This document shows positions 1 to 64,000 of a stretch of DNA of 64,000 nt, one piece after another. The first letter of the stretch is position 1. The number at the start of each line of letters is the position of its first letter. The position numbers and the translations under genes are program-made. Below the pieces are notes generated by a model. That model was not told where the DNA came from. It saw only the letters and a program-made list of their open reading frames with translations, and searched no databases. The stretch is from an uncultured delta proteobacterium. Its GTDB lineage: Bacteria; Myxococcota_A; Polyangia; Polyangiales; Polyangiaceae. The stretch lies in contig CAVQUB010000005.1 of assembly GCA_963716725.1 (NCBI GenBank), forward strand, positions 288,001 through 352,000, written 5' to 3'.

Positions 1-1
1 G

Positions 2-349
2 CGGGAGTGCATGTGCTACGCGATGATCGGCATGATCCGCGTGGAGCGCGGCGAACTCGATCTCTCGGCCAAGGCCTACATCCGCGGCCTCGAGGCAGGG
101 CAGAAGACCCCCGATCAGGAGCTCGCGCTCTACTACGACCTCGGCAACGTCTACGAAATGAAGGGCTCGACGAAGGACGCGCTCTACTACTTCGAAAAAG
201 TCGCGCTGAAAGATCCACGTTACCGTGGGGTGTCGGACCGGATCGCCGCGCTCCAGCCGGGGGCACGGCCGGCGTCGGGCACCCGCGCGGTGAACGAAGA
301 AGAAGACTTCGACCGCGTCTTCGACGACTTGTTCGAATCAAAGCGCTGA
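2..349 (+). CDS. C-terminal part of a TPR-repeat protein (possibly SgmX-like polarity/motility TPR protein); 5' end outside window
   Basis: Frame open from the window edge; TPR-like helices (LYYDLGNVYEMKGSTKDALYYFEKV..DPRYRGV) and an acidic tail DFDRVFDDLF. Confidence 0.65.
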   Translation, partial: RECMCYAMIGMIRVERGELDLSAKAYIRGLEAGQKTPDQELALYYDLGNVYEMKGSTKDALYYFEKVALKDPRYRGVSDRIAALQPGARPASGTRAVNEEEDFDRVFDDLFESKR

Positions 350-371
350 AATCGGCCCGGCGAGCGCCGGT

Positions 372-1127
372 TCATCCGAGCCGAAGCAGCAGCTCCTGCA
401 CGTAGTCGTCCCCGCCCAGCTCGGCCTTGGCCTGGCGCAGGCCCTCGGCGAGCGGGGTGCCCTTGCTCCAGATCATACGAAACGCGCCCTGGAGCGCGCG
501 CCGTGAGACCTCCGGCACGCCCATGCGCTCGAGGCCGACGTCGTTCAGGGCGCGCACCCGTGCGCGGTCTCCCGCGGCGATGACAAAGGGCGGGACGTTG
601 CGCTCGACCTTGGCGCCGCCGGCCAAGAAGCAGCCGCGCCCGAGGCGCACGAAGGGCTGAACGGCCACGTGCCCTCCGCACACGACCTGGTCTTCGACCG
701 TGACGTGCCCGCCCAGCGTCGCCAAGTTGCTCAAGATGACGTCGCTACCCAGGTTGCAGTCGTGCGCGACGTGGGCGCCGACCATGAGCAGACAGCGGGA
801 ACCGATTCGCGTCACCCCGCCTCCCTTCAGCGTTCCGCGGTGCAGCGTCACCTGCTCCCGGATCTCGTTGTCGTCGCCGATCTCGAGCAGAGTTGGCTCG
901 CCGCTGTAGGACCTGTCCTGTGGCGGCGCACCGATCACGGCCCCCGGAAAGATGCGGTTGCGACGGCCGATCCGAGTGCCCGGACCGAGCACGCTCACGT
1001 GCCCCACCAGCTCGCAGCCTTCGCCGAGCTGAGCGCCAGCGGCCACCCAGCAGAAGGGGCCGACGACCACGTCCTCAGCGAGCTCCGCACCCGGCTCGAC
1101 CACCGCAGAGGCGTGGATGCGGGCCAC
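372..1127 (-). CDS. lpxA: Acyl-ACP--UDP-N-acetylglucosamine O-acyltransferase
   Basis: IHASAVVEPGAEL start, hexapeptide repeats, G.PPQD, IREQVTLHRGT, HVAHDC, LGGHV motifs; follows fabZ. Confidence 0.95.
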   Translation of the reverse strand: MARIHASAVVEPGAELAEDVVVGPFCWVAAGAQLGEGCELVGHVSVLGPGTRIGRRNRIFPGAVIGAPPQDRSYSGEPTLLEIGDDNEIREQVTLHRGTLKGGGVTRIGSRCLLMVGAHVAHDCNLGSDVILSNLATLGGHVTVEDQVVCGGHVAVQPFVRLGRGCFLAGGAKVERNVPPFVIAAGDRARVRALNDVGLERMGVPEVSRRALQGAFRMIWSKGTPLAEGLRQAKAELGGDDYVQELLLRLG

Positions 1128-1131
1128 GGCA

Positions 1132-1590
1132 CTACCCCGACCGATCGACGATGGACGCGAGCAGCTCCCCCTGCGCGCACAGGGTGCCGTCCACCGTGGC
1201 CTCGCCCCGCAGCTTCCAGACGTTGGTGCGGTGCTGAATCACCTGGACCTCGAGATCCAAGCGATCGCCCGGAGTGACGGTGTGGCGGAACTTCGCCTTG
1301 TCGATGCCGAGAAAGTACATCAGGCTGCTCGACGAATCGAAGGGCTCGGAGGCGTAGGCCAAGATGCCGCCGATTTGGGCCAGCGCTTCGATGATCAGGA
1401 CGCCCGGCATGATGGGGCGGCCGGGGAAGTGACCGTTCGCCCACGGTTCGTTGTAGCTGACGTTCTTGTGCCCACGGATGTGCTTGCCCTTGACGACCTC
1501 GGTGACCCGATCGACCAGCACGAAGGGGTAGCGGTGCGGCAAGATCTCGAGGATCTTCTGGATGTCGAGGGTGGTGGCGCGCGGGCTCAT
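1132..1590 (-). CDS. fabZ: 3-hydroxyacyl-ACP dehydratase
   Basis: LPHRYPFVLVDRV, GHFPGRPIMPGVLIIEALAQ motifs; ATG at 1590. Confidence 0.95.
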   Translation of the reverse strand: MSPRATTLDIQKILEILPHRYPFVLVDRVTEVVKGKHIRGHKNVSYNEPWANGHFPGRPIMPGVLIIEALAQIGGILAYASEPFDSSSSLMYFLGIDKAKFRHTVTPGDRLDLEVQVIQHRTNVWKLRGEATVDGTLCAQGELLASIVDRSG

Positions 1591-1685
1591 CTCGAAGCGC
1601 GAGCCTGGCACGGCGACAGCGAGGGGTACAGGCGCCTGCTCGGCGCTGCGACCCTCAGCGCAAACAGGGCCGCCGATCGATCCGG

Positions 1686-2591
1686 CTAACGCCTGAGCAG
1701 CCGCGCCATGGCGCGCAGCCAGCGGACCTTCGGCACCGCCGGAAAACCCGCGACCGTCGCGCCGGGCGGCACGTCCGCGATGACGCCGCTCTTGGCCGCG
1801 AGGCGCGCCCCTGCCCCCACGCGAACGTGGTCCTTCACGCCGACCTGACCGCCCACCTGCACGCCGTCTTCGAGCACCACCGAGCCCGCGAAGCCCGACT
1901 GCGCGGCGATCAGACAGCACCTTCCGATCTGCACGTTGTGACCGACGTGGATCTGCGCATCGAGCTTGGACTCGGCTCCCACGCGCGTGGGCGAGAGCGT
2001 GCCCGCGTCGACCGTGCAGAGCGCGCCAATCTCGACGTCGTCGTCGATGACGACGCCGCCCAGCTGCGGCATGCGCCGCGGACGACCCTCGGGGCTCCGA
2101 ACCCAGCCGAACCCGGGTCGACCGATGACTGCGCCGGCGCCCACCCTCACACGCTGACCGATGACCACGTTGCCGTAGATGACGGCGTTCGGACCGACCT
2201 CGGAGCCTGCGCCGATGCGCGCGCCCCGAAGCACCACGGCTCCGGGGCTGATGATGGCGTCGGCGGCGATCTCGGAATTGGAGTCGTTCGGCGGAAGATC
2301 GTCGAGCAACTCGGCCAGCACCCAGTCGGCGTGCGGGTGGATCCAACGGCGGCCGTCGGCAATTCGGGCAGCCAGCTCCGGCGGGCACAGGATCGGGCCC
2401 GCCGACGAGGACGCCTCGCTGAGAAATCGTGGTGACCCGACGAGCACTAGATCGCTGGTGGTCAGCCCAAGGCCGGGCGCCACGATACGATCGACGCTGC
2501 GCTCGGCGATCTCGGTATCCAGCGTTCCGCCGAAGCGCGCCGAGAGCTCCGTGAGCCGAAGCGGGCGGCGGAGCGAGAAGCCCGCGCTCAC
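1686..2591 (-). CDS. lpxD: UDP-3-O-(3-hydroxyacyl)glucosamine N-acyltransferase
   Basis: GFGW..MPQLGGVVIDDDVEIGA, KLDAQIHVGHNVQIG, AAQSGFAGS; GTG start overlaps the skp stop (GTGA). Confidence 0.9.
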   Translation of the reverse strand: MSAGFSLRRPLRLTELSARFGGTLDTEIAERSVDRIVAPGLGLTTSDLVLVGSPRFLSEASSSAGPILCPPELAARIADGRRWIHPHADWVLAELLDDLPPNDSNSEIAADAIISPGAVVLRGARIGAGSEVGPNAVIYGNVVIGQRVRVGAGAVIGRPGFGWVRSPEGRPRRMPQLGGVVIDDDVEIGALCTVDAGTLSPTRVGAESKLDAQIHVGHNVQIGRCCLIAAQSGFAGSVVLEDGVQVGGQVGVKDHVRVGAGARLAAKSGVIADVPPGATVAGFPAVPKVRWLRAMARLLRR

Positions 2592-3214
2592 TTCTTGGGG
2601 GTGAGCGTCGGGGCGGTGAGCGTCGGGCCCGGGAGCGTCGGGGCCTTGGCTCCACCCTTGGCGTCGCCCTTGGCGTCGCCCTTGGTGTCGCCGCCGCCGC
2701 CCTGGTTGTATTGCTGAATTACGCGGTCGGTCAGATCGAGATCGCTGCGCACGTAGGGCACGGCCTGTTTGTCGACGACCAAGTCGAAGCCGTCGTTGGA
2801 GGCCATGCGCCGAATCAGCCCCATGGTCTTCTGAAAGATCGGCTGCGTCAGCTCGTTCTGCTTCTTCTGCAGCTCTTTGTTGTATTCGACGAAGACCGTC
2901 TGCAGCTGCATCATCTCGCGCTGCCACTTCTCGACGCGCTTCTGGAGCGCCGCCTTGCTCAGCACGTTCTGCTGCTTCTCGATGTCCTCGCGTTCCTTCT
3001 GCAAGTCCGTCTGCTTCTTGTCGAGTTCGTGCTGCCGCTTGTCGAAGAGCTTCTTCAACGTCGCTTGAGCGCGGAGGCCGTCTTCGGTCTCCATGATGGC
3101 GCGCTGGGTATCGACCACGGCGAGCTTGGCTTGGGCGGCCGCGGTGGCGGTGGTGCCGAGGGCGGCGACGAACAGCGAGATGCTCAGGGCCCATCGAGTC
3201 GAATGACGAAGCAT
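2588..3214 (-). CDS. skp: OmpH/Skp periplasmic outer-membrane-protein chaperone
   Basis: Signal peptide, KLAVVDTQR, coiled coil, GFDLVVDK, DLTDRVI; Pro/Thr-rich tail; start codon approximate. Confidence 0.88.
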   Translation of the reverse strand: MLRHSTRWALSISLFVAALGTTATAAAQAKLAVVDTQRAIMETEDGLRAQATLKKLFDKRQHELDKKQTDLQKEREDIEKQQNVLSKAALQKRVEKWQREMMQLQTVFVEYNKELQKKQNELTQPIFQKTMGLIRRMASNDGFDLVVDKQAVPYVRSDLDLTDRVIQQYNQGGGGDTKGDAKGDAKGGAKAPTLPGPTLTAPTLTPKK

Positions 3215-3284
3215 GGCCGGGGGCATACGAGACGCCCGGTCCCGGGTCAAGACGCTGGCCGAGTCGGCTCCCGGGAGTGGGCCG

Positions 3285-4658
3285 TCAGAGCAACACGAAA
3301 TCGTCGGCTTCGGCGGCTTCTTGGGCGACGACGCTGGTGGTTTCCTCGTCCCGTTTGACCGCCAGCTCGTACAGCTCGGCCAAAATCGCCGGGTGCTCCT
3401 TGATCAGCTCGAGGAACCGGTCGCGGGGCAGGTGCAGGGTGACGGTCGGGCAGGCGGCCATCACGTTGGCGGTGGACGGGCGACGCAGGACCAGCGCCAC
3501 TTCGCCCACGACCTCTCCCACGCCGAGCTTTGCCAGGAGCGTTCGGTCTTCGCCGTCGTCGTGCATGACGACGACCTCCCCCGACGCGATCAGATGCAGG
3601 CCGTCGGAGGCCTGCCCCTGACTGATCAAGAGTTCGCCGTCTTCGTAGGTCCGCGTGACGAATCGATCGACCAGCGCCGGGCGCGCGGCGGGCTTCACTG
3701 CGCTCAAGATGTTGCTGGTGCGGACCAAGTTCTCGACCATTCGGCGGCGACAGTGATCGGCGAACTCCTGACCGACGGCGGGTTGCCGCGCCGCAACCGC
3801 ATCGAGGGCGTCCTTGCGGGCCACCAAGATGATGCTGGGGCGCGCTGCCACGACGCTGGCCGCCCGCGGGGCGCGCGAGAGCAGGGCCATCTCGCCAAAG
3901 AGCGCGCCGCTGCCGAGGCGGGCGAGCAAGAGGGACTCGCTGCCTTCTCCTTGGCGGCAGACTTCGAGCTCCCCGCGCGCGAGAATGTACGCTTCCGCGC
4001 CCGGTGTTCCTTCGTCGATGAGCACCGCACCGGTTGCGACCGTCTTGACCTCGAAGACGTCCAGCATGGCGCGCAGCGCGGATCGATCGAGGGCGCTGAA
4101 TAGAGGCTGCGGAGCGACCTTGGCACGCGTTGGCCCCGAGGCTGACTCGCGCTCGCGGAGCTTCTGGGCTTCGTGCACCAGCTCTTGCGCCTTGCCGACC
4201 AACGCCTTGCCCGAGAGCGCGGCCGGTAGCGGCTGAAATGCTTCGGCCGAGTGGGGCAGCTCCGGGGGCGAGGCGCCCGTGCTCAGCAGCTGCGACGAGC
4301 CTTTGCAGAAGGTCTTCGCGATGGCATCGCGGTGTTTGGCCGCGTCGTGGCCCAGCGTCGCGAGATCGCAGCACGCTGCAACGGCCAGTGGCAGGTTGCC
4401 GATGTCGATGGCCCGGGCGACGGCCAGCTCCAGCCCCTCGATGCCGACCTCGCGGCGGCCCGCCGCTGCCAGTAGACGAGCGGTGATGATCAGCCCCAGC
4501 GGCCCCGCGGGCTCGCTCTTCACCAGCGCAGCTCCCCAGCGCAGCGCGGCGTCGAGCTCGTCGGCGAGGGAGAGCGCCATCGCGCGATCGGCGGGGCTGT
4601 CAGCCTGCGGCGTACCCGGCAAACTCGGGGGCGCGGTCATCGGCGTGGAGCCTACCAC
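3285..4658 (-). CDS. Protein with two cyclic-nucleotide-binding domains
   Basis: Two cNMP motifs: FGEMALLSRAPRAASV and VGEVALVLRRPSTANV; helical N-terminus. Confidence 0.85.
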   Translation of the reverse strand: MVGSTPMTAPPSLPGTPQADSPADRAMALSLADELDAALRWGAALVKSEPAGPLGLIITARLLAAAGRREVGIEGLELAVARAIDIGNLPLAVAACCDLATLGHDAAKHRDAIAKTFCKGSSQLLSTGASPPELPHSAEAFQPLPAALSGKALVGKAQELVHEAQKLRERESASGPTRAKVAPQPLFSALDRSALRAMLDVFEVKTVATGAVLIDEGTPGAEAYILARGELEVCRQGEGSESLLLARLGSGALFGEMALLSRAPRAASVVAARPSIILVARKDALDAVAARQPAVGQEFADHCRRRMVENLVRTSNILSAVKPAARPALVDRFVTRTYEDGELLISQGQASDGLHLIASGEVVVMHDDGEDRTLLAKLGVGEVVGEVALVLRRPSTANVMAACPTVTLHLPRDRFLELIKEHPAILAELYELAVKRDEETTSVVAQEAAEADDFVLL

Positions 4659-4676
4659 GAACGTCCTGCCGCCAAC

Positions 4677-5771
4677 TCAGTCCTCGCGGTTCTTTCCGGG
4701 GTCGTCGCCGTCGGTCGCAGGCGAAGCCTCCCGCCCGCGAGAGAGCGCGGCGCTGACCGCGCCGGCGGTGGCAGCGACCAGCGGCACGACGCTCGGGTAG
4801 TCCATGCGGGTGGGACCGATGATGCCGACCGCGCCTCCGGGCCGTCCGCCCTCGTGGATCGGTGCCGCGACGACGCTCATGGGGTAGCCGACGGCCTGGC
4901 TGGTCTCTTCACCCAAGAACACCTGCACGCGATCGGCGCTGAGTGATCGATCGAGCAACAGGACCAAGCGCTCTCGGTCTTCGAGCACACGCATCAAATC
5001 GCGGAGCTCCTCGGTGGTGGCGAAGCCCGGACGTTCGAGCAAGCGGGCCTGTCCTTCGATCACCACGTCCACGACGTGGCCAGCTCCCTCAATCGCCGCA
5101 TTGACGAGCGACAGCCCGAGTCGTCGCAGCGACGCGAGTTCGTCGCGGCCGTCGGAGAGAGCGCGTGCAAAGTGATCTCGCACCTCGACCAGGCTGCGGT
5201 CACCCAGCCCCTCCTCGAGAGCGTTGTGCAAGCGCGCGAGTTCTGCCTCTGCGATCGGCGCTTCGATGCTGATGAACCGGTTCTCGACGCTGCCGTTGGA
5301 AAATACGATCACACTGAGCAGCTCCGTCGGTCGCGTCGGGATGAACCGGACCTTGAGTACGGTGCGCGTCTCGCTGCGCGGTCGAACCAAGATGGCGGCA
5401 GCCCCGGTCAGATCCGAGAGCAGGCGCCCGGTCTGCCTGAGCAGATCGGGTCCCGCGTGGGGATCCAAGAGCAGCTCCTCGATGCGATGAGCTTCTTCTT
5501 CGGAGAGCTGCCGGACACGCATCAACGCGTCGATGAACAGCCGGAAGGCCTTCTCGGTGGGAACTCTGCCCGCCGAGGTGTGGGGCTGCGCCAGATAGCC
5601 GGCGTCTTCGAGGTCGGCGAGCACGTTGCGGATCGTGGCCGCGGACAGGTCGAAGCCGTATTTCTTGACGAGGGTTCGGCTGCCCACCGGCTCGCCGGTG
5701 GCGATGAACTCGGTCACCACCGAGTAGAGAATCGAACGGGCGCGCTTGGGGAGCGGCTGGGACAAGGACAC
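4677..5771 (-). CDS. hrcA: Heat-inducible transcription repressor HrcA
   Basis: EPVGSRTL, SAATIRNVLADLE..GYLAQPHTSAGRVPT, GIIGPTRMDY motifs. Confidence 0.95.
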   Translation of the reverse strand: MSLSQPLPKRARSILYSVVTEFIATGEPVGSRTLVKKYGFDLSAATIRNVLADLEDAGYLAQPHTSAGRVPTEKAFRLFIDALMRVRQLSEEEAHRIEELLLDPHAGPDLLRQTGRLLSDLTGAAAILVRPRSETRTVLKVRFIPTRPTELLSVIVFSNGSVENRFISIEAPIAEAELARLHNALEEGLGDRSLVEVRDHFARALSDGRDELASLRRLGLSLVNAAIEGAGHVVDVVIEGQARLLERPGFATTEELRDLMRVLEDRERLVLLLDRSLSADRVQVFLGEETSQAVGYPMSVVAAPIHEGGRPGGAVGIIGPTRMDYPSVVPLVAATAGAVSAALSRGREASPATDGDDPGKNRED

Positions 5772-5876
5772 GAAGATTCTCCACCAAGCCCGGACCGTCA
5801 ATTCCAGGGCCCGCACAAAAGCCGGGCATTTCCCCCGGGGTCGGGGGGGCAAGGAGGGTCTCGGTCAGCGAAATCC

Positions 5877-5906
5877 TTGACACTTTTCCGGCCGGTGCGG
5901 TTTGAT
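5877..5906 (+). promoter_or_regulatory. Putative sigma70-type promoter for the romR-like gene
   Basis: TTGACA (5877-5882), 18 nt spacer, TTTGAT (5901-5906); GGAGGA RBS just before the TTG start at 5945. Confidence 0.4.
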
Positions 5907-5944
5907 CCCGTACCGACCGATTCCTCGGCCGCGGGAGGACACCT

Positions 5945-6730
5945 TTGACCACGACGCTGCTGGCCATCGACGACAGCAAGACCATGCGAAAGGTCCTCGA
6001 GATCACGTTCTCGGGTGACACCTATCAGGTACTCGTCGCGGACAGCGCGCAGCAAGCTCTCGAGAAGCTGCGCGCCGACAAGCCGACCCTGGCGCTGATC
6101 GACGCGAACTTGGGATCTGCGGGCGGCGGCTACGACCTGTGCCAACAGATCAAGCGCGAGGCCCCCGGGGTCGGGGTGCTGATCTTGTCCAGCAAGCAGC
6201 AGCCCTACGACAAGGCGCGTGGCGCCTCCGTGGGCGCTGACGAGTTCATGGACAAGCCCTTCGACACCCAGCAGATCCTCGACAAGACGGCTGCCTTGGT
6301 GCGGCGGCTCGCCGACGCGCCGCCGGCCGCGGCCATGCGTCCCGCGGTTGCCCCACCCGCTGCGGCCGCGCCTGCACCCGCTGCTGCGCCCCCAGTGGTG
6401 ACCCCGCGCCCGTCCGGTGTGCAGCCGCGCCCCGCGGCGCCGGCGATGGGACTCGGTCCGCCGCGACCTCACGTGCAGACCTTGGTCGGCGCGGCCGCGG
6501 CCCCCGCCCCATCGGCGGCCCCCGCGCCCCCGGCTGGCGCGGCGGCAGCGGCGACCTCCGACAACGGACAATTTGCAGAGCGCCTCGCCGGTCTCGGGCT
6601 CAGCAAGGACCAGGTGGAGGGCGTCTTGGCGCTCTCGCGCGAGGTGGTCGAGCAGGTGGTGTGGGAAGTGGTGCCCACCCTCGCCGAGACCATCATCAAA
6701 GAAGAGATCCGTCGGCTCACCGCCGAGTGA
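5945..6730 (+). CDS. romR: RomR-like polarity response regulator (receiver, Pro/Ala linker, conserved C-terminal helix)
   Basis: Receiver motifs (IDDS, LID, KPF); C-terminal SREVVEQVVWEVVPTLAETIIKEEIRRL typical of RomR; located upstream of valS as in Myxococcus. Confidence 0.8.
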   Translation: MTTTLLAIDDSKTMRKVLEITFSGDTYQVLVADSAQQALEKLRADKPTLALIDANLGSAGGGYDLCQQIKREAPGVGVLILSSKQQPYDKARGASVGADEFMDKPFDTQQILDKTAALVRRLADAPPAAAMRPAVAPPAAAAPAPAAAPPVVTPRPSGVQPRPAAPAMGLGPPRPHVQTLVGAAAAPAPSAAPAPPAGAAAAATSDNGQFAERLAGLGLSKDQVEGVLALSREVVEQVVWEVVPTLAETIIKEEIRRLTAE

Positions 6731-6768
6731 TCCCGTTCCTCAGGTCGCGAGCCGAGCCCTGAGGCGGG

Positions 6769-7527
6769 ATGGCGTATCGCGACGAAAACCAGCAACTACG
6801 CGTGCGCGTCGAAGAGCTCGAAGACGAGCTCACGGCAGCGCAGCAGCGGATCCGCGTGCTGGAAGACCCCGGTGTGTCCGCGGGACAAACCCTGGGCGAG
6901 AAGCTGGCTGGGGCGAGGCTGCGCATCGTGCACGAGGTGGAGATCGCCGGTGAGCTGCCGCCGGCCGCGCACGAGGAGATCGTCGAAGTGCTGCGGCGGC
7001 GCTACAGCACGCTCGGACAAGCAAGCAGCGTGGGCAAGAGCCTCGGCTGGTCGAACGTCGTGCCGCAGGGCACGCGCGCGCTGGAGGTCAGCGTCAGCGT
7101 CAGGAACGGCAAGACCACGGTGCGCGGAGTCGAGCGCCTCGGCAGCCTGGCGGGCGGTCTCTTCGGGGGCATCGTGGGCGGCGTCGGTGGTGGAGGCATG
7201 GCCCTGGTTCTGCCCCTCGCGCTTGCGCTCAAGACTCCGGCGGCCATCCCACTCCTGATCGTGCTCTGGATCAGCATGGTCTACGCCGTCGTCCGCGCGT
7301 CCTTTTCCCGAGTGGCGACCGCGCGCGAGCGTGAGCTCCGGGCCGCCATCGACGAGATCTCGAGCGTCGCGCGCGAGAACATCGCTCGAGATCGGAAGGC
7401 CAAGCTGCGGGTGGATGCCGACAAGGCCGACGAGGCCGACGAGGCCGACGAGGCCGACGAGGCCGACGAGGCCGACGAGGCCGACGAGGCCGAGGCCGAC
7501 GAGGCACGGCGCACGCGCCGCAAGTGA
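6769..7527 (+). CDS. Hypothetical membrane protein with an acidic ADE-repeat tail
   Basis: N-terminal coiled coil, Gly-rich hydrophobic hairpin (GGLFGGIVGGVGGGG), two TM segments. Confidence 0.7.
   Translation: MAYRDENQQLRVRVEELEDELTAAQQRIRVLEDPGVSAGQTLGEKLAGARLRIVHEVEIAGELPPAAHEEIVEVLRRRYSTLGQASSVGKSLGWSNVVPQGTRALEVSVSVRNGKTTVRGVERLGSLAGGLFGGIVGGVGGGGMALVLPLALALKTPAAIPLLIVLWISMVYAVVRASFSRVATARERELRAAIDEISSVARENIARDRKAKLRVDADKADEADEADEADEADEADEADEAEADEARRTRRK
7426..7488 (+). repeat. 9-bp tandem repeat (GCCGACGAG)x7 encoding (ADE)7
   Basis: Directly visible perfect repeat. Confidence 0.95.
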
Positions 7528-7582
7528 TCTCGGCGCCCGCGCTGGAACGGCGGCGCGCACTCGGGTAATAGTGCCGATCCCC

Positions 7583-10379
7583 ATGACCGAGCTACCCACG
7601 GCCTACGAGCCCGCGGACGTCGAGCCCCGCTGGTACGAGTTCTGGCAGTCCGAAGGCGTGTTTCGAGCCAGCGTCGACCCCGACGACGCTCGTCCCGTGT
7701 ACGTCATCGCGCTGCCTCCGCCCAACGTCACGGGCTCCCTGCACATGGGCCACGCGCTGATGGGCACCCTCGAAGACGCGCTCATTCGCCACCAGCGCAT
7801 GCTCGGCAAAAATACGCTCTGGCAACCTGGCATCGATCACGCCGGCATCGCCACCCAGACCGTGGTCGAGCGCCAGCTGCGCCGAGAGAACCTGAGCCGC
7901 CACGATCTCGGACGCGAGAAATTCGTCGAGCGCGTCTGGCAGTGGAAGGAGCAGAGCGGCGGCCGCATCGCCGAGCAGATGCGCGCCCTCGGCTGCTCCG
8001 CCGACTGGGAGCGCACCAAGTTCACCATGGACCCGGACCTGAGCCGGGCGGTGACCGAGAGCTTCGTTCGGCTCTACGAGGACGGGCTCATCTACCGAGC
8101 GACGCGCCTCATCAACTGGTGCAGCGATTGTCGCACCGCGCTCAGCGATCTCGAGGTCGAGAACGAGGAGTCGCAGGGCGAGCTCTACGAGTTCGCGTAT
8201 CCGGTTGCCAACTCCGATCCCAGCGCCGGGGTGACCGAACTCGTAGTCGCGACGACGCGACCCGAGACCATGCTGGGCGACACCGCCGTCGCGGTTCACC
8301 CCGACGATCCGCGCTACCGGCACCTGCACGGCAAGATGCTGAAGCACCCCTTCGTCGATCGCGAGATCCCCGTCATCACCGACGCCATCTTGGTGGACAT
8401 GGCCTTCGGCACCGGCGCCGTGAAGGTGACGCCGGCCCACGACTTCAACGACTTTGCGACGGGCAAGCGCCACCAGCTCGCCGAGATCAACATCTTGAAC
8501 CTGGACGGCAGCATCAACGCCGAGGGCGGCAGCTTCCAAGGCAAGACCGTGAAAGAGGCGCGCAAGGCCGTGAAGGCTGCGCTGGCCGAGAAGGGCCTGG
8601 AGCGGGGCGGAAAGCCCCACGCGCTGATGCTGCCGCGCTGTCAGCGCTGCAACACCGTGGTCGAGCCCATGGTCAGCACGCAGTGGTTCGTGAAAATGAC
8701 GCCCCTCGCCGAGCCGGCCATCGCTGCGGTCAAAGACGGCCGCACCGAGATCATCCCGGAGGAGTGGGCGAAGACCTACTTCCACTGGCTCGAGAACATC
8801 CAAGATTGGTGCATCTCGCGTCAGCTCTGGTGGGGCCATCAGATCCCGGCCTTCCACTGCGAGTGCGGCGAGATCGTGGTCACCCGCGACGATCACCCGG
8901 GCGCTTGTCCCAAGTGCAAGCAGGCCACGCTCACCCGCGATCCCGACGTGCTCGACACCTGGTTTTCGAGCGCGCTCTGGCCCTTCTCCACCCTGGGTTG
9001 GCCGACGGACAGCGTGGCGCTCCGCCGCTTCTACCCATCCAGTGACATGGAGACGGGCTACGACATCCTGTTCTTCTGGGTCGCCCGCATGATGATGATG
9101 GGCCTCTACTTCATGAAAGAGGTGCCCTTCCGTCGCGTGCTGCTCCACGGCCTGGTCGTGGACGAGACCGGCGAGAAGATGAGCAAGGTGAAGGGCAACA
9201 CCATCGACCCGTTGGATCTCATCCACGGCTCGGCCTTCGACAGCGTGGTGCAGAAGGCGCTGCCCGGCGCGCCGGTGGCCGAAGCGCTCGCCAAGTTTCG
9301 GCGAGCGTACCCCTCGACGGCCCAGATGGAGCAGGGCTTTCCAGCGTACGGCACCGACGCGCTTCGGCTCGCCCTGTGCAGCTACTCGCCGCAGGCCAAG
9401 CGCATCGCGCTCTCGCCCAAGCGCATCGAGGGCTACCGGAACTTCTGCAACAAGCTCTACAACGCCACGCGCTTCTCGTTGCCCAACATCGAGACCGTCA
9501 CGCTCTCCGGCGCCACGCCCGAGCCGCAGCTCTTGATGAACCGCTGGGTGCTCTCGCGCCTCGCCAGCGCCTGCGAGGCGAGCTCGGCCGGCATCACCGA
9601 GTTCCGCCTCGACGAAGGCATCCGGCGCGCTCTACCGCTTCGTGTGGGACGAGTTCTGCGCCTGGTACCTCGAGGCCTGCAAGCCCGTGTTTCTGTCCGG
9701 CAGCGAAGCCGAGCAGGCCGAGACGCGCCTGACCCTCGCGCACGCCATCGAGACGGTGCTGCGCGCGCTGCACCCCTACGCGCCCTTCATCACCGAGGAG
9801 CTCTGGCAGCGCGTGCCGCGGCCGGCGTCGCGACCCAAGTCCATCGCGCTTTCGCCCTACCCGAGCGCCGCCGACGGGCGCCCCGACCCCGACGCGGAGC
9901 GGGACTTCGCCGCGGTCACCGCCGCCATTGGCGCTGCGCGCGCCGTGCGCAGCGAGCACGAGGTGCACCCCGGCGCGCGCGTGCCGCTGCACCTCCGCGC
10001 CGGCGAAGCGCTGGCCAAGCTGTTCGCCTCCGAAGAGCGGCTGTTCTCGTTCTTGGTCAAGACCCAGGACGCGCCGGTGATCGAGCCGCTGGGATCCGCC
10101 CGCCCTGCCGGCTACGTGCTCACCGTCGCGGGCGACGTCGAGGTGCTCGTGGGTCTCGTGGGGCTCGTGGACGCGGCTCACGAGAAGAACCGCATCGAGC
10201 GATCGACCAAGAAGATCGACAAGGACATCGAGTCCATCGAGAAGCGCCTGGCGAACAAAGCCTTCCTCGAGAAGGCTCCGCCCGAGGTCGTGGTCGAAGC
10301 CCGCGAGCAACTCGAGGCGCTGCGCCGCCAAAAGGCCGCCCTCGAAGCGGGGCTGTCGTTGGTGGACGAGCTGGGGTGA
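7583..10379 (+). CDS. valS: Valine--tRNA ligase, with an apparent +1 frameshift at ~9617 (likely sequencing error)
   Basis: PPPNVTGSLHMGH, WCISRQLWWGH, KMSK motifs; removing one base at GACGAAGGCA restores [23 protein letters not shown] and the C-terminal coiled coil. Confidence 0.95.
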
Positions 10380-10533
10380 GCGGACTCACCGCGGGCGTGA
10401 GCTGGACAGCAGGGCCTGCGGAGTGTCGAGGCCGTCAACCAATCCCCGGCCCCGCCGCGAGCTTCCGGGCATTCGGAGCCTCGAACGAAACGCCTCGTTG
10501 AGGCATCAGGCGAAAGCGGGCAAACTGGTCCAT

Positions 10534-11787
10534 ATGCCCTGTTTCCGCGTTGGGCCGAGCAACGGCGTGTTGCTGGCAGCATGGCTGGCCTTGGGCTGCG
10601 GCGGGGAGTTCGCGCCGACAGGGGATGGGGTCTCAGAGAGCAAATGCAACGGCCCCGGCGCGCTCTCCGACACCTTCGAGGACGGCGAGCTGAGCGATGC
10701 GTTCGAATCTCGAATCTACGCGAAGGGCCTGACCATCGAGGAGAGCGGCGGCATGCTCGTCTTCACCCCTCCGGACTCCGGGGGTAGTGGCAGCCGCGAG
10801 TCGCGATACGCCGTCGATGTCCGCGGAAGTTACGCAATCGTGGAGGTCCCGGAGATCACGGGTGGCCTGGCGGGCAAGAGCGTTTCTCTGGCAGTCACCC
10901 AGGGAAACACGCTGGCAATCACCATGACCGCCAACGAGGACACACAGCACCCCGGTACCGACCTGCTGCGCTTCGATGTGACGACCGACGCCGGAAACAC
11001 CAAGAGCTCGACGCCTTACGATCCCTTGGCGCAGCGCTGGTGGCGAATCGGCGAGAACAGTGGAGTCTTGAGCTTTGGCGCATCACCCGACGGGATCCAG
11101 TGGACAACGCACTACGAGGTTCCCGCCCCCTCGTTCATCGAGGCCGGCACCCTCGTTCTGAGCACGAGCAACAGTGCAAAGGTGCTCCCAGTCGGCCAGA
11201 TCCGCTTCGACAACCTGAATCCCAAGGCGGGCCCCTTCTGCGGAATCGACAAGCTGAAGGAGTCCTTCGACCAAGACCTCGGTGAGGGCTGGGTCGAGTA
11301 TCAGGACAAAGCTTGCGTGGCGACCCTGACGGGGGGTGCGTTCGACGCCGCGGTGCCCAGTGGCGGCACCGGATACTGCTCGATCACGACGCGTCATGCC
11401 TACGACCTTCGGGGTCGCGAATTCACGGTCGGGTTTGGGTCGCTGCCCGCAGGCGCCTCTGGGATCGGCGTCATCCTTTCCCTCACCTCGGGGGACACGG
11501 ACCGACTCACCCTCGAGCACCGGCAGGGAAAGCTCACCGCCACCGCCTTGCTCGGAGCGGCGACGAGCACAGGCTCGCTCGACCTCGGAGGCGGCGCCTC
11601 TTGGTGGCGGATCCGCGAGAGCGCGGGGCGCGTCGAGTTCGAGGCTTCGTCCGACGGAAAGAGCTTCGCACCCGTTCATTCGCTGATCGTGGACTCGCTC
11701 CCCGCCCGGTTCCTGGCTTCGCTGCGCGTCTACGTCACTTCGCCACAGCCAGCCAGCACCAGCTTCGTCGTCGACGCAATCAACTGA
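10534..11787 (+). CDS. Lipoprotein with two tandem beta-sandwich (ConA/lectin-like) domains
   Basis: Lipobox ALGC; internal duplication SRYAVDVRG/TRHAYDLRG and WWRIGENSGVLSFGASPDG/WWRIRESAGRVEFEASSDG. Confidence 0.65.
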   Translation: MPCFRVGPSNGVLLAAWLALGCGGEFAPTGDGVSESKCNGPGALSDTFEDGELSDAFESRIYAKGLTIEESGGMLVFTPPDSGGSGSRESRYAVDVRGSYAIVEVPEITGGLAGKSVSLAVTQGNTLAITMTANEDTQHPGTDLLRFDVTTDAGNTKSSTPYDPLAQRWWRIGENSGVLSFGASPDGIQWTTHYEVPAPSFIEAGTLVLSTSNSAKVLPVGQIRFDNLNPKAGPFCGIDKLKESFDQDLGEGWVEYQDKACVATLTGGAFDAAVPSGGTGYCSITTRHAYDLRGREFTVGFGSLPAGASGIGVILSLTSGDTDRLTLEHRQGKLTATALLGAATSTGSLDLGGGASWWRIRESAGRVEFEASSDGKSFAPVHSLIVDSLPARFLASLRVYVTSPQPASTSFVVDAIN

Positions 11788-11888
11788 CGGCGCGACGGGA
11801 GACCCGAGCGCATCGTCCCTCCATGGTGCCGTTGGTGCCGTTGCGGTGGGTCGTTCAAGCCATGCGCGGTGCGGCTGCGACCTTTGCC

Positions 11889-12674
11889 TCAGTTCGCCGA
11901 GCGGAAGGAGAGCGTGTTGCTGCCGCGATGAACCGAGAGCAGCTGCTCTTTGATGTCGAAGCTGACCGGGCTGCCATCGAGCACGAGCAGTACTGCGTCC
12001 GTCGTCGCCTGATCGCTCGGATCCGCACATGGCGCCCCGTCGTAGGAAAAACCCTGAAACGTCAGCGTTGCGCCGTCGACCTGGTAACTCCCGCTTCCGG
12101 TCTGGCACGCCGAGAAGACGGTCACGCTAGCGTTCGCGTCGAAGAAGACGTTGGCCTTCGCCAGCCCGGTCCAGGAGCTCGTCGCTTGCCCGTCGCCGAA
12201 GCCGTCGCCGTTCCAGTGGGTACCGACTAGCGCGCGGTCCGGACTGGCGATCTTGCGGTCGAGCAAGGTCATTTTGGCAGCTGCGGTCGTCATCACCAGG
12301 CGCGGCTCGTTCAGTTGGAGGGCGGGCCCGGCCGTGAGGAAACCCACGAGCCAGTCGTCCTGGGCGTGGCGCTCCGCGTCGCAACCCATCTCGGTCATGC
12401 CATAGCCATTCAACTCGAGCTTGTCGCCCTCGATCGCAAAGGGGCCGCCCAGCGAATTGCAGCCGGCACTGGCCGACAGCTCCCCACCTTTGAAGCCGAT
12501 GCGCACCTCGGTGCCGGCGACGAGCGTCCAACCCTCCACTGACTCCGAAACGAAGGTCCGATCGTTCAGTTTGCCTTGAAGCCCGGCGGTCGTACCGTCG
12601 GTTCCGTCGCTCGAGCCGCCGCAGGCCGAAACCAAGAGCACCAGCCCGAGCACCATCCCTGCCCTGGTAGTCAT
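11889..12674 (-). CDS. META (HslJ-like) domain lipoprotein, two META domains
   Basis: Lipobox VSAC; SAGCNSLGG, MTEMGC..QDDWL motifs. Confidence 0.8.
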   Translation of the reverse strand: MTTRAGMVLGLVLLVSACGGSSDGTDGTTAGLQGKLNDRTFVSESVEGWTLVAGTEVRIGFKGGELSASAGCNSLGGPFAIEGDKLELNGYGMTEMGCDAERHAQDDWLVGFLTAGPALQLNEPRLVMTTAAAKMTLLDRKIASPDRALVGTHWNGDGFGDGQATSSWTGLAKANVFFDANASVTVFSACQTGSGSYQVDGATLTFQGFSYDGAPCADPSDQATTDAVLLVLDGSPVSFDIKEQLLSVHRGSNTLSFRSAN

Positions 12675-12953
12675 GCCCGGAGTGTGACCGAACGAAGGCA
12701 GGGATTCCACCGCCGCCACCCACACCCGCATCCAGTTCGAGTCATCAGTTCCGATTCGCGCGCGCCAAGCCAAGTTGACGAACATGTGGCCTTGGGGCCG
12801 GGCGTGCAGCACGCAGAGGAAGTTTTCCACCTGCAAATGCTGCGCGGTGCGGGACTTCACTCAGGTCGTTCCGCAATCGAGATCGCGCAGGCGAGCAGCG
12901 ACCGATACCAACGACTCCCTGCTGGCTGCCGACTCGGGTATAGGTCGCGGCGC

Positions 12954-14324
12954 GTGACCAGCGCAGCGTGGACCGGCTCGGCGGAAGTAGCCTCGACGTC
13001 TCGGACGTCGGCGCGGACCATTTCCGTGCTGGTCGTGGCCGCCACCGCGCTCGCGTGGTGGTTGGTGCGGGCCGGACCTTATCGGCTCGACGACTTCGCG
13101 ACGCCCTTGGACGATCCGGCCAGCGCTTCGCTCGCGGCCTTCGTCGAGCACTTGCCCAAGACGCTGCGCCCACTGACGAAGCTGACCTACGCGCTGGAGG
13201 CCTTCTTTGGCGTGGAGGGCGCGGCGACTCGTCGGGGAGTGACGGCGTTGATTCACGCGCTTGGTGCCGGCGCGTTGTCGTTGTTTCTGGTCCGGATCGG
13301 AACCCCGCGCCTGGTCGCGGCGCTCCTGGCCCTCGCCTGGGCGCTGCATCCCATTCACGCCGAATCGGTGCTGTCAGTGGCGGGGCGCAGCGCCGCGGTG
13401 GGCGCCACGCTCGTCCTCGTCTCCCTCGCGCTCCTGGCTCACGACCGACCCCGAGCGGCGGGCGTCGCGCTCGCGCTGGCGGTGCTCGGACGCGAGGCGG
13501 CCGCCGGGGCGTCGATCGGAGTCTTCGCCTTTGCCGTGTTTTGGCCTGGCATGAAGGGCACGCGACTCGATCGCTTTGGGCCGCTCTTCATCGGCCTTTT
13601 CGCGGCGGTGACTTGGGCGGCGCTCCGTCCGCGTGCGCTTCAGCTCGCCGAGTACTCGTTCATGGGGAGGCCCCTGTCCACCAGCATCGTGCAGCAGGTC
13701 TCCGCGCTGCCCGTGGGCCTCTCGCTCTACCTGCGCCCTTGGGCGCTCTCCGCCGACCACGGCGAGGCGCTGCCGAAGAGCGCGCTCTCGCTGCTCTTCG
13801 TGGTCGGGGCGCTGTTGATCGCGGCTGTGCCAGCGCTCGCGTTCTCGCTTCGCAAACGCTCGCCGATCGTCGCAGTGGGGCTGCTCCTCTGGCTCGGGGC
13901 GCTGCTGCCGACGCAATCGTTCTTCCCGAAGCTCGACCCGCTCACGGAGCGGCCCCTCGGACTGGCTCTCGCCGGGTTGGTCGTCGCAGCTGCGCCGTTG
14001 CTGGGGCGGGCGACGACCCGCTCCGGGCGTGCTCTCGCGCTCGGCGCTGTGCTCGCCGTGGCGTCGCTCGGGCTGCGCTTCACCTGGCTCCGCGGCGCGC
14101 TCTACGCGACAGACCTCGCACTCTGGTCCGACGCGGCCTCGAAGAGCGTCGCGAACCCGCGCCCCTTCGAGGAGCTCGCCTTCGCCCTCGACGCCGAGGG
14201 GCGTCGTGACGAGGCCATCGCCGCGCTGAAGCGAGCCCGCGACCTCGATCCCTTCAGCTCTTCCGTTCAGGCCCGCCTGCGCGTTTGGGAGCGACCGTCG
14301 CCTGCTGTGGAGAATGCTCGATGA
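12954..14324 (+). CDS. TMTC-like GT-C membrane protein (putative protein O-glycosyltransferase) with C-terminal TPR
   Basis: N-terminal LDD, RPL, HPIHAESV..VAGR, P..LSADH, ER.L, LW motifs; many TM helices; start approximate. Confidence 0.7.
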   Translation: MTSAAWTGSAEVASTSRTSARTISVLVVAATALAWWLVRAGPYRLDDFATPLDDPASASLAAFVEHLPKTLRPLTKLTYALEAFFGVEGAATRRGVTALIHALGAGALSLFLVRIGTPRLVAALLALAWALHPIHAESVLSVAGRSAAVGATLVLVSLALLAHDRPRAAGVALALAVLGREAAAGASIGVFAFAVFWPGMKGTRLDRFGPLFIGLFAAVTWAALRPRALQLAEYSFMGRPLSTSIVQQVSALPVGLSLYLRPWALSADHGEALPKSALSLLFVVGALLIAAVPALAFSLRKRSPIVAVGLLLWLGALLPTQSFFPKLDPLTERPLGLALAGLVVAAAPLLGRATTRSGRALALGAVLAVASLGLRFTWLRGALYATDLALWSDAASKSVANPRPFEELAFALDAEGRRDEAIAALKRARDLDPFSSSVQARLRVWERPSPAVENAR

Positions 14325-15115
14325 TGAAACCAAGAATTGTTTCGACCTTGCGCGGTGCAACCCTGGTCCTGGTGGCCTTCGTCGGCTTCGTGCCCACGAG
14401 CGAGGCCACCGTGCCCTGCCTCAAGCCGGATCCCAAGACCTGCAAGATCCCGGAGGACTGCATGGTCAAACGGCAGATCGCCATGAAGCGCGCCTTCCGA
14501 GACGCCTTCGCGTCGAGCGCCATGCGCTGCAAGGCGATGACCGCGGCCAAGAAAGCCCTCGGCAAGGGCGCCACGCCGGCGGCGCTCTCCAAGCAAGCAG
14601 CCGCGCTGCTCTATCAGGACATCGCCAACAACCCTGGGCGAGTGGCGAAGAAGCTCGACCCCTGCAAGAAGTCGAAGCTCGCGGATCCGCCCGGCTGGTC
14701 CACCGGTGACGACTGCGTATTCTCGGCGTCCGTCAACGATCCGAACTCGGTCAACACGTGCAGCGAGTTCCTGAACGCGAGCCGAACCCACGAGCGCAAC
14801 CACGCTGCGAGCTGTAGGGCTGTGAAGAAGAACGAGAAGACGAAGCTCGGCGAGGTGAGCAGCTGGGTGGACCACGGAGCGGCTTGCGACGCGGCTCGCT
14901 ACAATCAAGGCGTCGAAAAGGTCCCGAACCGCGACGACCTGAACGACTTTGCCGACGAGGAAGCCGACTCCTACACCTTGGAGATCTGGGAGCTGGAGGA
15001 CGAGCGCGCGGCGGCCATCCACCGCTGCACGACCGCTCGTGACGCGGCCAAGGCCGCGGAGGCCGTCAGCAAGAACGCCAAGGCCCTGCTCGCCACGACG
15101 GGTGGTGCGCGATGA
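14321..15115 (+). CDS. Secreted Cys-rich protein with an HExxH motif (possible zincin-like metallopeptidase)
   Basis: Signal peptide; THERNH followed by DEEADSY..E; start overlaps the upstream stop. Confidence 0.5.
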   Translation: MMKPRIVSTLRGATLVLVAFVGFVPTSEATVPCLKPDPKTCKIPEDCMVKRQIAMKRAFRDAFASSAMRCKAMTAAKKALGKGATPAALSKQAAALLYQDIANNPGRVAKKLDPCKKSKLADPPGWSTGDDCVFSASVNDPNSVNTCSEFLNASRTHERNHAASCRAVKKNEKTKLGEVSSWVDHGAACDAARYNQGVEKVPNRDDLNDFADEEADSYTLEIWELEDERAAAIHRCTTARDAAKAAEAVSKNAKALLATTGGAR

Positions 15116-16212
15116 ACCGCTTCTCCCTTGCTCGCGCCTCTCTCGTCACTCTCGGCTGCGTGGTGTTTCTTCACTGGATCACCTCGTGCCGCACCGGAGC
15201 GCCACTTCAGTCACCGACGCAGGCGACGAGCAGCGACACGCCGATCGCGCCCGGCGCGCCCGGTCCCTGTGATCGGTCCCCGGACCCTGCGGGCTGCTTC
15301 CTCGCTCGGGCGTGGTTGATCGAAGAGATCCTTGGCGATCTCTACCAGCTCGAAGGCGCCCGAGATCAACGTGTGGTGCCTGCAGCCCTCGACGCCCTCG
15401 CCACCGGCGAGCCCGACGTGCAGATCGTCGCGCTGCGCGTGATCGGACCATTTGCGGAGGCACCCGGGGTGGGAGCGAAGGTTCTGCCCTGGCTCCTCGC
15501 GGACGATCTCCGACGCGAGGAGGGAGCCGCCAAGGTTCTGGAGCAGACCGGGGATGCCGGGCTGATGCGCCTCGGTCTGCAGTTCGCCATGGGGCACCAA
15601 GGCGACAACCGAGCGCCGCCGCTCGCCGGCTGGTGGCGCGACCCAGCGCGCCACGGCCTATCCGCGTATCCCAACGCCAAGCGCTTCCCGCCCGGCGACT
15701 CGGCGCGATCCATCGGCTTGATGACGGACGATCCGGTCGATCGAGTGCTGGCGCACTATCGTGAGAAGACCAGCCCGCCGCCTTTCAGCGCCAAGGACCA
15801 CCAGGCCCGAGAGCAAGCGAAGCTCAAGCGCCAAGCAGATGGCTTTCAACAGGCGATGCAGAGCCCGGAGTTCCTCCAGCGGCAGAAAGACATCCAGTCG
15901 CTGATGGAGCAGTACCAGAAGAACCCGGATCCCAAGATCCTCGAGAAGGTTCAGAAGCTCGCCGTCGTCCCGGGACCCGAGCTTCCGAAGCTGGAGCAAG
16001 CAGGCGCGCTCGACCTGCCGCTGCCAGTCATCGACGGCAGCGCCCCGATGAGCCAGGCGCAGTTTCTCGTGATCGAAGAGCGCGCTGGCGTGGCCCTGCG
16101 CGCGGTCGTCGCGTACCCGGAGCCGGCGCTGGGCAAGACCGTCGTGATCTTGGGCTTCGAACCGTCGGCCTATGCCGGCACGCCGGATCCGCGGAACGTG
16201 CGGCTCCACTGA
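15112..16212 (+). CDS. Hypothetical exported protein/lipoprotein with HEAT-like helices
   Basis: ATGA overlap with the upstream gene; hydrophobic N-terminus ending ITSC; helical repeat-like segment. Confidence 0.6.
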   Translation: MNRFSLARASLVTLGCVVFLHWITSCRTGAPLQSPTQATSSDTPIAPGAPGPCDRSPDPAGCFLARAWLIEEILGDLYQLEGARDQRVVPAALDALATGEPDVQIVALRVIGPFAEAPGVGAKVLPWLLADDLRREEGAAKVLEQTGDAGLMRLGLQFAMGHQGDNRAPPLAGWWRDPARHGLSAYPNAKRFPPGDSARSIGLMTDDPVDRVLAHYREKTSPPPFSAKDHQAREQAKLKRQADGFQQAMQSPEFLQRQKDIQSLMEQYQKNPDPKILEKVQKLAVVPGPELPKLEQAGALDLPLPVIDGSAPMSQAQFLVIEERAGVALRAVVAYPEPALGKTVVILGFEPSAYAGTPDPRNVRLH

Positions 16213-16330
16213 GCCCGAGCGGCACCCCCTCTGGAGTTCAGTGGCCTGGTCAATCGCAAGCCATACGAGCCTCGAGACGGTGGTCAAGCGAGGCGGTTGG
16301 CTCTAGGTGATCGACGAAAGGAAATGACCC

Positions 16331-16681
16331 ATGGGAGACACCCTTTTTCCTGAGTCCTCAGCCGCCATTCGGCGCGCGCGGCGGCAGGCATGTCCTGAAG
16401 TGCACGAAGCGTTCGCCGAGTTCAGCCGTAAAGTCTTCGCCGAAGGAGCGCTGTCGTCGAAGACCAAGCAGCTCATCGCCGTCGCGGTGGCTCACGTCAC
16501 GCAGTGTCCTTACTGCATTCGGGGCCATGCTCAGGGGGCCAAACGCGAAGGTGCCTCGCGGGAGGAGATCATGGAGGCGATCTGGGTCGCGGCGGAGATG
16601 CGCGCCGGAGCTGCGGTGGCCCACTCGACGATCGCGCTGGATGCCTTCGGGTTCGATGACGCCGACGCCGCCCCGAAGTGA
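16331..16681 (+). CDS. Carboxymuconolactone decarboxylase / AhpD-like protein
   Basis: GALSSKTKQLIAVAVAHVTQCPYCIRGH, EEIMEAIWVA. Confidence 0.9.
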   Translation: MGDTLFPESSAAIRRARRQACPEVHEAFAEFSRKVFAEGALSSKTKQLIAVAVAHVTQCPYCIRGHAQGAKREGASREEIMEAIWVAAEMRAGAAVAHSTIALDAFGFDDADAAPK

Positions 16682-16913
16682 AGGGCAGACCGCGTCGGCG
16701 CGCCGGGCATCCTCTCTCCATTCCCGGCGTGACTCGAGGCGCTGGTGCCGCACTTCCGCAAGAAAACCACCCCCATTCGTTACTCACACCTCGTTGACGT
16801 AGCAAGTCGAGTGCCCCACAGATATTGGTATCTCACGCGACGCATCGGCGCCTCGGAGTTCAAGATGTCCTCGATCAGCGGTTCGCCGGCGAGGCGAGAG
16901 CGGAGTCGTGCAC

Positions 16914-17321
16914 ATGATCCAAGTCAAGCGCACTTACGATCCGCCGGCGCGAGGAGACGCCCGACGCATCCTCGTGGAGCGGCTGTGGCCACGCGGCATC
17001 AAGAAGGAGGCGCTCGCCGCCGACGCCTGGGTGAAAGAGGTCGCGCCGAGCACCGAGCTGAGAAAGTGGTTCGATCATCGAGTTGAGCGCTGGGAAGAGT
17101 TCCGGCGGAGGTATCGGAAGGAGCTCGACGCAAACCCTGAAGCGTGGGGGCCGATCCTCGAGGCTAGTCAGCGTCGCACGGTGACCCTCCTCTACAGCGC
17201 GCATGACACCGCTCACAACGGCGCTCTGGTCCTGCGCGACTATCTCGCGGAGCAGGCCGCCAAGTCGCGGTCATCGCGCCGAGCGCAGCGAACCCCACCT
17301 TCGAAGGGACGCGCTCCATGA
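16914..17321 (+). CDS. DUF488 (YeaO-like) protein
   Basis: IQVKRTYD, RILVERLWPRGIKK, APSTELRKWF, TLLYSAHD motifs. Confidence 0.9.
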   Translation: MIQVKRTYDPPARGDARRILVERLWPRGIKKEALAADAWVKEVAPSTELRKWFDHRVERWEEFRRRYRKELDANPEAWGPILEASQRRTVTLLYSAHDTAHNGALVLRDYLAEQAAKSRSSRRAQRTPPSKGRAP

Positions 17322-17470
17322 GGACGTTCTACGAGTTCGCTCGAGCGTCGTCCCGTGGCGCAGCGCTCGCCGGCGGCTCAGCGGTGGGTCGACCCGCCGA
17401 AGGGAGCCGCGCTCGTTCGACGCGGTCGGACCCACGACCAGGAGCTACAAGTGAGAAGGGAACGACAGTC

Positions 17471-18229
17471 ATGACCAGTGAAGCCCAGTCCGCCCATACC
17501 CTGCCACTCGAGAGCCGTTCGGAGGTGGCTGAAGGAACCCTGGAGTTCAGCTTCGACAAACCCGAGGGCATGACGTTCAAGGCTGGTCAGTTCGTGGATC
17601 TCACCTTGCTCGATCCATCGGAGACCGATGATGAAGGCAACACGCGAGCTTTTTCGATCAACAGCGGGCCGGATGATCCCCAGCTGATCTTCGCCACGCG
17701 CTTGCGAGACACCGCGTTCAAGCGCGTGCTCAGAGCGATGCCCCTCGGCACCAAGGTCAAGATCGAGGGACCGTTCGGCAACCTGACGCTGCACAACAAC
17801 GTGAGCCGACCCGCGGTCCTGCTAGCGGGCGGCATCGGTATCACCCCGTTCCGCAGCATCGCACGACGAGCGGCGCATGAGAGGCTGCCGCACCGTATCT
17901 TCCTCTTCTACGGCAACAAGCGGCCAGAGGACGCGCCCTTCCTCGACGAGTTCGTTGGCCTCGAGCGGGCGAACCCGAATTTCAAGTTCATCCCGACGAT
18001 GGATCAAATGAGCGAATCGCAGCGGTCGTGGCAGGGCGAGACTGGCCGTATCGGTCACGAGCTCATCGCGAAGTATCTGAAGCAGGGCTCCTCGTCGGAC
18101 AAGGAGGTGTCCCAGCCCATCTACTACATGGCAGGGCCTCCGGCGATGATCGCGGCTCTCCGAGCCATGCTGAACGAGGCGGGCGTCGACGACGATGAGA
18201 TCCGCACCGAGGAGTTTACTGGCTACTAG
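17471..18229 (+). CDS. FAD/NAD(P)-binding oxidoreductase (ferredoxin-NADP reductase family)
   Basis: FKAGQF, RAFSINS, GPFG, LAGGIGITPFRS, GPPAM, EEFTGY. Confidence 0.9.
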   Translation: MTSEAQSAHTLPLESRSEVAEGTLEFSFDKPEGMTFKAGQFVDLTLLDPSETDDEGNTRAFSINSGPDDPQLIFATRLRDTAFKRVLRAMPLGTKVKIEGPFGNLTLHNNVSRPAVLLAGGIGITPFRSIARRAAHERLPHRIFLFYGNKRPEDAPFLDEFVGLERANPNFKFIPTMDQMSESQRSWQGETGRIGHELIAKYLKQGSSSDKEVSQPIYYMAGPPAMIAALRAMLNEAGVDDDEIRTEEFTGY

Positions 18230-18265
18230 ATCGCAGCCAGAAATACCCGAAAGAAGGGAGAGCTC

Positions 18266-18547
18266 ACGTCGATACGCAAAGCACATGCACGGTGGGAAGG
18301 GAGCCTGAAGGCAGGAACAGGTCGGGTGGATTTCGGAAGTGGAGCGTTCGACGCCGCGTACTCCTTCGCGTCAGGCCTCGAGCAAGGTGCTGGCACCAAT
18401 CCCGAAGAGCTCTTGGGCGCTGCCCATGCCGGCTGCTTCGACATGGCGCTGTCATTGGTCCTGGGGCAGGCGGGCTTCGAACCGGAGTACATCGAAGCGA
18501 CTGCGCGCTGCTGCGTGAGGGCGACCTTCGCATGGTCGTTGTCGTGA
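18266..18547 (+). pseudogene. osmC: Truncated OsmC-family peroxiredoxin
   Basis: RKAHARWEGSLKAGTG..YSFAS..GTNPEELLGAAHAGCF; ACG where ATG is expected after an AGGGAG RBS; homology ends after IEATA and the second Cys is missing. Confidence 0.8.
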
Positions 18548-18722
18548 TGAAGGCCGGCGCTCGCATGGCCGAGCTATTGCGCCAACGAAACCGTCGCCAT
18601 CCACGGGCTCAGCGGACACCTGAAGCTTCACTGTCCGGACAAGACGACGGACTTACGCGGACGGGTGATTGGTCCGAAGCGCGGCGGTCTGTGCCGCGCT
18701 CGGTCCGTCGCGGCACGTCGTG

Positions 18723-19154
18723 TCAGGACCCTTTGTGCGTGCGCATCTCCGCGAGGAACTCCGCTGCACCTTTGGCCGGTTCGAAGAACAGATCGCCCGA
18801 GGGCTTGAACTTCTTCACGGTGACAATGACCGTATTCGCGTTCTCCGCATCGACTTCGAACTTCGAGATGCTGGTCCAAGGGATCTCGTGGCACACGAGC
18901 CTGCCGAGCTTGCGCTTCTTGCCGATGGCCGTACCGGCACCGATCGCCAGTGAGATCCCCGCGCCAAGAATGGCGTAGTACGCCCAATCCGGCGGGCTCA
19001 GCACCATCTTGATGCCCAGCGCGCCGACGAAGAACGCGGCGAACAAGAGCCAATAGATCCCGGCCACGGAAGCGGATTCGGTGCCCCTGACCTTCAATCC
19101 CCCGGCGCTGACCCCGCAGCTGCCGTCGCCGGCGATCTCGATGGGCGGGCGCAC
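18723..19154 (-). CDS. Hypothetical two-TM membrane protein
   Basis: Two hydrophobic helices followed by a small beta-rich domain; start uncertain (frame open further upstream). Confidence 0.55.
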   Translation of the reverse strand: MRPPIEIAGDGSCGVSAGGLKVRGTESASVAGIYWLLFAAFFVGALGIKMVLSPPDWAYYAILGAGISLAIGAGTAIGKKRKLGRLVCHEIPWTSISKFEVDAENANTVIVTVKKFKPSGDLFFEPAKGAAEFLAEMRTHKGS

Positions 19155-19284
19155 CTTGCCGATGGCGGGAGGGACGAACTTGCCGTGGAAGTCGATGCGG
19201 GCCGACTATACCGCCAACTTCAGCTTGCCGCGCCCGAGCTTTCCGCCGGTGACCTGCGGTGAACCCTTCTCGTGGGACGCCGCA

Positions 19285-19806
19285 CTAGTCCAATCTGATC
19301 TTCAAACCCAGATCGCTCTGCATCACCAGCAGCGCTTCGGCGTTGCCGCGGGCGTCGTCGAGGGGATCGTGGGTGTGGCGCGTCTTGCGCAGGTGCTTGA
19401 AGTTCTGGAACGTGTCGCGCACCAGTCCTTTGTACAGCGACCCCAGATTCTGGGAGCTGAAGCCAAAGGGGTTTTCGCCGGCAAAGTGGTGGAAGTACCA
19501 GTTGATGAACTACCAGTCGAAGCCGTTGTTGTCGGCGATGAACACACGCCGCGTCGGGCAATGTTCTTGCACCCATGCGGCGAAGGCCTCCATCACGGCT
19601 TTCGGCTCGTCGAACTCCAGGGTTTGCTCGCGAGTGAAGCCGCTGACGGCGAGTGCTTCTGGTACCCACTGCTCGGAGATCGGACGCAGCCGCCCATAGA
19701 AGGTCCGATCCAAGGCGGGTTCCACAATCACGGCCCCGAAGCACACCATCGAGTAGTCGCCGGGGATCGGCCCGTCGGCTTCGATGTCCACCATCACGTA
19801 GCTCAT
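19285..19806 (-). pseudogene. DEDD 3'-5' exoribonuclease (Rv2179c-like) interrupted by an in-frame TAG at 19510-19512
   Basis: VDIEADGPIPG, NNGFDW*FINWYFHHF..NPFG, HTHDPLDDARGNA; the frame continues intact past the stop to 19285. Confidence 0.8.
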
Positions 19807-20356
19807 GAAGCCGCACGCTAACCCTTTCTTACGAACTCCGGTGGGCGTCTTGGCGTTGGGCGTCTTGTGGCTCGGAGCGTGCGAGTCGCCGAACCCGACC
19901 CAGAACCGCAGTCGCCAGCCCGTCCCGTCAACCAAGCCAAACGCCATGCACGAAACGCAGAACAATCCGGCCCGGGATCGCGTGCGGGCGCTGTTGCAAA
20001 AGGCGGTGATCGAGCTGGCGGAGCACTATCAGGAAACTTCGCTGTCGAGGGCGGTGCAGTTGCCCAGCGCGCAGGCGGTGCCCGAGCTGTTGGCGATTCT
20101 GCAAAGCGGCAGGTCTGGGGGAGGGGCGCACTCAGGCATGCTGAAGTTGTATTCGTCTGTGGGTCTTGCGATTCACGGGCGGGGTGACGGCGCGGAGTTC
20201 TTGCGCGACCCGAACGCGGTCTACCAGACGAACTCTGACGTCGAGCGAATCCACGCTTTCGGCGCTCTGCGCCTGCTTGACATCGATGCGCCCGAGCCGG
20301 AGGGCGTCGGAGCGGGGGTGGCCGCGGAGCTCTGGCAGGCGATCCAAGCGCTTTAG
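19805..20356 (+). CDS. Hypothetical lipoprotein
   Basis: Lipobox LGAC; start codon uncertain. Confidence 0.5.
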   Translation: MKPHANPFLRTPVGVLALGVLWLGACESPNPTQNRSRQPVPSTKPNAMHETQNNPARDRVRALLQKAVIELAEHYQETSLSRAVQLPSAQAVPELLAILQSGRSGGGAHSGMLKLYSSVGLAIHGRGDGAEFLRDPNAVYQTNSDVERIHAFGALRLLDIDAPEPEGVGAGVAAELWQAIQAL

Positions 20357-20468
20357 GCGCATTTCCGAGGCGGGGGGTCGGGCGTGCGTCAAAGCCTTAA
20401 CGCCCCCGCACCCCGCGGCATGACCGGATCGAGCCGCCCAATTGCGGCCAAAGGAGACGATTCGATCC

Positions 20469-20930
20469 ATGCGCCCATTGTTCATGTCTGCCGCTCTCGC
20501 CCTCAGCCTGATTGCCGCCCCCGCCTTCGCGGAGGGCAACAACGACGCCAAGCCTCCCGCGGGCGAGGCCGCCCACAAGAAGGGCGAGAAGCGCGAAGCG
20601 CGCATGGTCGAGCGGATGAAGAAGCAGGGCTTGACCGAAGCCAAGGCCAAGCGGGTCGTGACCACGGTCAAGAAGTATCGGGGCGAGCTCCGCGTCATCA
20701 ACCAAGAGCGCAAGTCGCACCGGGCCGCGCTGAAGAAGGATCCCAACGACGCCAAGGCCAAGCAGGGTCTGGCCGACGCGCGCAGTCGCGTGCAGGCGGT
20801 GCGCGGGCGTCAGAAGGCGGAGATCGCGAAGTTCCTGACGGCGGCCGAGCAGGCCAAGGTCGAGAAGATCATTCGCCGGGGCCCCAGGGCCGGCAAGGGC
20901 GGCAAGCAGAACAAGAAACAAAGCGCCTGA
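20469..20930 (+). CDS. Secreted basic helical protein (Spy/CpxP-like)
   Basis: Signal peptide (APAFA), Lys/Arg-rich helices, FLTAAEQAK resembling the LTxxQ motif. Confidence 0.6.
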   Translation: MRPLFMSAALALSLIAAPAFAEGNNDAKPPAGEAAHKKGEKREARMVERMKKQGLTEAKAKRVVTTVKKYRGELRVINQERKSHRAALKKDPNDAKAKQGLADARSRVQAVRGRQKAEIAKFLTAAEQAKVEKIIRRGPRAGKGGKQNKKQSA

Positions 20931-20943
20931 CGCCTGCGACGCC

Positions 20944-20985
20944 GAGCGCCGGTCGGTGAGCCTCCCGGGCCGCCGAGCGGCGCTC
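20944..20985. terminator. GC-rich hairpin between convergent genes (possible bidirectional terminator)
   Basis: GAGCGCCG-G-TCGGTG...CGCCGA-G-CGGCGCTC inverted repeat; no U-tract. Confidence 0.4.
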
Positions 20986-20994
20986 GAGGCAGTC

Positions 20995-21735
20995 TCAACG
21001 TGTGATCTCGATGGCGCCCGTCGCGGTCGAGAGTTGTTCGTAGAGCGGCACATCGAAGGTGAGTTCGTACTTCCCCGGTCGCAGCAGCGCGGACTGCGTT
21101 TTCTTGCACGCGGCGTCCAGCCCGCGCTCTCGAGCGTGCACCTCGAGGGGCATGAACACTTGCCCGCCGGGAGGCAGGGCGATGCGAACCAGTGGCCTGG
21201 CGCAGCGCGCCGTCTGATCACACCAGTTCGACCAGCCCACGATGGCCTCTTCGCCCGCGGGCAGCAGGAACGTCTTGGACTGTGCGGTCGCTTTCGCGCG
21301 GAAGCCCCGCGCGGGATCGCAGTTGAGGGCGAAGTCGAAAGTGACGACCTTCTTGCTCACGTTGGTCCCCGTCACGCGGATGGTCGAAGAACCTGCGGAG
21401 GCGAGGGTCACGTTGGCAGGCGCGGTCGCCCAAGCGAGCGCGCCCACCGGGGGCGGCTTGCCTTCGGGTGCGGCACGGCAAGCGTTTCGAGCGATCAGCG
21501 CGGACAGGTCGAGTGCTGTTCCGAAGCAGTCGGCTGGCATGTCCGTGGGGCGCTGGGCCTCGGGTTCGGCCGCTGGCGTCGTCGTCGTGGTCCCGGTGCC
21601 TGCGGGCGGGCTGACTTCGGGTGTGCTCGGGACGCTCGCCCCATTGGGATCAGACGAGGTCGCCCCGCTCGTGGTCGGTGGCAGCGGGGCAGCGCAAGAC
21701 AGGACGAAGCACGCGAGAAGGGTGGCACGGCGCAT
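20995..21735 (-). CDS. Hypothetical lipoprotein
   Basis: Lipobox VLSC, Pro/Thr linker, Cys-containing beta-rich domain. Confidence 0.65.
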   Translation of the reverse strand: MRRATLLACFVLSCAAPLPPTTSGATSSDPNGASVPSTPEVSPPAGTGTTTTTPAAEPEAQRPTDMPADCFGTALDLSALIARNACRAAPEGKPPPVGALAWATAPANVTLASAGSSTIRVTGTNVSKKVVTFDFALNCDPARGFRAKATAQSKTFLLPAGEEAIVGWSNWCDQTARCARPLVRIALPPGGQVFMPLEVHARERGLDAACKKTQSALLRPGKYELTFDVPLYEQLSTATGAIEITR

Positions 21736-21846
21736 GGGCGCATCCTAGCCGAGGCGCTCGCGCGGCGGGGCCAGAGCGATTCTGGATCGCATGCCCGAGC
21801 GGCGAGGAGCAGAGTGCAGCCTGGATTCGCCCGAGCCCACGGACGC

Positions 21847-23001
21847 TCAATACGACGCACTGGTCGCGCTGCACTGCTTGGTCGCGCTCTCGGCGACCAT
21901 CAGCCGTGCTCCAGCGTCCAGTTGGAGCCACGGATTGAACAGCGAGATATGCCTGAGCCCCGCGAGGAGCGGTTCGTCCTGCCGTCCGTCCTTTTCGTCA
22001 CGTAGGACGAAGGGCGTGCCCCTCCGGATCGTGCCGATGCGCGCGCGCTCACCGCCAAGCACTCCGAACAGCTCGACGTCCGCCTCGCAGCGGCGCGCCG
22101 AAACCTGCTGTCCTGCCCGCGATCCGATGCCGCCTGCGGACGCACCGCCAGGGAAGCCCCGCACGCTCGGGGTCCAAGTGAGGTCGCGCGTCGCCATCCA
22201 ACCGACGATCCAATAGTCGAGTCCGGCGAGCAGCACCCGCGTCGCCCCCGCCTTTCGGGCGAGGACCTCGGCTTCGACTTGCTCGACCAGGCGCGCGACC
22301 GGCTTGCCGCCGGCTTCGAGGGCGAACTCGGCGCCGTCTCGAACCACCCACTGTTTCGGCAGCTGCTTCTGGCGGGTGATCGACGCCCTCCCGTCGAATT
22401 TGCCCGCCGTGATCACGAGCGCATCGCACGCGAGGGAGTCCTCGACGCGTTCGGGTGGCCGCAATACGTCCCTCGCGTCGACGCCGACGCGAAGCTTGCC
22501 CGACTCTCCCCCGAGCCAATCGAGTGACCGGGACGCCGCGGGGATCAGAAACCCCGACAGCCGTGCGGCCGCCCGCGTGTAGATCGGCGTCTCTGGCGCC
22601 TGGATCACGAGTCGGATCTCGACTTGCCCGTCGTCGAGCACGGCGACGGCGCGCTTGGGCGGCGAATCCAACCCGAAAACCAGCGTTACCGGCGCGCTCA
22701 CCGCTGCAGCGAAGACCTTGCCCGAGGTGCGCAAACGCAGCCCGTCGAAGCTCCAGCTCTTGTCCTGCAAACGGCAGGCGAAGGCCTTCGGTTCCTGGGG
22801 ATCGGTGTCTTCGGGCGGCGGACCAAGAGCGCGGGCGGGTTCGGGCTCCGCGCTCGGAGCGGGCACCACGAGGGCTCTGGCGCTTGGCGGGGTCGGTGGC
22901 TCCGATCTGGATGCGGGCGCGATTGCTCCGGGGGAACAACTCGCGATCAGCAGGCCGAGCCCGGCCGCGCGTCGGCAGATGCTGGAAGGTCGGTGTGCCA
23001 T
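21847..23001 (-). CDS. Hypothetical lipoprotein
   Basis: Lipobox IASC, Pro-rich linker, beta-rich body. Confidence 0.6.
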   Translation of the reverse strand: MAHRPSSICRRAAGLGLLIASCSPGAIAPASRSEPPTPPSARALVVPAPSAEPEPARALGPPPEDTDPQEPKAFACRLQDKSWSFDGLRLRTSGKVFAAAVSAPVTLVFGLDSPPKRAVAVLDDGQVEIRLVIQAPETPIYTRAAARLSGFLIPAASRSLDWLGGESGKLRVGVDARDVLRPPERVEDSLACDALVITAGKFDGRASITRQKQLPKQWVVRDGAEFALEAGGKPVARLVEQVEAEVLARKAGATRVLLAGLDYWIVGWMATRDLTWTPSVRGFPGGASAGGIGSRAGQQVSARRCEADVELFGVLGGERARIGTIRRGTPFVLRDEKDGRQDEPLLAGLRHISLFNPWLQLDAGARLMVAESATKQCSATSASY

Positions 23002-23020
23002 CGGATTGCGAGGACGCCGC

Positions 23021-23566
23021 TCAGGTCGGCGACGCCCGGGCCGTCGCGGTCGCGGCGGGGCGGGCTTCCTCGAAGGGCGAGGGGAGCGACGTCGGCTTCG
23101 CGGAGCGGATCAGGCCCAGGGCGAGGGCCACCGAGGCGCACAGGAACATCATTCGAAACTCGGGGGACCAGCTCTCGGTCCAGCGATCGAAGCCGGCGCT
23201 GATCCGACCGGGCCACGACCGCAGCCGGTCGACCCACTCGAGGTCCCGGGCGTCGAGCCGGATGTGGGATGCATCGACCGTGGGCGCGTAGCGGATCCCC
23301 CGCTCGCCCGCTTCGAATCCCTCGTCGCGATCGGCGCGCAGCCGGTCATAGACCGCACGCCGCGCGGGGTCCGTCAGGACGCCGGCAGCGACGTTGATCT
23401 GGGCCATCCGCCGCTCCGCCCGGCTCATGTCCTTCGGGTTCAGGTCGGGATGACTGATCGAGGCGAGCCGCCGGTAGGCTCTGCGTATTTGCTCAGGGGT
23501 CGAGCTGCGAGGCACCCGCAAGACCGCATACAAGTCGATGTCCACGAGCGCCCGTTCGAACCGCAT
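23021..23566 (-). CDS. J-domain (DnaJ-like) membrane protein
   Basis: DLYAVL..IRRAYRRLA..HPD..INVA..VLTDPARRAVYD; C-terminal TM helix. Confidence 0.85.
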   Translation of the reverse strand: MRFERALVDIDLYAVLRVPRSSTPEQIRRAYRRLASISHPDLNPKDMSRAERRMAQINVAAGVLTDPARRAVYDRLRADRDEGFEAGERGIRYAPTVDASHIRLDARDLEWVDRLRSWPGRISAGFDRWTESWSPEFRMMFLCASVALALGLIRSAKPTSLPSPFEEARPAATATARASPT

Positions 23567-23688
23567 GCGAACCTCCCGGCAGATTAGAGGCCTGACAGCG
23601 CCCCGTCCAAGAAGTTCCACGAGCCCCAAATTTCTCCGCCCGAACCCTCCGCCGCGGCCCGTGGCTCCTACCGGCAGGAGACACCCAC

Positions 23689-24066
23689 ATGCCCACCACC
23701 GAGCTCGGCGCTGCCACTTTCGAGGCCACCATCAAAGACAACTCCATCGTGTTCATTGACTGGTGGGCGTCGTGGTGCGGCCCCTGCCGGGCGTTTGCCC
23801 CGATCTACGAGCGGCTGGCCGCGAAGCACACCGACATCGTCTGGGGCAAGGTCGACACGGACGCCGAGCAGGATCTCGCGAGCGGGTTCGCGATCCGATC
23901 CATCCCCACTCTGATGGTATTTCGGGACGGAGTTCTGATCTTCGAGCAACCCGGAATGATGAGCGCGGTGGCCCTGGACGGCCTGGTCGAGAAGGTGCGC
24001 GCCCTCGACATGGCCGAGGTGAAGCGTCGCATCGCCGAGCAGCACGGCCAGCACGCGCCACACTGA
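23689..24066 (+). CDS. trxA: Thioredoxin
   Basis: WASWCGPC active site, IRSIPTL. Confidence 0.9.
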   Translation: MPTTELGAATFEATIKDNSIVFIDWWASWCGPCRAFAPIYERLAAKHTDIVWGKVDTDAEQDLASGFAIRSIPTLMVFRDGVLIFEQPGMMSAVALDGLVEKVRALDMAEVKRRIAEQHGQHAPH

Positions 24067-24113
24067 GAACCGGGCTTGCCAAGCTCGGGCCGGTTCACCA
24101 CGATGGCCGCGCC

Positions 24114-24731
24114 ATGCTGCTGCGCGTCCTTGGTTCAGGCCTCCTGCTCGTCGCTTGCGAGAAGAGCCCGGCACCGGTCCCGTCGGTCGCTAGCGCCAGC
24201 GCACTGCCGGCGGTGAGCAGCGGCCTGCCGTCGCCGACCTCCGTCACCCACGGTAGCGCCAAAGAGATTGGTCTGACCTGGACGGAGCCCTCGACTTGGA
24301 AGAAGCTGGCGCCGACCTCGCCGATGCGCAACGCGAGCTACGAGGTCCCGCCGGCGGCCGGTGACGCAGAGCCGGGCGACCTCGGAGTCTTCTACTTCGG
24401 GGCCGACAAAGGCGGGGCTGCGGACAAGAACGTGCAGCGTTGGATCGACTCCTTCGAGGGCATCAAACCCGAGCAGGTGATCCGGAACGAACGCAAGGCC
24501 AACGGTCTGTCCCAGCGCGTCGTCGAGATCCCCGCCGGGACCTACAAGAGCGGCATGCCCGGTGGACCCACGACTCCGAAGCCCGGCTTCGCGCTGATCG
24601 GGGTGATCGTGGAGAGCCCGCGCGGAAGTCACTTCTTCAAGCTGGTGGGACCCAAGGCAACGGTCGCGCAGGCCAAGAAGCCCTTCTTCGAGCTGCTCGA
24701 CTCCGTCAAGGCCAAGGCGGCGCCGCCATGA
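24114..24731 (+). CDS. Hypothetical lipoprotein
   Basis: Lipobox LVAC; conserved-looking motifs SPMR..Y, NVQRW..F, FFKLVGP. Confidence 0.7.
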
Positions 24732-25597
24732 GTAGGCGCAAGCTCTGGGCCATCGCCGGAAATACCCAGCGTCTCGACGGGGGCGCGATGTTCGGCAACG
24801 CGCCGCGCGTGGTCTGGGAGCGATGGATCGCGCCCGACGAACAAAACCGCATTCCGCTCGCCTGCCGGGCGCTCTTGATCGTGGAGCCCTCGGGCCGAAA
24901 GGTGCTGCTCGAGACCGGGATCGGCGCCTTCTTCCCACCCAAGCTTCGGGCGCGCTTTGGCGTGGAGTCGTCCGAACACGTGCTGCTTGGCGAGCTCGAA
25001 CGCGCCGGCGTTCCGCATGCGGAGATCGACGTAGTCGTGCTCTCGCACCTGCACTTCGACCATGCCGGTGGTTTGCTTGCCGCTTTCAGCGACGGAACGC
25101 CGCCAGCCCTCGTGTTCCCGAAGGCTCGCTTCGTGGTTGGGCGAGTGGCCTTCGAGCGATCCCGACGCCCCCACCTGCGAGACCGCGCGTCGTTCATCCC
25201 CGAGTTGCCGGATCTGCTCGAAGGCAGCGGCCGACTCGAGCTGGTGGACGGCGAGCGATCGGAGTTGCTCGGCGCTGACTATCGCTTCCACTACTCGGAT
25301 GGGCACACGCCGGGGCTGCTCCTGACCGAGCTTGCGAGCGACGACGGCCCCATCCTGTTCGCGGGGGACTTGGTGCCGGGGGTTGCTTGGGTCCACCTGC
25401 CCATCACCATGGGCTACGATCGCAACGCCGAGCAGTTGATCGACGAGAAATCCCGCTTGTTGTCGGATCTCGCCGCGCGTGGCGGCCGCTTGTTCTTCAC
25501 TCACGATCCGACGCTCGCCATCGCGAAGGTCGTGCTCTCGGGCGACCGCATGATCGCCGTGGACGGCCAGGAGCGCGTCGCCGGCATGGAGGCTTGA
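24728..25597 (+). CDS. Metallo-beta-lactamase fold hydrolase (YtnP-like)
   Basis: LDGGAMFG..P...[23 protein letters not shown]. Confidence 0.9.
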
Positions 25598-25668
25598 GCC
25601 GCGGGAATTCCTGAGGAATAGCCGCTGCCGATTGACGCCAGCGGTTCCAAAGGTAATGCGCGTCTCTC

Positions 25669-26700
25669 ATGCCCAACGCCTACATCTCGGGGACCGGCTT
25701 CTATGTTCCGCCCAAGGTCGTGACGAACGACCTCTTGTCGAAGGAGTACGGCATCGACACCACCCACGAGTGGATCGTGCAGCGCACCGGCATCGAGGAG
25801 CGGCGTTTTGCCGAAGAAGGCGTCGGCACCAGCGACTTGGCCGTGCCGGCGGCGCGGCAGGCCATCGAGCGTGCCGGACTGACGCCGCGGGATCTCGACA
25901 TGATCATCTTCGCGACGCTGTCGCCGGATCACGCGTTTCCGGGGTCGGGCGTGTATCTCCAGCAGAAGCTCGGTCTGTGTGATGGCGACTCGCCGAAGTT
26001 CGTGCCGGCCCTCGACGTGCGCAATCAGTGCTCGGGCTTCCTCTACTCGCTGACCGTGGCTTCATCAATGGTGCAGGCGGGCACCGCGAAGCACGTGCTG
26101 GTCGTGGGTGCGGAGACTCACTCGGCGGCGCTCGACCTGTCGGCAAAGGGCAGGACGGTCGCCTCGTTGTTCGGCGACGGTGCCGGCGCGGTGGTCGTGA
26201 GCACCACCGATGAAGATCGGGGGATCCGCGGCACCTACCTCGGTGCTGACGGCCGCTTTGCCGACGTGCTCTCGCAGCGCGTGTGGGACATCAAGAAGCG
26301 CCCCTTCGTGAAGCTGGACGAAAATGGCGTTGGTCAGGTCCCGCCCGACGACCTGTGGGCCCGCATGGACGGCAAGCAGGTGTTTCGTAACGCGGTCGAA
26401 CGCATGATCGGCGTCTTGATGCAGGCCTGTGCCGATCAAGGTCTGACCCGGGACGACATCGACCTTTTCTTCTTCCATCAAGCCAACCTGCGCATCAACC
26501 AGTACATCGCTCAGCAGATCGGCATCACGGAAGACAAGCTGGTTTCGAACATCCAGCGCTACGGCAACACCACCGCGGCGACGATCCCCATTTTGCTCGC
26601 GGAGGCCGAGCAGAGCGGTCGCCTGAAACGGGGCATGAAGGTCGCGATGGTGGCGTTCGGCTCGGGTTTCACCTGGGGCGCTGCCATCGTCGATTGGTGA
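25669..26700 (+). CDS. fabH: 3-oxoacyl-ACP synthase III family protein
   Basis: WIVQRTGIEERR, catalytic NQCSGF, LFGDGAGA, HQAN, GNT, FGSGFTWG. Confidence 0.88.
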   Translation: MPNAYISGTGFYVPPKVVTNDLLSKEYGIDTTHEWIVQRTGIEERRFAEEGVGTSDLAVPAARQAIERAGLTPRDLDMIIFATLSPDHAFPGSGVYLQQKLGLCDGDSPKFVPALDVRNQCSGFLYSLTVASSMVQAGTAKHVLVVGAETHSAALDLSAKGRTVASLFGDGAGAVVVSTTDEDRGIRGTYLGADGRFADVLSQRVWDIKKRPFVKLDENGVGQVPPDDLWARMDGKQVFRNAVERMIGVLMQACADQGLTRDDIDLFFFHQANLRINQYIAQQIGITEDKLVSNIQRYGNTTAATIPILLAEAEQSGRLKRGMKVAMVAFGSGFTWGAAIVDW

Positions 26701-26768
26701 CGGCCGAAGTTGGGGTCGCGGAGATGGCCCAGTCGAGCTAAGCTTTCTGCCTGCGCGAAGGAGTTCTC

Positions 26769-27638
26769 ATGCGTTCGCTCACCATTGTCTTCATGGCCGG
26801 CCTCGGCGCCGTCGTCGCTTGTGGCAGCCAAAACGACTCCGGTCTCAAGGGTGGGAGCGGCGGGAGCAGCGCGAGTGGCGGCACCTCGAGCGGTGGCGCC
26901 GGTAGCGGCGGTACGTCGAGTGGTGGCACACCCGGTGGCGGAGCCGGTGGAACGACCAGTGGCGGTGGTGGGCCGAGCGGCGGCGCGCCCGGTGGCGGAG
27001 CCGGCGGAACGACCAGTGGGGGCGGTGGGCCAAGTGGCGGCGGAGCGCCCACGGGTGGCGCGCCAAGTGGCGGCGGAGCGCCCGCGGGTGGCGGGCCAAG
27101 TGGCGGCGGAGCGCCCGCCGGTGGCGGACCAAGTGGCGGCGGAGCGCCCGGTGGTGGTGGAGCGCCGCCGTCGTGCGTCGGCAAATGTGGAGACTCGAAT
27201 CCAGTGCCAGGCCCCGGTGGCTCATGCTTCTGCGACCAGCAGTGCAGCTCGACGGGCGACTGCTGCCCCGACTACGCTCAGGTCTGCGGCGGCGGCAGAA
27301 TCGCGTGCGCGGGCGACGTCTGCTCTCGCGCATCCAAGGAGTTCTGCTGCCACAGTTGGAGCAGCGGCAACGGCTGGAGTTCCGCGTGCCAGCAGGACGG
27401 CAAGAGCTGCACGGGCGCTTCGTACTGCGACGGTCCCGAGGACTGCGAGGCGGGCACGGTCTGCTGCGGTACGCTGAGCGGCAATCAGAGCTACTTCACC
27501 AGCATGACTTGCAAGGCGAGCTGCGAATACACCAGCGGTGTGCGGGTGATCTGCGGTGAGTCGAAGAAGTGTCCGTCAGGCTACGTCTGCAAGCCGTCGA
27601 GTTCCCCGCCAGGCTATTCCTACTGCGGTAAGCCCTGA
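26769..27638 (+). CDS. Gly-rich lipoprotein with a somatomedin-B-like domain and Cys-rich C-terminus
   Basis: Lipobox VVAC; GGGPSGGGAP repeats; SCVGKCG..CFCDQQCSSTGDCCPDYAQVC matches the SMB Cys pattern. Confidence 0.75.
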   Translation: MRSLTIVFMAGLGAVVACGSQNDSGLKGGSGGSSASGGTSSGGAGSGGTSSGGTPGGGAGGTTSGGGGPSGGAPGGGAGGTTSGGGGPSGGGAPTGGAPSGGGAPAGGGPSGGGAPAGGGPSGGGAPGGGGAPPSCVGKCGDSNPVPGPGGSCFCDQQCSSTGDCCPDYAQVCGGGRIACAGDVCSRASKEFCCHSWSSGNGWSSACQQDGKSCTGASYCDGPEDCEAGTVCCGTLSGNQSYFTSMTCKASCEYTSGVRVICGESKKCPSGYVCKPSSSPPGYSYCGKP

Positions 27639-27650
27639 GCGCGCCGGCGA

Positions 27651-30600
27651 TCAGAGCTCCTTCAGCAGAGCGACGAGCGCCCGGAGTTCCTCGCCGTCGG
27701 TCACCTCTCGGAGCGAGCGGTTCACCTCCGACAGCGCGTGCGCGGCGAGCACGCACGACGCGCCGCGGTCGCCAGCTCTGGAGAGCAGGGCCGCAGCGTT
27801 GGGCTGCGTGGGGCAGAGCATGAGACGTTTCGATTTCGTGTCGTAGCGCAGCGCTCGCTTGGAGCGCTTCACGAACAGCTCTTCGACGGGCGCGCCGGTG
27901 AGGTGCAGGTTCGTGACCAAGTCGAGTAGCGCACGGTGCTCGGCCCTGGTGGCCTCGACGGGCTCGTCGCCCAATGAGGTCGCTCTCAGCGCTGCCGTCA
28001 CCCGGCCCCACCACGAACCGTCGGCCGGCGCGTCGCCGGCGTTGGGCGGTACCAGCACCGGTGTGGGCGGTGGCAGCGCGGTGCTCTCCAGTGACAGGCC
28101 CGGCGCGCGCAGCCCCGCAAAGTGCCGGATCGCCCCCACCGGCGCGCGCAGCGCGAGCACGCGGGCCAGCGCCGAGCCTTCGGTCACGAAAAACTTGGGC
28201 AGCGCGCCCGGGAAGGAGCCGTCGGCGAATCCTCGCCCATCACTCGTCCACACCGTGCCGGTCGTCTGGAGCTCGCTGACCACGGCGGCCAGGTCGAGGG
28301 GCGTTCCGTCGGCCGCCACGACGAGAGGCGGTGACGAATCGAGCCCGAGCAGCGCGAGCGAGAATCGCGTGCTCGTCCACAGCAGGCGCGTTCGAGCCCT
28401 TCGCGCGCAGCTCCCGCAGCAGCTCGACGGCGACCTGCTCTCCCAGGGCGTTCAGGGCGTTCCAGGTGTAGGTCAGCGTGGCGAGCGTGGCGAGTGTCGA
28501 GCCGAGTTCGGCCGCGATGGCCTCGCTCCCTCCATCCGGCTCACCGACCCAGCGCACCAGCAGATCACCCTCGAGCGGGAGCGCCGTGCCGATGGCGCTC
28601 TTCTCGATCCGCGCCTCGAGACTGCGGACGATGGGTGCCGCCTGCTGCCCTGCGTACACCCGCACCCGGGGAGTTGCCGGAAAACCAGCTCCGAGCCAGA
28701 GCGCTCCAGTCACGCGAAAGCCTCGGATCTGAACCTCGTCGAGCCAACGGGACGCCAGAGCCTGCCCTGGCGCGAACACCCGCTGCAGCTCGGACCGAGC
28801 GCAGAGACGCGCTCGCTGCGAGAGCACGGGCAAGAGGGCGCGAAGGGCAGGCGCTTCGAAGTAGCGGTCGGGTTCGACGCTGTCGTCGTTCAACATCATC
28901 ACGAGCGGCCAGCCGTCTCCGGAGTCGAGGGGCGAGAGCGGTCGACGCATGACGTGCAGCGTTCCGCCCGCGAGTTCGGCCTGCGCTGGCAAGAGCACGC
29001 CCACCTCACCGGTGGTGCCCTCGACGTTGACCGGCGCCGTGACCAGGCAGGCCGCTCGCTGTTCGGTCGAGAGCAGCACGGTCGGGACCTGTGGCGCCGT
29101 CCGGCGCCGCTCGGCGTCGCGCATTCGCTCGATCTGAGCGTCGACGTTGACCAAGTCGAAGCTCGAAGCGAGCGCTTCGGCCTCGTTGAGCGTCAGCCGC
29201 AGCGTGAGGCCGTTCATCGGCGGGAAGGGGGGGGCCAGGCTGGTGAACTGCCAACGGTTCTCGGTCGCAAGGGCGGCAAGGCTGTGAAAGGTGCCAGCAG
29301 TGCCTTCGAACACCGGCGCTGCGGTCAGGCTCGCCTCTTCCCGCATGGACTCGCCCAGGCAGAGAACACGGCGCGCGGCACGTCGCACGAATGCGGGGAG
29401 CTGGTCGAACTCTCGGGCCGAGCTCACCACTATCTTCACGGCGGCGTCGTCGAGCTCCGAAACCAAGCGCTCTTTGACCCCCGCGACGTCGATGGCGTCG
29501 ACGCGGGCCACGGCTCTAAACGCGCACAGTGTCACGGGCATGAGGGTTTCGACGCGCCCGTCCAGCAGCAGCACGCTGACGCTGGCGTCCGCGCCCGCGA
29601 TGAGCTCGACCTCGCCGTCGCCCGAGCCGACGCCGAGCTCCCACAGCGCCTTGCGCAGCGCCGGATGGGCCGGCGCGCCAGCGAGCTTCGGCGCAGCGAC
29701 GGAGCTGCCCCCGCGTCGCTGCTGCAAGGCATCGAGCGCCGCGCTGACGTCGTCGAGGGTCGCCCCGAATCGGCCGAACAGCGCCGAGATCTGCGCGCCC
29801 GCGTCGCCGGCGGGCAGAAATAGGATGGGCCGGTCAAGCTCGGACGCGCGAGCGTCTTGCGACCGCCAACTGGGGTAGCGTCCCGTCCCGCACAGCATCC
29901 GTCCTTCGCGCAGGCTGAGTTGGCTCCAAGGAGCTTCGTCGCCTTGCACGGTAGGAAAGCGGAAGCTTTCACTAGCAAAGAGCTTTCGCAGCTGCTCGAC
30001 GGATCCAAAATCACAGAGCGCGAGGCAGAGCGCCAGCGCGCGCGGATCCGAGAGCAGCTGTCGCTGTTCCGCCAGGACATGGAGCAGCGCGATGCTCGCG
30101 GTCTGCAGTCGCGCGCCGATGCGCCCGAGACCTTCGCGGGTCGGCGCGCCGAAGTCGACGAAGTCGTCCGGCAGGTGAGAACTCAGATTGGCAACGATGG
30201 GCAGGCCCACTTCGCGCGCGAGGAGGCCGTGGACTGATCGGCCATCGAAACGCAAATCCACCCAAGCCGTAGCCAGAGAGAGCTCCCCGGGAGGCAGGGC
30301 CAGCGCGACTTCGAGATCGTTGGGTGAGTTCGCGTTGCGGGCTGCGGGTAGGTGAGCGACGACATCGCGTGCGCCGATACGCGCGCCGAAGTCCCGGATG
30401 TCCACCGCGGGCCGCGCGAGGACGGCCTGTTGGTCCAGCTCGAGCTTGGCCCGCGCACGCCGAGCCTTCAGCTCGGTCGCGGCGGCCGTTGCCCGTGGAA
30501 AGCGCCGGAGCAGAAGCTCGCGCTCGCGCTCGTGCCGGACGAGCACCGGAGCCCAGTCGCCGGTCGAAAAGCCGGGAGCGGCGTCGAGGAGCGGCAGCTT

Positions 30601-33274
30601 CTCCCCGTGCCTCGAGGCGGCCTCGGCGACGGATGTCTGGGACGGTGATCCGGAGGCGTCGAGGCTTTGCAAGATCGGGAGCGCCTCGATCCGGGCCAAC
30701 ATCGCCGACAGCTTTGGGTCGGGTGCTTTGTTCTCCGCTGCCCGAGACAAACGCAACCGCAGTGAGATGGCGTGGCCCAAGAGACAGAGAGAGAGCCCCA
30801 GGTCGTCGACGGGCTGCCCGAGGCCCATCCCCAGGGCTCGCCGCGATTCATCGTCGCCCTCGAGGGCCGCGACGGCCTTCTCGACGAAGCGCTGTTCGAC
30901 CCAGCCGCGGTAGCGCCTGCCCTTCCAGTGAGGCGCGGTCCAGTCCGCATTGGGAACGGTTCGTGGATCGTCCGTCGCCACGATCAGCGCGCAGAGCGCC
31001 TTCTCGCGAGTTTCGCGCAGGAGCACCACGCTCACGTGGCTCTCGATGTCGACCGCGACGATAGCGGGTGCGACCAGGACGATGGCGCCGTCGCGTTCCA
31101 GCCAGAGCTGCGCGGACCGTGGGGCGAGGCCTTGCTCCGCGCGCACCTCGCCGACGCTGCGAGCCAGGGCCACGCGACCGGATTCCTCCGCGGCTCCAAG
31201 GGCGTTCTCCGAGGACACTGCGCGCTGATAGGGGATGCGCGTCACCCGGTCCGGCAGCGCGGCGGCGATGGCCTCGGCTTCGAGGGCGGCGGCAACGAGC
31301 ACCGGACGCCCATCGGGTGCCGGCCGCGGAGGACCGCCTGGCGGACCGGGCACGACACACAGCGCCTTCTTCTCGCGGGCGTAGCTGGCGAGCGTCTGCA
31401 AGCTGACCCGACCGCCAGCCGTCGTGGCCAAGGCCTCTGCGCCGAACAACTGCGCATGGTCGCGGCTAAACTCGGTCGGGTCGGGCGCGAGCAGACCGAG
31501 GCGAGCAGGGACGACGCTCCAGGCGATGATCGCGTCTCGCAACACGCGTTCCAGTGCGCTCTGTTCGCGGCCCGAGAGCAGCGTCAGGCGCGCCGCTGCG
31601 CGATCGGCGATGCCGACGGCCAGCATGCTCACCGCGTGAAGCGTCTGGTTCAGGTGAGCGTCTCGCTCCACGCCGTCGTAGTCGAAGCGAGGCCTCAGTC
31701 CCGAAGGCCAGGCCACCGCCGCGTCGAAGGAAAGCGGGCACAAATCGGGCTCGACGACCACTGCCTCGAGCATGCGTCCTTCGACGAAGACCCTGAGCAG
31801 CGAGGGACCTGGCACGCCGAGGGGAGTCAGCAACACCAATTCGCCGGTCAGCCCCGCGGTGGGACCCGTGGTGAGCGAGAATCGCTCGCGCGCGAGCTCG
31901 CGGGGCGACGACGGTACCGTCGGAGCAGAGGCTGCATGAGCCAAGAAGCGGGCGCGGCGCGCGGCGCCCGCTCGGGCGCGCTTCAACAGCGTCGAAGCGT
32001 CCTCGAGATTCGAGCCCTGCAGGACCCGCTCGACGACGCGTCCTCGAAGCCACACGACCTGCGCGAGCCAGGGGGCGAGCTCGTGCGGGGGCGGCTCACT
32101 CTTCTTCCAAACTCGAACCAAGGGGCTCGAGACCACCGCTGCCACCGAAATGCGCCCGCCGCCTGCCGTGTCGAGCAGCGGCAGGTCGAGCAGCGCGCGG
32201 ACTTCGGGGTCTGGTTCACCACCCGCCCGGAGAGTTTCGACGCAGCTGCACAAAGCAGCGCCCAGGGCGTCGAGCCACGCCCGCGGATCGTCCAGCAGAA
32301 CTTCGACCCCGTCGGGGTGAGGCGCGCCGGAGGCGCGGGCCACGAGCGCCGCGAGCGCCTTGCGAAATGCGCTCTCGGCGGCTGGCCAGAGTTCACGGGC
32401 CAGCGGTGTGTCTTCGCGCAGCGCGGAGCGCGAAGCGTTGGTCGGGAGCTCGTCCACGTCGACCACGACTCGAGCGGACACTGCCGTGTCAGAGGTCGGT
32501 GAGAGGCCGTTCAAGGGCACCCAATCGAGGGACAGCAGGAGCACGCCGCGCTCCATCAACTCGACGCGAGCCGGTCCCCCTGCCGCGCCAATCTCGACGG
32601 CAGCACGGCGGGCGCCGGGCAGGGTGAATGGAACTCGCAGGAGCGTCGGCAAGGGGAGCGGACGCACCACCGCAACGCCTGCGCAGAAGAGCGCGAGGGG
32701 CGCCTCCCGAGTGTTCTCGAATCAGCAGCCTGACCTCTGGCGGAACGTCCCTCGACACCACGCTCCGCAACACTCCCAGTCCAAGCTTTCGCCGAACGTG
32801 GATCTGGGTGCCCTGGGCGAAGGCCCCGTCCGGGATGGAGCACGAGACCGCGCGGAGCGGCGGGGACGACTCGCTCTCGTCGGCGATGGCCTCCGATGTG
32901 AAGCGGACCGCGATGCCGGCTGATCCGTGGGTCGAGGTCACCGCGACGAAGCTCACGCCCAGGCCCAGCGCGGCGTTCACGCCCAGAGCCAGACAGCGCA
33001 GCGGCGCCGCGTGCTCGTCTTCGGCGTCGCTCAGTGCGAAGTCGAGCAAGCAGGCCAGGCGTTCTGCCGAGAGACTTGGTCCGTCGAAGGCGAAGCGAAT
33101 GTCGTCTGCGTCCCAGGTCAGGTTCATCGCGGTCGCCCCCAGCGCCACCGCGGCTCGAGCGAGCTCGAGGGGATAGGTCCGGAGATCGACCAACAGGTGT
33201 TCACGCAGCTTCGCGCGGGCGCGCCGAGCATCGACGCGGATCGAACCCCGGAGCACGATCTTGCGTTCGCTCAC
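27651..33274 (-). CDS. Giant (~1870 aa) protein: degenerate GHKL/Hsp90-like N-domain plus repeated Hsp90-middle-like modules; two apparent +1 frameshifts (~32720, ~28363)
   Basis: GTG start overlaps the upstream stop; removing one base at each site joins three ORF segments (LLIENTREAPLALF; HAISLALLGLDSSPPLVV); VVVDVDELPTNASRSALRED resembles HtpG GVVDSEDLPLNVSRE. Confidence 0.6.
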
Positions 33275-34968
33275 GATCCGCCCTCGGCGTAGTCCCTCAG
33301 CAACGCGTCGTTGACTCCAGACCCGAGCGGGCCGCGACGTTCGAGCAGCAGCATGCGAGCCAGCAGCTGTGCCGCGGCGCGAGGGTGCCGTCGCGCGCCC
33401 TCGCACGCGGCCCAGACTCCCGCGGAGCGACCGTCGAGCAGCAGCACCGCGCCCTCGCCCCAGCGCGACGCAGCGTGCGCCGCAGCCTCGAGGGAGACGA
33501 TGCCCCGAATCGGCGCCCGAGCGAGCACCAGGTGGTGGGGGAGAGCGCCCTGGACGCGTGCGAAGGTGACGCGCTCGACCTTCGTACCGGCCACGGCGAT
33601 GCAGCGCTGCACCTCGGCCACGAGCGCCAAACCCAGGCCCGAGACCTCGCCGGGCAGCGCCTCTTCGACCAGGTAGTGACGCTCGTAAGCGGCCTCGACG
33701 CCGCCTTTGGGGTGGAGCTCTGCGACTCGGTGCACGACGTCCGCGTGGGGACAGAGCACCACGGGTCGTCCTTGGGCTGCAAAGGCGTCGGTGAGCTGGC
33801 TCTGCTCCGTCGACGTGAGGATCGGCGCGCGCCGCGGGGTCCGTTTCGCGACGTCCGCGTGTGTCATCGCGCATTGCCCTTTGACCGCGCTCGCCAGCGG
33901 AAGCCAGACGCGATCGGCGCCGAGGCGGCACGGCTCGTGCGCAGCCGCGACCAAGAGCGCCAGGTAGTGAGCAAACGCGCCACCCGTGGCTACTTCTTGG
34001 GCCGCGACGCGCAGCGCTTCGGCCACGGCGGCCGGGAGCGCACGCCGCGCGAGCGCGCCTGCTCGAGCCAGCAAGTCGTCGAAGGCCGCTTCGCGCCGGA
34101 CGTTGTCGCGAGACAGGGTGTGTTTCAGTGCCGAACTCGAGATTTTTACGCGCAAACCCGCCAGGCCGGGGAACGCCTCGCTACTCGTCTCGTAGAGCGT
34201 GAGCCCCCGATTATAGAAGCCGACGAAGGCAGTCGCATTTTCGTAAGGCAGATCGTGAGGCGGCAAGTGCTCCGCGCCGATCCCGGCACCGAGCACGATG
34301 CTGCCTTCGCCGTCGACGTCCGTGACGCTCACCGCTGCGTGAACTTGGAGCGGTCGATCGAGCCTTTCGCGGGATGAGCCTCGCGGGTTGGCGTAGTCGG
34401 TCACCGAGAGCCAGATCGGCACTCGAGCGTGCCGGCACCAGCGCAGGAGGCTGTCCCTGACGAGCGCCGCGTGTGTGTCGAAGTCGCTCGATTCCATCGC
34501 GTGCGTCAGCGTCACGCTCGATCCCGAGAGCGGACGGGGCGGGATCTCCTCGACCACGTAGGAGTGGTCGGGCTTGATCGTCGCGCGCCACGCTCCGCCG
34601 TCGCGCCAAGTGTCGACGATCACGGTCTCGGGCGAGAGGGCCAAGACCGAGACAAAGCCGACGCCGTACTTGCCGATCTTGGTCGAGTCGCCCTCTTTGG
34701 ACGACGAGAACAGCGTCAGGAGCGCGCTCTCGATGATCTGCGGCGTCATGCCGACGCCGCTGTCCGTCACTCGGGTCCGCGTCTCACCGCTGGCCTCTCG
34801 GATGACGTCCACCTCGACGCTTGTGGTGCCCGCGTCCATGCTGTTTTGCACCAGCTCGCGCAAGAACGCGTAGGGGTCCGCAAACTGACGGACCATGTCG
34901 GAGACCAGCCCAGGCTTCCCGGGCTCCGGCGACGTGGTCCGGTCTTTCCCGGCGCGGTACGGGCTCAC
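33271..34968 (-). CDS. Hsp90/HtpG-like GHKL ATPase
   Basis: Bergerat motifs FLRELVQNSMDA, DSGVGMT, SSK, IGKYGVGFVS, GSSVTL; middle-domain-like LKHTLSRDNVRRE. Confidence 0.85.
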   Translation of the reverse strand: MSPYRAGKDRTTSPEPGKPGLVSDMVRQFADPYAFLRELVQNSMDAGTTSVEVDVIREASGETRTRVTDSGVGMTPQIIESALLTLFSSSKEGDSTKIGKYGVGFVSVLALSPETVIVDTWRDGGAWRATIKPDHSYVVEEIPPRPLSGSSVTLTHAMESSDFDTHAALVRDSLLRWCRHARVPIWLSVTDYANPRGSSRERLDRPLQVHAAVSVTDVDGEGSIVLGAGIGAEHLPPHDLPYENATAFVGFYNRGLTLYETSSEAFPGLAGLRVKISSSALKHTLSRDNVRREAAFDDLLARAGALARRALPAAVAEALRVAAQEVATGGAFAHYLALLVAAAHEPCRLGADRVWLPLASAVKGQCAMTHADVAKRTPRRAPILTSTEQSQLTDAFAAQGRPVVLCPHADVVHRVAELHPKGGVEAAYERHYLVEEALPGEVSGLGLALVAEVQRCIAVAGTKVERVTFARVQGALPHHLVLARAPIRGIVSLEAAAHAASRWGEGAVLLLDGRSAGVWAACEGARRHPRAAAQLLARMLLLERRGPLGSGVNDALLRDYAEGGS

Positions 34969-35133
34969 CTGGCCTTGTTAGGGTCGTTTCTGCCCAGATG
35001 GAATGGTCAGGTTCACCTGAGGCACGGCGATCTGTAAGCTCCCGCCCGCGGCGGGCGTTCTCGATGGCACCGCCAATTCTTCGAATCCTTTTTGTCTCTG
35101 ATGCGTCTCTTCGGTCGCATCACCAGGGAAACC

Positions 35134-36612
35134 ATGAACCACGGAACATATGTGCCGGCGTGGCGCGCGGTCGCGATCGCGGCGGCCCTCGCGCTCCCGG
35201 CCTGCGGCGGTAAACCCCCCGAATTGGCCAAGTCAGGCGAGTTCGCCGGGCCATCGAAGGCGGCTTCATCGAGCGCGAAACAGCGCGAGAAGGTGGCGAT
35301 CACGGTCTACAACCAGAACTTCGGCCTGGTGCGGGAGATCCGGAAGCTCGAGCTCGGCGAAGGCAAGGTGAGCCTCGAGTACCGAGACGTGTCCGCTCAC
35401 ATCCAACCCGAGACGGTGCACATCAAATCGCTCAGCGGGGACGACGCGCTGACGGTGATGGAGCAGAACTATCGCTACGATCTGCTCAACCCCCAGAAGC
35501 TGCTCGAGAAGTACGTCGACAAGAAGATCAAGGTCTACCGTTACAACGAGAAGCTCGGCCGCGAGGAGATGAAGGAGGCCAAGGTGCTGGCGGTGGAGCA
35601 AGGCACGGTGCTCGAGATCGACGGCGAGGTGACCTACGACGTCCCGGGTCGCTTCGCGTTCCCCGAGGTGCCAGCGAATCTCATCGCGAAGCCGTCGCTG
35701 GTCTGGCTCTTGGGCAGCCGGAAGACCCAGCAACGGGTCGAGGTCAGCTACCTGACCCAGAACCTGAACTGGGTGGCGGACTACGTGATGGTGGTCGGCG
35801 ACGACGACAAGGTCGGCGATCTGAATGGCTGGGTGACGCTGACCAACCAGAGCGGCACCGACTACGAGGACGCGCAGCTGAAGCTGGTGGCCGGCGACGT
35901 GCAGCGCGTGCAGCCGGAATCGACTCCCACCATGGACTACGCCGCTCAGGCAGAGGCTCCCGCGGCCCCGCGCGAGCAGTTCAAGGAAGAGGGCTTCTTC
36001 GAGTACCACCTGTACACGCTGGAGCGTTCGACCACGCTGCTCGACAAGGAGCAGAAGCAGGTGACCCTGCTCGAGGCCCACGACATCGGCATCAAGAAGA
36101 AGCTGATCTTCTGGGGCGCGAGCCACTACTACCGGGGCAACTACGGTCAGGTCGTGTCCAACCAGAAGGTCGGCGTGTACCTGGACATCAAGAACAGCAA
36201 GGACAACCGCCTGGGCATGGCCCTGCCGAAGGGCACGGTCCGGGTCTACAAGGCCGACAAGAGCGGGGCCAAGCAGTTCATCGGTGAAGATCGCATCGAC
36301 CACACGCCGCGGGACGAAGAGATCCGGATCAAGATGGGCGAGGCCTTCGACGTGGTCGGGGACCGGAAGCAGATGGAGTGGAACGCCATCGGCAGCTGTG
36401 TGTCCGAGAGTTCGTGGGAGATCGAGCTCCGCAACCACAAAGACGTGGCGGAGCGCGTGGAGGTCTTCGAACCCATCGGTGGCGATTGGTCGATGCTGCA
36501 GTCGAGCCATAAACACACCAAGAAAGACGCAAACACCTTCACCTTCGACGTCGAGGTGCCGTCGCGGGGCAAGACCAAGGTCACTTATCGGGTTCGGGTG
36601 AGGTGGTGCTGA
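35134..36612 (+). CDS. DUF4139-like lipoprotein, type A copy 1
   Basis: Lipobox LPAC; ITVYNQNFGLVRE, EQNYRYDLL, YLT..LNW.ADY, FEYHLYTL, LG..LPKG.VRVY, IDHTP motifs; ends VRWC. Confidence 0.85.
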   Translation: MNHGTYVPAWRAVAIAAALALPACGGKPPELAKSGEFAGPSKAASSSAKQREKVAITVYNQNFGLVREIRKLELGEGKVSLEYRDVSAHIQPETVHIKSLSGDDALTVMEQNYRYDLLNPQKLLEKYVDKKIKVYRYNEKLGREEMKEAKVLAVEQGTVLEIDGEVTYDVPGRFAFPEVPANLIAKPSLVWLLGSRKTQQRVEVSYLTQNLNWVADYVMVVGDDDKVGDLNGWVTLTNQSGTDYEDAQLKLVAGDVQRVQPESTPTMDYAAQAEAPAAPREQFKEEGFFEYHLYTLERSTTLLDKEQKQVTLLEAHDIGIKKKLIFWGASHYYRGNYGQVVSNQKVGVYLDIKNSKDNRLGMALPKGTVRVYKADKSGAKQFIGEDRIDHTPRDEEIRIKMGEAFDVVGDRKQMEWNAIGSCVSESSWEIELRNHKDVAERVEVFEPIGGDWSMLQSSHKHTKKDANTFTFDVEVPSRGKTKVTYRVRVRWC

Positions 36613-36614
36613 GC

Positions 36615-38033
36615 ATGAAGCGAGTCGCGTGGGTTCTGGTGCTGGCGGCGGCGGCGCCCAGCGCACTGGCGGCGCCGAAGAAGGTGTCCGGCGGCGAGCA
36701 GCGCCAAGAGGTGAGCATCACGGTCTACAACCAGAACTTCGGTCTGGTGCGCGAGGTGCGCGAGATCGAGGTGGGTACCGGCACCGTGGATCTCGAGTTC
36801 CGGGACGTGGCGGCGCAGATCCAACCGCAGACGGTGTCGATCAAGTCGCTGTCGGGCGCGAACTCGCTGTCGGTGCTCGAACAGAACTACCGCTACGATC
36901 TGCTCACGCCGCAGAAGCTCCTGGAGAAGCACGTCGGCAAGAAGGTGCGGGTCTGGCGCTGGAACGAGAAGCTCGGCAAAGACCAGCCCTTCGACGCCGA
37001 GGTCCTGAGCGTGGCTGGGGGCCAGACGGTGATGAAGATCGGCGGCGAGGTCACCTACAATTTCCCCGGGCGCATTGCCTTCCAGAGCGTGCCGGAGAAC
37101 CTGATGAGCAAGCCCACCCTGGTGTGGAAGCTCGAGAGCAAGCTGGCCAAGCAGAAGGTGGAGGCGACCTACCTGACCCAGAGCCTGAACTGGCGCAGCG
37201 ACTACGTGTTCGTGATCAACGACGCCGACAGCGCCGGGGATCTGACCGGCTGGGTCACGCTGATCAACAATTCGGGAGCCTCCTACAAGAACGCAAGGCT
37301 GAAGCTGGTCGCGGGCGACGTGCAGCGCGTGTCCGACGGAGACGACCACCGTCGACCCATGGGTGGCGCCGGGCGCATGTCCGCCAATCGCGAACGGCAG
37401 TTCTCCGAAGAGAGCTTCTTCGAGTACCACCTGTACACGCTGAGCCAACCGACGGACGTGCTCGAGAACGAGCAGAAGCAGGTCACGCTGCTCGAGGCCA
37501 AGGGCGCCAAGGTGCAGAAGAAGCTGATCTACTTCGGGCAGCAGTACTGGTACCGCAGCAAGTACGGCGAGGTGCAGAAGAACCAGAAGGTCGGCGTGTA
37601 CCTGGATCTGCAGAACAGCAAAGACAACGGCCTGGGCATGCCCCTGCCCAAGGGCATGGTGCGGGTCTACAAGGCCGACAAGAGCGGCGCCAAGCAGTTC
37701 ATCGGCGAAGACCAGATCGACCACACGCCGCGCGACGAGAAGGTGCGCATCAAGATGGGCGAGGCCTTCGACGTGGTGGGCGACCGCAAGCAGATGGAAT
37801 GGCGCACGCTCGGCAGGTGCACGTCGGAGAGCAGCTGGGAGATCGAGCTCCGGAACCACAAAGACAAGGCCAGCCGGGTCGAGGTCTTCGAGCCCATCGG
37901 CGGCGACTGGACCATGGTCGAGAGCACGCACAAACACGACAAGAAGGACGCGCACACTTTCACTTTCGACGTGAACGTGCCGGCCAACGGCAAGACCAAG
38001 ATCAAATACAAGGTGAGGGTGAAGTGGTGCTGA
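36615..38033 (+). CDS. DUF4139-like secreted protein, type B copy 1
   Basis: Cleavable signal peptide (SALA), same scaffold motifs; 1419 nt. Confidence 0.85.
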   Translation: MKRVAWVLVLAAAAPSALAAPKKVSGGEQRQEVSITVYNQNFGLVREVREIEVGTGTVDLEFRDVAAQIQPQTVSIKSLSGANSLSVLEQNYRYDLLTPQKLLEKHVGKKVRVWRWNEKLGKDQPFDAEVLSVAGGQTVMKIGGEVTYNFPGRIAFQSVPENLMSKPTLVWKLESKLAKQKVEATYLTQSLNWRSDYVFVINDADSAGDLTGWVTLINNSGASYKNARLKLVAGDVQRVSDGDDHRRPMGGAGRMSANRERQFSEESFFEYHLYTLSQPTDVLENEQKQVTLLEAKGAKVQKKLIYFGQQYWYRSKYGEVQKNQKVGVYLDLQNSKDNGLGMPLPKGMVRVYKADKSGAKQFIGEDQIDHTPRDEKVRIKMGEAFDVVGDRKQMEWRTLGRCTSESSWEIELRNHKDKASRVEVFEPIGGDWTMVESTHKHDKKDAHTFTFDVNVPANGKTKIKYKVRVKWC

Positions 38034-38035
38034 GC

Positions 38036-39454
38036 ATGAGGCGAGTCGCGTGGGTGTTGGTGCTGGCGGCGGGGGCGCCGAGCGCGCTGGCGGCACCGAA
38101 GAAGGTGTCCGGCGGCGAGCAGCGCCAAGAGGTGAGCATCACGGTCTACAACCAGAACTTCGGCCTGGTGCGCGAGGTGCGCGAGATCGAGGTGGGCACC
38201 GGCACGGTGGACCTCGAGTTCAGGGACGTGGCGGCGCAGATCCAGCCGCAGACGGTGTCGATCAAGTCGCTGTCCGGGGCGAACGCGCTGTCGGTGCTCG
38301 AGCAGAACTACCGCTACGATCTGCTCACGCCGCAGAAGCTCCTGGAGAAGCACGTCGGCAAGAAGGTGCGGGTCTGGCGCTACAACGAGAAGCTTGGCAA
38401 GGACGAGCCCTTCGACGCGGAGATCCTGAGCGTGGCCGATGGCCAGCCCGTGATGAAGATAAACGGCGAAGTCACCTACAACTTTCCCGGCCGCATCGCG
38501 TTTCCGAGCGTGCCCGAAAACCTGATGAGCAAGCCCACCCTGGTGTGGAAGCTCGACAGCAAGCTGGCCAAGCAGAAGGTCGAGGCGACCTACCTGACCC
38601 AGAGCCTGAACTGGCGCAGCGACTACGTGTTCGTGATCAATGACGCCGACAGCGCCGGGGATCTGACCGGCTGGGTCACGCTGGTGAACAACTCGGGGGC
38701 CTCGTACAAGAACGCCCGCCTCAAGCTGGTCGCCGGCGACGTGCAGCGCGTGAGCCCCCGCGACGAAATGGACGACGAGCGCAGCTACAAGAAGTCAGCC
38801 GAGTCCAGCGGTGCCCGTCGCTTCGCCGAAGAGAGCTTCTTCGAGTACCACCTGTACACGCTGAGCCAACCCACCGACGTGCTCGAGAACGAGCAGAAGC
38901 AGGTGACGCTGCTGGAAGCCAAGAACGCCAAGGTGCAGAAGAAGCTGATCTACTTCGGGCAGCAGTACTGGTACCGCGGCCGGCATGGCGAGGTGCAGAA
39001 GAACCAGAAGGTCGGCGTGTACCTGGACGTCCAGAATACCAAGGCCAACGGCCTGGGCATCCCGCTGCCCAAGGGCACGGTGCGAGTCTACAAAGCCGAC
39101 AAGAGCGGGGCCAAGCAGTTCATCGGCGAGGACAACATCGACCACACGCCGCGGGACGAGAAGGTGCGCATCAAGATGGGCGAGGCCTTCGACGTGGTCG
39201 GCGACAGGAAGCAGATGGAGTGGCGCACGCTCGGCACCTGCAGCTCGGAGAGCACCTGGGAGATCGAGCTCCGGAACCACAAGGACCAAGCCAGTCGGGT
39301 CGAGATCTTCGAGCCCATCGGCGGTGACTGGACCATGGTGGAGAGCACGCACAAACACGACAAGAAGGACGCGCACACCTTCACCTTCGACGTGAACGTG
39401 CCGGCCAACGGCAAGACCAAGATCAAGTACAAGGTGAGGGTGAAGTGGTGCTGA
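38036..39454 (+). CDS. DUF4139-like secreted protein, type B copy 2
   Basis: Near-identical to B1 outside the variable cassette; 1419 nt. Confidence 0.85.
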   Translation: MRRVAWVLVLAAGAPSALAAPKKVSGGEQRQEVSITVYNQNFGLVREVREIEVGTGTVDLEFRDVAAQIQPQTVSIKSLSGANALSVLEQNYRYDLLTPQKLLEKHVGKKVRVWRYNEKLGKDEPFDAEILSVADGQPVMKINGEVTYNFPGRIAFPSVPENLMSKPTLVWKLDSKLAKQKVEATYLTQSLNWRSDYVFVINDADSAGDLTGWVTLVNNSGASYKNARLKLVAGDVQRVSPRDEMDDERSYKKSAESSGARRFAEESFFEYHLYTLSQPTDVLENEQKQVTLLEAKNAKVQKKLIYFGQQYWYRGRHGEVQKNQKVGVYLDVQNTKANGLGIPLPKGTVRVYKADKSGAKQFIGEDNIDHTPRDEKVRIKMGEAFDVVGDRKQMEWRTLGTCSSESTWEIELRNHKDQASRVEIFEPIGGDWTMVESTHKHDKKDAHTFTFDVNVPANGKTKIKYKVRVKWC

Positions 39455-39459
39455 ATCGA

Positions 39460-40912
39460 ATGTCGAAGACCTTGGCCTTGGCCTCGCTCCTGGCGGCTAC
39501 GGCCTGCGGAGGCAAAGCGCCAGAGCTGGCCAAGGGCGGCGAGTTTGCGGGGGCTTCGAAGGCGGCGACGTCGAGCGCGAAGCAACGCGAGAAGGTGGCG
39601 ATCACTGTCTACAACCAAAACTTCGGTCTGGTACGCGAGATCCGAAAGCTCGAGCTCGGCGAAGGCAAGGTGAGCCTCGAGTACCGAGACGTGTCCGCGC
39701 ACATCCAACCCGAGACCGTGCACATCAAGTCGCTGGATGGCGACGATGTCTTGACGGTGATGGAGCAGAATTACCGCTACGACTTGCTCAGCCCGCAGAA
39801 GCTGCTCGAGAAGTACGTGGACAAGAAGATCAAGGTCTACCGCTACAACGAGAAGCTCGGCCGCGAGGAGATGAAAGAGGCCAAGGTGCTGGCCGTGGAG
39901 CAGGGCACGGTGCTCGAGATCGACGGCGAGGTGACCTACGGAGTCCCGGGTCGCCTCGCGTTCCCCGAGGTGCCCGCGAATCTCATCGCGAAACCGTCGC
40001 TGGTGTGGCTACTCGGTAGCCGCAAGGCCCAGCAGCGCGTCGAGATCAGCTACCTGACGCAGAACCTGAACTGGGTGGCGGACTACGTGATGGTGGTCGG
40101 CGACGACGACAAGGTCGGCGATCTGACCGGCTGGGTGACGCTGACCAACCAGAGCGGCACCGACTACGAGCAGGCGCAGCTGAAGCTGGTGGCCGGTGAC
40201 GTGCAGCGCGTTCAGCCGACCGACGTGACGACGACCCTCAGCCGCGGTCGAGGCGGCAAGTCGCGGGCCAAGGACCAGTTCAAGGAAGAAGGCTTCTTCG
40301 AGTACCACCTGTACACGCTAGAGCGCCCGACCACGCTGCTCGACAAGGAGAAGAAGCAGGTGAGCCTGCTCGAGGCTCACGGCATTGGCGTGAACAAGAA
40401 GCTGATCTTCTGGGGCGCGAACTACTACTACCGCGGCAACTACGGCCAGGTCGTGGCCAACCAGAAGGTCGGCGTCTACCTCGACATCAAGAACACCAAG
40501 CGCAACCGCCTGGGCATGGCGCTGCCGAAGGGCACCGTCCGGGTCTACAAGGCGGACAAGAGCGGAGCCAAGCAGTTCATCGGTGAGGACAACATCGACC
40601 ACACACCGCGAGACGAAGAAGATCCGCATCAAGATGGGCGAGGCCTTCGACGTGGTGGGCGACCGCAAGCAGATGGAGTGGAACGCGCTGGGCAGCTGCG
40701 TGTCCGAGAGCTCGTGGGAGATCGAGCTCCGCAACCACAAGGACGTGGCCGAGCGCGTGGAGGTCTTCGAGCCCATCGGTGGGGACTGGGAAATCGTCCA
40801 GTCGAGCCACAAGCACACCAAGAAAGACGCGCACACCTTCACCTTCGATGTCGAGGTGCCGTCGCGGGGCAAGACCAAGGTCACCTACCGGGTGCGGGTG
40901 AAGTGGTGTTGA
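39460..40912 (+). CDS. DUF4139-like lipoprotein, type A copy 2 (apparent +1 frameshift at ~40616-40620)
   Basis: Lipobox ATAC; near-identical to A1; an extra A in GACGAAGAAGATC relative to A1 GACGAAGAGATC. Confidence 0.82.
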
Positions 40913-40914
40913 GC

Positions 40915-42334
40915 ATGAAGCGGGTCGCGTGCGTGTTGGCGCTGGCCGCGGCGGCGCCGAGCGCGCTGGCGGCGCCGAAGAAGGTGTCCGGGGCCGACCA
41001 GCGTCAGGAGGTGAGCATCACGGTCTACAACCAGAACTTCGGTCTGGTGCGGGAGGTGCGCGAGATCGAGGTGGGCACCGGCACGGTGGACCTCGAGTTC
41101 AGAGACGTCGCGGCGCAGATCCAGCCGCAGACGGTGTCGATCAAGTCGCTGTCGGGCGCGAACTCGCTCTCGGTGCTCGAGCAGAACTACCGCTACGATC
41201 TGCTCACGCCGCAGAAGCTGCTTGGAGAAGCACGTCGGCAAGAAGGTGCGGGTCTGGCGCTGGAACGAGAAGCTCGGCAAGGACGAGCCCTTCGACGCCG
41301 AGGTCCTGAGCGTGGCCGGGGGCCAGACGGTGATGAAGATCGGCGGCGAGGTCACCTACGACTTCCCCGGGCGCATCGCCTTCCCGAGCGTGCCCGAGAA
41401 CCTGATGAGCAAGCCCACCCTGGTGTGGAAGCTCGACAGCAAGCTGGCCAAGCAGAAGGTCGAGGCGACCTACCTGACCCAGAACCTGAACTGGCGCAGC
41501 GACTACGTGTTCGTGATCAACGACGCCGACAGCGCCGGAGATCTCACCGGCTGGGTCACGCTGGTCAACAACTCGGGCGCCTCGTACAAGAACGCCCGGC
41601 TGAAGCTGGTCGCCGGCGACGTGCAGCGAGTGAGCGCCGGCAGCGGCGAGGACTCCGACCTGGGCATGCTCCAATCGGCGCAGCCGACCACCGGCGCGCG
41701 CTTCCAAGAAGAGGGCTTCTTCGAGTACCACCTGTACACGCTGGGCCAGCCCACGGACGTGCTCGAGAACGAGCAGAAGCAGGTGACGCTGCTCGAGGCC
41801 AAGAACGCCAAGGTGCAGAAGAAGCTGATCTACTTCGGGCAGCAGTACTGGTACCGCGGCCGGTACGGCGAGGTGCAGAAGAACCAGAAGGTCGGCGTGT
41901 ACCTCGACGTCCAGAACACGAAGGCCAACGGCCTGGGCATCCCGCTGCCCAAGGGCATCGTGCGGGTCTACAAGGCCGACAAGAGCGGCGCCAAGCAGTT
42001 CATCGGCGAGGACAACATCGACCACACGCCGCGGGACGAGAAGGTGCGCATCAAGATGGGCGAGGCCTTCGACGTGGTGGGCGATCGCAAGCAGATGGAA
42101 TGGCGCACGCTCGGCGCTTGCACCTCGGAGAGCACCTGGGAGATCGAGCTCCGAAACCACAAGGACCAGGCCAGCCGGGTCGAGATCTACGAGCCCATCG
42201 GCGGCGACTGGACCATGGTCGAGAGCACGCACAAACACGACAAGAAGGACGCGCACACCTTCACCTTCGAGGTGAACGTGCCGGCCAACGGCAAGACCAA
42301 GATCAAATACAAGGTCCGCGTGAAGTGGTGCTAG
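40915..42334 (+). CDS. DUF4139-like secreted protein, type B copy 3 (apparent +1 frameshift at ~41222)
   Basis: 1420 nt versus 1419 nt for B1/B2; extra T in CTGCTTGGAG. Confidence 0.82.
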
Positions 42335-42482
42335 TCGCGGGTCAGGCCCGGCGGCGACGCCGGCCCAGCCCAGCGCCGATCCCCAGGCTGATGAGCAGCG
42401 CAGCGAGCCCCGCCGGCCCGCCGGCTCTGCGCGTGCTGCAGCCGCTGCTCTCGTCACTGGTCGAGGAGCACGAACTCGCGTT

Positions 42483-43184
42483 CATACTCCAGGATGCTGA
42501 CCTGCAACCGCATCGGCAAAAAATGTACCTGACTTCGCACGACGACGAGTTCAGGGGGAAGCGCGACGACGTGCTGCGCGTCTACTACGAGACGCCAAAG
42601 AAGGAGCAATCGTGTGCGTCGACGAGAAGACCGGCATCCCGGCGCTCGAACGCCGCTACGCTGACATTCCGATGGTGGCCGGACAGCCCGTCCGCCGCGA
42701 ATTCGAGTACGTCCGCCATGGCACGCTCTGCTGGATGGGAGCGCTCGATGTTCGCCGCGGCAAGCCGTTCGGCTTCATCTCGGACGGGCACGACAGCGAC
42801 ACCTTCGTCGAGCTACTCGACGTCATCGAGGCGGTCTACCCGCCGGGTCGTGGCCACATCATCATGGACGATCTCTCCGCCCACGACACGCCCGACGTGA
42901 ACGAGTGGTTTGACGAGCACCCACGCTGGATGCGCCACTTCACGCCGAAGCACGCGTCGTGGCTCAACCAGATCGAGTGCTGGTTCTCGATCCTCACGCG
43001 CCAACTTCTCGCACGAGGCTCGTTCACGCCAACCGACGACCTCGCGGCGAAGATCGACGCGTACGTCGCGTGGTATCTGCAGACCGACCGACCCTTTCGC
43101 TGGTCGTACCGCCCCAAGTCGTGGGCCGAATCCCGAAAAACCCCCTCACTTTCGGCGAAGAAAGCCGCAACTGTTTCGGAGTGA
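42483..43184 (+). mobile_element. IS630-family transposase remnant (5'-truncated, frameshifted at ~42610)
   Basis: LQPHR..., VCVDEKTGIPAL, EYVRHGT, HIIMDDLSAH, HFTPKHASWLNQIECWFS (DDE motifs). Confidence 0.85.
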
Positions 43185-43205
43185 GGCCCGACCACACGGG
43201 GATGG

Positions 43206-43616
43206 CACAGGAAGGGCGAAAGCTTGGAAGATTTGGGGATGGGACGGACGAGGTGATCGGTGCGCTGATCGAGGTGCATCGGCATCTCGGTCCAGGGCTG
43301 ATGGAATCCGCATATGAGGCCTGTCTATCTGCCGAGCTGTCGGAAAACGACGGCTCAAGTTCGAGCGGCAGCGACCGCTACCAATCCGCTACAAAGGCGT
43401 ACACCTTGACTGCGCCTATCGCCTCGACCTGGTCGCTTTCAGATCGTATCCTCCTGGAGCTCAAGGCGGTCGAGCGGCTGCTCCCGATTCACGAAGCGCA
43501 GGTCATCACCTATCCGCGCCTTTCGCGGTTGCCCGTCGGCCTGCTCGTCAACTTCAGGCCTGCGGACGCTAACGCCTGACCACCCCAAATCCTTCTGCTC
43601 TTCCGCCCTTCCTGTG
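43206..43616 (+). pseudogene. GxxExxY (PD-(D/E)XK-like) protein remnant flanked by imperfect inverted repeats
   Basis: IGALIEVHRHLGPGLMESAYE, ELKAVERLLPIHEAQVITY..L...VGLLVNF; internal frameshifts; IRs at 43206-43238 and 43583-43616. Confidence 0.8.
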
Positions 43617-43675
43617 AGAGCCCAAATGAGCGCAGGTCTCAGGGGCGAATCCACTCGAACTTCGGCCGCGCGGCA

Positions 43676-45598
43676 CTAGGGCAGCGTCGTGATCGCGACG
43701 TTGGCGGCCGCGCTCCCGCCGATGGCGGCGGGAGTGGTCCACGTGCTGTTGATGAGCCGTGAGTGATAGGCCACGCCATCGGACTCGATGAAGGCGACTT
43801 CGACGGCAGCGGTCGCCGCGCCTCTGGTGATCGCAGGCGACGACGTGCTGTTCACGTTCGGTGACGAGATGCCCGCCGGGCTCGACCAGGAGCTGCCCGA
43901 GAAGAACGAGGTGTAGAGCTTGCCGTCGGTGCCCTTGAACGCCAGCGCCGCGCCGCCGCCGGGCAGCGCCGCGAGCGAAGGTCGCGCGCCCGTGATCGCG
44001 CCGGTGATGGCGGCCGGCGTCGTCCAAACACCGCTTGTTCGAGTGGTGAAGAGCAGGTTGCCGGACTGGATTTCGGCGAAGACCACCAGAAGCTCTGGCC
44101 CGGTGCTCAGCGCAACGACCGCCGGGACGATGTAGTAGTCCACCGCGCCGCTGATGAACTGCGGGGACTGCCAGACCGCGCTCACGCGGTCGTCGGAGGA
44201 CAAGGCTCCATCCTGTTCACCGCTCGCATAGACGGCCACGGGCGTGGAGCCGATCACGGTCAGATCTGCGCCGCTAAAGCCGTACTGGTGGTTGCCGCTC
44301 GGCCCGATCGCCTCGGGAGCCGAGAACGTGCCCGCGAACGACATGAAGTAGTGCTTGTCGTCCGTGCCATGGAACGCGAGATGAACGGCCGTCGGGCCAA
44401 CCGCGAGCGCGGGACGGGATTGCGTCGTGATGCCAGTCCCGACGTTGGCGAGTTGGGTCCACCCGCTCGGGGTCCAGGCCGAGTACTGCAGGGCTTGGTC
44501 GTTGACGTGGTTGATCTCGGTGAAACGAACCGCCGCGGCCGCGCCCGCGCCGCCCACCGAGACTAGCGAGACTCCATCGACGGACTTGCTCCCGAGCGAG
44601 CTCGTCGACCAGCTGCCGCCGACGACCAGATCCGCGCCCAGCACCGCGGTCGCGCTGCCGACCACCGCGAGCACGGTGGGACACAGCGGGCAGGTGCCGC
44701 CGCAGTCGACTCCGGTCTCAGCACCGTTTTTCACGCCGTCGGAGCAGGTCGGGGCGTTGCAGGTGTGAGCCGTCGTGTTGCACACCAGCGACGCGCACTG
44801 GCTGCTCGAATTGCACTCGACGCACACGCCGGCGCCGGTGCAGAACTTGCCGCCGTTCTGGGTGCAGGTGCTGTTGATGGTCTTGTTCGGATTCGACGGC
44901 GTGCCGTTGGAGCACAGGTCGTCCGTGCACTGATTGCCATCGACGACGGGGTCGGCGTCGTCGTTCTGGCTGCTGACCGTGCCCGCCCCGTCGCACATGA
45001 CCTTCTTGCAGTCGCTCGGGACCTGCTGTGGTGCAGGGCCTGCTGTGACGAAGGACATCCCGCAGGCGCCCGTGCTGCAGGTGCGGGTCTGGCACGCGTT
45101 ATCCTGGCCCGGACACTCGGACGCTGTGGTGCATCCGCCGGTGCCGCCGGTGCCTCCGGTCGCAGAGCCGCCGGTTCCCGCGGCGCCGCCGGTGCTGCCA
45201 CCGCTGCCCGCCGCGCCGCCGGTGCTGCCGCCGGTTCCCGCGGCGCCGCCGGTGCTGCCACCGCTGCCCGCCGCGCCGCCAGTGCTGCCACCGGTTCCCG
45301 CGGCGCCGCCGGTGCTACCGCCGCTGCCGGCCATGCCACCGCTGCCGGCAACGCCACCGGTTCCACCGCTGCCGCCTGAGCCCCCGCTGGTGGTTCCACC
45401 GCTGCCGCCCGCGCCACCGGTTCCACCGCTGCCGCCTGAGCCCCCGCTGGTGGTTCCACCGCTGCCGCCCACCGATGACCCGGTACCGCCGGTCGAGTCA
45501 TCGATCTCGTCCCGCTCCGGCTTCGTGATCAGCGAGCACCCAATGAGCGGCATGCCGACGGCACCCACGAACCCAATCCGAACCAGCAACGAGCGCAT
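43676..45598 (-). CDS. Surface lipoprotein: Gly/Ser/Thr stalk, Cys-rich repeats, C-terminal beta-propeller (lectin-like)
   Basis: Lipobox LIGC; GGSTGGAAG repeats; PTCSDGVKNGAETGVDCGG; repeated W...P.L blades. Confidence 0.75.
   Translation of the reverse strand: MRSLLVRIGFVGAVGMPLIGCSLITKPERDEIDDSTGGTGSSVGGSGGTTSGGSGGSGGTGGAGGSGGTTSGGSGGSGGTGGVAGSGGMAGSGGSTGGAAGTGGSTGGAAGSGGSTGGAAGTGGSTGGAAGSGGSTGGAAGTGGSATGGTGGTGGCTTASECPGQDNACQTRTCSTGACGMSFVTAGPAPQQVPSDCKKVMCDGAGTVSSQNDDADPVVDGNQCTDDLCSNGTPSNPNKTINSTCTQNGGKFCTGAGVCVECNSSSQCASLVCNTTAHTCNAPTCSDGVKNGAETGVDCGGTCPLCPTVLAVVGSATAVLGADLVVGGSWSTSSLGSKSVDGVSLVSVGGAGAAAAVRFTEINHVNDQALQYSAWTPSGWTQLANVGTGITTQSRPALAVGPTAVHLAFHGTDDKHYFMSFAGTFSAPEAIGPSGNHQYGFSGADLTVIGSTPVAVYASGEQDGALSSDDRVSAVWQSPQFISGAVDYYIVPAVVALSTGPELLVVFAEIQSGNLLFTTRTSGVWTTPAAITGAITGARPSLAALPGGGAALAFKGTDGKLYTSFFSGSSWSSPAGISSPNVNSTSSPAITRGAATAAVEVAFIESDGVAYHSRLINSTWTTPAAIGGSAAANVAITTLP
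45171..45470 (-). repeat. Imperfect 30/60-bp tandem repeats encoding the Gly-rich stalk
   Basis: Visible 60-bp periodicity (ccggttcccgcggcgccgccggtgctgccaccgctgcccg...). Confidence 0.85.
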
Positions 45599-45634
45599 CC
45601 AGAAACCCTACCAGACGGGCCGGCTTCGGGTCAG

Positions 45635-46444
45635 CTACTGCTCGACGAAGTCGAAGACCTCGCCGAGAACGCGCAGAGCCTCGGGGCCCAGCTCACCGTG
45701 GCTCGCGCCTGGCAGCTCCCAGAAACGGGAGCGCACTCCAGCGCGGTCGAAATGCTCGGCGGCGAGCCGATAGGTCCGACGGAACTCCCGGCCGCCGCGG
45801 AGCACCGCGACGCGCTCGGAGCGGCGCACTTTCTCGAAGGCCGGAGGCTCGGGTGCGCTCATCAGCACGGCGCGCCGGTAGCGCTCCGGGTAGAGCCAGG
45901 CGAGGGACTCGGCGCGGGTCGCGCCTTCGGAATAACCCACGATGGTCACGTTCGCAGCGTCGAGCTCGTGCTCAAGCGCCGTCCCAATCGAGCGAATCGC
46001 GCGCTGGATTCGGTAGTCGATGAAGCGGATGTCGTTGCCCCATCGGAAGCGCCCAGGTTGGCCGGCGCAGCTCAGCTCACCATGCAGCGCGATCAGGGTC
46101 GCGTGGGGTTGAACGGCTGGTGCCCACTCGGTCACGGTGCTGGCGTCGCTGCAGAAGCCATGCAGGTACACCACCACTCGCCTCGAGCCGCCTTCGGCCT
46201 GAGCGACCCGCGCTGGAGCCTCCCCCGACACTGGAACGAAGCGCACGGGCGCTCGACCAGGCTCCCGGGGCGGCGTCGAAGTAGTGGGTGCCGCGGCGAC
46301 GGAGCGCGGCGCCGCCGAGTGGGGCTCGGCGCGGGGCAGAGCCGCGACCGCCTCGGCCGCCGCGGGGCTCGAGAACCAGCTCTCGTACGCCGCCGTCGCA
46401 CCTGCCGCTCCAACCAGCAGCGTCAGGACCAAAACACGGCGCAT
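45635..46444 (-). CDS. Exported alpha/beta hydrolase
   Basis: VVYLHG, nucleophile elbow GYSEG, C-terminal PGASH; start approximate. Confidence 0.75.
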   Translation of the reverse strand: MRRVLVLTLLVGAAGATAAYESWFSSPAAAEAVAALPRAEPHSAAPRSVAAAPTTSTPPREPGRAPVRFVPVSGEAPARVAQAEGGSRRVVVYLHGFCSDASTVTEWAPAVQPHATLIALHGELSCAGQPGRFRWGNDIRFIDYRIQRAIRSIGTALEHELDAANVTIVGYSEGATRAESLAWLYPERYRRAVLMSAPEPPAFEKVRRSERVAVLRGGREFRRTYRLAAEHFDRAGVRSRFWELPGASHGELGPEALRVLGEVFDFVEQ

Positions 46445-46500
46445 GCGATCCATTTTGGCATGGGGCCGCGGACCGCGCCCCTTTTCGGCGACGCGCCTGC

Positions 46501-47490
46501 TCAAGTACGGGTGACGACGCGATTGCGCCCGAGCCGTTTTGCCTCGTACATCGCCGCGTCCGCCGCCGCCAAGAGCGCGTCGGGGCCAGGGTACGAGTAC
46601 TCGGGACCCGCGAAGGCAATGCCGATGCTGACGGAGAGGTGGGGGACGTCTTCGAGGGGGAGCGACAGGTTTGCGATGTGCGCGCGCAGGCGTTCTGCGA
46701 GGATCATGGCGTTTTCGCGGGTGACCCGCCGCGCGACGACCACGAACTCGTCCCCACCGAAGCGCGCCAGCAGGTCTTCGGGTCGAAGCACGCGCTGCAT
46801 GGCTGCCGCCACCACCCGCAGCACGGCGTCGCCCATGTGGTGGCCCTGGGTGTCGTTGATCTGCTTGAAGCGGTCGATGTCGACCAGAAACACCGCGATG
46901 GTGTCGGAGTGACGTTGGGCGAAGGAAACCTCACTCGCGAGGCGCTCCACCAGGTAACGCCGGTTGTGCAGCGACGTCAGCGCGTCCCGCACGGTCGAGT
47001 CGAACAGGGCCCGCGCCGACTCTTCTTCGACCTCGTCTGCCAGCGACAGTTTGAGCAGCGTGTGGCCTCCGAGTCGGATGCGCGACCCAGCCCCGAGGCG
47101 GGTGGGCTCTCGGATGCGGCGCTCACCGACGAAGGTCCCGTTGGTGCTGCCGAGGTCCTCGACCCAGATGTGCCCCTCACGCAGGAAGATCCGGGCGTGG
47201 GCCCAGCTCAGGCCCGGATCGTCGAGCACGAAGCCCGAGCTCCCGCCGCGACCGATCACGATTCCCCCCTCTTCGACGCGGATCACGCGGCCGAGGGGAT
47301 CGCCTCGGAGTACCGTCAACAGGTAGCGGTCGCCGGTCGGAGTCGGCTGCTCCGCAGCGACGGCTTCGGCGATCTCGGCGATGCTCGGGGCGCGGATCTT
47401 GGTCGTGCTGATCCGAAGCGGTCGCCGCGACGTACGACGAGAAGTGTCGCGCGGACGGCGGCTGGTCGGGATCATGGCGCTCGAGTTCAT
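46501..47490 (-). CDS. FHA-domain diguanylate cyclase
   Basis: FHA (IGR, S..HA, DLGSTNGT) and GGDEF (DIDRFKQINDTQGH..GD, RPED I-site, ARFGGDEF). Confidence 0.92.
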   Translation of the reverse strand: MNSSAMIPTSRRPRDTSRRTSRRPLRISTTKIRAPSIAEIAEAVAAEQPTPTGDRYLLTVLRGDPLGRVIRVEEGGIVIGRGGSSGFVLDDPGLSWAHARIFLREGHIWVEDLGSTNGTFVGERRIREPTRLGAGSRIRLGGHTLLKLSLADEVEEESARALFDSTVRDALTSLHNRRYLVERLASEVSFAQRHSDTIAVFLVDIDRFKQINDTQGHHMGDAVLRVVAAAMQRVLRPEDLLARFGGDEFVVVARRVTRENAMILAERLRAHIANLSLPLEDVPHLSVSIGIAFAGPEYSYPGPDALLAAADAAMYEAKRLGRNRVVTRT

Positions 47491-47624
47491 ACAAAGTACG
47501 TGCCGGGTCCCGAGGGCGCCGGAGATAGCCGTAGTTCCGCGGCTGTACGCTAGTGGCGTCGGGGCACCGCCCCCGCACGAATTGCACTTTCAGTGTGGGG
47601 AAGTGCACCGGATTGCGGCAAAAC

Positions 47625-49001
47625 TCACCAGCGACGCCCGGGCGGGGCGTTCTTCAACACTGCGGTTCCGTGCACTTCTTCGTTGGCTATGCTCTTCGAG
47701 ATTTCGTCGTACAGCGCGCGCATGCGACGGAAGTCTTCGCGACGGTGCTCGGTGAGGGTCTTGCGTTCCTTCGGATCGTTGGCGAGGTCGTACATCAGCC
47801 AGCGTTCGTCGTCCCCCCGGGAGATGAGCTTGAGATCTCCGTCGATGATCGCGCGCCGTCGATCTTGCAGGTTGTCCCGAGGCAGGTCCGCGACGACAGG
47901 CCGTGGCGGAAGGCTGCCGCCAAAAAGCTCGGGCACTAGGCTCTTGCCGCGGAGGGGCGGCGCGATCTCGACGCCCATCAGCTCGAGGATGGTCGGGGAA
48001 AGGTCAATGTGGCTGCGCGGGGTGTCGATGCGTCGGGGCGCCGCGTCGGGCACCAGGAAGAGGAGCGGAACGTGGATCAACGACTCCCAGAGCTCGTAGC
48101 CGTGCCGCACCTGGCCGTGCTCGCCGAAGCTCTCGCCATGATCGGCGCTGACGATCACCGCTGTACGCTTGCCCCACTCCTGCTTCTCGATCCATGAGAT
48201 CAGGTCGCCCACCGCGCGATCGGTGAACCACATCTCTGCATCATAGAGATCACGCGGCTCGTCCCCGAAGACTGGCGCGTCCTCGTGTTCGATGTATTCG
48301 TGGTGCGGATCCATGTAGTGGAAGTAGGCAAACAGGCGCCGCTCGCCGCTGGGGTCGGCGTTCTTGGCCAGGATCCGCTTGGCGGCAGCGGTCAGCCGCT
48401 CGCTCGTCGGCTTTGGCTCGGGGTTGTTGTAGATCGTGCCCGAGAGCACCAAGTAGTCGTCGAACCCTTGCTTCATCGACGGGTGGTAGAAATAGGCGTG
48501 GGCGTGGGCGGCGATGGCGCGATGTCCGGCCGCCTGTAGTCGCTCGCCCAAGAACAAATTCTCGGGGTACCACTGGGTGAAGAAGTACCCCGTCCGCGCC
48601 ATCTCGCTCGCGTACTTTCCGACCAAGAGCGGCGCAGCCGAGCGGGCGGTCACGCTGGAGAGCGAATAGGCGCGCGTGTAGCTCACGCTGCGCTTCTCGA
48701 GAGCCGTGAGGCGCGGCGCGATCTTCCGTCGGTAGCCTGCCCAGGGCATGTCAGCGCGCATGCTGTCGATCAGAATCAACACCACGTTGAGCGGGGCGCG
48801 GCTCGGCTCCGGAGGTCCCGCGTCCACCGCGACTTTGAGGTCGTCGGGCGGGGTTTCTTGGCTCGAGGTGCCCGGGGCGGAGGCTGCGCTCGGGCTCGGG
48901 GCCGTCGCCTCGGTGCCAGTCGTCGACTTGCTACGGCTGGTGCTGCAGGCGCCCAAGCCGAGGGCCAGCGCTAGCGTGAGCTCGAGCAGCAGGCGCGGCA
49001 T
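47625..49001 (-). CDS. Sulfatase / alkaline-phosphatase superfamily lipoprotein
   Basis: Lipobox LGAC; NVVLILIDSMRAD, HYMDPH, SADHGE, HG..LWE..IHVPL. Confidence 0.85.
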   Translation of the reverse strand: MPRLLLELTLALALGLGACSTSRSKSTTGTEATAPSPSAASAPGTSSQETPPDDLKVAVDAGPPEPSRAPLNVVLILIDSMRADMPWAGYRRKIAPRLTALEKRSVSYTRAYSLSSVTARSAAPLLVGKYASEMARTGYFFTQWYPENLFLGERLQAAGHRAIAAHAHAYFYHPSMKQGFDDYLVLSGTIYNNPEPKPTSERLTAAAKRILAKNADPSGERRLFAYFHYMDPHHEYIEHEDAPVFGDEPRDLYDAEMWFTDRAVGDLISWIEKQEWGKRTAVIVSADHGESFGEHGQVRHGYELWESLIHVPLLFLVPDAAPRRIDTPRSHIDLSPTILELMGVEIAPPLRGKSLVPELFGGSLPPRPVVADLPRDNLQDRRRAIIDGDLKLISRGDDERWLMYDLANDPKERKTLTEHRREDFRRMRALYDEISKSIANEEVHGTAVLKNAPPGRRW

Positions 49002-49003
49002 GC

Positions 49004-50128
49004 TCACCACTCGAAGATGGCGTAGTGCTCGACGGGCGTTCGGTTCATCAGTCCGTCGATGAAGATCAGCGTGGCCGTCTCGGGGGTGCCGGCTGCCCCC
49101 GCCGCCCCACCGCGATAGTCGACCCGATCGCCGTCCGTGGTCAGCTGCCTCAACTCGCCCGGCTGGGGCTCACCTCGTGCCCAAGCTCCGAGGAGCTCGC
49201 GGCACTTGGCGTCGCTGACGTGACCGATGACCTGGGTGAGCCCCAAGGGCAGGCGCCGCGGATCGAAGCGGCGGCCGAGCGGGTCGGACAGGTCGTGTCC
49301 GCGATTCGACGGCGCCTCGGGATTCGCTGGTCGATGATAGAGCATCCCGCCGCCCTCGCCCCGAGCCATGTGTCCCGGGCGATGGAGTGACGCGACCACG
49401 AGGCCACCCTGCACGTGAGCTGCAACCGCGGCGTCGAGGGCGGTATTGAGCGCGTTCGCGACGGCGACTGCTCCGCCGCGCTGGGGCGCGTTGATGGACT
49501 CGAGATGGTCGCGAGTCACGCCGGCGTGACAGAAGAGCAGGCGGTCGTCGGCCGCATGCGCGAGGCGCAAGCGGCGCGCGCGCAGCAACGCCCAGACGAG
49601 GTCGCGTTGCGCGACGCTGAAGGCCGAGAGGTCGCGCGCCGCGACCTCGGCCGTGGCGAAGCTGGGGTGAGCGTTGCAAAACTCTCGCTCGAGCTCCCGG
49701 TCCGGATCGCCAGCGCGATAGGCCAGGAGGGCCCGCTCGTGGGCCACGCTGAACGAAGCGTCGTCGAACTCGGCCAGCTCGCCGACTCGACCCAGATCGT
49801 GGTTGCCCGCGATCAACCTGACCTGATCGGGCGGGTGGCTCGCGAGCCAGCTCAGAATCGCCAGCCCGTCCCGCGCCGCGTCGAAGCGTTCCGCGCTCGA
49901 GCCGAAGTCGAAGTGATCGCCGATCGAGACGAACTCGACGTCGGCCGCGAGGCGTCCGTCGTCGCCGAGCAGGCCGTGCCGCTCCAGCACCTCTAAGAAC
50001 CTGCGGAGCGGTGCTTGGGGATCGCCTACCGCCACCCGGCGCGTGCGGCGGAGTCCATCCGCGGCGCAGGGTTGCCACTGCCCGGACGCGAGGTCGCGAG
50101 CGCGGCGTTCAGCGAGCTCGGCGCGCAC
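49004..50128 (-). CDS. Calcineurin-like metallophosphoesterase
   Basis: GDPQ, GDHFD, GNHD, HAG, QVIGH motifs. Confidence 0.8.
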   Translation of the reverse strand: MRAELAERRARDLASGQWQPCAADGLRRTRRVAVGDPQAPLRRFLEVLERHGLLGDDGRLAADVEFVSIGDHFDFGSSAERFDAARDGLAILSWLASHPPDQVRLIAGNHDLGRVGELAEFDDASFSVAHERALLAYRAGDPDRELEREFCNAHPSFATAEVAARDLSAFSVAQRDLVWALLRARRLRLAHAADDRLLFCHAGVTRDHLESINAPQRGGAVAVANALNTALDAAVAAHVQGGLVVASLHRPGHMARGEGGGMLYHRPANPEAPSNRGHDLSDPLGRRFDPRRLPLGLTQVIGHVSDAKCRELLGAWARGEPQPGELRQLTTDGDRVDYRGGAAGAAGTPETATLIFIDGLMNRTPVEHYAIFEW

Positions 50129-50272
50129 GGTGGGAGGCTAGCCTTTGTGACGCGCTATGCAATCGGTGCGTAGCTCGGCGCCGCGGGTCAGTGGGTCGGA
50201 GCGCTCCCCCTCGGGAATCGCCCCGATTTCCTCCGGCATGGACGCTGCATCTCGTGCGCCCCGGAGGTCGCG

Positions 50273-51136
50273 ATGCGAGGGCGTTGGTTCGTGCTTGGGG
50301 CTCTGGTCTGCGGGGTGACGGCGTGCGGGGGCGACGACAACGCGGAGCTGTACGGCAGCGGTGGCTCGAACGCCGGCGGAAGCACCACCGGGGGCGTTGG
50401 CGGTGGCGCGGGCGTTGGCGGTGGCGCGGGCGTCGGCGGCGGCGCGGGCGTCGGCGGCGGCGCGGGCGTCGGCGGCTCCGGTGGCACCACGTCGGGCGGC
50501 TCCGGTGGCACCACGTCGGGCGGCTCCGGTGGCACCACGTCGGGCGGCTCCGGTGGCACCACGTCGGGCGGCTCCGGTGGCACCACGTCGGGCGGCTCCG
50601 GTGGCACCACGTCGGGCGGCTCCGGTGGCACCACGTCGGGCGGCTCCGGTGGCAGCGGCGGTGGCTGCACCATCAAGAAGTGGTGCAAGGACAACGACGA
50701 CGACAAATACGGCTCTCCCTACAACACTCAATCGTCCTGCGACAAACCGCCCGGCAAATGGATCGAGGACGGTTCGAAGGCTCGCGCCTGCGAAGACTGC
50801 AACGACTCGGTCAAGGAAGCGTTCCCGTCGAGCACGCACTGCAGCGCGACCGGCTACGGCACGGCGGGCGGGCTCTCGTTCGACTACAACTGCGACACCA
50901 AAGAAGACCCCTGCTCGAGCCTCAAGCAGGCCGGCCAGTGCGCACCCGACCAAAACGACCCCAACAAGTGCATCGGCGAAGGCTACCTGCCGGTCAACAC
51001 GAGCCCCGCCAAGAACAAGTACTGCGGCAGCTCCCAGTGGCAGGCGTGCCTGCCCGTGTCCGTCGGCCTGGACGGCGGTGGGTCCTTCGGCTGCGCAGCG
51101 ACCGTGAGTTCGGCAAACCCCGTCACCTGCAAGTGA
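50273..51136 (+). CDS. Gly-rich lipoprotein with a Cys-rich putative metal-binding (MopE-like) domain
   Basis: Lipobox VTAC; WCKDNDDDKYG, DCND....FP, FDYNCD. Confidence 0.75.
   Translation: MRGRWFVLGALVCGVTACGGDDNAELYGSGGSNAGGSTTGGVGGGAGVGGGAGVGGGAGVGGGAGVGGSGGTTSGGSGGTTSGGSGGTTSGGSGGTTSGGSGGTTSGGSGGTTSGGSGGTTSGGSGGSGGGCTIKKWCKDNDDDKYGSPYNTQSSCDKPPGKWIEDGSKARACEDCNDSVKEAFPSSTHCSATGYGTAGGLSFDYNCDTKEDPCSSLKQAGQCAPDQNDPNKCIGEGYLPVNTSPAKNKYCGSSQWQACLPVSVGLDGGGSFGCAATVSSANPVTCK
50393..50638 (+). repeat. Tandem repeats: 18 bp x4 (GVGGGA) then a perfect 24 bp x7 (GGSGGTTS)
   Basis: GGCGGCTCCGGTGGCACCACGTCG repeated 7 times at 50471-50638. Confidence 0.95.
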
Positions 51137-51216
51137 TTCGATTCGGGTCCCACGCTGCGTCGTGGCGCTGATTGGTGTATGGTCGCGGCGCGTGACGCCG
51201 CTCGGGTGACCGACAG

Positions 51217-52887
51217 ATGAGGGAGCCCCCCCTGCGCCGGATCTGGCGGACCCGAAGCTGTTGGGTGCCGCGGCTTCCCGCCCTGGTGGCGCTGGCCGTG
51301 GCGCTCGTGCTGGTGAGCGACGCGAACTGGTTCTTCCTTCGGCCTGGCCCCGCCGTCCTCAACGACATGGACGAAGGCTACGCACAGGCCATCGCGCGTC
51401 GCATGATCGAGGGCCGCTGGCTGCCCTACGTCGACGGGGTGAGCCACCGTGGCCCGGTGTTCTATTGGGTTGCCGCCATCGGCGCGCGCATCTTCGGCAG
51501 CGAGAGCTGGCTGTCGATGCGCGTTCTGGCTTGGCTGATGCTGGTTTCAACCCTAACCCTGGGCTTCACCACGGCCGTGTTGCTCAAACGCTGGCTCGCC
51601 GGGGGCATCATGGCGCTAGGCTACGTGGCCATCTGTCTCGGCAGCATGAGCGCGCACGACGGTCTGGCCATGAACGCCGAGCACGTGCTGAACGTGTTCG
51701 TGCTCGCGGCGCTGCCCTGTTTGATCGTGGGGCTCCGTTGCGCATCGAGCCCGCGTGCTCTGGCGTGGCTCGCGGTCGCGGGGGCGCTCACCATGCTCGG
51801 GGGTCTGGCGAAACAGGTGGGCTTGGCTGCCTTGGGTCCCTTCGGACTGTGGGTGATCTGCGCCGCGATCGCGCGCGGCGAGCTGTCTCGTCGGCGGCGC
51901 GTCGGCCTGGTTGTGTCCTTCGCGATCGGCGCGCTGGCGCCGCTCGCGGTGGTGCTGGCGCGCTACGCCGTCGCCGGCGAGCTCAGCGCGTTCGTGTATT
52001 ACTTCTACACCTACAACACCCGCGTCTACGTGGGAGGCGTCGGCGAACACACCAAGTCGCTCTTCGACCTGTTCTGGACCCGCAAGTTCGATCTCTTGGT
52101 GATCGCGGCGCCGCTGCTGGGATTCGCGCTCTTTCACGGCATCGCCGGGGCGCGGCGCCTGAGGGATGTGCCCCGGGCCTTCGACGCGCGGGGCGCAGAG
52201 TCCACCGTCATGCTCCAGGCCGTCGTCGCCCTCGCCATCTCGAACGGTGGTCGCCGCGATTTCGGCCACTACTACCTCCAGGTGCTGCCCTGGGCGGGGC
52301 TGTTCGGCGGCTTGGTCGTCGAACGACTGCTCGAGCAGAGCGCGTACCGAGAGCGGGTGCATTGGCTGAGAGCGACCCTTGGGCGCTCGCTGATCGTCCT
52401 GCCCGCCGTCGCCATCGCAATTGCAGGCTGGACCGTGCGCGTCCGCCAGTACCAACAGCGAGGACATGGCGGCTTCAAGTCGGCAAGCTGGCCCATCTGC
52501 AAGTTCGTCCAGGAGAAATCCAAGCCGAGCGACTCGATCTTTCTCTGGGGTTTCGACCCCGCGCCCTACACCGCCTGCAAGCGCAGGCCTGCGTCGCGCT
52601 ACGTGTACACGACGTTCCCAAGCGGCTACATCCCCTTCTTGAGCCGGACACCGGAAGTCGAAGCGCAGCAGGTGGCGCCGGGCTCCCAAGAGATCTTGCT
52701 GCGCGAACTCGAGCAGTCGCGGCCGGCCTTGATCTTCGACTCGGCGAGGTCGATGGGTGGACGGTCCATCATGCAGTACGAGCGGTTGGCGAGCTTCGTC
52801 AAAGCCGGCTATTGCCGCGCGGACGTCAACGTGGGCGGTCCGACGCCGTGGGTGCAGAAGAGCGGCAACGACTGCCCGAGCCGTTGA
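51217..52887 (+). CDS. GT-C fold (ArnT/PMT-like) membrane glycosyltransferase
   Basis: DEG.....A.....G..PYVD..SHRGP, multiple TM helices, KQ, HYYLQ.LP, periplasmic C-terminal domain. Confidence 0.75.
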   Translation: MREPPLRRIWRTRSCWVPRLPALVALAVALVLVSDANWFFLRPGPAVLNDMDEGYAQAIARRMIEGRWLPYVDGVSHRGPVFYWVAAIGARIFGSESWLSMRVLAWLMLVSTLTLGFTTAVLLKRWLAGGIMALGYVAICLGSMSAHDGLAMNAEHVLNVFVLAALPCLIVGLRCASSPRALAWLAVAGALTMLGGLAKQVGLAALGPFGLWVICAAIARGELSRRRRVGLVVSFAIGALAPLAVVLARYAVAGELSAFVYYFYTYNTRVYVGGVGEHTKSLFDLFWTRKFDLLVIAAPLLGFALFHGIAGARRLRDVPRAFDARGAESTVMLQAVVALAISNGGRRDFGHYYLQVLPWAGLFGGLVVERLLEQSAYRERVHWLRATLGRSLIVLPAVAIAIAGWTVRVRQYQQRGHGGFKSASWPICKFVQEKSKPSDSIFLWGFDPAPYTACKRRPASRYVYTTFPSGYIPFLSRTPEVEAQQVAPGSQEILLRELEQSRPALIFDSARSMGGRSIMQYERLASFVKAGYCRADVNVGGPTPWVQKSGNDCPSR

Positions 52888-52888
52888 C

Positions 52889-55342
52889 TCAGAGAGCCTC
52901 GAGAAACGCGATCAGTTCGGCGAGTTGTTGCGCGCTGAGGTGACCGGTGGCGCCGTGCGTGTCGGGCATGCCACGCGTCTCGTTGTGCCCGATCTCGCCC
53001 GGCGACAGCGCCGGATGTCCGGGGGTCGCCAGCGCTTCTCGCAGGCTGCGGGCGCGTCCGTCGTGATAAAATGCGCGCGCGCGATCCCAGACGCCACGCA
53101 GCTGAGGCACACCAAAGTGGATCCCGCCCTCGGTTTGCACCGCCTGCGGGAAGGTTCCGATGAAGCCCGGCGTCAGACCATCTGCCGCCTTGCCAGTGAT
53201 CGGGTTCAACGTGGGCGTGATCAGCGCCGGAAACTTGAGCGGCACCGCGAATGGGTTGAACCCGGTCGCGACCGTCGTCAGTGGCAACGGATGGCACGAG
53301 TTGCAGCCGGTCTCCGGAGAGACGTAGAGGTCGCGCCCGCGGCGCGCGGCAGGAAGGTCCAAGGCCTGGTTCGGGTTGGGCAGAAAGCGCGGACGCTGCA
53401 TCAAGAAGAGGCCCAGCGCCCGGGTGACCCCGGCAAAGTCGAGTCCGACGCCCTCGCGCTGGGTTTGACCGCTGCCGTCCGTGTACTCCTGGTACAGGCC
53501 ATCGCCGAAGCTGGTGTCCCGGCCAAACAGCTGCTTCGCAGCGTCTTTGAAGGCTGCGTTGCGCACCAGGTGCACGCTGCCATAAGTTCGGGTCTTGCAC
53601 TCGGGCGGCGGGTCGTTTCGACAGTCGAGCACATGGTTGCAGCCGGGCTTCGACTTGTCGGCTTGGCACTCGGTGACCGTGGGGAATTTGCTCCAGATCA
53701 GCGGATCGAGTTGCTCGCAACAGTAGTTCTCTTTGCGGCCGAACTCGTTGATGACCGGGAAGAAGTTGGACTCGTCCATGGCGCTCTCGAAGAACCACGG
53801 GCGAGTGTCGAAGGCGCCGCGATAGGCCATCACCATGCGTGTTCCCCAGACCGTGTCGCCCTGCAGCGGCATCGCCACCGGCTTCGCGAGGTTGTTGCCT
53901 TCGCGGTGGCAGTGGGCGCAGGTCTGGTCGCCGTCGACGGTGAAGCCCGCAGTGACGAAGTTGATGGCCTCGCCGATCTCGGCGTCCGTCGCGGGGAACT
54001 CGCCGTCGCGCACGTCACCGACCAGGATGCGCCGCTCGGCGCCGGGGCCGGCTGCGAGGTCGAGCACGCTGACGTACTCGCCCAGGCGCTCGGCGACGAA
54101 GGCGCGCTTGCCGTCCGGGTGAGCCACGACGCCGTAGGGGTTCATTCCGGTACGGAAGAGCGCGCCCGCAGCCTGTTTCGTGCTCAGCTTGCCGGCGCTC
54201 GAGATCTGGAAGGCCTGCACTTCATTCGAGCCGCTGCAGGCGACCAGCAGGCTGTCGCCCCTGAGGCTCATCTGTTCGGGCAGCGCGCAGGCCACGAGCC
54301 AGGTGTCCTTCGCGGGCAGGTAGTCGAGCCGGGACGCGGGCCACGGGTCCGGAGCGGGCAAGAGGGCGCCTTTCTCTGGGTGGTCGGGATCGACGTCGCG
54401 GAAATCTCGGCAACAAATGCTGTCGCTCGTGTAGTTCCAGAGCGGCTGACCGTCGTGATCCAGGACCGCGATCTCGTTCTGCAGATCTTGGAACATCACG
54501 TTGGCGGTGCCGTCGCCCGGCAGCCCGTCGCCGTCGGTGTCGTAGCCCTCGTCGGGTCGATGCTGGGAGCCGCGCCCCGTATGAGTGACGAGCACGAAGC
54601 TCTGGTTGACGACCACGTCGCCCGGGGGCGAGGCCAGGTTCACACGGGTGATCTCCCGGGCCTGCTCGGTATCGATGATGCCAAGCGAGACCCCGGTGCC
54701 GCTCGCCACGAACAGACGTGAGCCGTCCGGAGCGATGGCCAGGTCCCGGGGGTTGTCCGCCACCGGGATCCCGACCGGGTCTTCCGGTCGCACGCCGCGG
54801 TAGTTGTCGCCGGTGACGCGGAAGCTGGAGCCGACCTCCAAGTCCCAGAAGAGCACGCTGTCTTTCCAGCGATTGGTGAAGTAGGCGCGCTTGCCGTCCG
54901 GCGAAAACACGACGTCGATGCTGTACCAAGGGATGGCGATCTCTTTCACGACCTCGTCGGAATTGGTGTCGATCACCGAGGCGAAGTTCGAGAACCGATT
55001 GGTGACCACCAGGAAGCGCCCGTCCGGATGCAGGGCCAGGCCGGTTGGGCTCGATCCGACCCGGATCTTCTTCAGCAGGTGCTCGCTGCCCGTGTCCACC
55101 ACGGCCACGTACTCGCCGGGCTCGTCCTCGACCCCTTGGAGAGTGACGTACAAGCGGTCGCCGTCCCGCGACAGCGCGAGCTCCAGCGGGTGATCTCGCC
55201 GCGGCTGCGGAGCCCACAACGGGTCCGACGGTCCAAAGGGGTTCTCGTAGGGCCTGAGCGCATTCTTGCTCAGGGGCGCGCGTTCCTCGCCGTCCGAACA
55301 ACCCACGAGCAGTACGGCGCAGAGGATCGCCCGACCCCTCAC
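52889..55342 (-). CDS. YncE-like beta-propeller fused to a di-heme cytochrome c (CcP/MauG-like) domain; lipoprotein
   Basis: Lipobox LVGC; repeated P..LA.SPDG..LYV blades; CAHCH and CNSCH; VPQLRGVW....FYHDGRA.SL. Confidence 0.85.
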   Translation of the reverse strand: MRGRAILCAVLLVGCSDGEERAPLSKNALRPYENPFGPSDPLWAPQPRRDHPLELALSRDGDRLYVTLQGVEDEPGEYVAVVDTGSEHLLKKIRVGSSPTGLALHPDGRFLVVTNRFSNFASVIDTNSDEVVKEIAIPWYSIDVVFSPDGKRAYFTNRWKDSVLFWDLEVGSSFRVTGDNYRGVRPEDPVGIPVADNPRDLAIAPDGSRLFVASGTGVSLGIIDTEQAREITRVNLASPPGDVVVNQSFVLVTHTGRGSQHRPDEGYDTDGDGLPGDGTANVMFQDLQNEIAVLDHDGQPLWNYTSDSICCRDFRDVDPDHPEKGALLPAPDPWPASRLDYLPAKDTWLVACALPEQMSLRGDSLLVACSGSNEVQAFQISSAGKLSTKQAAGALFRTGMNPYGVVAHPDGKRAFVAERLGEYVSVLDLAAGPGAERRILVGDVRDGEFPATDAEIGEAINFVTAGFTVDGDQTCAHCHREGNNLAKPVAMPLQGDTVWGTRMVMAYRGAFDTRPWFFESAMDESNFFPVINEFGRKENYCCEQLDPLIWSKFPTVTECQADKSKPGCNHVLDCRNDPPPECKTRTYGSVHLVRNAAFKDAAKQLFGRDTSFGDGLYQEYTDGSGQTQREGVGLDFAGVTRALGLFLMQRPRFLPNPNQALDLPAARRGRDLYVSPETGCNSCHPLPLTTVATGFNPFAVPLKFPALITPTLNPITGKAADGLTPGFIGTFPQAVQTEGGIHFGVPQLRGVWDRARAFYHDGRARSLREALATPGHPALSPGEIGHNETRGMPDTHGATGHLSAQQLAELIAFLEAL

Positions 55343-55875
55343 GTTCCGCCGTCCGGGTTGTCGCAGACCAAGCCTCCATCCTCTTGCTGCACGCAGTTCT
55401 CGTCGTCGCGGAGCGTCACCGTTCTCTTGGTCGAGCCGACGCAGCCTGCCGCCTTGGCAGTGACGGTGATTTCGGCGTTCTTGGCGACGATTTCCGCGAT
55501 GGGAATGTCATTGAAAAAGACCAACACTTCGTCAGCGAAGAGCGCGCCACCCTCTTCGCTCACCTTCACGGGCGTATCGGCGAGCGAGTACGGGGTCTGC
55601 CCATCGACGACGATGCGCGCCGAGTAGGTGGCGCTCGGCGCTTTCACGTCTTTCAGCTCGAGCGCCGACCGGATGTAGCGAAACCCCTGAAACCCGAGGG
55701 TGATCTCGGCGTCGTCTCCGTCCTTGAAGGGCTCGAAGGCGCCGCCCGGGCTCCGGTGGCCCCAGTTCAACGTGTAATTGCAGCTCGGGCCGGCGTCGGG
55801 CTTGTTGTCTGCCGGGTCGTCGTTCGAGCATCCGAAGCAGAGGCTGATCGCGCACAGAATCAAGAGTCGCTTCAT
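55339..55875 (-). CDS. Hypothetical lipoprotein
   Basis: Lipobox CFGC; LGFQGF motif; GTGA overlap with the downstream gene. Confidence 0.7.
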   Translation of the reverse strand: MKRLLILCAISLCFGCSNDDPADNKPDAGPSCNYTLNWGHRSPGGAFEPFKDGDDAEITLGFQGFRYIRSALELKDVKAPSATYSARIVVDGQTPYSLADTPVKVSEEGGALFADEVLVFFNDIPIAEIVAKNAEITVTAKAAGCVGSTKRTVTLRDDENCVQQEDGGLVCDNPDGGT

Positions 55876-55878
55876 GGC

Positions 55879-56970
55879 TCAATACTCCGCGTGGGCTCCG
55901 AGCTGAAAGATGAACGCCCGCCGGGCGTCTAGGGGTTCGAAGGTGGAGAAGTGCTGGTCGTAGAACTCGGTTCGCGCCGTGAGCCGCAGGTCATTCGCGA
56001 AGGCAACGGGGCCCACGCCGACTTCGCCGCGCAGCCCGGCCAACACCGACCAATTCTCGCTCAGCATCTTGTCCCGGCTACGATAGCGCGGAAGCGTGCC
56101 GACGGCCGCGGCGTAGCGTTCTTGGTAGAAGCTGGCCTCGCCCTGGGAGTAGCCCCGCAGGTCGATGCCGACGATGGCGCGCTCCTGACGCGTAGCGTGC
56201 TGGATCCCCGCTTCCGCCGTGTGGCTGCCGAGTCCCCAGCTGTCTCGATACAGCCGGTAGCCGCCGGAGAGGAACCAGCGCCGCGAGAGCGCCCGCCGCA
56301 CACCGACCGCCACCGCGTGCCGCACGCGCCACTCGGGGTGGCGCTCGGGCGCGCTGACGGTGGTCGAGGCAGACCAGTCGATGGGCACGAAGCGGTAGGG
56401 CGACGACTGGAAGCCGCTCTGCGCCTGGATCTCGTAGGCGATGTTGGCCACCGTCCAGCGATCGACGACGTATGAAAGACTGGGGCCGAGGGCGACGACC
56501 CGGAGCGCGCGCCACTCGCTCTCGGGCTCGCCGGCCCGGCCCACGCGGTCGAAGGAGACCCGCAAGTCGAGGCGCTGCTCGAGGCGCCGCTCCAGCCACT
56601 CGTACCCCGCTCGCAGCGCGAGACCGTGGGAGTCGTAGTCCTTCTCCCAGGTCGGCAGGTACCTCAGCCCGAAGGTGACCTCGCGTTCGGGCTTCCAGAT
56701 CACGCCGGCCATGAGGCCGTGCCTCACTTCTTCGAAGCCGTGGGGGGAAGCGGCGGTGAGCACGTCGATGCTGGCGGCGCTGATGATGTCCGCCTCCCAG
56801 GCCACCTCCAGGTCGATGGTCGAGTCGACCTCCTGTCGCAGCGCGACCTCGGGCGAGACCACGGTCAGCCCGTCGTCGTCCGCGTACGCGGAGACGAACG
56901 CAGTCGCCCGACTGTCGGCGTGAGCGTTCGCGGCAATGAGCGCGACCGTGAGGCCTACTTGCAGCCGCAT
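55879..56970 (-). CDS. DUF3570-family outer-membrane beta-barrel
   Basis: Signal peptide; DIISAAS.D...AS, E.DY.S, SPYR, ERHP..R.R, YRLY.DSWG..SHT; C-terminal aromatic residue. Confidence 0.8.
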   Translation of the reverse strand: MRLQVGLTVALIAANAHADSRATAFVSAYADDDGLTVVSPEVALRQEVDSTIDLEVAWEADIISAASIDVLTAASPHGFEEVRHGLMAGVIWKPEREVTFGLRYLPTWEKDYDSHGLALRAGYEWLERRLEQRLDLRVSFDRVGRAGEPESEWRALRVVALGPSLSYVVDRWTVANIAYEIQAQSGFQSSPYRFVPIDWSASTTVSAPERHPEWRVRHAVAVGVRRALSRRWFLSGGYRLYRDSWGLGSHTAEAGIQHATRQERAIVGIDLRGYSQGEASFYQERYAAAVGTLPRYRSRDKMLSENWSVLAGLRGEVGVGPVAFANDLRLTARTEFYDQHFSTFEPLDARRAFIFQLGAHAEY

Positions 56971-57164
56971 CCGCCACCGACCTCGCCGCTCGCCCCGGTG
57001 GAGCCTTCACGGGCGCCGAGCATGTGTCCGCGCGCCCGACCCTCCGAAGGTCGCGCGTCGGGAGACATGCAGCGGCTCGCCAGCGTGCCGCGCTGCCAGG
57101 CGTGAACCGGCGCGCAGCCCGCGGTGAGCGCGAGCACCATGACGACGAACACCCGAAGCATCAC
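56955..57164 (-). CDS. DUF4266-family small lipoprotein
   Basis: GCAPVHAWQRGTLA...M, REG..G..G..GGGCGC. Confidence 0.85.
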   Translation of the reverse strand: MMLRVFVVMVLALTAGCAPVHAWQRGTLASRCMSPDARPSEGRARGHMLGAREGSTGASGEVGGGCGCK

Positions 57165-57601
57165 CGTCGCCCGCGCGCCACCCAGCCCTCGAGCTTGCGA
57201 TACCGGTCGTCGCTCTTGCCTTCGAAGACGGCACCGCCGCCGTGGTGGGTCTTGGCGTAGTCGGCCAGGGGTTTTCGCAAGAGCAGGGTCTCTTCGGCGA
57301 GGTCGGAGTCCGACGAAAGCACACAGCTCATCGTGAAGTTGTGGAGGAGCTCCGCTTCGCTCAGCGGCTCGGCCAGGTGCGTGCGCGACTCATCCATGCG
57401 CCGCACCATGGGTGAGTAGAGCGAATAGGCGCGCTCGGGGCGCGCGTGACACGAGGGGTTGCTGCAACCTTCGGCGAGGATAGGCTGGATCTCCGTCCTG
57501 AATTCCTCGTAGTCGAGCCAGTGGACGCTCTCGGTCCCCGCTTCGGGTGCACCACCACAGCCGAGCGCGAAGACGCCGACAGCCCAGAGCCAGCGCGTCA
57601 T
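57161..57601 (-). CDS. Small lipoprotein, putative c-type cytochrome with a Cx4CH motif
   Basis: Lipobox ALGC; IQPILAEGCSNPSCH, LLRKPL....HHGG; paralogous to the N-terminal domains of the upstream gene. Confidence 0.7.
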   Translation of the reverse strand: MTRWLWAVGVFALGCGGAPEAGTESVHWLDYEEFRTEIQPILAEGCSNPSCHARPERAYSLYSPMVRRMDESRTHLAEPLSEAELLHNFTMSCVLSSDSDLAEETLLLRKPLADYAKTHHGGGAVFEGKSDDRYRKLEGWVARGRR

Positions 57602-60466
57602 GGGGTCACTCCTCGGTAGGGCGCGCCGAGATCCACCCATCGCACGAAGGTCCTGCGTTCGTCGTCGTTGAGGGGCGGGTCCCCCACGCAGCTGCCTCCG
57701 CCGAGCGATCGCCCAGCGCCGAACTCGCGGGCGTAGAGTCGCTCGATCAAGTGGCTCTGGAACGCGCTTGGGGTCTGGGAGTCCACGTAAGCGAAGCCGT
57801 TGCTGGAGCCCTGGCCCTTCTGCAAGAGCGCCAAGTAGGCGCTGTCGAATGGGGGGGCGGGTGAGGGGGTCAAGCTCGAGATCTCCCTGGGGCGCCGCGC
57901 TATCGTGGCATTTCTGGCACGAGCGCGCGATGAGGGGTGCAATGTCCGCGACGTAGCTGACCGCGATGCGGTCCGCGCCGACGCTCACCGGCTTCCGCGG
58001 TCGGCGGGCGTCGCCGTTTTCGTGGGTGGCCAGGGTGAGCGAGGCCGCGGTGACGATGTCGGGCACGGGCCCGCCCACGTCCTTCGGGTCGCCGCTCACG
58101 CCGCCGTGGCAGCCCGCGCACAGCGTCGGGTAGAGATCGGGCGACACACCGCCCGGGAACTTCTCGCCGGGCGCGACGTGATTGAATCGGTTGTGCTGCG
58201 TTCCGACGGCCATCCGATCTTTGTTGAGCAGCTGCACGCGGAATGGCGTGTCGGCGGGCACCGACAGGTAGACCGAGCCGCCGAGCAGCGGGGTCTCACC
58301 CAGGATGCGCGCGCGGCCGTGGAGGCTGACGCCCACCGGGGCGGTCGAGTGCTCGTTCGGCGTCTGCGGTACGCTTTCGATGAGCCGCAGGTAGACGAGG
58401 TCGTCGCGCAGCGTCTTCTTTCCGTGTTGCGACAGGTTCGCCATGATGGCCTCGAGGGTCTCGACGTGTCGGAACGCGACGGTGCCGGTGTTCGTCAGGC
58501 GCTCGCTGTCCCAGTCCGGCTCGTGATTGGGATCGTCTTCGAGGGGCCGCGCGACGATGGGTTCGGCGTCGTATTCGGCGACGCCCGGCTCGTCCAAGAG
58601 CACGCTCTCGGACTCGATGCGGGGTCCGCCGAGCTCGCGGCTCTCCACCAGCACCACCCTGCGCAGTCCGAACTCCGGCGAGGCACCCGGGTCGTCCAGA
58701 TCGACCGCGCTCTGGCTGCGAGTCACCAGCAAGCTGCCATCGGGCAGCGGCGCGGGGTGACGATAGAAGCCCGCCGCGGAGGGCCCGCTCGCTGCGACGT
58801 CGTCGCCCGAAAGGTAGGTGAACGCGTGGCGGAAGCCGCCCGTCGAGGTCTGATCGGCGAGAGCCTCCGGCATGTCGGGCCCGAACTGCCGATCGAAAAC
58901 CGCGAGCTTGCCCCCGCGCCAGACGTTGTCCTTGCCGATCATCACGCTGGAGAAGCGGCCGTCGGGAAGCGCCCGAGTCGCGTAGGTGACCCACGGGCTC
59001 TGGCTGATGCCGTGGTGGGCGTGGAGCTCTGGATCACCGTGGTACTTCTTGTTGTGATCGAGCGGCATGCGGAACACCGGAGCCTCGAAGCGCCCGCTCA
59101 GCGTGCGCCGCAGGGTGAAGGCCAGCGTTCCGTAGGATTTGCCTACGCCAAAGAAGGTCGGCGTGGCCGCCGGGAAGGGATCGTGGGTGAGTCGTTCGAG
59201 GGCGCCGCTCGTCGGCTCCACGGCCCAGACGTCGGTGTCGAGCTGGTCGAAGCCGTCGGCCATCGAACCGGTCCGCGTCGAGACGAAGAAGACTCTGCCA
59301 TCGGGGCCGTAGGTCGGCTGCGCATTGGCGGCGACCCCGCCTCCGGGCAGCGCCGCTGCGTCGTGGGTGAGCTGCTTGGCGTTCGCTCCGTCGACGTCGA
59401 TCTCCCAGATGTTGAGGGCTTCTTTCGGATCCCGTCGCATCGCGAACACGATGCGCTTGCCGTCGTGGCGCACGGCCGGATCGCGAACGTCGGCCGGCGC
59501 TTGGTGGAGCGTCTGGGTCAGGTTCCGGGTCTTGCCCGCCGCGGTCGCGGGCTCGAGGACCCACAAATCGCTGCCGGTCGGGCTGTTCTCGAAGGAGAAT
59601 GCACGATCTGGAGCGACCGGGCCGCGCACGAAGACCACCCCACTCACGCTGGGTTTCTCGGTGCCCAGTACGCGGGCGCGTTCGGCGTCTGCCCAGGTCA
59701 CGATGGCCTGCACGGCGGGATCGTCCGCGCCCTCCACGAAGAACATGTCGTTGCCGCCGCGATGGGCGATGCCCCCGAGCTCGATGGGGCGTGTCTTCCG
59801 CACCAAGCGCGACAAAAGGGGGTCGCCGCCCAAGAACAGATGCATGCGCGCGGCGTGATGGTTCTGCCTCAGGCGCGCCTTCGAGAACCTGGGCTCGTCG
59901 TTGATCACCACCGGCGGCGCGAAATTGGTGAAGGGAGCCACGGCACCGTGGCAGCTCTGGTTCATGCACTGCCGTGAGGCGAGATTCGGCAGCACCGTGT
60001 CGCCGAACAGTCGTTCCTCGTCCGTGAGCTCTTCGTCGCCCTCGCCTCCGCCGGTTTCTTCGGCGACCCAGCTGGCGATGGTGCGGTAGTCACTGTGACG
60101 GCGGCTCGAGAACTGGCTGCCCCCCAGGTGGGGATCGCCGCCTGCCGAGGCGGAGAGGGGCTTCTGGAGGAAGGTCGAGAGCTCCGGGTGCTCCCGGGTG
60201 TTGATGCGCCCCTTGGCCGTCTCGTAGGCCTGTTCGAGGTCGGCGATGGTCCCTTGTCCGGTCAGACGCACGTGGAAAAAGGACCAGTCGATGACCTCCC
60301 CCGCGATCTCGGCGTCAGGGCGGACGCCGTGGCACACCGAGCTGAGGCAGGTGTTTTCGAGGATGGGCGCTACGTCCTGGTCGAAATGCTCCCGAGCGGT
60401 GGGCGAGCCGCAGCCAGCGCTGGATAGCGCAGCCAAGAGCCAGAGGGGGACGGACCGCATTCGCAT
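57598..60466 (-). CDS. Hydrazine-synthase-alpha-like multiheme lipoprotein (TolB-like propeller, HZS-alpha middle-like domain, cytochrome c motifs); apparent +1 frameshift at ~57850-57875
   Basis: CLSSVCH, CMNQSCH, CAGCH, CQKCH; DP.VRHDGKRIVFAM, PTYGPDGRVFFVSTR; RILGETPL.GGSVYLSVPADTPFRVQLLNKDRMAV..VAPGE; the shifted frame ends ..WVDLGAPYRGVTP with an ATGA overlap. Confidence 0.75.
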
Positions 60467-60610
60467 GGCACAACCGGAGCGACTCACGTCTAGTGCAACG
60501 TACGCGCCAGGTTCAGAAGCGTAGCGCCCCGAGCGGAGGTCCGGGCGTGATGGACGTCAAGTCCAGGTGCGCCCCTGCGCCGGAGCCGACGCCGGTGCTA
60601 GCCTGGCGGC

Positions 60611-61432
60611 GTGGGCTATATCCCGTGGTTTCTGGCGGCTTCCTGCCTGCTCGCCGCCGGATGCCGGGAGAGCAAGCCCGGCGGTCAAGGCGGGGCCGGT
60701 GGCCTGAGCGGGTCGGGCGGGTGGGCCGGAGTCGGGGGCAGCGGTGGCAGCGTGTCCTGCAGCAGCGCGCCCGAGGTCGTTAGCTTCGTCACGGACGACG
60801 GCGTGAAGCTCGAGGCCGACGACTATCCGACGGGCGAAGGCTTCGGCCCGAGCGTCGTGCTCTTGCACATGATCCCGCCTGCCAACGATCGCACGAACTA
60901 TCCCAAGGTGTTCATCGACGCGCTCTTGGCGAAGAAGGTCCGAGTGCTCGCCGTCGATCGCCGGGGAGCCGGCGCCTCCGAGGGAGTCGCCCAAGCAGCG
61001 TACACTGGCCCCAACGGAAAGCTCGACGTCAAAGCCGCCCTTCGCCACCTGACGAGCGGCGAGTGCGGGGTGGATCCGCTCCGCATCGGTGTGGTCGGCG
61101 CATCCAATGGAACCACCTCGGCCCTCGACTACACCGTTCATGCAGCTCAGAATCCTGACGAAACGTTCCCCGGCGCGCTCGTCTTCCTCACTGGCGGCAC
61201 GTACACGGAGAATCAAACCGTGCTCGGTGATCATCACGCCGACCTCGACGCCTTGCCGATCCAGTTCGTGCATTCGGCGGCGGAGAGCGCCTGGAGCAAG
61301 GGCTACCAATCGGGCGCTCCGGCGACCTGGCGCTTCGAGGAGCTGGATCCGGGCGACCACGGGACCAAGATGTTCGACGCGCGACCCGAGAGCGTCGACT
61401 TGGTCGCCGGCTTCTTGAGCGAAGTGCTCTGA
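60611..61432 (+). CDS. Alpha/beta hydrolase lipoprotein
   Basis: Lipobox AAGC; VVLLH, DRRGAGAS, GASNG, DHGT. Confidence 0.8.
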   Translation: MGYIPWFLAASCLLAAGCRESKPGGQGGAGGLSGSGGWAGVGGSGGSVSCSSAPEVVSFVTDDGVKLEADDYPTGEGFGPSVVLLHMIPPANDRTNYPKVFIDALLAKKVRVLAVDRRGAGASEGVAQAAYTGPNGKLDVKAALRHLTSGECGVDPLRIGVVGASNGTTSALDYTVHAAQNPDETFPGALVFLTGGTYTENQTVLGDHHADLDALPIQFVHSAAESAWSKGYQSGAPATWRFEELDPGDHGTKMFDARPESVDLVAGFLSEVL

Positions 61433-62695
61433 TCATTCGTCGAGGGCGAAGCGCGGGGGGCGCATGCCTCGCCCGGCCTGCGTCTGCAGGTGATCCGCCA
61501 GCGTTTCGAAGGCGATCTCGTCCGCCGTCCGCGCGGGCACGCCGAGCATCTCGGCGCAGCGCCTGAGGAACGCGCGCTCGGCCTCGGACAGGCGCCCATC
61601 GGCGGCGGTCACGTGGGCGATGCCGCGAAGCAGCTCGAAGCGCTCGGCCCCCGCGTTGTCACGCAGCCAGGCCGCGCTCGTCTGCAGCATCGCTTCCGCC
61701 TCGGAGCGGTTCTTGATGCGGGCGACCTCGGCCTCGGGATCTGCGGAGACTGGCAGCAAGAGCTGCACCAGCGTGTTCCAGCCGGCGTCGTCCATCTCGA
61801 TGTCGCCGTCGGTGTAGGCAGCGAGCAGACCGCCCGCCAGGATGAACTCGCGGGCGTTCAGGTCCAGCGGTTCGCTGGGCGCGTAGTCCATGAGCCGGGC
61901 GATGGTCGCTACCTCCTCGTCGACTGCTTCGAGGGTGAGACCACGTTCGCTGGCTTCGCCAAAGAGCTGCAGGGCCCGCACGCGAATCGGGGTCGCCGGA
62001 TGACTGAACTCGGCGAACAGCTCGCGGCGGCTGGCCTTCTGCAGCGACTCGAGCTGCTCGAGGATCGCGGCGATGTCGAAGCGCAGGTGCTCGGGCCCCA
62101 GTCCGCTCTGGATCTTGAAGAAGGCGCTGACCGCCACCTCGAGATCCCCGTTGATGGCGGTGAACCCGGCGCGATCGGCGCTGATCTCGGCCATGCGGTC
62201 CCAGCTCTCGAGCCGCCTCAAGAGCAGCGGTGGCGCCTTGCTCTCGCCAGCCGGGTTCCGGCCAAAGGCCGCGTGGGCCAGGCGAGCCCGATAGTGCCGA
62301 TGGGCCAAGTGCCCCAGCTCGTGCCCGAGCACGAAGGACAGCTCGGCGTCGGTCATGCGTTCGACCAGGGCGCTGGTCAAACTCAGCACGTGGGGCTCGT
62401 CCTCGGCGATGCGGTGCATGGCTGCCGCGTTCACCTGCGGGTCCTGTCCGACGAACATCTCCAGCGGTTCGTCGAAGTCGAGCTTCTCTCTGGCGGCATC
62501 CAATAGGTCGATCAGCCGCGGCGCGATCATTCGGGTCAAGCGAAGCTCCGACGCCAACACGGCGTCGTAGATCGAGCGCGCACCCCCGGACTCGACGAAA
62601 TGGTCGATCAGAACGTCGAGGCCGAAGCGCTGGAACAGGTCGTCGATGAGCGTGCGCTCGGGACCGAAACGGATGGGGTCGAGCACGGTACTCAC
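61433..62695 (-). CDS. M48-family metallopeptidase fused to TerB-like domain(s)
   Basis: VNAAA, FVLGHELGH, EISADRAG, SHP....R; C-terminal ADGRLSEAERAFL. Confidence 0.85.
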   Translation of the reverse strand: MSTVLDPIRFGPERTLIDDLFQRFGLDVLIDHFVESGGARSIYDAVLASELRLTRMIAPRLIDLLDAAREKLDFDEPLEMFVGQDPQVNAAAMHRIAEDEPHVLSLTSALVERMTDAELSFVLGHELGHLAHRHYRARLAHAAFGRNPAGESKAPPLLLRRLESWDRMAEISADRAGFTAINGDLEVAVSAFFKIQSGLGPEHLRFDIAAILEQLESLQKASRRELFAEFSHPATPIRVRALQLFGEASERGLTLEAVDEEVATIARLMDYAPSEPLDLNAREFILAGGLLAAYTDGDIEMDDAGWNTLVQLLLPVSADPEAEVARIKNRSEAEAMLQTSAAWLRDNAGAERFELLRGIAHVTAADGRLSEAERAFLRRCAEMLGVPARTADEIAFETLADHLQTQAGRGMRPPRFALDE

Positions 62696-62744
62696 GCCGG
62701 CTTGCGTATCACGTTTCGGAGCCCGGGCGTGGTGGAGCTGCTGG

Positions 62745-63431
62745 CTAGCGAAAGCGCGCCTGAAACCCCCGCACCACCATGTCCACGCAGGCCTCGATGG
62801 GCAGCGTCGATGTGTTCAGCAGGAGGTCGTAGTCGTGGGGGCTCGAGTGGTCCTTGTCGAAGTGCTGCCGATGGAACGCGGTGCGTTCGGAGTCGATGCG
62901 CAAGATCTTGGTCCGGGCTTCGGTGCGCCCCAGCCCGTCCCGCGCCGCGATGCGCCTCACCCGTGCATCGAGGGGCGCGTAGGCCCGCACGCGGAGCGTA
63001 CGCTTTGGATCCAGGATGTATTGCGACCCGCGTCCGACGATGACGCCCTTGCCGTGGCGCCCCAGTGACAGGATCACCTTGGTGACGTTCCGCAGGTACT
63101 CCGTCGGGGACAGGGCCCCGCCGTCCATCAACTCCGACACCCACTGCTCGATGTCGTCGCGGGCCCGCTCGTCCAGAGACGCCACGAGCTGCTGCCGAAC
63201 CCGCGCCTGTTTCGAGATCTCGTGCACCAGCTCTTGCGAGTGAAACTGGAACTTGAGACGTTCAGCGGCGAGGCGACCGACCTCCGCGCCCCGCGCGCCG
63301 TACTCGCGCGAGACGACGATCATCGGTTTCTGTTCGACCGGTTCCTTCTGCTCGCGCTTGGTCTGGGTCTTCTGCGTCTCCATCCAGCGAAGAAACTGCC
63401 GATTGACGAGTTGATCGATGGTGCGGCTCAT
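62745..63431 (-). CDS. Cytidylate kinase-like family protein
   Basis: VSREYGARG, VIVGRGS, R...H..HF.....P.DYDLLLNT. Confidence 0.85.
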   Translation of the reverse strand: MSRTIDQLVNRQFLRWMETQKTQTKREQKEPVEQKPMIVVSREYGARGAEVGRLAAERLKFQFHSQELVHEISKQARVRQQLVASLDERARDDIEQWVSELMDGGALSPTEYLRNVTKVILSLGRHGKGVIVGRGSQYILDPKRTLRVRAYAPLDARVRRIAARDGLGRTEARTKILRIDSERTAFHRQHFDKDHSSPHDYDLLLNTSTLPIEACVDMVVRGFQARFR

Positions 63432-63468
63432 GCCGCCAGCCTATCATCCATGACCGCAATCCAGGTCT

Positions 63469-63894
63469 TCAGTCCTCCGGCCCCAATCGACCGAGGGCCC
63501 ACTTCAGGCAGTCCACCTCGGTCACGATGCCAATCAGATTTCCGTCCTCGACGACGGGAAGGCAGCCGAACCGGCTCTCGAGGATGAGCCGCGATGCGTC
63601 GACTGCTCGGGTGTCCGGCGTCACGGTCTTGAGGTCGGTCTGCATCACCTCGTGCACGCCGACGGTCACGACTTGCTTGTCGCCCTGAGCGACGGTGAAC
63701 GCCTTCACCAACAGGCGTGCGTGGGCCTTGATGATGTCGCGGTGTGAAACGAGGCCGATGAGCTTGCCGTGTTCGACGACCGGCAAGTGTCGGACGCGCT
63801 CGAGCTTCATCACGTCATCGGCCAGCGCAAGATCGGAGCCGGCCGTCAGCGTGACGACTTCGCGGGTCATGATGTCGGCAACGACGGTGGTCAT
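63469..63894 (-). CDS. CBS-domain pair protein
   Basis: VADIMTR, RHLPVV..GKLIGLVS.RD, GCLPVV..GNLIGIVT..D. Confidence 0.92.
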   Translation of the reverse strand: MTTVVADIMTREVVTLTAGSDLALADDVMKLERVRHLPVVEHGKLIGLVSHRDIIKAHARLLVKAFTVAQGDKQVVTVGVHEVMQTDLKTVTPDTRAVDASRLILESRFGCLPVVEDGNLIGIVTEVDCLKWALGRLGPED

Positions 63895-64000
63895 GGCCTC
63901 ATGCTAGCCGCTGGCGGGGGATGGACGCACCCGCCGCCGCGCGCGGCCAGCCGGTCAAATTTCGTCGGGAGTTCCTGGGGTTGCCGACAGATGTGCGAAT

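Follow-up and report, generated by a model that had tools for sequence, protein, structure and literature searches.

Results

An array of five exported DUF4139 proteins

The window, i.e. the whole stretch of 64,000 nucleotides that was analysed, stems from a metagenome-assembled genome of the Polyangiaceae with an assembly size of 7.9 Mb and a completeness of 84%. On its plus strand, positions 35134-42334 contain five DUF4139 genes arranged head to tail in the order A1, B1, B2, A2 and B3 (Table 1); the ORF coordinates thus bear out the five tandem paralogues of an earlier, preliminary description. The gap between the stop codon of A1 and the start codon of B1 is 2 nt. Only A1, B1 and B2 have an uninterrupted reading frame in the window, a point that had been missed: A2 and B3 are each split across two frames because of one extra base apiece, which lies within GACGAAGAAGATC in the former and is a T in the latter. 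In contigs of X5 and X9, two other metagenomes, one base is absent at 40621 and A2 is therefore intact, and the B3-type loop is found in intact proteins of 472 and 466 aa from other metagenomes (P0004 and P0006).

Table 1 Genes, variable segments and promoter-like motif of the array
Feature	Position	Strand	Remarks
ECF-type promoter-like motif TGTAAG-N17-CGTT	35033..35059	+	motif match; 75 nt upstream of A1 start codon
A1: DUF4139 lipoprotein, intact, 492 aa	35134..36612	+	lipobox Cys24; cysteines 24, 422, 492
A1 cassette, residues 260-282	35911..35979	+	translation confirmed; predicted disordered loop
B1: DUF4139 protein with signal peptide, intact, 472 aa	36615..38033	+	
B1 cassette, residues 240-262	37332..37400	+	translation confirmed; predicted disordered loop
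B2: DUF4139 protein, intact, 472 aa	38036..39454	+	
B2 cassette	38753..38821	+	translation confirmed
A2: DUF4139 lipoprotein gene	39460..40912	+	one-base insertion ~40619-40621 in assembly
A2 cassette, 22 aa	40213..40278	+	translation confirmed
B3: DUF4139 gene	40915..42334	+	one-base insertion ~41222-41223 in assembly
B3 cassette	41633..41701	+	translation confirmed

The origin from a metagenome, the repeated units and the one-base frameshifts in two of them could indicate that the assembly merged dispersed paralogues or strung them together into an array that does not exist, and mis-assembly of dispersed loci had indeed been named beforehand as a possible refutation. However, independent contigs bridge the junctions A1/B1 (X5), B1/B2 (X1) and A2/B3 (X9), the B2/A2 junction not being among these, and each of the five variable segments is present, together with its flanks, in contigs assembled from other runs. 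The B1 and B2 segments are spanned without a single difference by X1 contigs (37233-37434 and 38654-38855, respectively), the A2 segment lies within contigs of both X1 and X5, and the B3 segment is spanned by an X5 contig (41599-41788). Gross mis-assembly is therefore unlikely, and as the corresponding locus of congeners, between the same flanking genes, also holds an array of 4-5 units, a false array is extremely improbable.

The assignment to DUF4139 (Pfam PF13598) is upheld by scores of 36.6 bits (A1), 35.3 bits (B1), 39.9 bits (B2) and 38.3 bits (C-terminal piece of B3), which lie just above the gathering cut-off of 31.8 bits; the N-terminal piece of A2 stays under the cut-off with 19.9 bits because the frameshift cuts the domain. 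DUF4140 (PF13600, threshold 27 bits), the N-terminal domain that is usually paired with DUF4139, was not matched by A1, B1 or B2 at an E-value of 0.01, and its sole match was the N-terminal piece of B3 with a score of 17.4 bits, below the threshold. Export had also been proposed correctly, the A types having a lipobox cysteine and the B types a signal peptide with an Ala-x-Ala motif. A scan of A1 and B1 against NCBIfam at an E-value of 0.01 returned 0 families; the models without a match include that of the 'mucoidy inhibitor MuiA family', so that membership of this curated family is not supported.

Gemmatimonadota, Nitrospirota, Rokubacteria and Acidobacteriota also have close homologues. Most of these are single genes, and many follow a gene pair for an ECF sigma factor and its anti-sigma factor. 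This distribution lends no support to the idea that the array is an innate-immunity-like system of a predatory bacterium.

A loop of constrained length and predicted disorder

Each gene contains a segment, the cassette, that differs between the copies, and the five peptides of 22-23 aa given in the preliminary description were matched exactly upon translation. Between copies of the same type, the body of the gene has a dN of 0.025-0.037 and a dS of 0.19-0.35, whereas the DNA identity of the cassettes is 0.49-0.65, compared with 0.52 +/- 0.04 for shuffled sequences; counted per 10 codons, saturation with differences is confined to the cassette blocks. The picture of a conserved scaffold with unrelated cassettes was therefore accurate. 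The constraint on length was also recognised correctly: of 124 homologues with identities down to 35%, 119 have a loop of 19-26 aa, and the 112 sequences among the 120 best homologues that matched a search pattern all have one of 20-25 aa. However, the cassette is not special to the array: the variable loop is a property of the whole subfamily (the same 119 of 124 homologues), and the loop blocks have the highest entropy of the alignment of these 124 sequences. The loops are of low complexity, with Ala, Pro, Arg, Glu and Gly as prevalent residues; the family as a whole also shows a weakly recurring pattern and a Met content of 7.3%.

The AlphaFold2 models of B1 (pLDDT 93.4, pTM 0.84) and A1 (pLDDT 89.0, pTM 0.78) are all-beta, with two short helices each besides the signal-peptide helix of A1. 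Residues with a pLDDT below 50 are restricted to 1-3 and 243-258 in B1 and to 1-3 and 264-280 in A1, and the cassette is thus predicted to be an exposed disordered loop, as had been supposed; in the models, it joins two strands of the N-terminal beta domain.

No sequence relative was found in the PDB. The top Foldseek matches were subunits of OST (6s7o_E, E-value 1.4e-6, probability 0.99), and VIA-align 2 aligned residues 22-294 with N-terminal domains of M1 aminopeptidases (Z 7.0-7.9, about 150 residues aligned, rmsd about 5) and with Ost1/ribophorin I (Z 6.8-7.2). The predicted fold thus resembles two beta domains, the luminal one of ribophorin I/Ost1 and the N-terminal one of M1 aminopeptidases, but the TM-scores of these matches are just 0.13-0.17 and all Z-scores are below 8, which according to the tool denotes a common arrangement.

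The cassette had been compared to the bait region of alpha-2-macroglobulin and the reactive-centre loop of serpins, with which it has in common that a flexible, exposed loop of fixed length and variable sequence is carried by a conserved body. No homology to either was found. A2M-family Pfam domains are absent from all six pieces of the five genes, the CxEQ thioester motif is absent from all five copies, and the mature protein has just 2 Cys; a weak Foldseek match to E. coli A2M (4rtd; E-value 0.011, probability 0.11, TM 0.05-0.11) has no counterpart among the 50 VIA-align 2 matches listed. No Pfam match to serpins was obtained, and the models of A1 and B1 are all-beta, not alpha/beta. The DUF4139 proteins, with models of about 450 aa, thus appear to be unrelated in fold and family to A2M and serpins.

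Probably old loop lineages under weak constraint

The preliminary description regarded the cassette as free in sequence and subject to rapid turnover, and it named loops that are kept between orthologues as the pattern that would speak against it. Exactly this pattern was found upon inspection of relatives: the B1 loop shares 22 of 23 residues with P0001, and the B3 loop 21 of 23 with both P0004 and P0006. Among pairs with bodies at least 95% identical (143 sequences), the loops are either at least 0.7 or at most 0.35 identical. Loop types are also common to several species of the genus. The A1 type is found in G002_A1 (identity 0.52) and G003b_A (0.48), above 2998 and 2997 of 3000 shuffles, respectively, and the B2 type is found in G002_B1 and G003b_B2. 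Of 300 cassette pairs, the 14 with the highest identities all link different genomes, for example G002_A1 with G003b_A (0.65) or G002_A2 with G003a_A (0.54), values that none of 3000 shuffles attained, and the 36 within-genome pairs have identities of at most 0.36.

Orthologue pairs show a rate of change that is 3-10 times higher in the loop than in the body. Pooled over four orthologue pairs of about 23 codons each, the loop has a pN of 0.33, a pS of 0.52 and an omega of 0.49, compared with 0.09-0.15 for the bodies. G002_A2 and G003a_A share 10 identical residues in a row that are encoded with 4 synonymous differences.

The sharply bounded, unrelated segments in near-identical genes look as if the cassettes were rewritten by a diversity-generating retroelement or from silent donor cassettes, and this look is the sole point in favour of active diversification. 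However, the assembly holds a single copy of each cassette, and the next best matches are at most 21 nt long with E-values of at least 0.006; near-identical orthologues keep 21-23 of 23 loop residues; and the base changes are spread over more than one base class. Neither a template repeat nor a donor cassette was found in the assembly of this 84% complete genome, and none of the 12 flanking ORFs that were scanned matched a reverse transcriptase. The single-copy cassettes and the stability of the loops between orthologues bring a diversity-generating mechanism close to refutation, and we regard it as highly implausible. Judged from sequence comparisons, the cassette is neither a fast-turnover nor an actively diversified element.

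Probable gene conversion of the bodies

A phylogeny of the genes without the cassette (IQ-TREE) grouped copies of the same type by genome, with seven genome-specific groupings and supports from 97/98 to 100/100. All four groupings by loop type, which were chosen after the alignment and the first tree had been viewed, were rejected in AU tests (p = 1.3e-4, 2.4e-4, 2.2e-6 and 6e-49). At four-fold sites, differences amount to 0.10-0.25 within W and G002, but to 0.30-0.42 between copies that share a loop type. As the bodies are grouped by genome and the loop-type groups are rejected, gene conversion appears to have acted on the bodies and spared the loop. The flanks of the loop have different conversion histories in G002, with four-fold-site differences of 0.19 (left) and 0.05 (right) between A1 and A2, and of 0.047 (left) and 0.169 (right) between B1 and B2.

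Gene conversion mosaics that spare a variable segment are a general phenomenon of tandem paralogues, and the conversion history differs on the two sides of the variable segment here as well. As in the concerted evolution of bacterial multigene families, the bodies cluster by genome and the variable segment across genomes. Unlike in surface antigens with donor cassettes, the spared segment of 69 nt codes for a disordered loop of a periplasmic protein, and no donors were found. The loop may have been spared either by selection or simply because 69 unlike bases halt the conversion tract.

Mechanical arrest of conversion at the heterology would also be in accord with the loop being a pure spacer, a neutral linker of which length alone matters and whose diversity has no function. 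The rate of the loop relative to the body, its low-complexity composition and the different left and right histories in G002, which fit tracts ending at the heterology, argue for such a linker. Nevertheless, an omega of about 0.5 instead of 1, the conserved block of 10 residues with synonymous changes only, the weak recurring pattern and Met content across the family, and the A1-type loop that is recognisable even across genera (G006_A, 0.48; G010_1, 0.44) argue against it, and a functionless spacer appears improbable.

A probable link to ECF sigma factors

The motif upstream of A1 occurs once in the window and has, as far as a motif can tell, the form of an ECF promoter, i.e. an AAC/AAG-type -35 element, a CGT-type -10 element and a spacing of about 16-17. 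Of 81 regions that precede a DUF4139 gene, 28 contain the pattern TGYAAS-N15-18-CGTY, those of G002, G003a, G003b and G006 among them, compared with 1 on the opposite strand and a mean of 0.53 (maximum 3) in shuffled sequences. When the ECF-type motif classes are combined, 44 of the 81 upstream regions have a motif, including 35033-35059 and its counterparts in four congeners, compared with 0-1 on the reverse strand. It should be noted that the enrichment of the second promoter pattern is inflated because it was defined on sequences in which it was then counted; the strand asymmetry and the recurrence across phyla appear to be better arguments for a promoter than the enrichment.

ECF sigma genes accompany the DUF4139 gene at 16 of 80 related loci and, at 14 of these, precede it on the same strand; a zf-HC2 anti-sigma gene immediately precedes it on that strand at 16 of the 80 loci. 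Neither gene is present among the 12 flanking ORFs scanned around the array (25669-52887), and a tblastn search of the 84%-complete genome revealed no anti-sigma homologue. Taken together, motifs and gene neighbourhoods suggest that envelope-stress (ECF) sigma factors control the family.

MuiA, which we take to be a DUF4139 protein, offers a precedent. According to a review, SbrI promotes muiA transcription in Pseudomonas aeruginosa (PMC10418997). Like the DUF4139 homologues, MuiA with SbrI/SbrR combines an exported protein with an ECF-linked gene; unlike the SbrI-SbrR-MuiA module, the array has no adjacent sigma/anti-sigma pair and comprises five copies of two types. RseB and MucB are periplasmic partners of anti-sigma factors. 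They are also soluble or lipid-anchored and encoded with or controlled by an ECF pair, but unrelated to the DUF4139 proteins in sequence and fold, and would at most be functional analogues.

Discussion

What has stood of the preliminary description is an exported protein with a fixed scaffold and a disordered loop of constrained length, while the analysis lends no support to a loop peculiar to the array, to its rapid turnover, to a relationship with A2M and serpins, to the MuiA assignment or to predator immunity. Its central proposal, a panel of protease baits or decoys, would mean that each loop can be cleaved by a different periplasmic or foreign protease, and that cleavage alters the protein or titrates the protease, possibly feeding back on the proteolysis of an ECF anti-sigma factor. 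Regulated proteolysis is the switch for ECF sigma/anti-sigma pairs as a class, and the tie of the family to such pairs would fit this proposal. So would an exposed, disordered and length-constrained loop on a rigid body, the restricted drift of the loop (omega and conserved block), and the observation that 0 within-genome pairs have a homogenised loop despite homogenisation of both flanks. However, no conserved neighbouring protease gene was found among the 12 cluster representatives scanned, and there is no thioester motif, A2M or serpin domain or convincing fold match. The mean local score of the loop against the cognate anti-sigma factor (27.6) is close to that against non-cognate ones (26.5 +/- 4.6; 8 loci), and drift in a loop of low constraint would equally yield five differing 'chemistries'. 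A bait panel is thus an unlikely, though not a negligible, explanation.

The explanation that we favour, with a probability of roughly 0.6, combines tandem expansion, old loop lineages, conversion that spares the loop, ECF control and a role of the loop as a partner contact. The array would have arisen by tandem expansion, specific to the genus, of an exported protein with an all-beta fold that belongs to a large subfamily of DUF4139 proteins. The Polyangiaceae would originally have had a pair as the unit, a lipoprotein A followed by a soluble B. The cassette would be the universal surface loop of the family, disordered, about 19-26 residues long, and constrained in its length and weakly in its sequence. 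The paralogues and the loop lineages would predate the species of the genus; the loop would then have evolved several-fold faster than the body, with a dN/dS of about 0.5, until it was saturated between paralogues, and gene conversion would have repeatedly homogenised both flanks within a genome without carrying over the loop.

For the biology of the family, this would mean that an ECF (envelope-stress) sigma factor controls the genes, that a periplasmic partner probably meets the disordered loop as a flexible contact or a substrate-like segment, and that the extra copies may supply differing versions of this loop.

Organization and assembly of the array

The preliminary description had proposed a head-to-tail array of five DUF4139 units; this array was confirmed over 35134-42334 on the plus strand, and the five cassette intervals translate exactly to the peptides that it had quoted. 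The A-type proteins begin with a lipoprotein signal (lipobox Cys24 in A1 and Cys16 in A2) and the B-type proteins with a cleavable signal peptide, and all units share a Trp-Cys C-terminus and one other conserved cysteine. The stop codon of A1 and the start codon of B1 are separated by 2 nt. At three junctions (36590-36617, 38011-38038 and 40890-40917), the codons of the conserved Val-Lys/Arg-Trp-Cys end carry a Shine-Dalgarno-like GAGGTGG/AAGTGG stretch before the next ATG, and thus the end of the protein may double as the ribosome-binding site of the next gene.

Features of the array and its surroundings (window coordinates)
Feature	Position	Strand	Remarks
565-aa protein	within 28240-34968	minus	HSP90/sacsin-like HATPase_c_3; divergent from array
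1476-aa protein	within 28240-34968	minus	no Pfam match; divergent from array
TGYAAS-N15-18-CGTY motif	35033-35059		upstream of A1; motif match
A1	35134-36612	plus	492 aa, intact; cassette 35911-35979
B1	36615-38033	plus	472 aa, intact; cassette 37332-37400
B2	38036-39454	plus	472 aa, intact; cassette 38753-38821
A2	39460-40912	plus	one-base frameshift in assembly; cassette 40213-40278
B3	40915-42334	plus	one-base frameshift in assembly; cassette 41633-41701
Transposase fragment	42612-43184		IS630-type DDE_3 domain match; directly after array
PDDEXK_3 gene	within 42612-43579		domain match; directly after array
640-aa exported protein	43676-45598	minus	long Gly-Ser/Gly-Thr repeats, Cys-rich middle; no Pfam match

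It should be noted that A2 and B3, as assembled, each extend over two frames; the sites, which the preliminary description had overlooked, are an extra base at about 40619-40621 in A2 and an extra T at about 41222-41223 in B3. Near-identical contigs from two independent sequencing runs, X5 and X9, have one base fewer at 40621, so that A2 is intact in these populations, and in other metagenomes the B3-type loop is found in two uninterrupted proteins, P0004 and P0006 (472 and 466 aa). The contiguity of the array was checked with contigs from three DNA runs, each from a different study, and from one RNA-library run that shares the study of X9. All five cassettes and their flanks are covered, and the junctions A1/B1 (X5 record 20), B1/B2 (X1 record 3) and A2/B3 (X9 record 31) are bridged; the B2/A2 junction and the B3 frameshift site were not resolved by the contigs examined. 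Contigs from a wastewater metatranscriptome (X20) match A1 and B1 at 36156-36306, 37215-37365 and 37625-37935 with 1, 0 and 9 differences, respectively, which, given possible DNA carry-over, is not proof of transcription.

In congeners, the corresponding locus, with the same genes on either side, is likewise occupied by arrays, in the orders A-B-A-B (G002), A-B-B plus a separate A-B (G003), and a B fragment followed by A-B-B (G004). The 565-aa and 1476-aa genes adjoin the array in G002, G003 and G006 too, and the gene for the 640-aa protein is kept downstream in G001, G002 and G005. The transposase fragment and the PDDEXK_3 protein had no tblastn match in any congener locus, and in G002 the Gly/Cys-rich gene lies at most about 800 nt after the last B copy; the segment 42612-43579 looks like an insertion specific to the window's genome.

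A search of this genome (G000; 7.9-Mb assembly, 84% complete) with B1 returned the five units only. More distant DUF4139 genes are present at C12:277296-278294 and at five further places (L047, L052-L056), one of the distant genes scoring 128 bits against the Pfam model, far above the array genes. In G006, a second DUF4139 array (C13:198752-201578; L022, L043) is interrupted by in-frame TGA/TAG stops, as many as 5 in one match, and its frame pieces overlap; it is probably a decayed pseudogene array.

A fixed-length loop common to the family

The array proteins score 35.3-39.9 bits against Pfam DUF4139, barely over the cut-off of 31.8, and an NCBIfam scan of A1 and B1 matched no model to either. 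The family is very large, with at least 8000 protein matches to B1 and 7182 clusters at 50% identity (E up to 0.001); among the titles and abstracts returned by a full-text literature search for DUF4139, none indicated a paper about it. The cassette is a loop of this whole family and is not unique to the array. Its flank pattern fits 112 of the 120 best B1 matches, in all 112 of which the flanks are 20-25 residues apart, and the segment measures 19-26 residues in 119 of 124 aligned sequences, down to 35% identity, while forming the highest-entropy blocks of that alignment. Family-wide, Ala makes up 20% of the loop residues, and Pro (10%), Arg (9%), Glu (8%), Gly (7%) and Met (7.3%) are also abundant. 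The loops of homologues encoded behind sigma/anti-sigma pairs (L079, L080, L088, L135, L136) are apparently short, amphipathic and Met/Ala/Lys-rich, and the A1- and B2-type loops show traces of this pattern.

AlphaFold2 models built from family alignments confidently predict all-beta proteins (B1: pLDDT 93.4, pTM 0.84; A1: pLDDT 89.0, pTM 0.78). Apart from the first three residues, pLDDT falls below 50 only at residues 243-258 of B1 and 264-280 of A1, within the respective cassettes (240-262 and 260-282). The preliminary description was right in its structural half, according to which a fixed exported scaffold carries a loop that is exposed, disordered and fixed in length. Heteromer predictions for A1 (50-492) and B1 (25-472) from alignments gave 0.01, 0.31 and 0.34 in three runs against a mark of 0.32, with controls at 0.00. 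Neither Foldseek nor VIA-align 2, in a wide and a second look, found a convincing relative among solved folds: the top Foldseek matches, ribophorin I/Ost1 of the oligosaccharyltransferase, reached E 1.4e-6 and a probability of 0.99, but a TM of 0.13-0.17, and all VIA-align 2 Z values were below 8 (M1 aminopeptidase N-terminal domains 7.0-7.9, Ost1 6.8-7.2, C-terminal beta-sandwich or CBM-like domains at most 7.9). A PDB sequence profile search gave 0 matches at E 1, and all clusters matched in the ESM Atlas were either DUF4139-like or without a name.

Homogenized bodies and separate loop lineages

Between same-type copies, the bodies have a dN of 0.025-0.037 and a dS of 0.19-0.35 (omega about 0.13). 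The cassette DNA of the five copies is 0.49-0.65 identical, compared with 0.52 +/- 0.04 in a shuffle null, and when differences per 10 codons were plotted for 16 pairs, the cassette was the sole saturated island. In an alignment of 25 copies from 8 genomes, loop types are common to different species. One type is found in the A1 copies of the window and of G002 and in G003b_A, and is recognizable also in G006_A and G010_1; another is common to B2 of the window, G002_B1 and G003b_B2; and the loops of G002_A2 and G003a_A have 10 identical residues in a row. The 14 top loop identities of 300 pairs are without exception between genomes, those of the top two pairs being matched by 0 of 3000 shuffles, and the 36 within-genome loop pairs are at most 0.36 identical.

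The body tree shows the reverse. With the cassette removed, same-type copies cluster per genome in the tree, with supports from 97/98 to 100/100, and AU tests rejected a clustering of copies by loop type in all four cases (p = 1.3e-4, 2.4e-4, 2.2e-6 and 6e-49), the groups having been named only after inspection of the alignment. Differences at four-fold sites amount to 0.10-0.25 between paralogues in the window and G002, compared with 0.30-0.42 between copies from different species with a common loop. In some pairs the flanks differ in history: four-fold-site differences to the left and right of the cassette are 0.19 and 0.05 for G002 A1/A2, and 0.047 and 0.169 for G002 B1/B2. In a set of 143 sequences, wherever two bodies are at least 95% identical, the identity of their loops is 0.7 or more, or else 0.35 or less. 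These patterns indicate concerted evolution of the bodies, by gene conversion from which the loop is excluded, and loop lineages that are older than the species.

The preliminary description had regarded the cassette as essentially sequence-free, implying turnover, and had named orthologous loops kept with drift only as the observation that would speak against it. The latter is largely what was found: near-identical orthologues retain 22 of 23 loop residues (B1/P0001) or 21 of 23 (B2/P0002 and B3/P0004), and the evolutionary half of the description has to be given up. In four orthologue pairs, the loop has a pN of 0.33, a pS of 0.52 and an omega of 0.49, while omega is 0.09-0.15 in the bodies, and the 10-residue block of G002_A2 and G003a_A contains 4 synonymous differences and no others. 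Constraint on the loop is thus relaxed but not absent, and the orthologue comparisons gave no sign of positive selection or hypermutation. As sources of loop variation, a template repeat and silent donors of cassette sequence were both rejected, each cassette being without a second copy in the G000 assembly. At an omega of about 0.5, the loop is conserved enough to be functional.

Association with ECF sigma factors

A comparison of 80 related loci from many phyla showed a single DUF4139 copy within reach in 73 loci, a pair in 6 and a triple in 1; the order is A-then-B in five of the six pair loci, these five belonging to Polyangiaceae-like genomes. The neighbour seen most often is an ECF sigma factor (16/80 loci; upstream on the same strand in 14), and a zf-HC2 anti-sigma factor, found in 17 of the 80 loci and directly upstream on the same strand in 16, was ranked next. 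The motif GGAAC-N15-18-GTCY occurs upstream of both sigma genes and DUF4139 genes, and precedes the DUF4139 gene in 16 of 81 upstream windows (other strand 0; shuffle mean 0.73). In Polyangiaceae, Gemmatimonadota and Acidobacteriota it is replaced by TGYAAS-N15-18-CGTY, an ECF-looking pattern present in 28 of the 81 windows (other strand 1; shuffle mean 0.53), a count that is inflated because the pattern was derived from these very sequences. The copy upstream of A1 has counterparts at the matching place in G002, G003a, G003b and G006. This context parallels that of muiA of P. aeruginosa, which is reported to be transcribed by the ECF sigma factor SbrI (PMC10418997).

The flanking genes scanned beside the array include no sigma/anti-sigma pair. 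G000 yielded no anti-sigma homologue at E 1e-4, and its best sigma homologue (44% identity) is encoded about 280 kb away (C5:42967-43587). A 27-nt element at 35083-35109, between the promoter-like motif and the start of A1, is kept in G002, G003a and G003b and could be a 5' leader element. Its exact pattern occurs once in G000, and a relaxed pattern gave 4 matches versus 2 with the reversed control, so that a regulon is not supported.

Possible functions of the loop

ECF envelope-stress systems are activated via proteolysis of the anti-sigma factor. One reading by analogy is that the loop is a protease bait or decoy on a DUF4139 display scaffold, induced by ECF sigma factors as a feedback and multiplied into a panel of several specificities; we consider this unlikely, at a probability of roughly 0.15. 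The feedback, in ECF systems of many phyla, would consist in an induced DUF4139 protein that either occupies the protease or reports on it; where the gene was multiplied, in the Polyangiaceae genus studied here, selection would keep the loops different against the homogenization of the bodies, so that one scaffold would serve several protease specificities. The bait regions of macroglobulins would then have a counterpart in bacteria that is built on an unrelated fold. Foldseek listed E. coli alpha-2-macroglobulin only at E 0.011 and a probability of 0.11, and the CxEQ motif is absent from the array proteins. Protease baiting would fit the ECF context. Mimicry of the cognate anti-sigma factor by the loop was rejected for want of a signal, with a local-alignment score of 27.6 versus 26.5 +/- 4.6 for non-cognate pairs and scattered ranks (loop found in 8 of 14 loci).

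An omega below 1, conserved blocks within loop types, and the finding that loops have stayed un-homogenized in every genome despite homogenized flanks are compatible with a loop that confers specificity. Homogenized bodies with separate loops constitute a natural experiment, and are the expectation if the loop carries specificity. The locus offers a handle on DUF4139, with its universal, fixed-length, disordered loop on a rigid beta body, and the link to ECF sigma/anti-sigma factors and ECF-type promoters across phyla puts the family within envelope-stress signalling. Should the loop prove to be an interaction or cleavage site, the array would supply five natural variants with which to test it.
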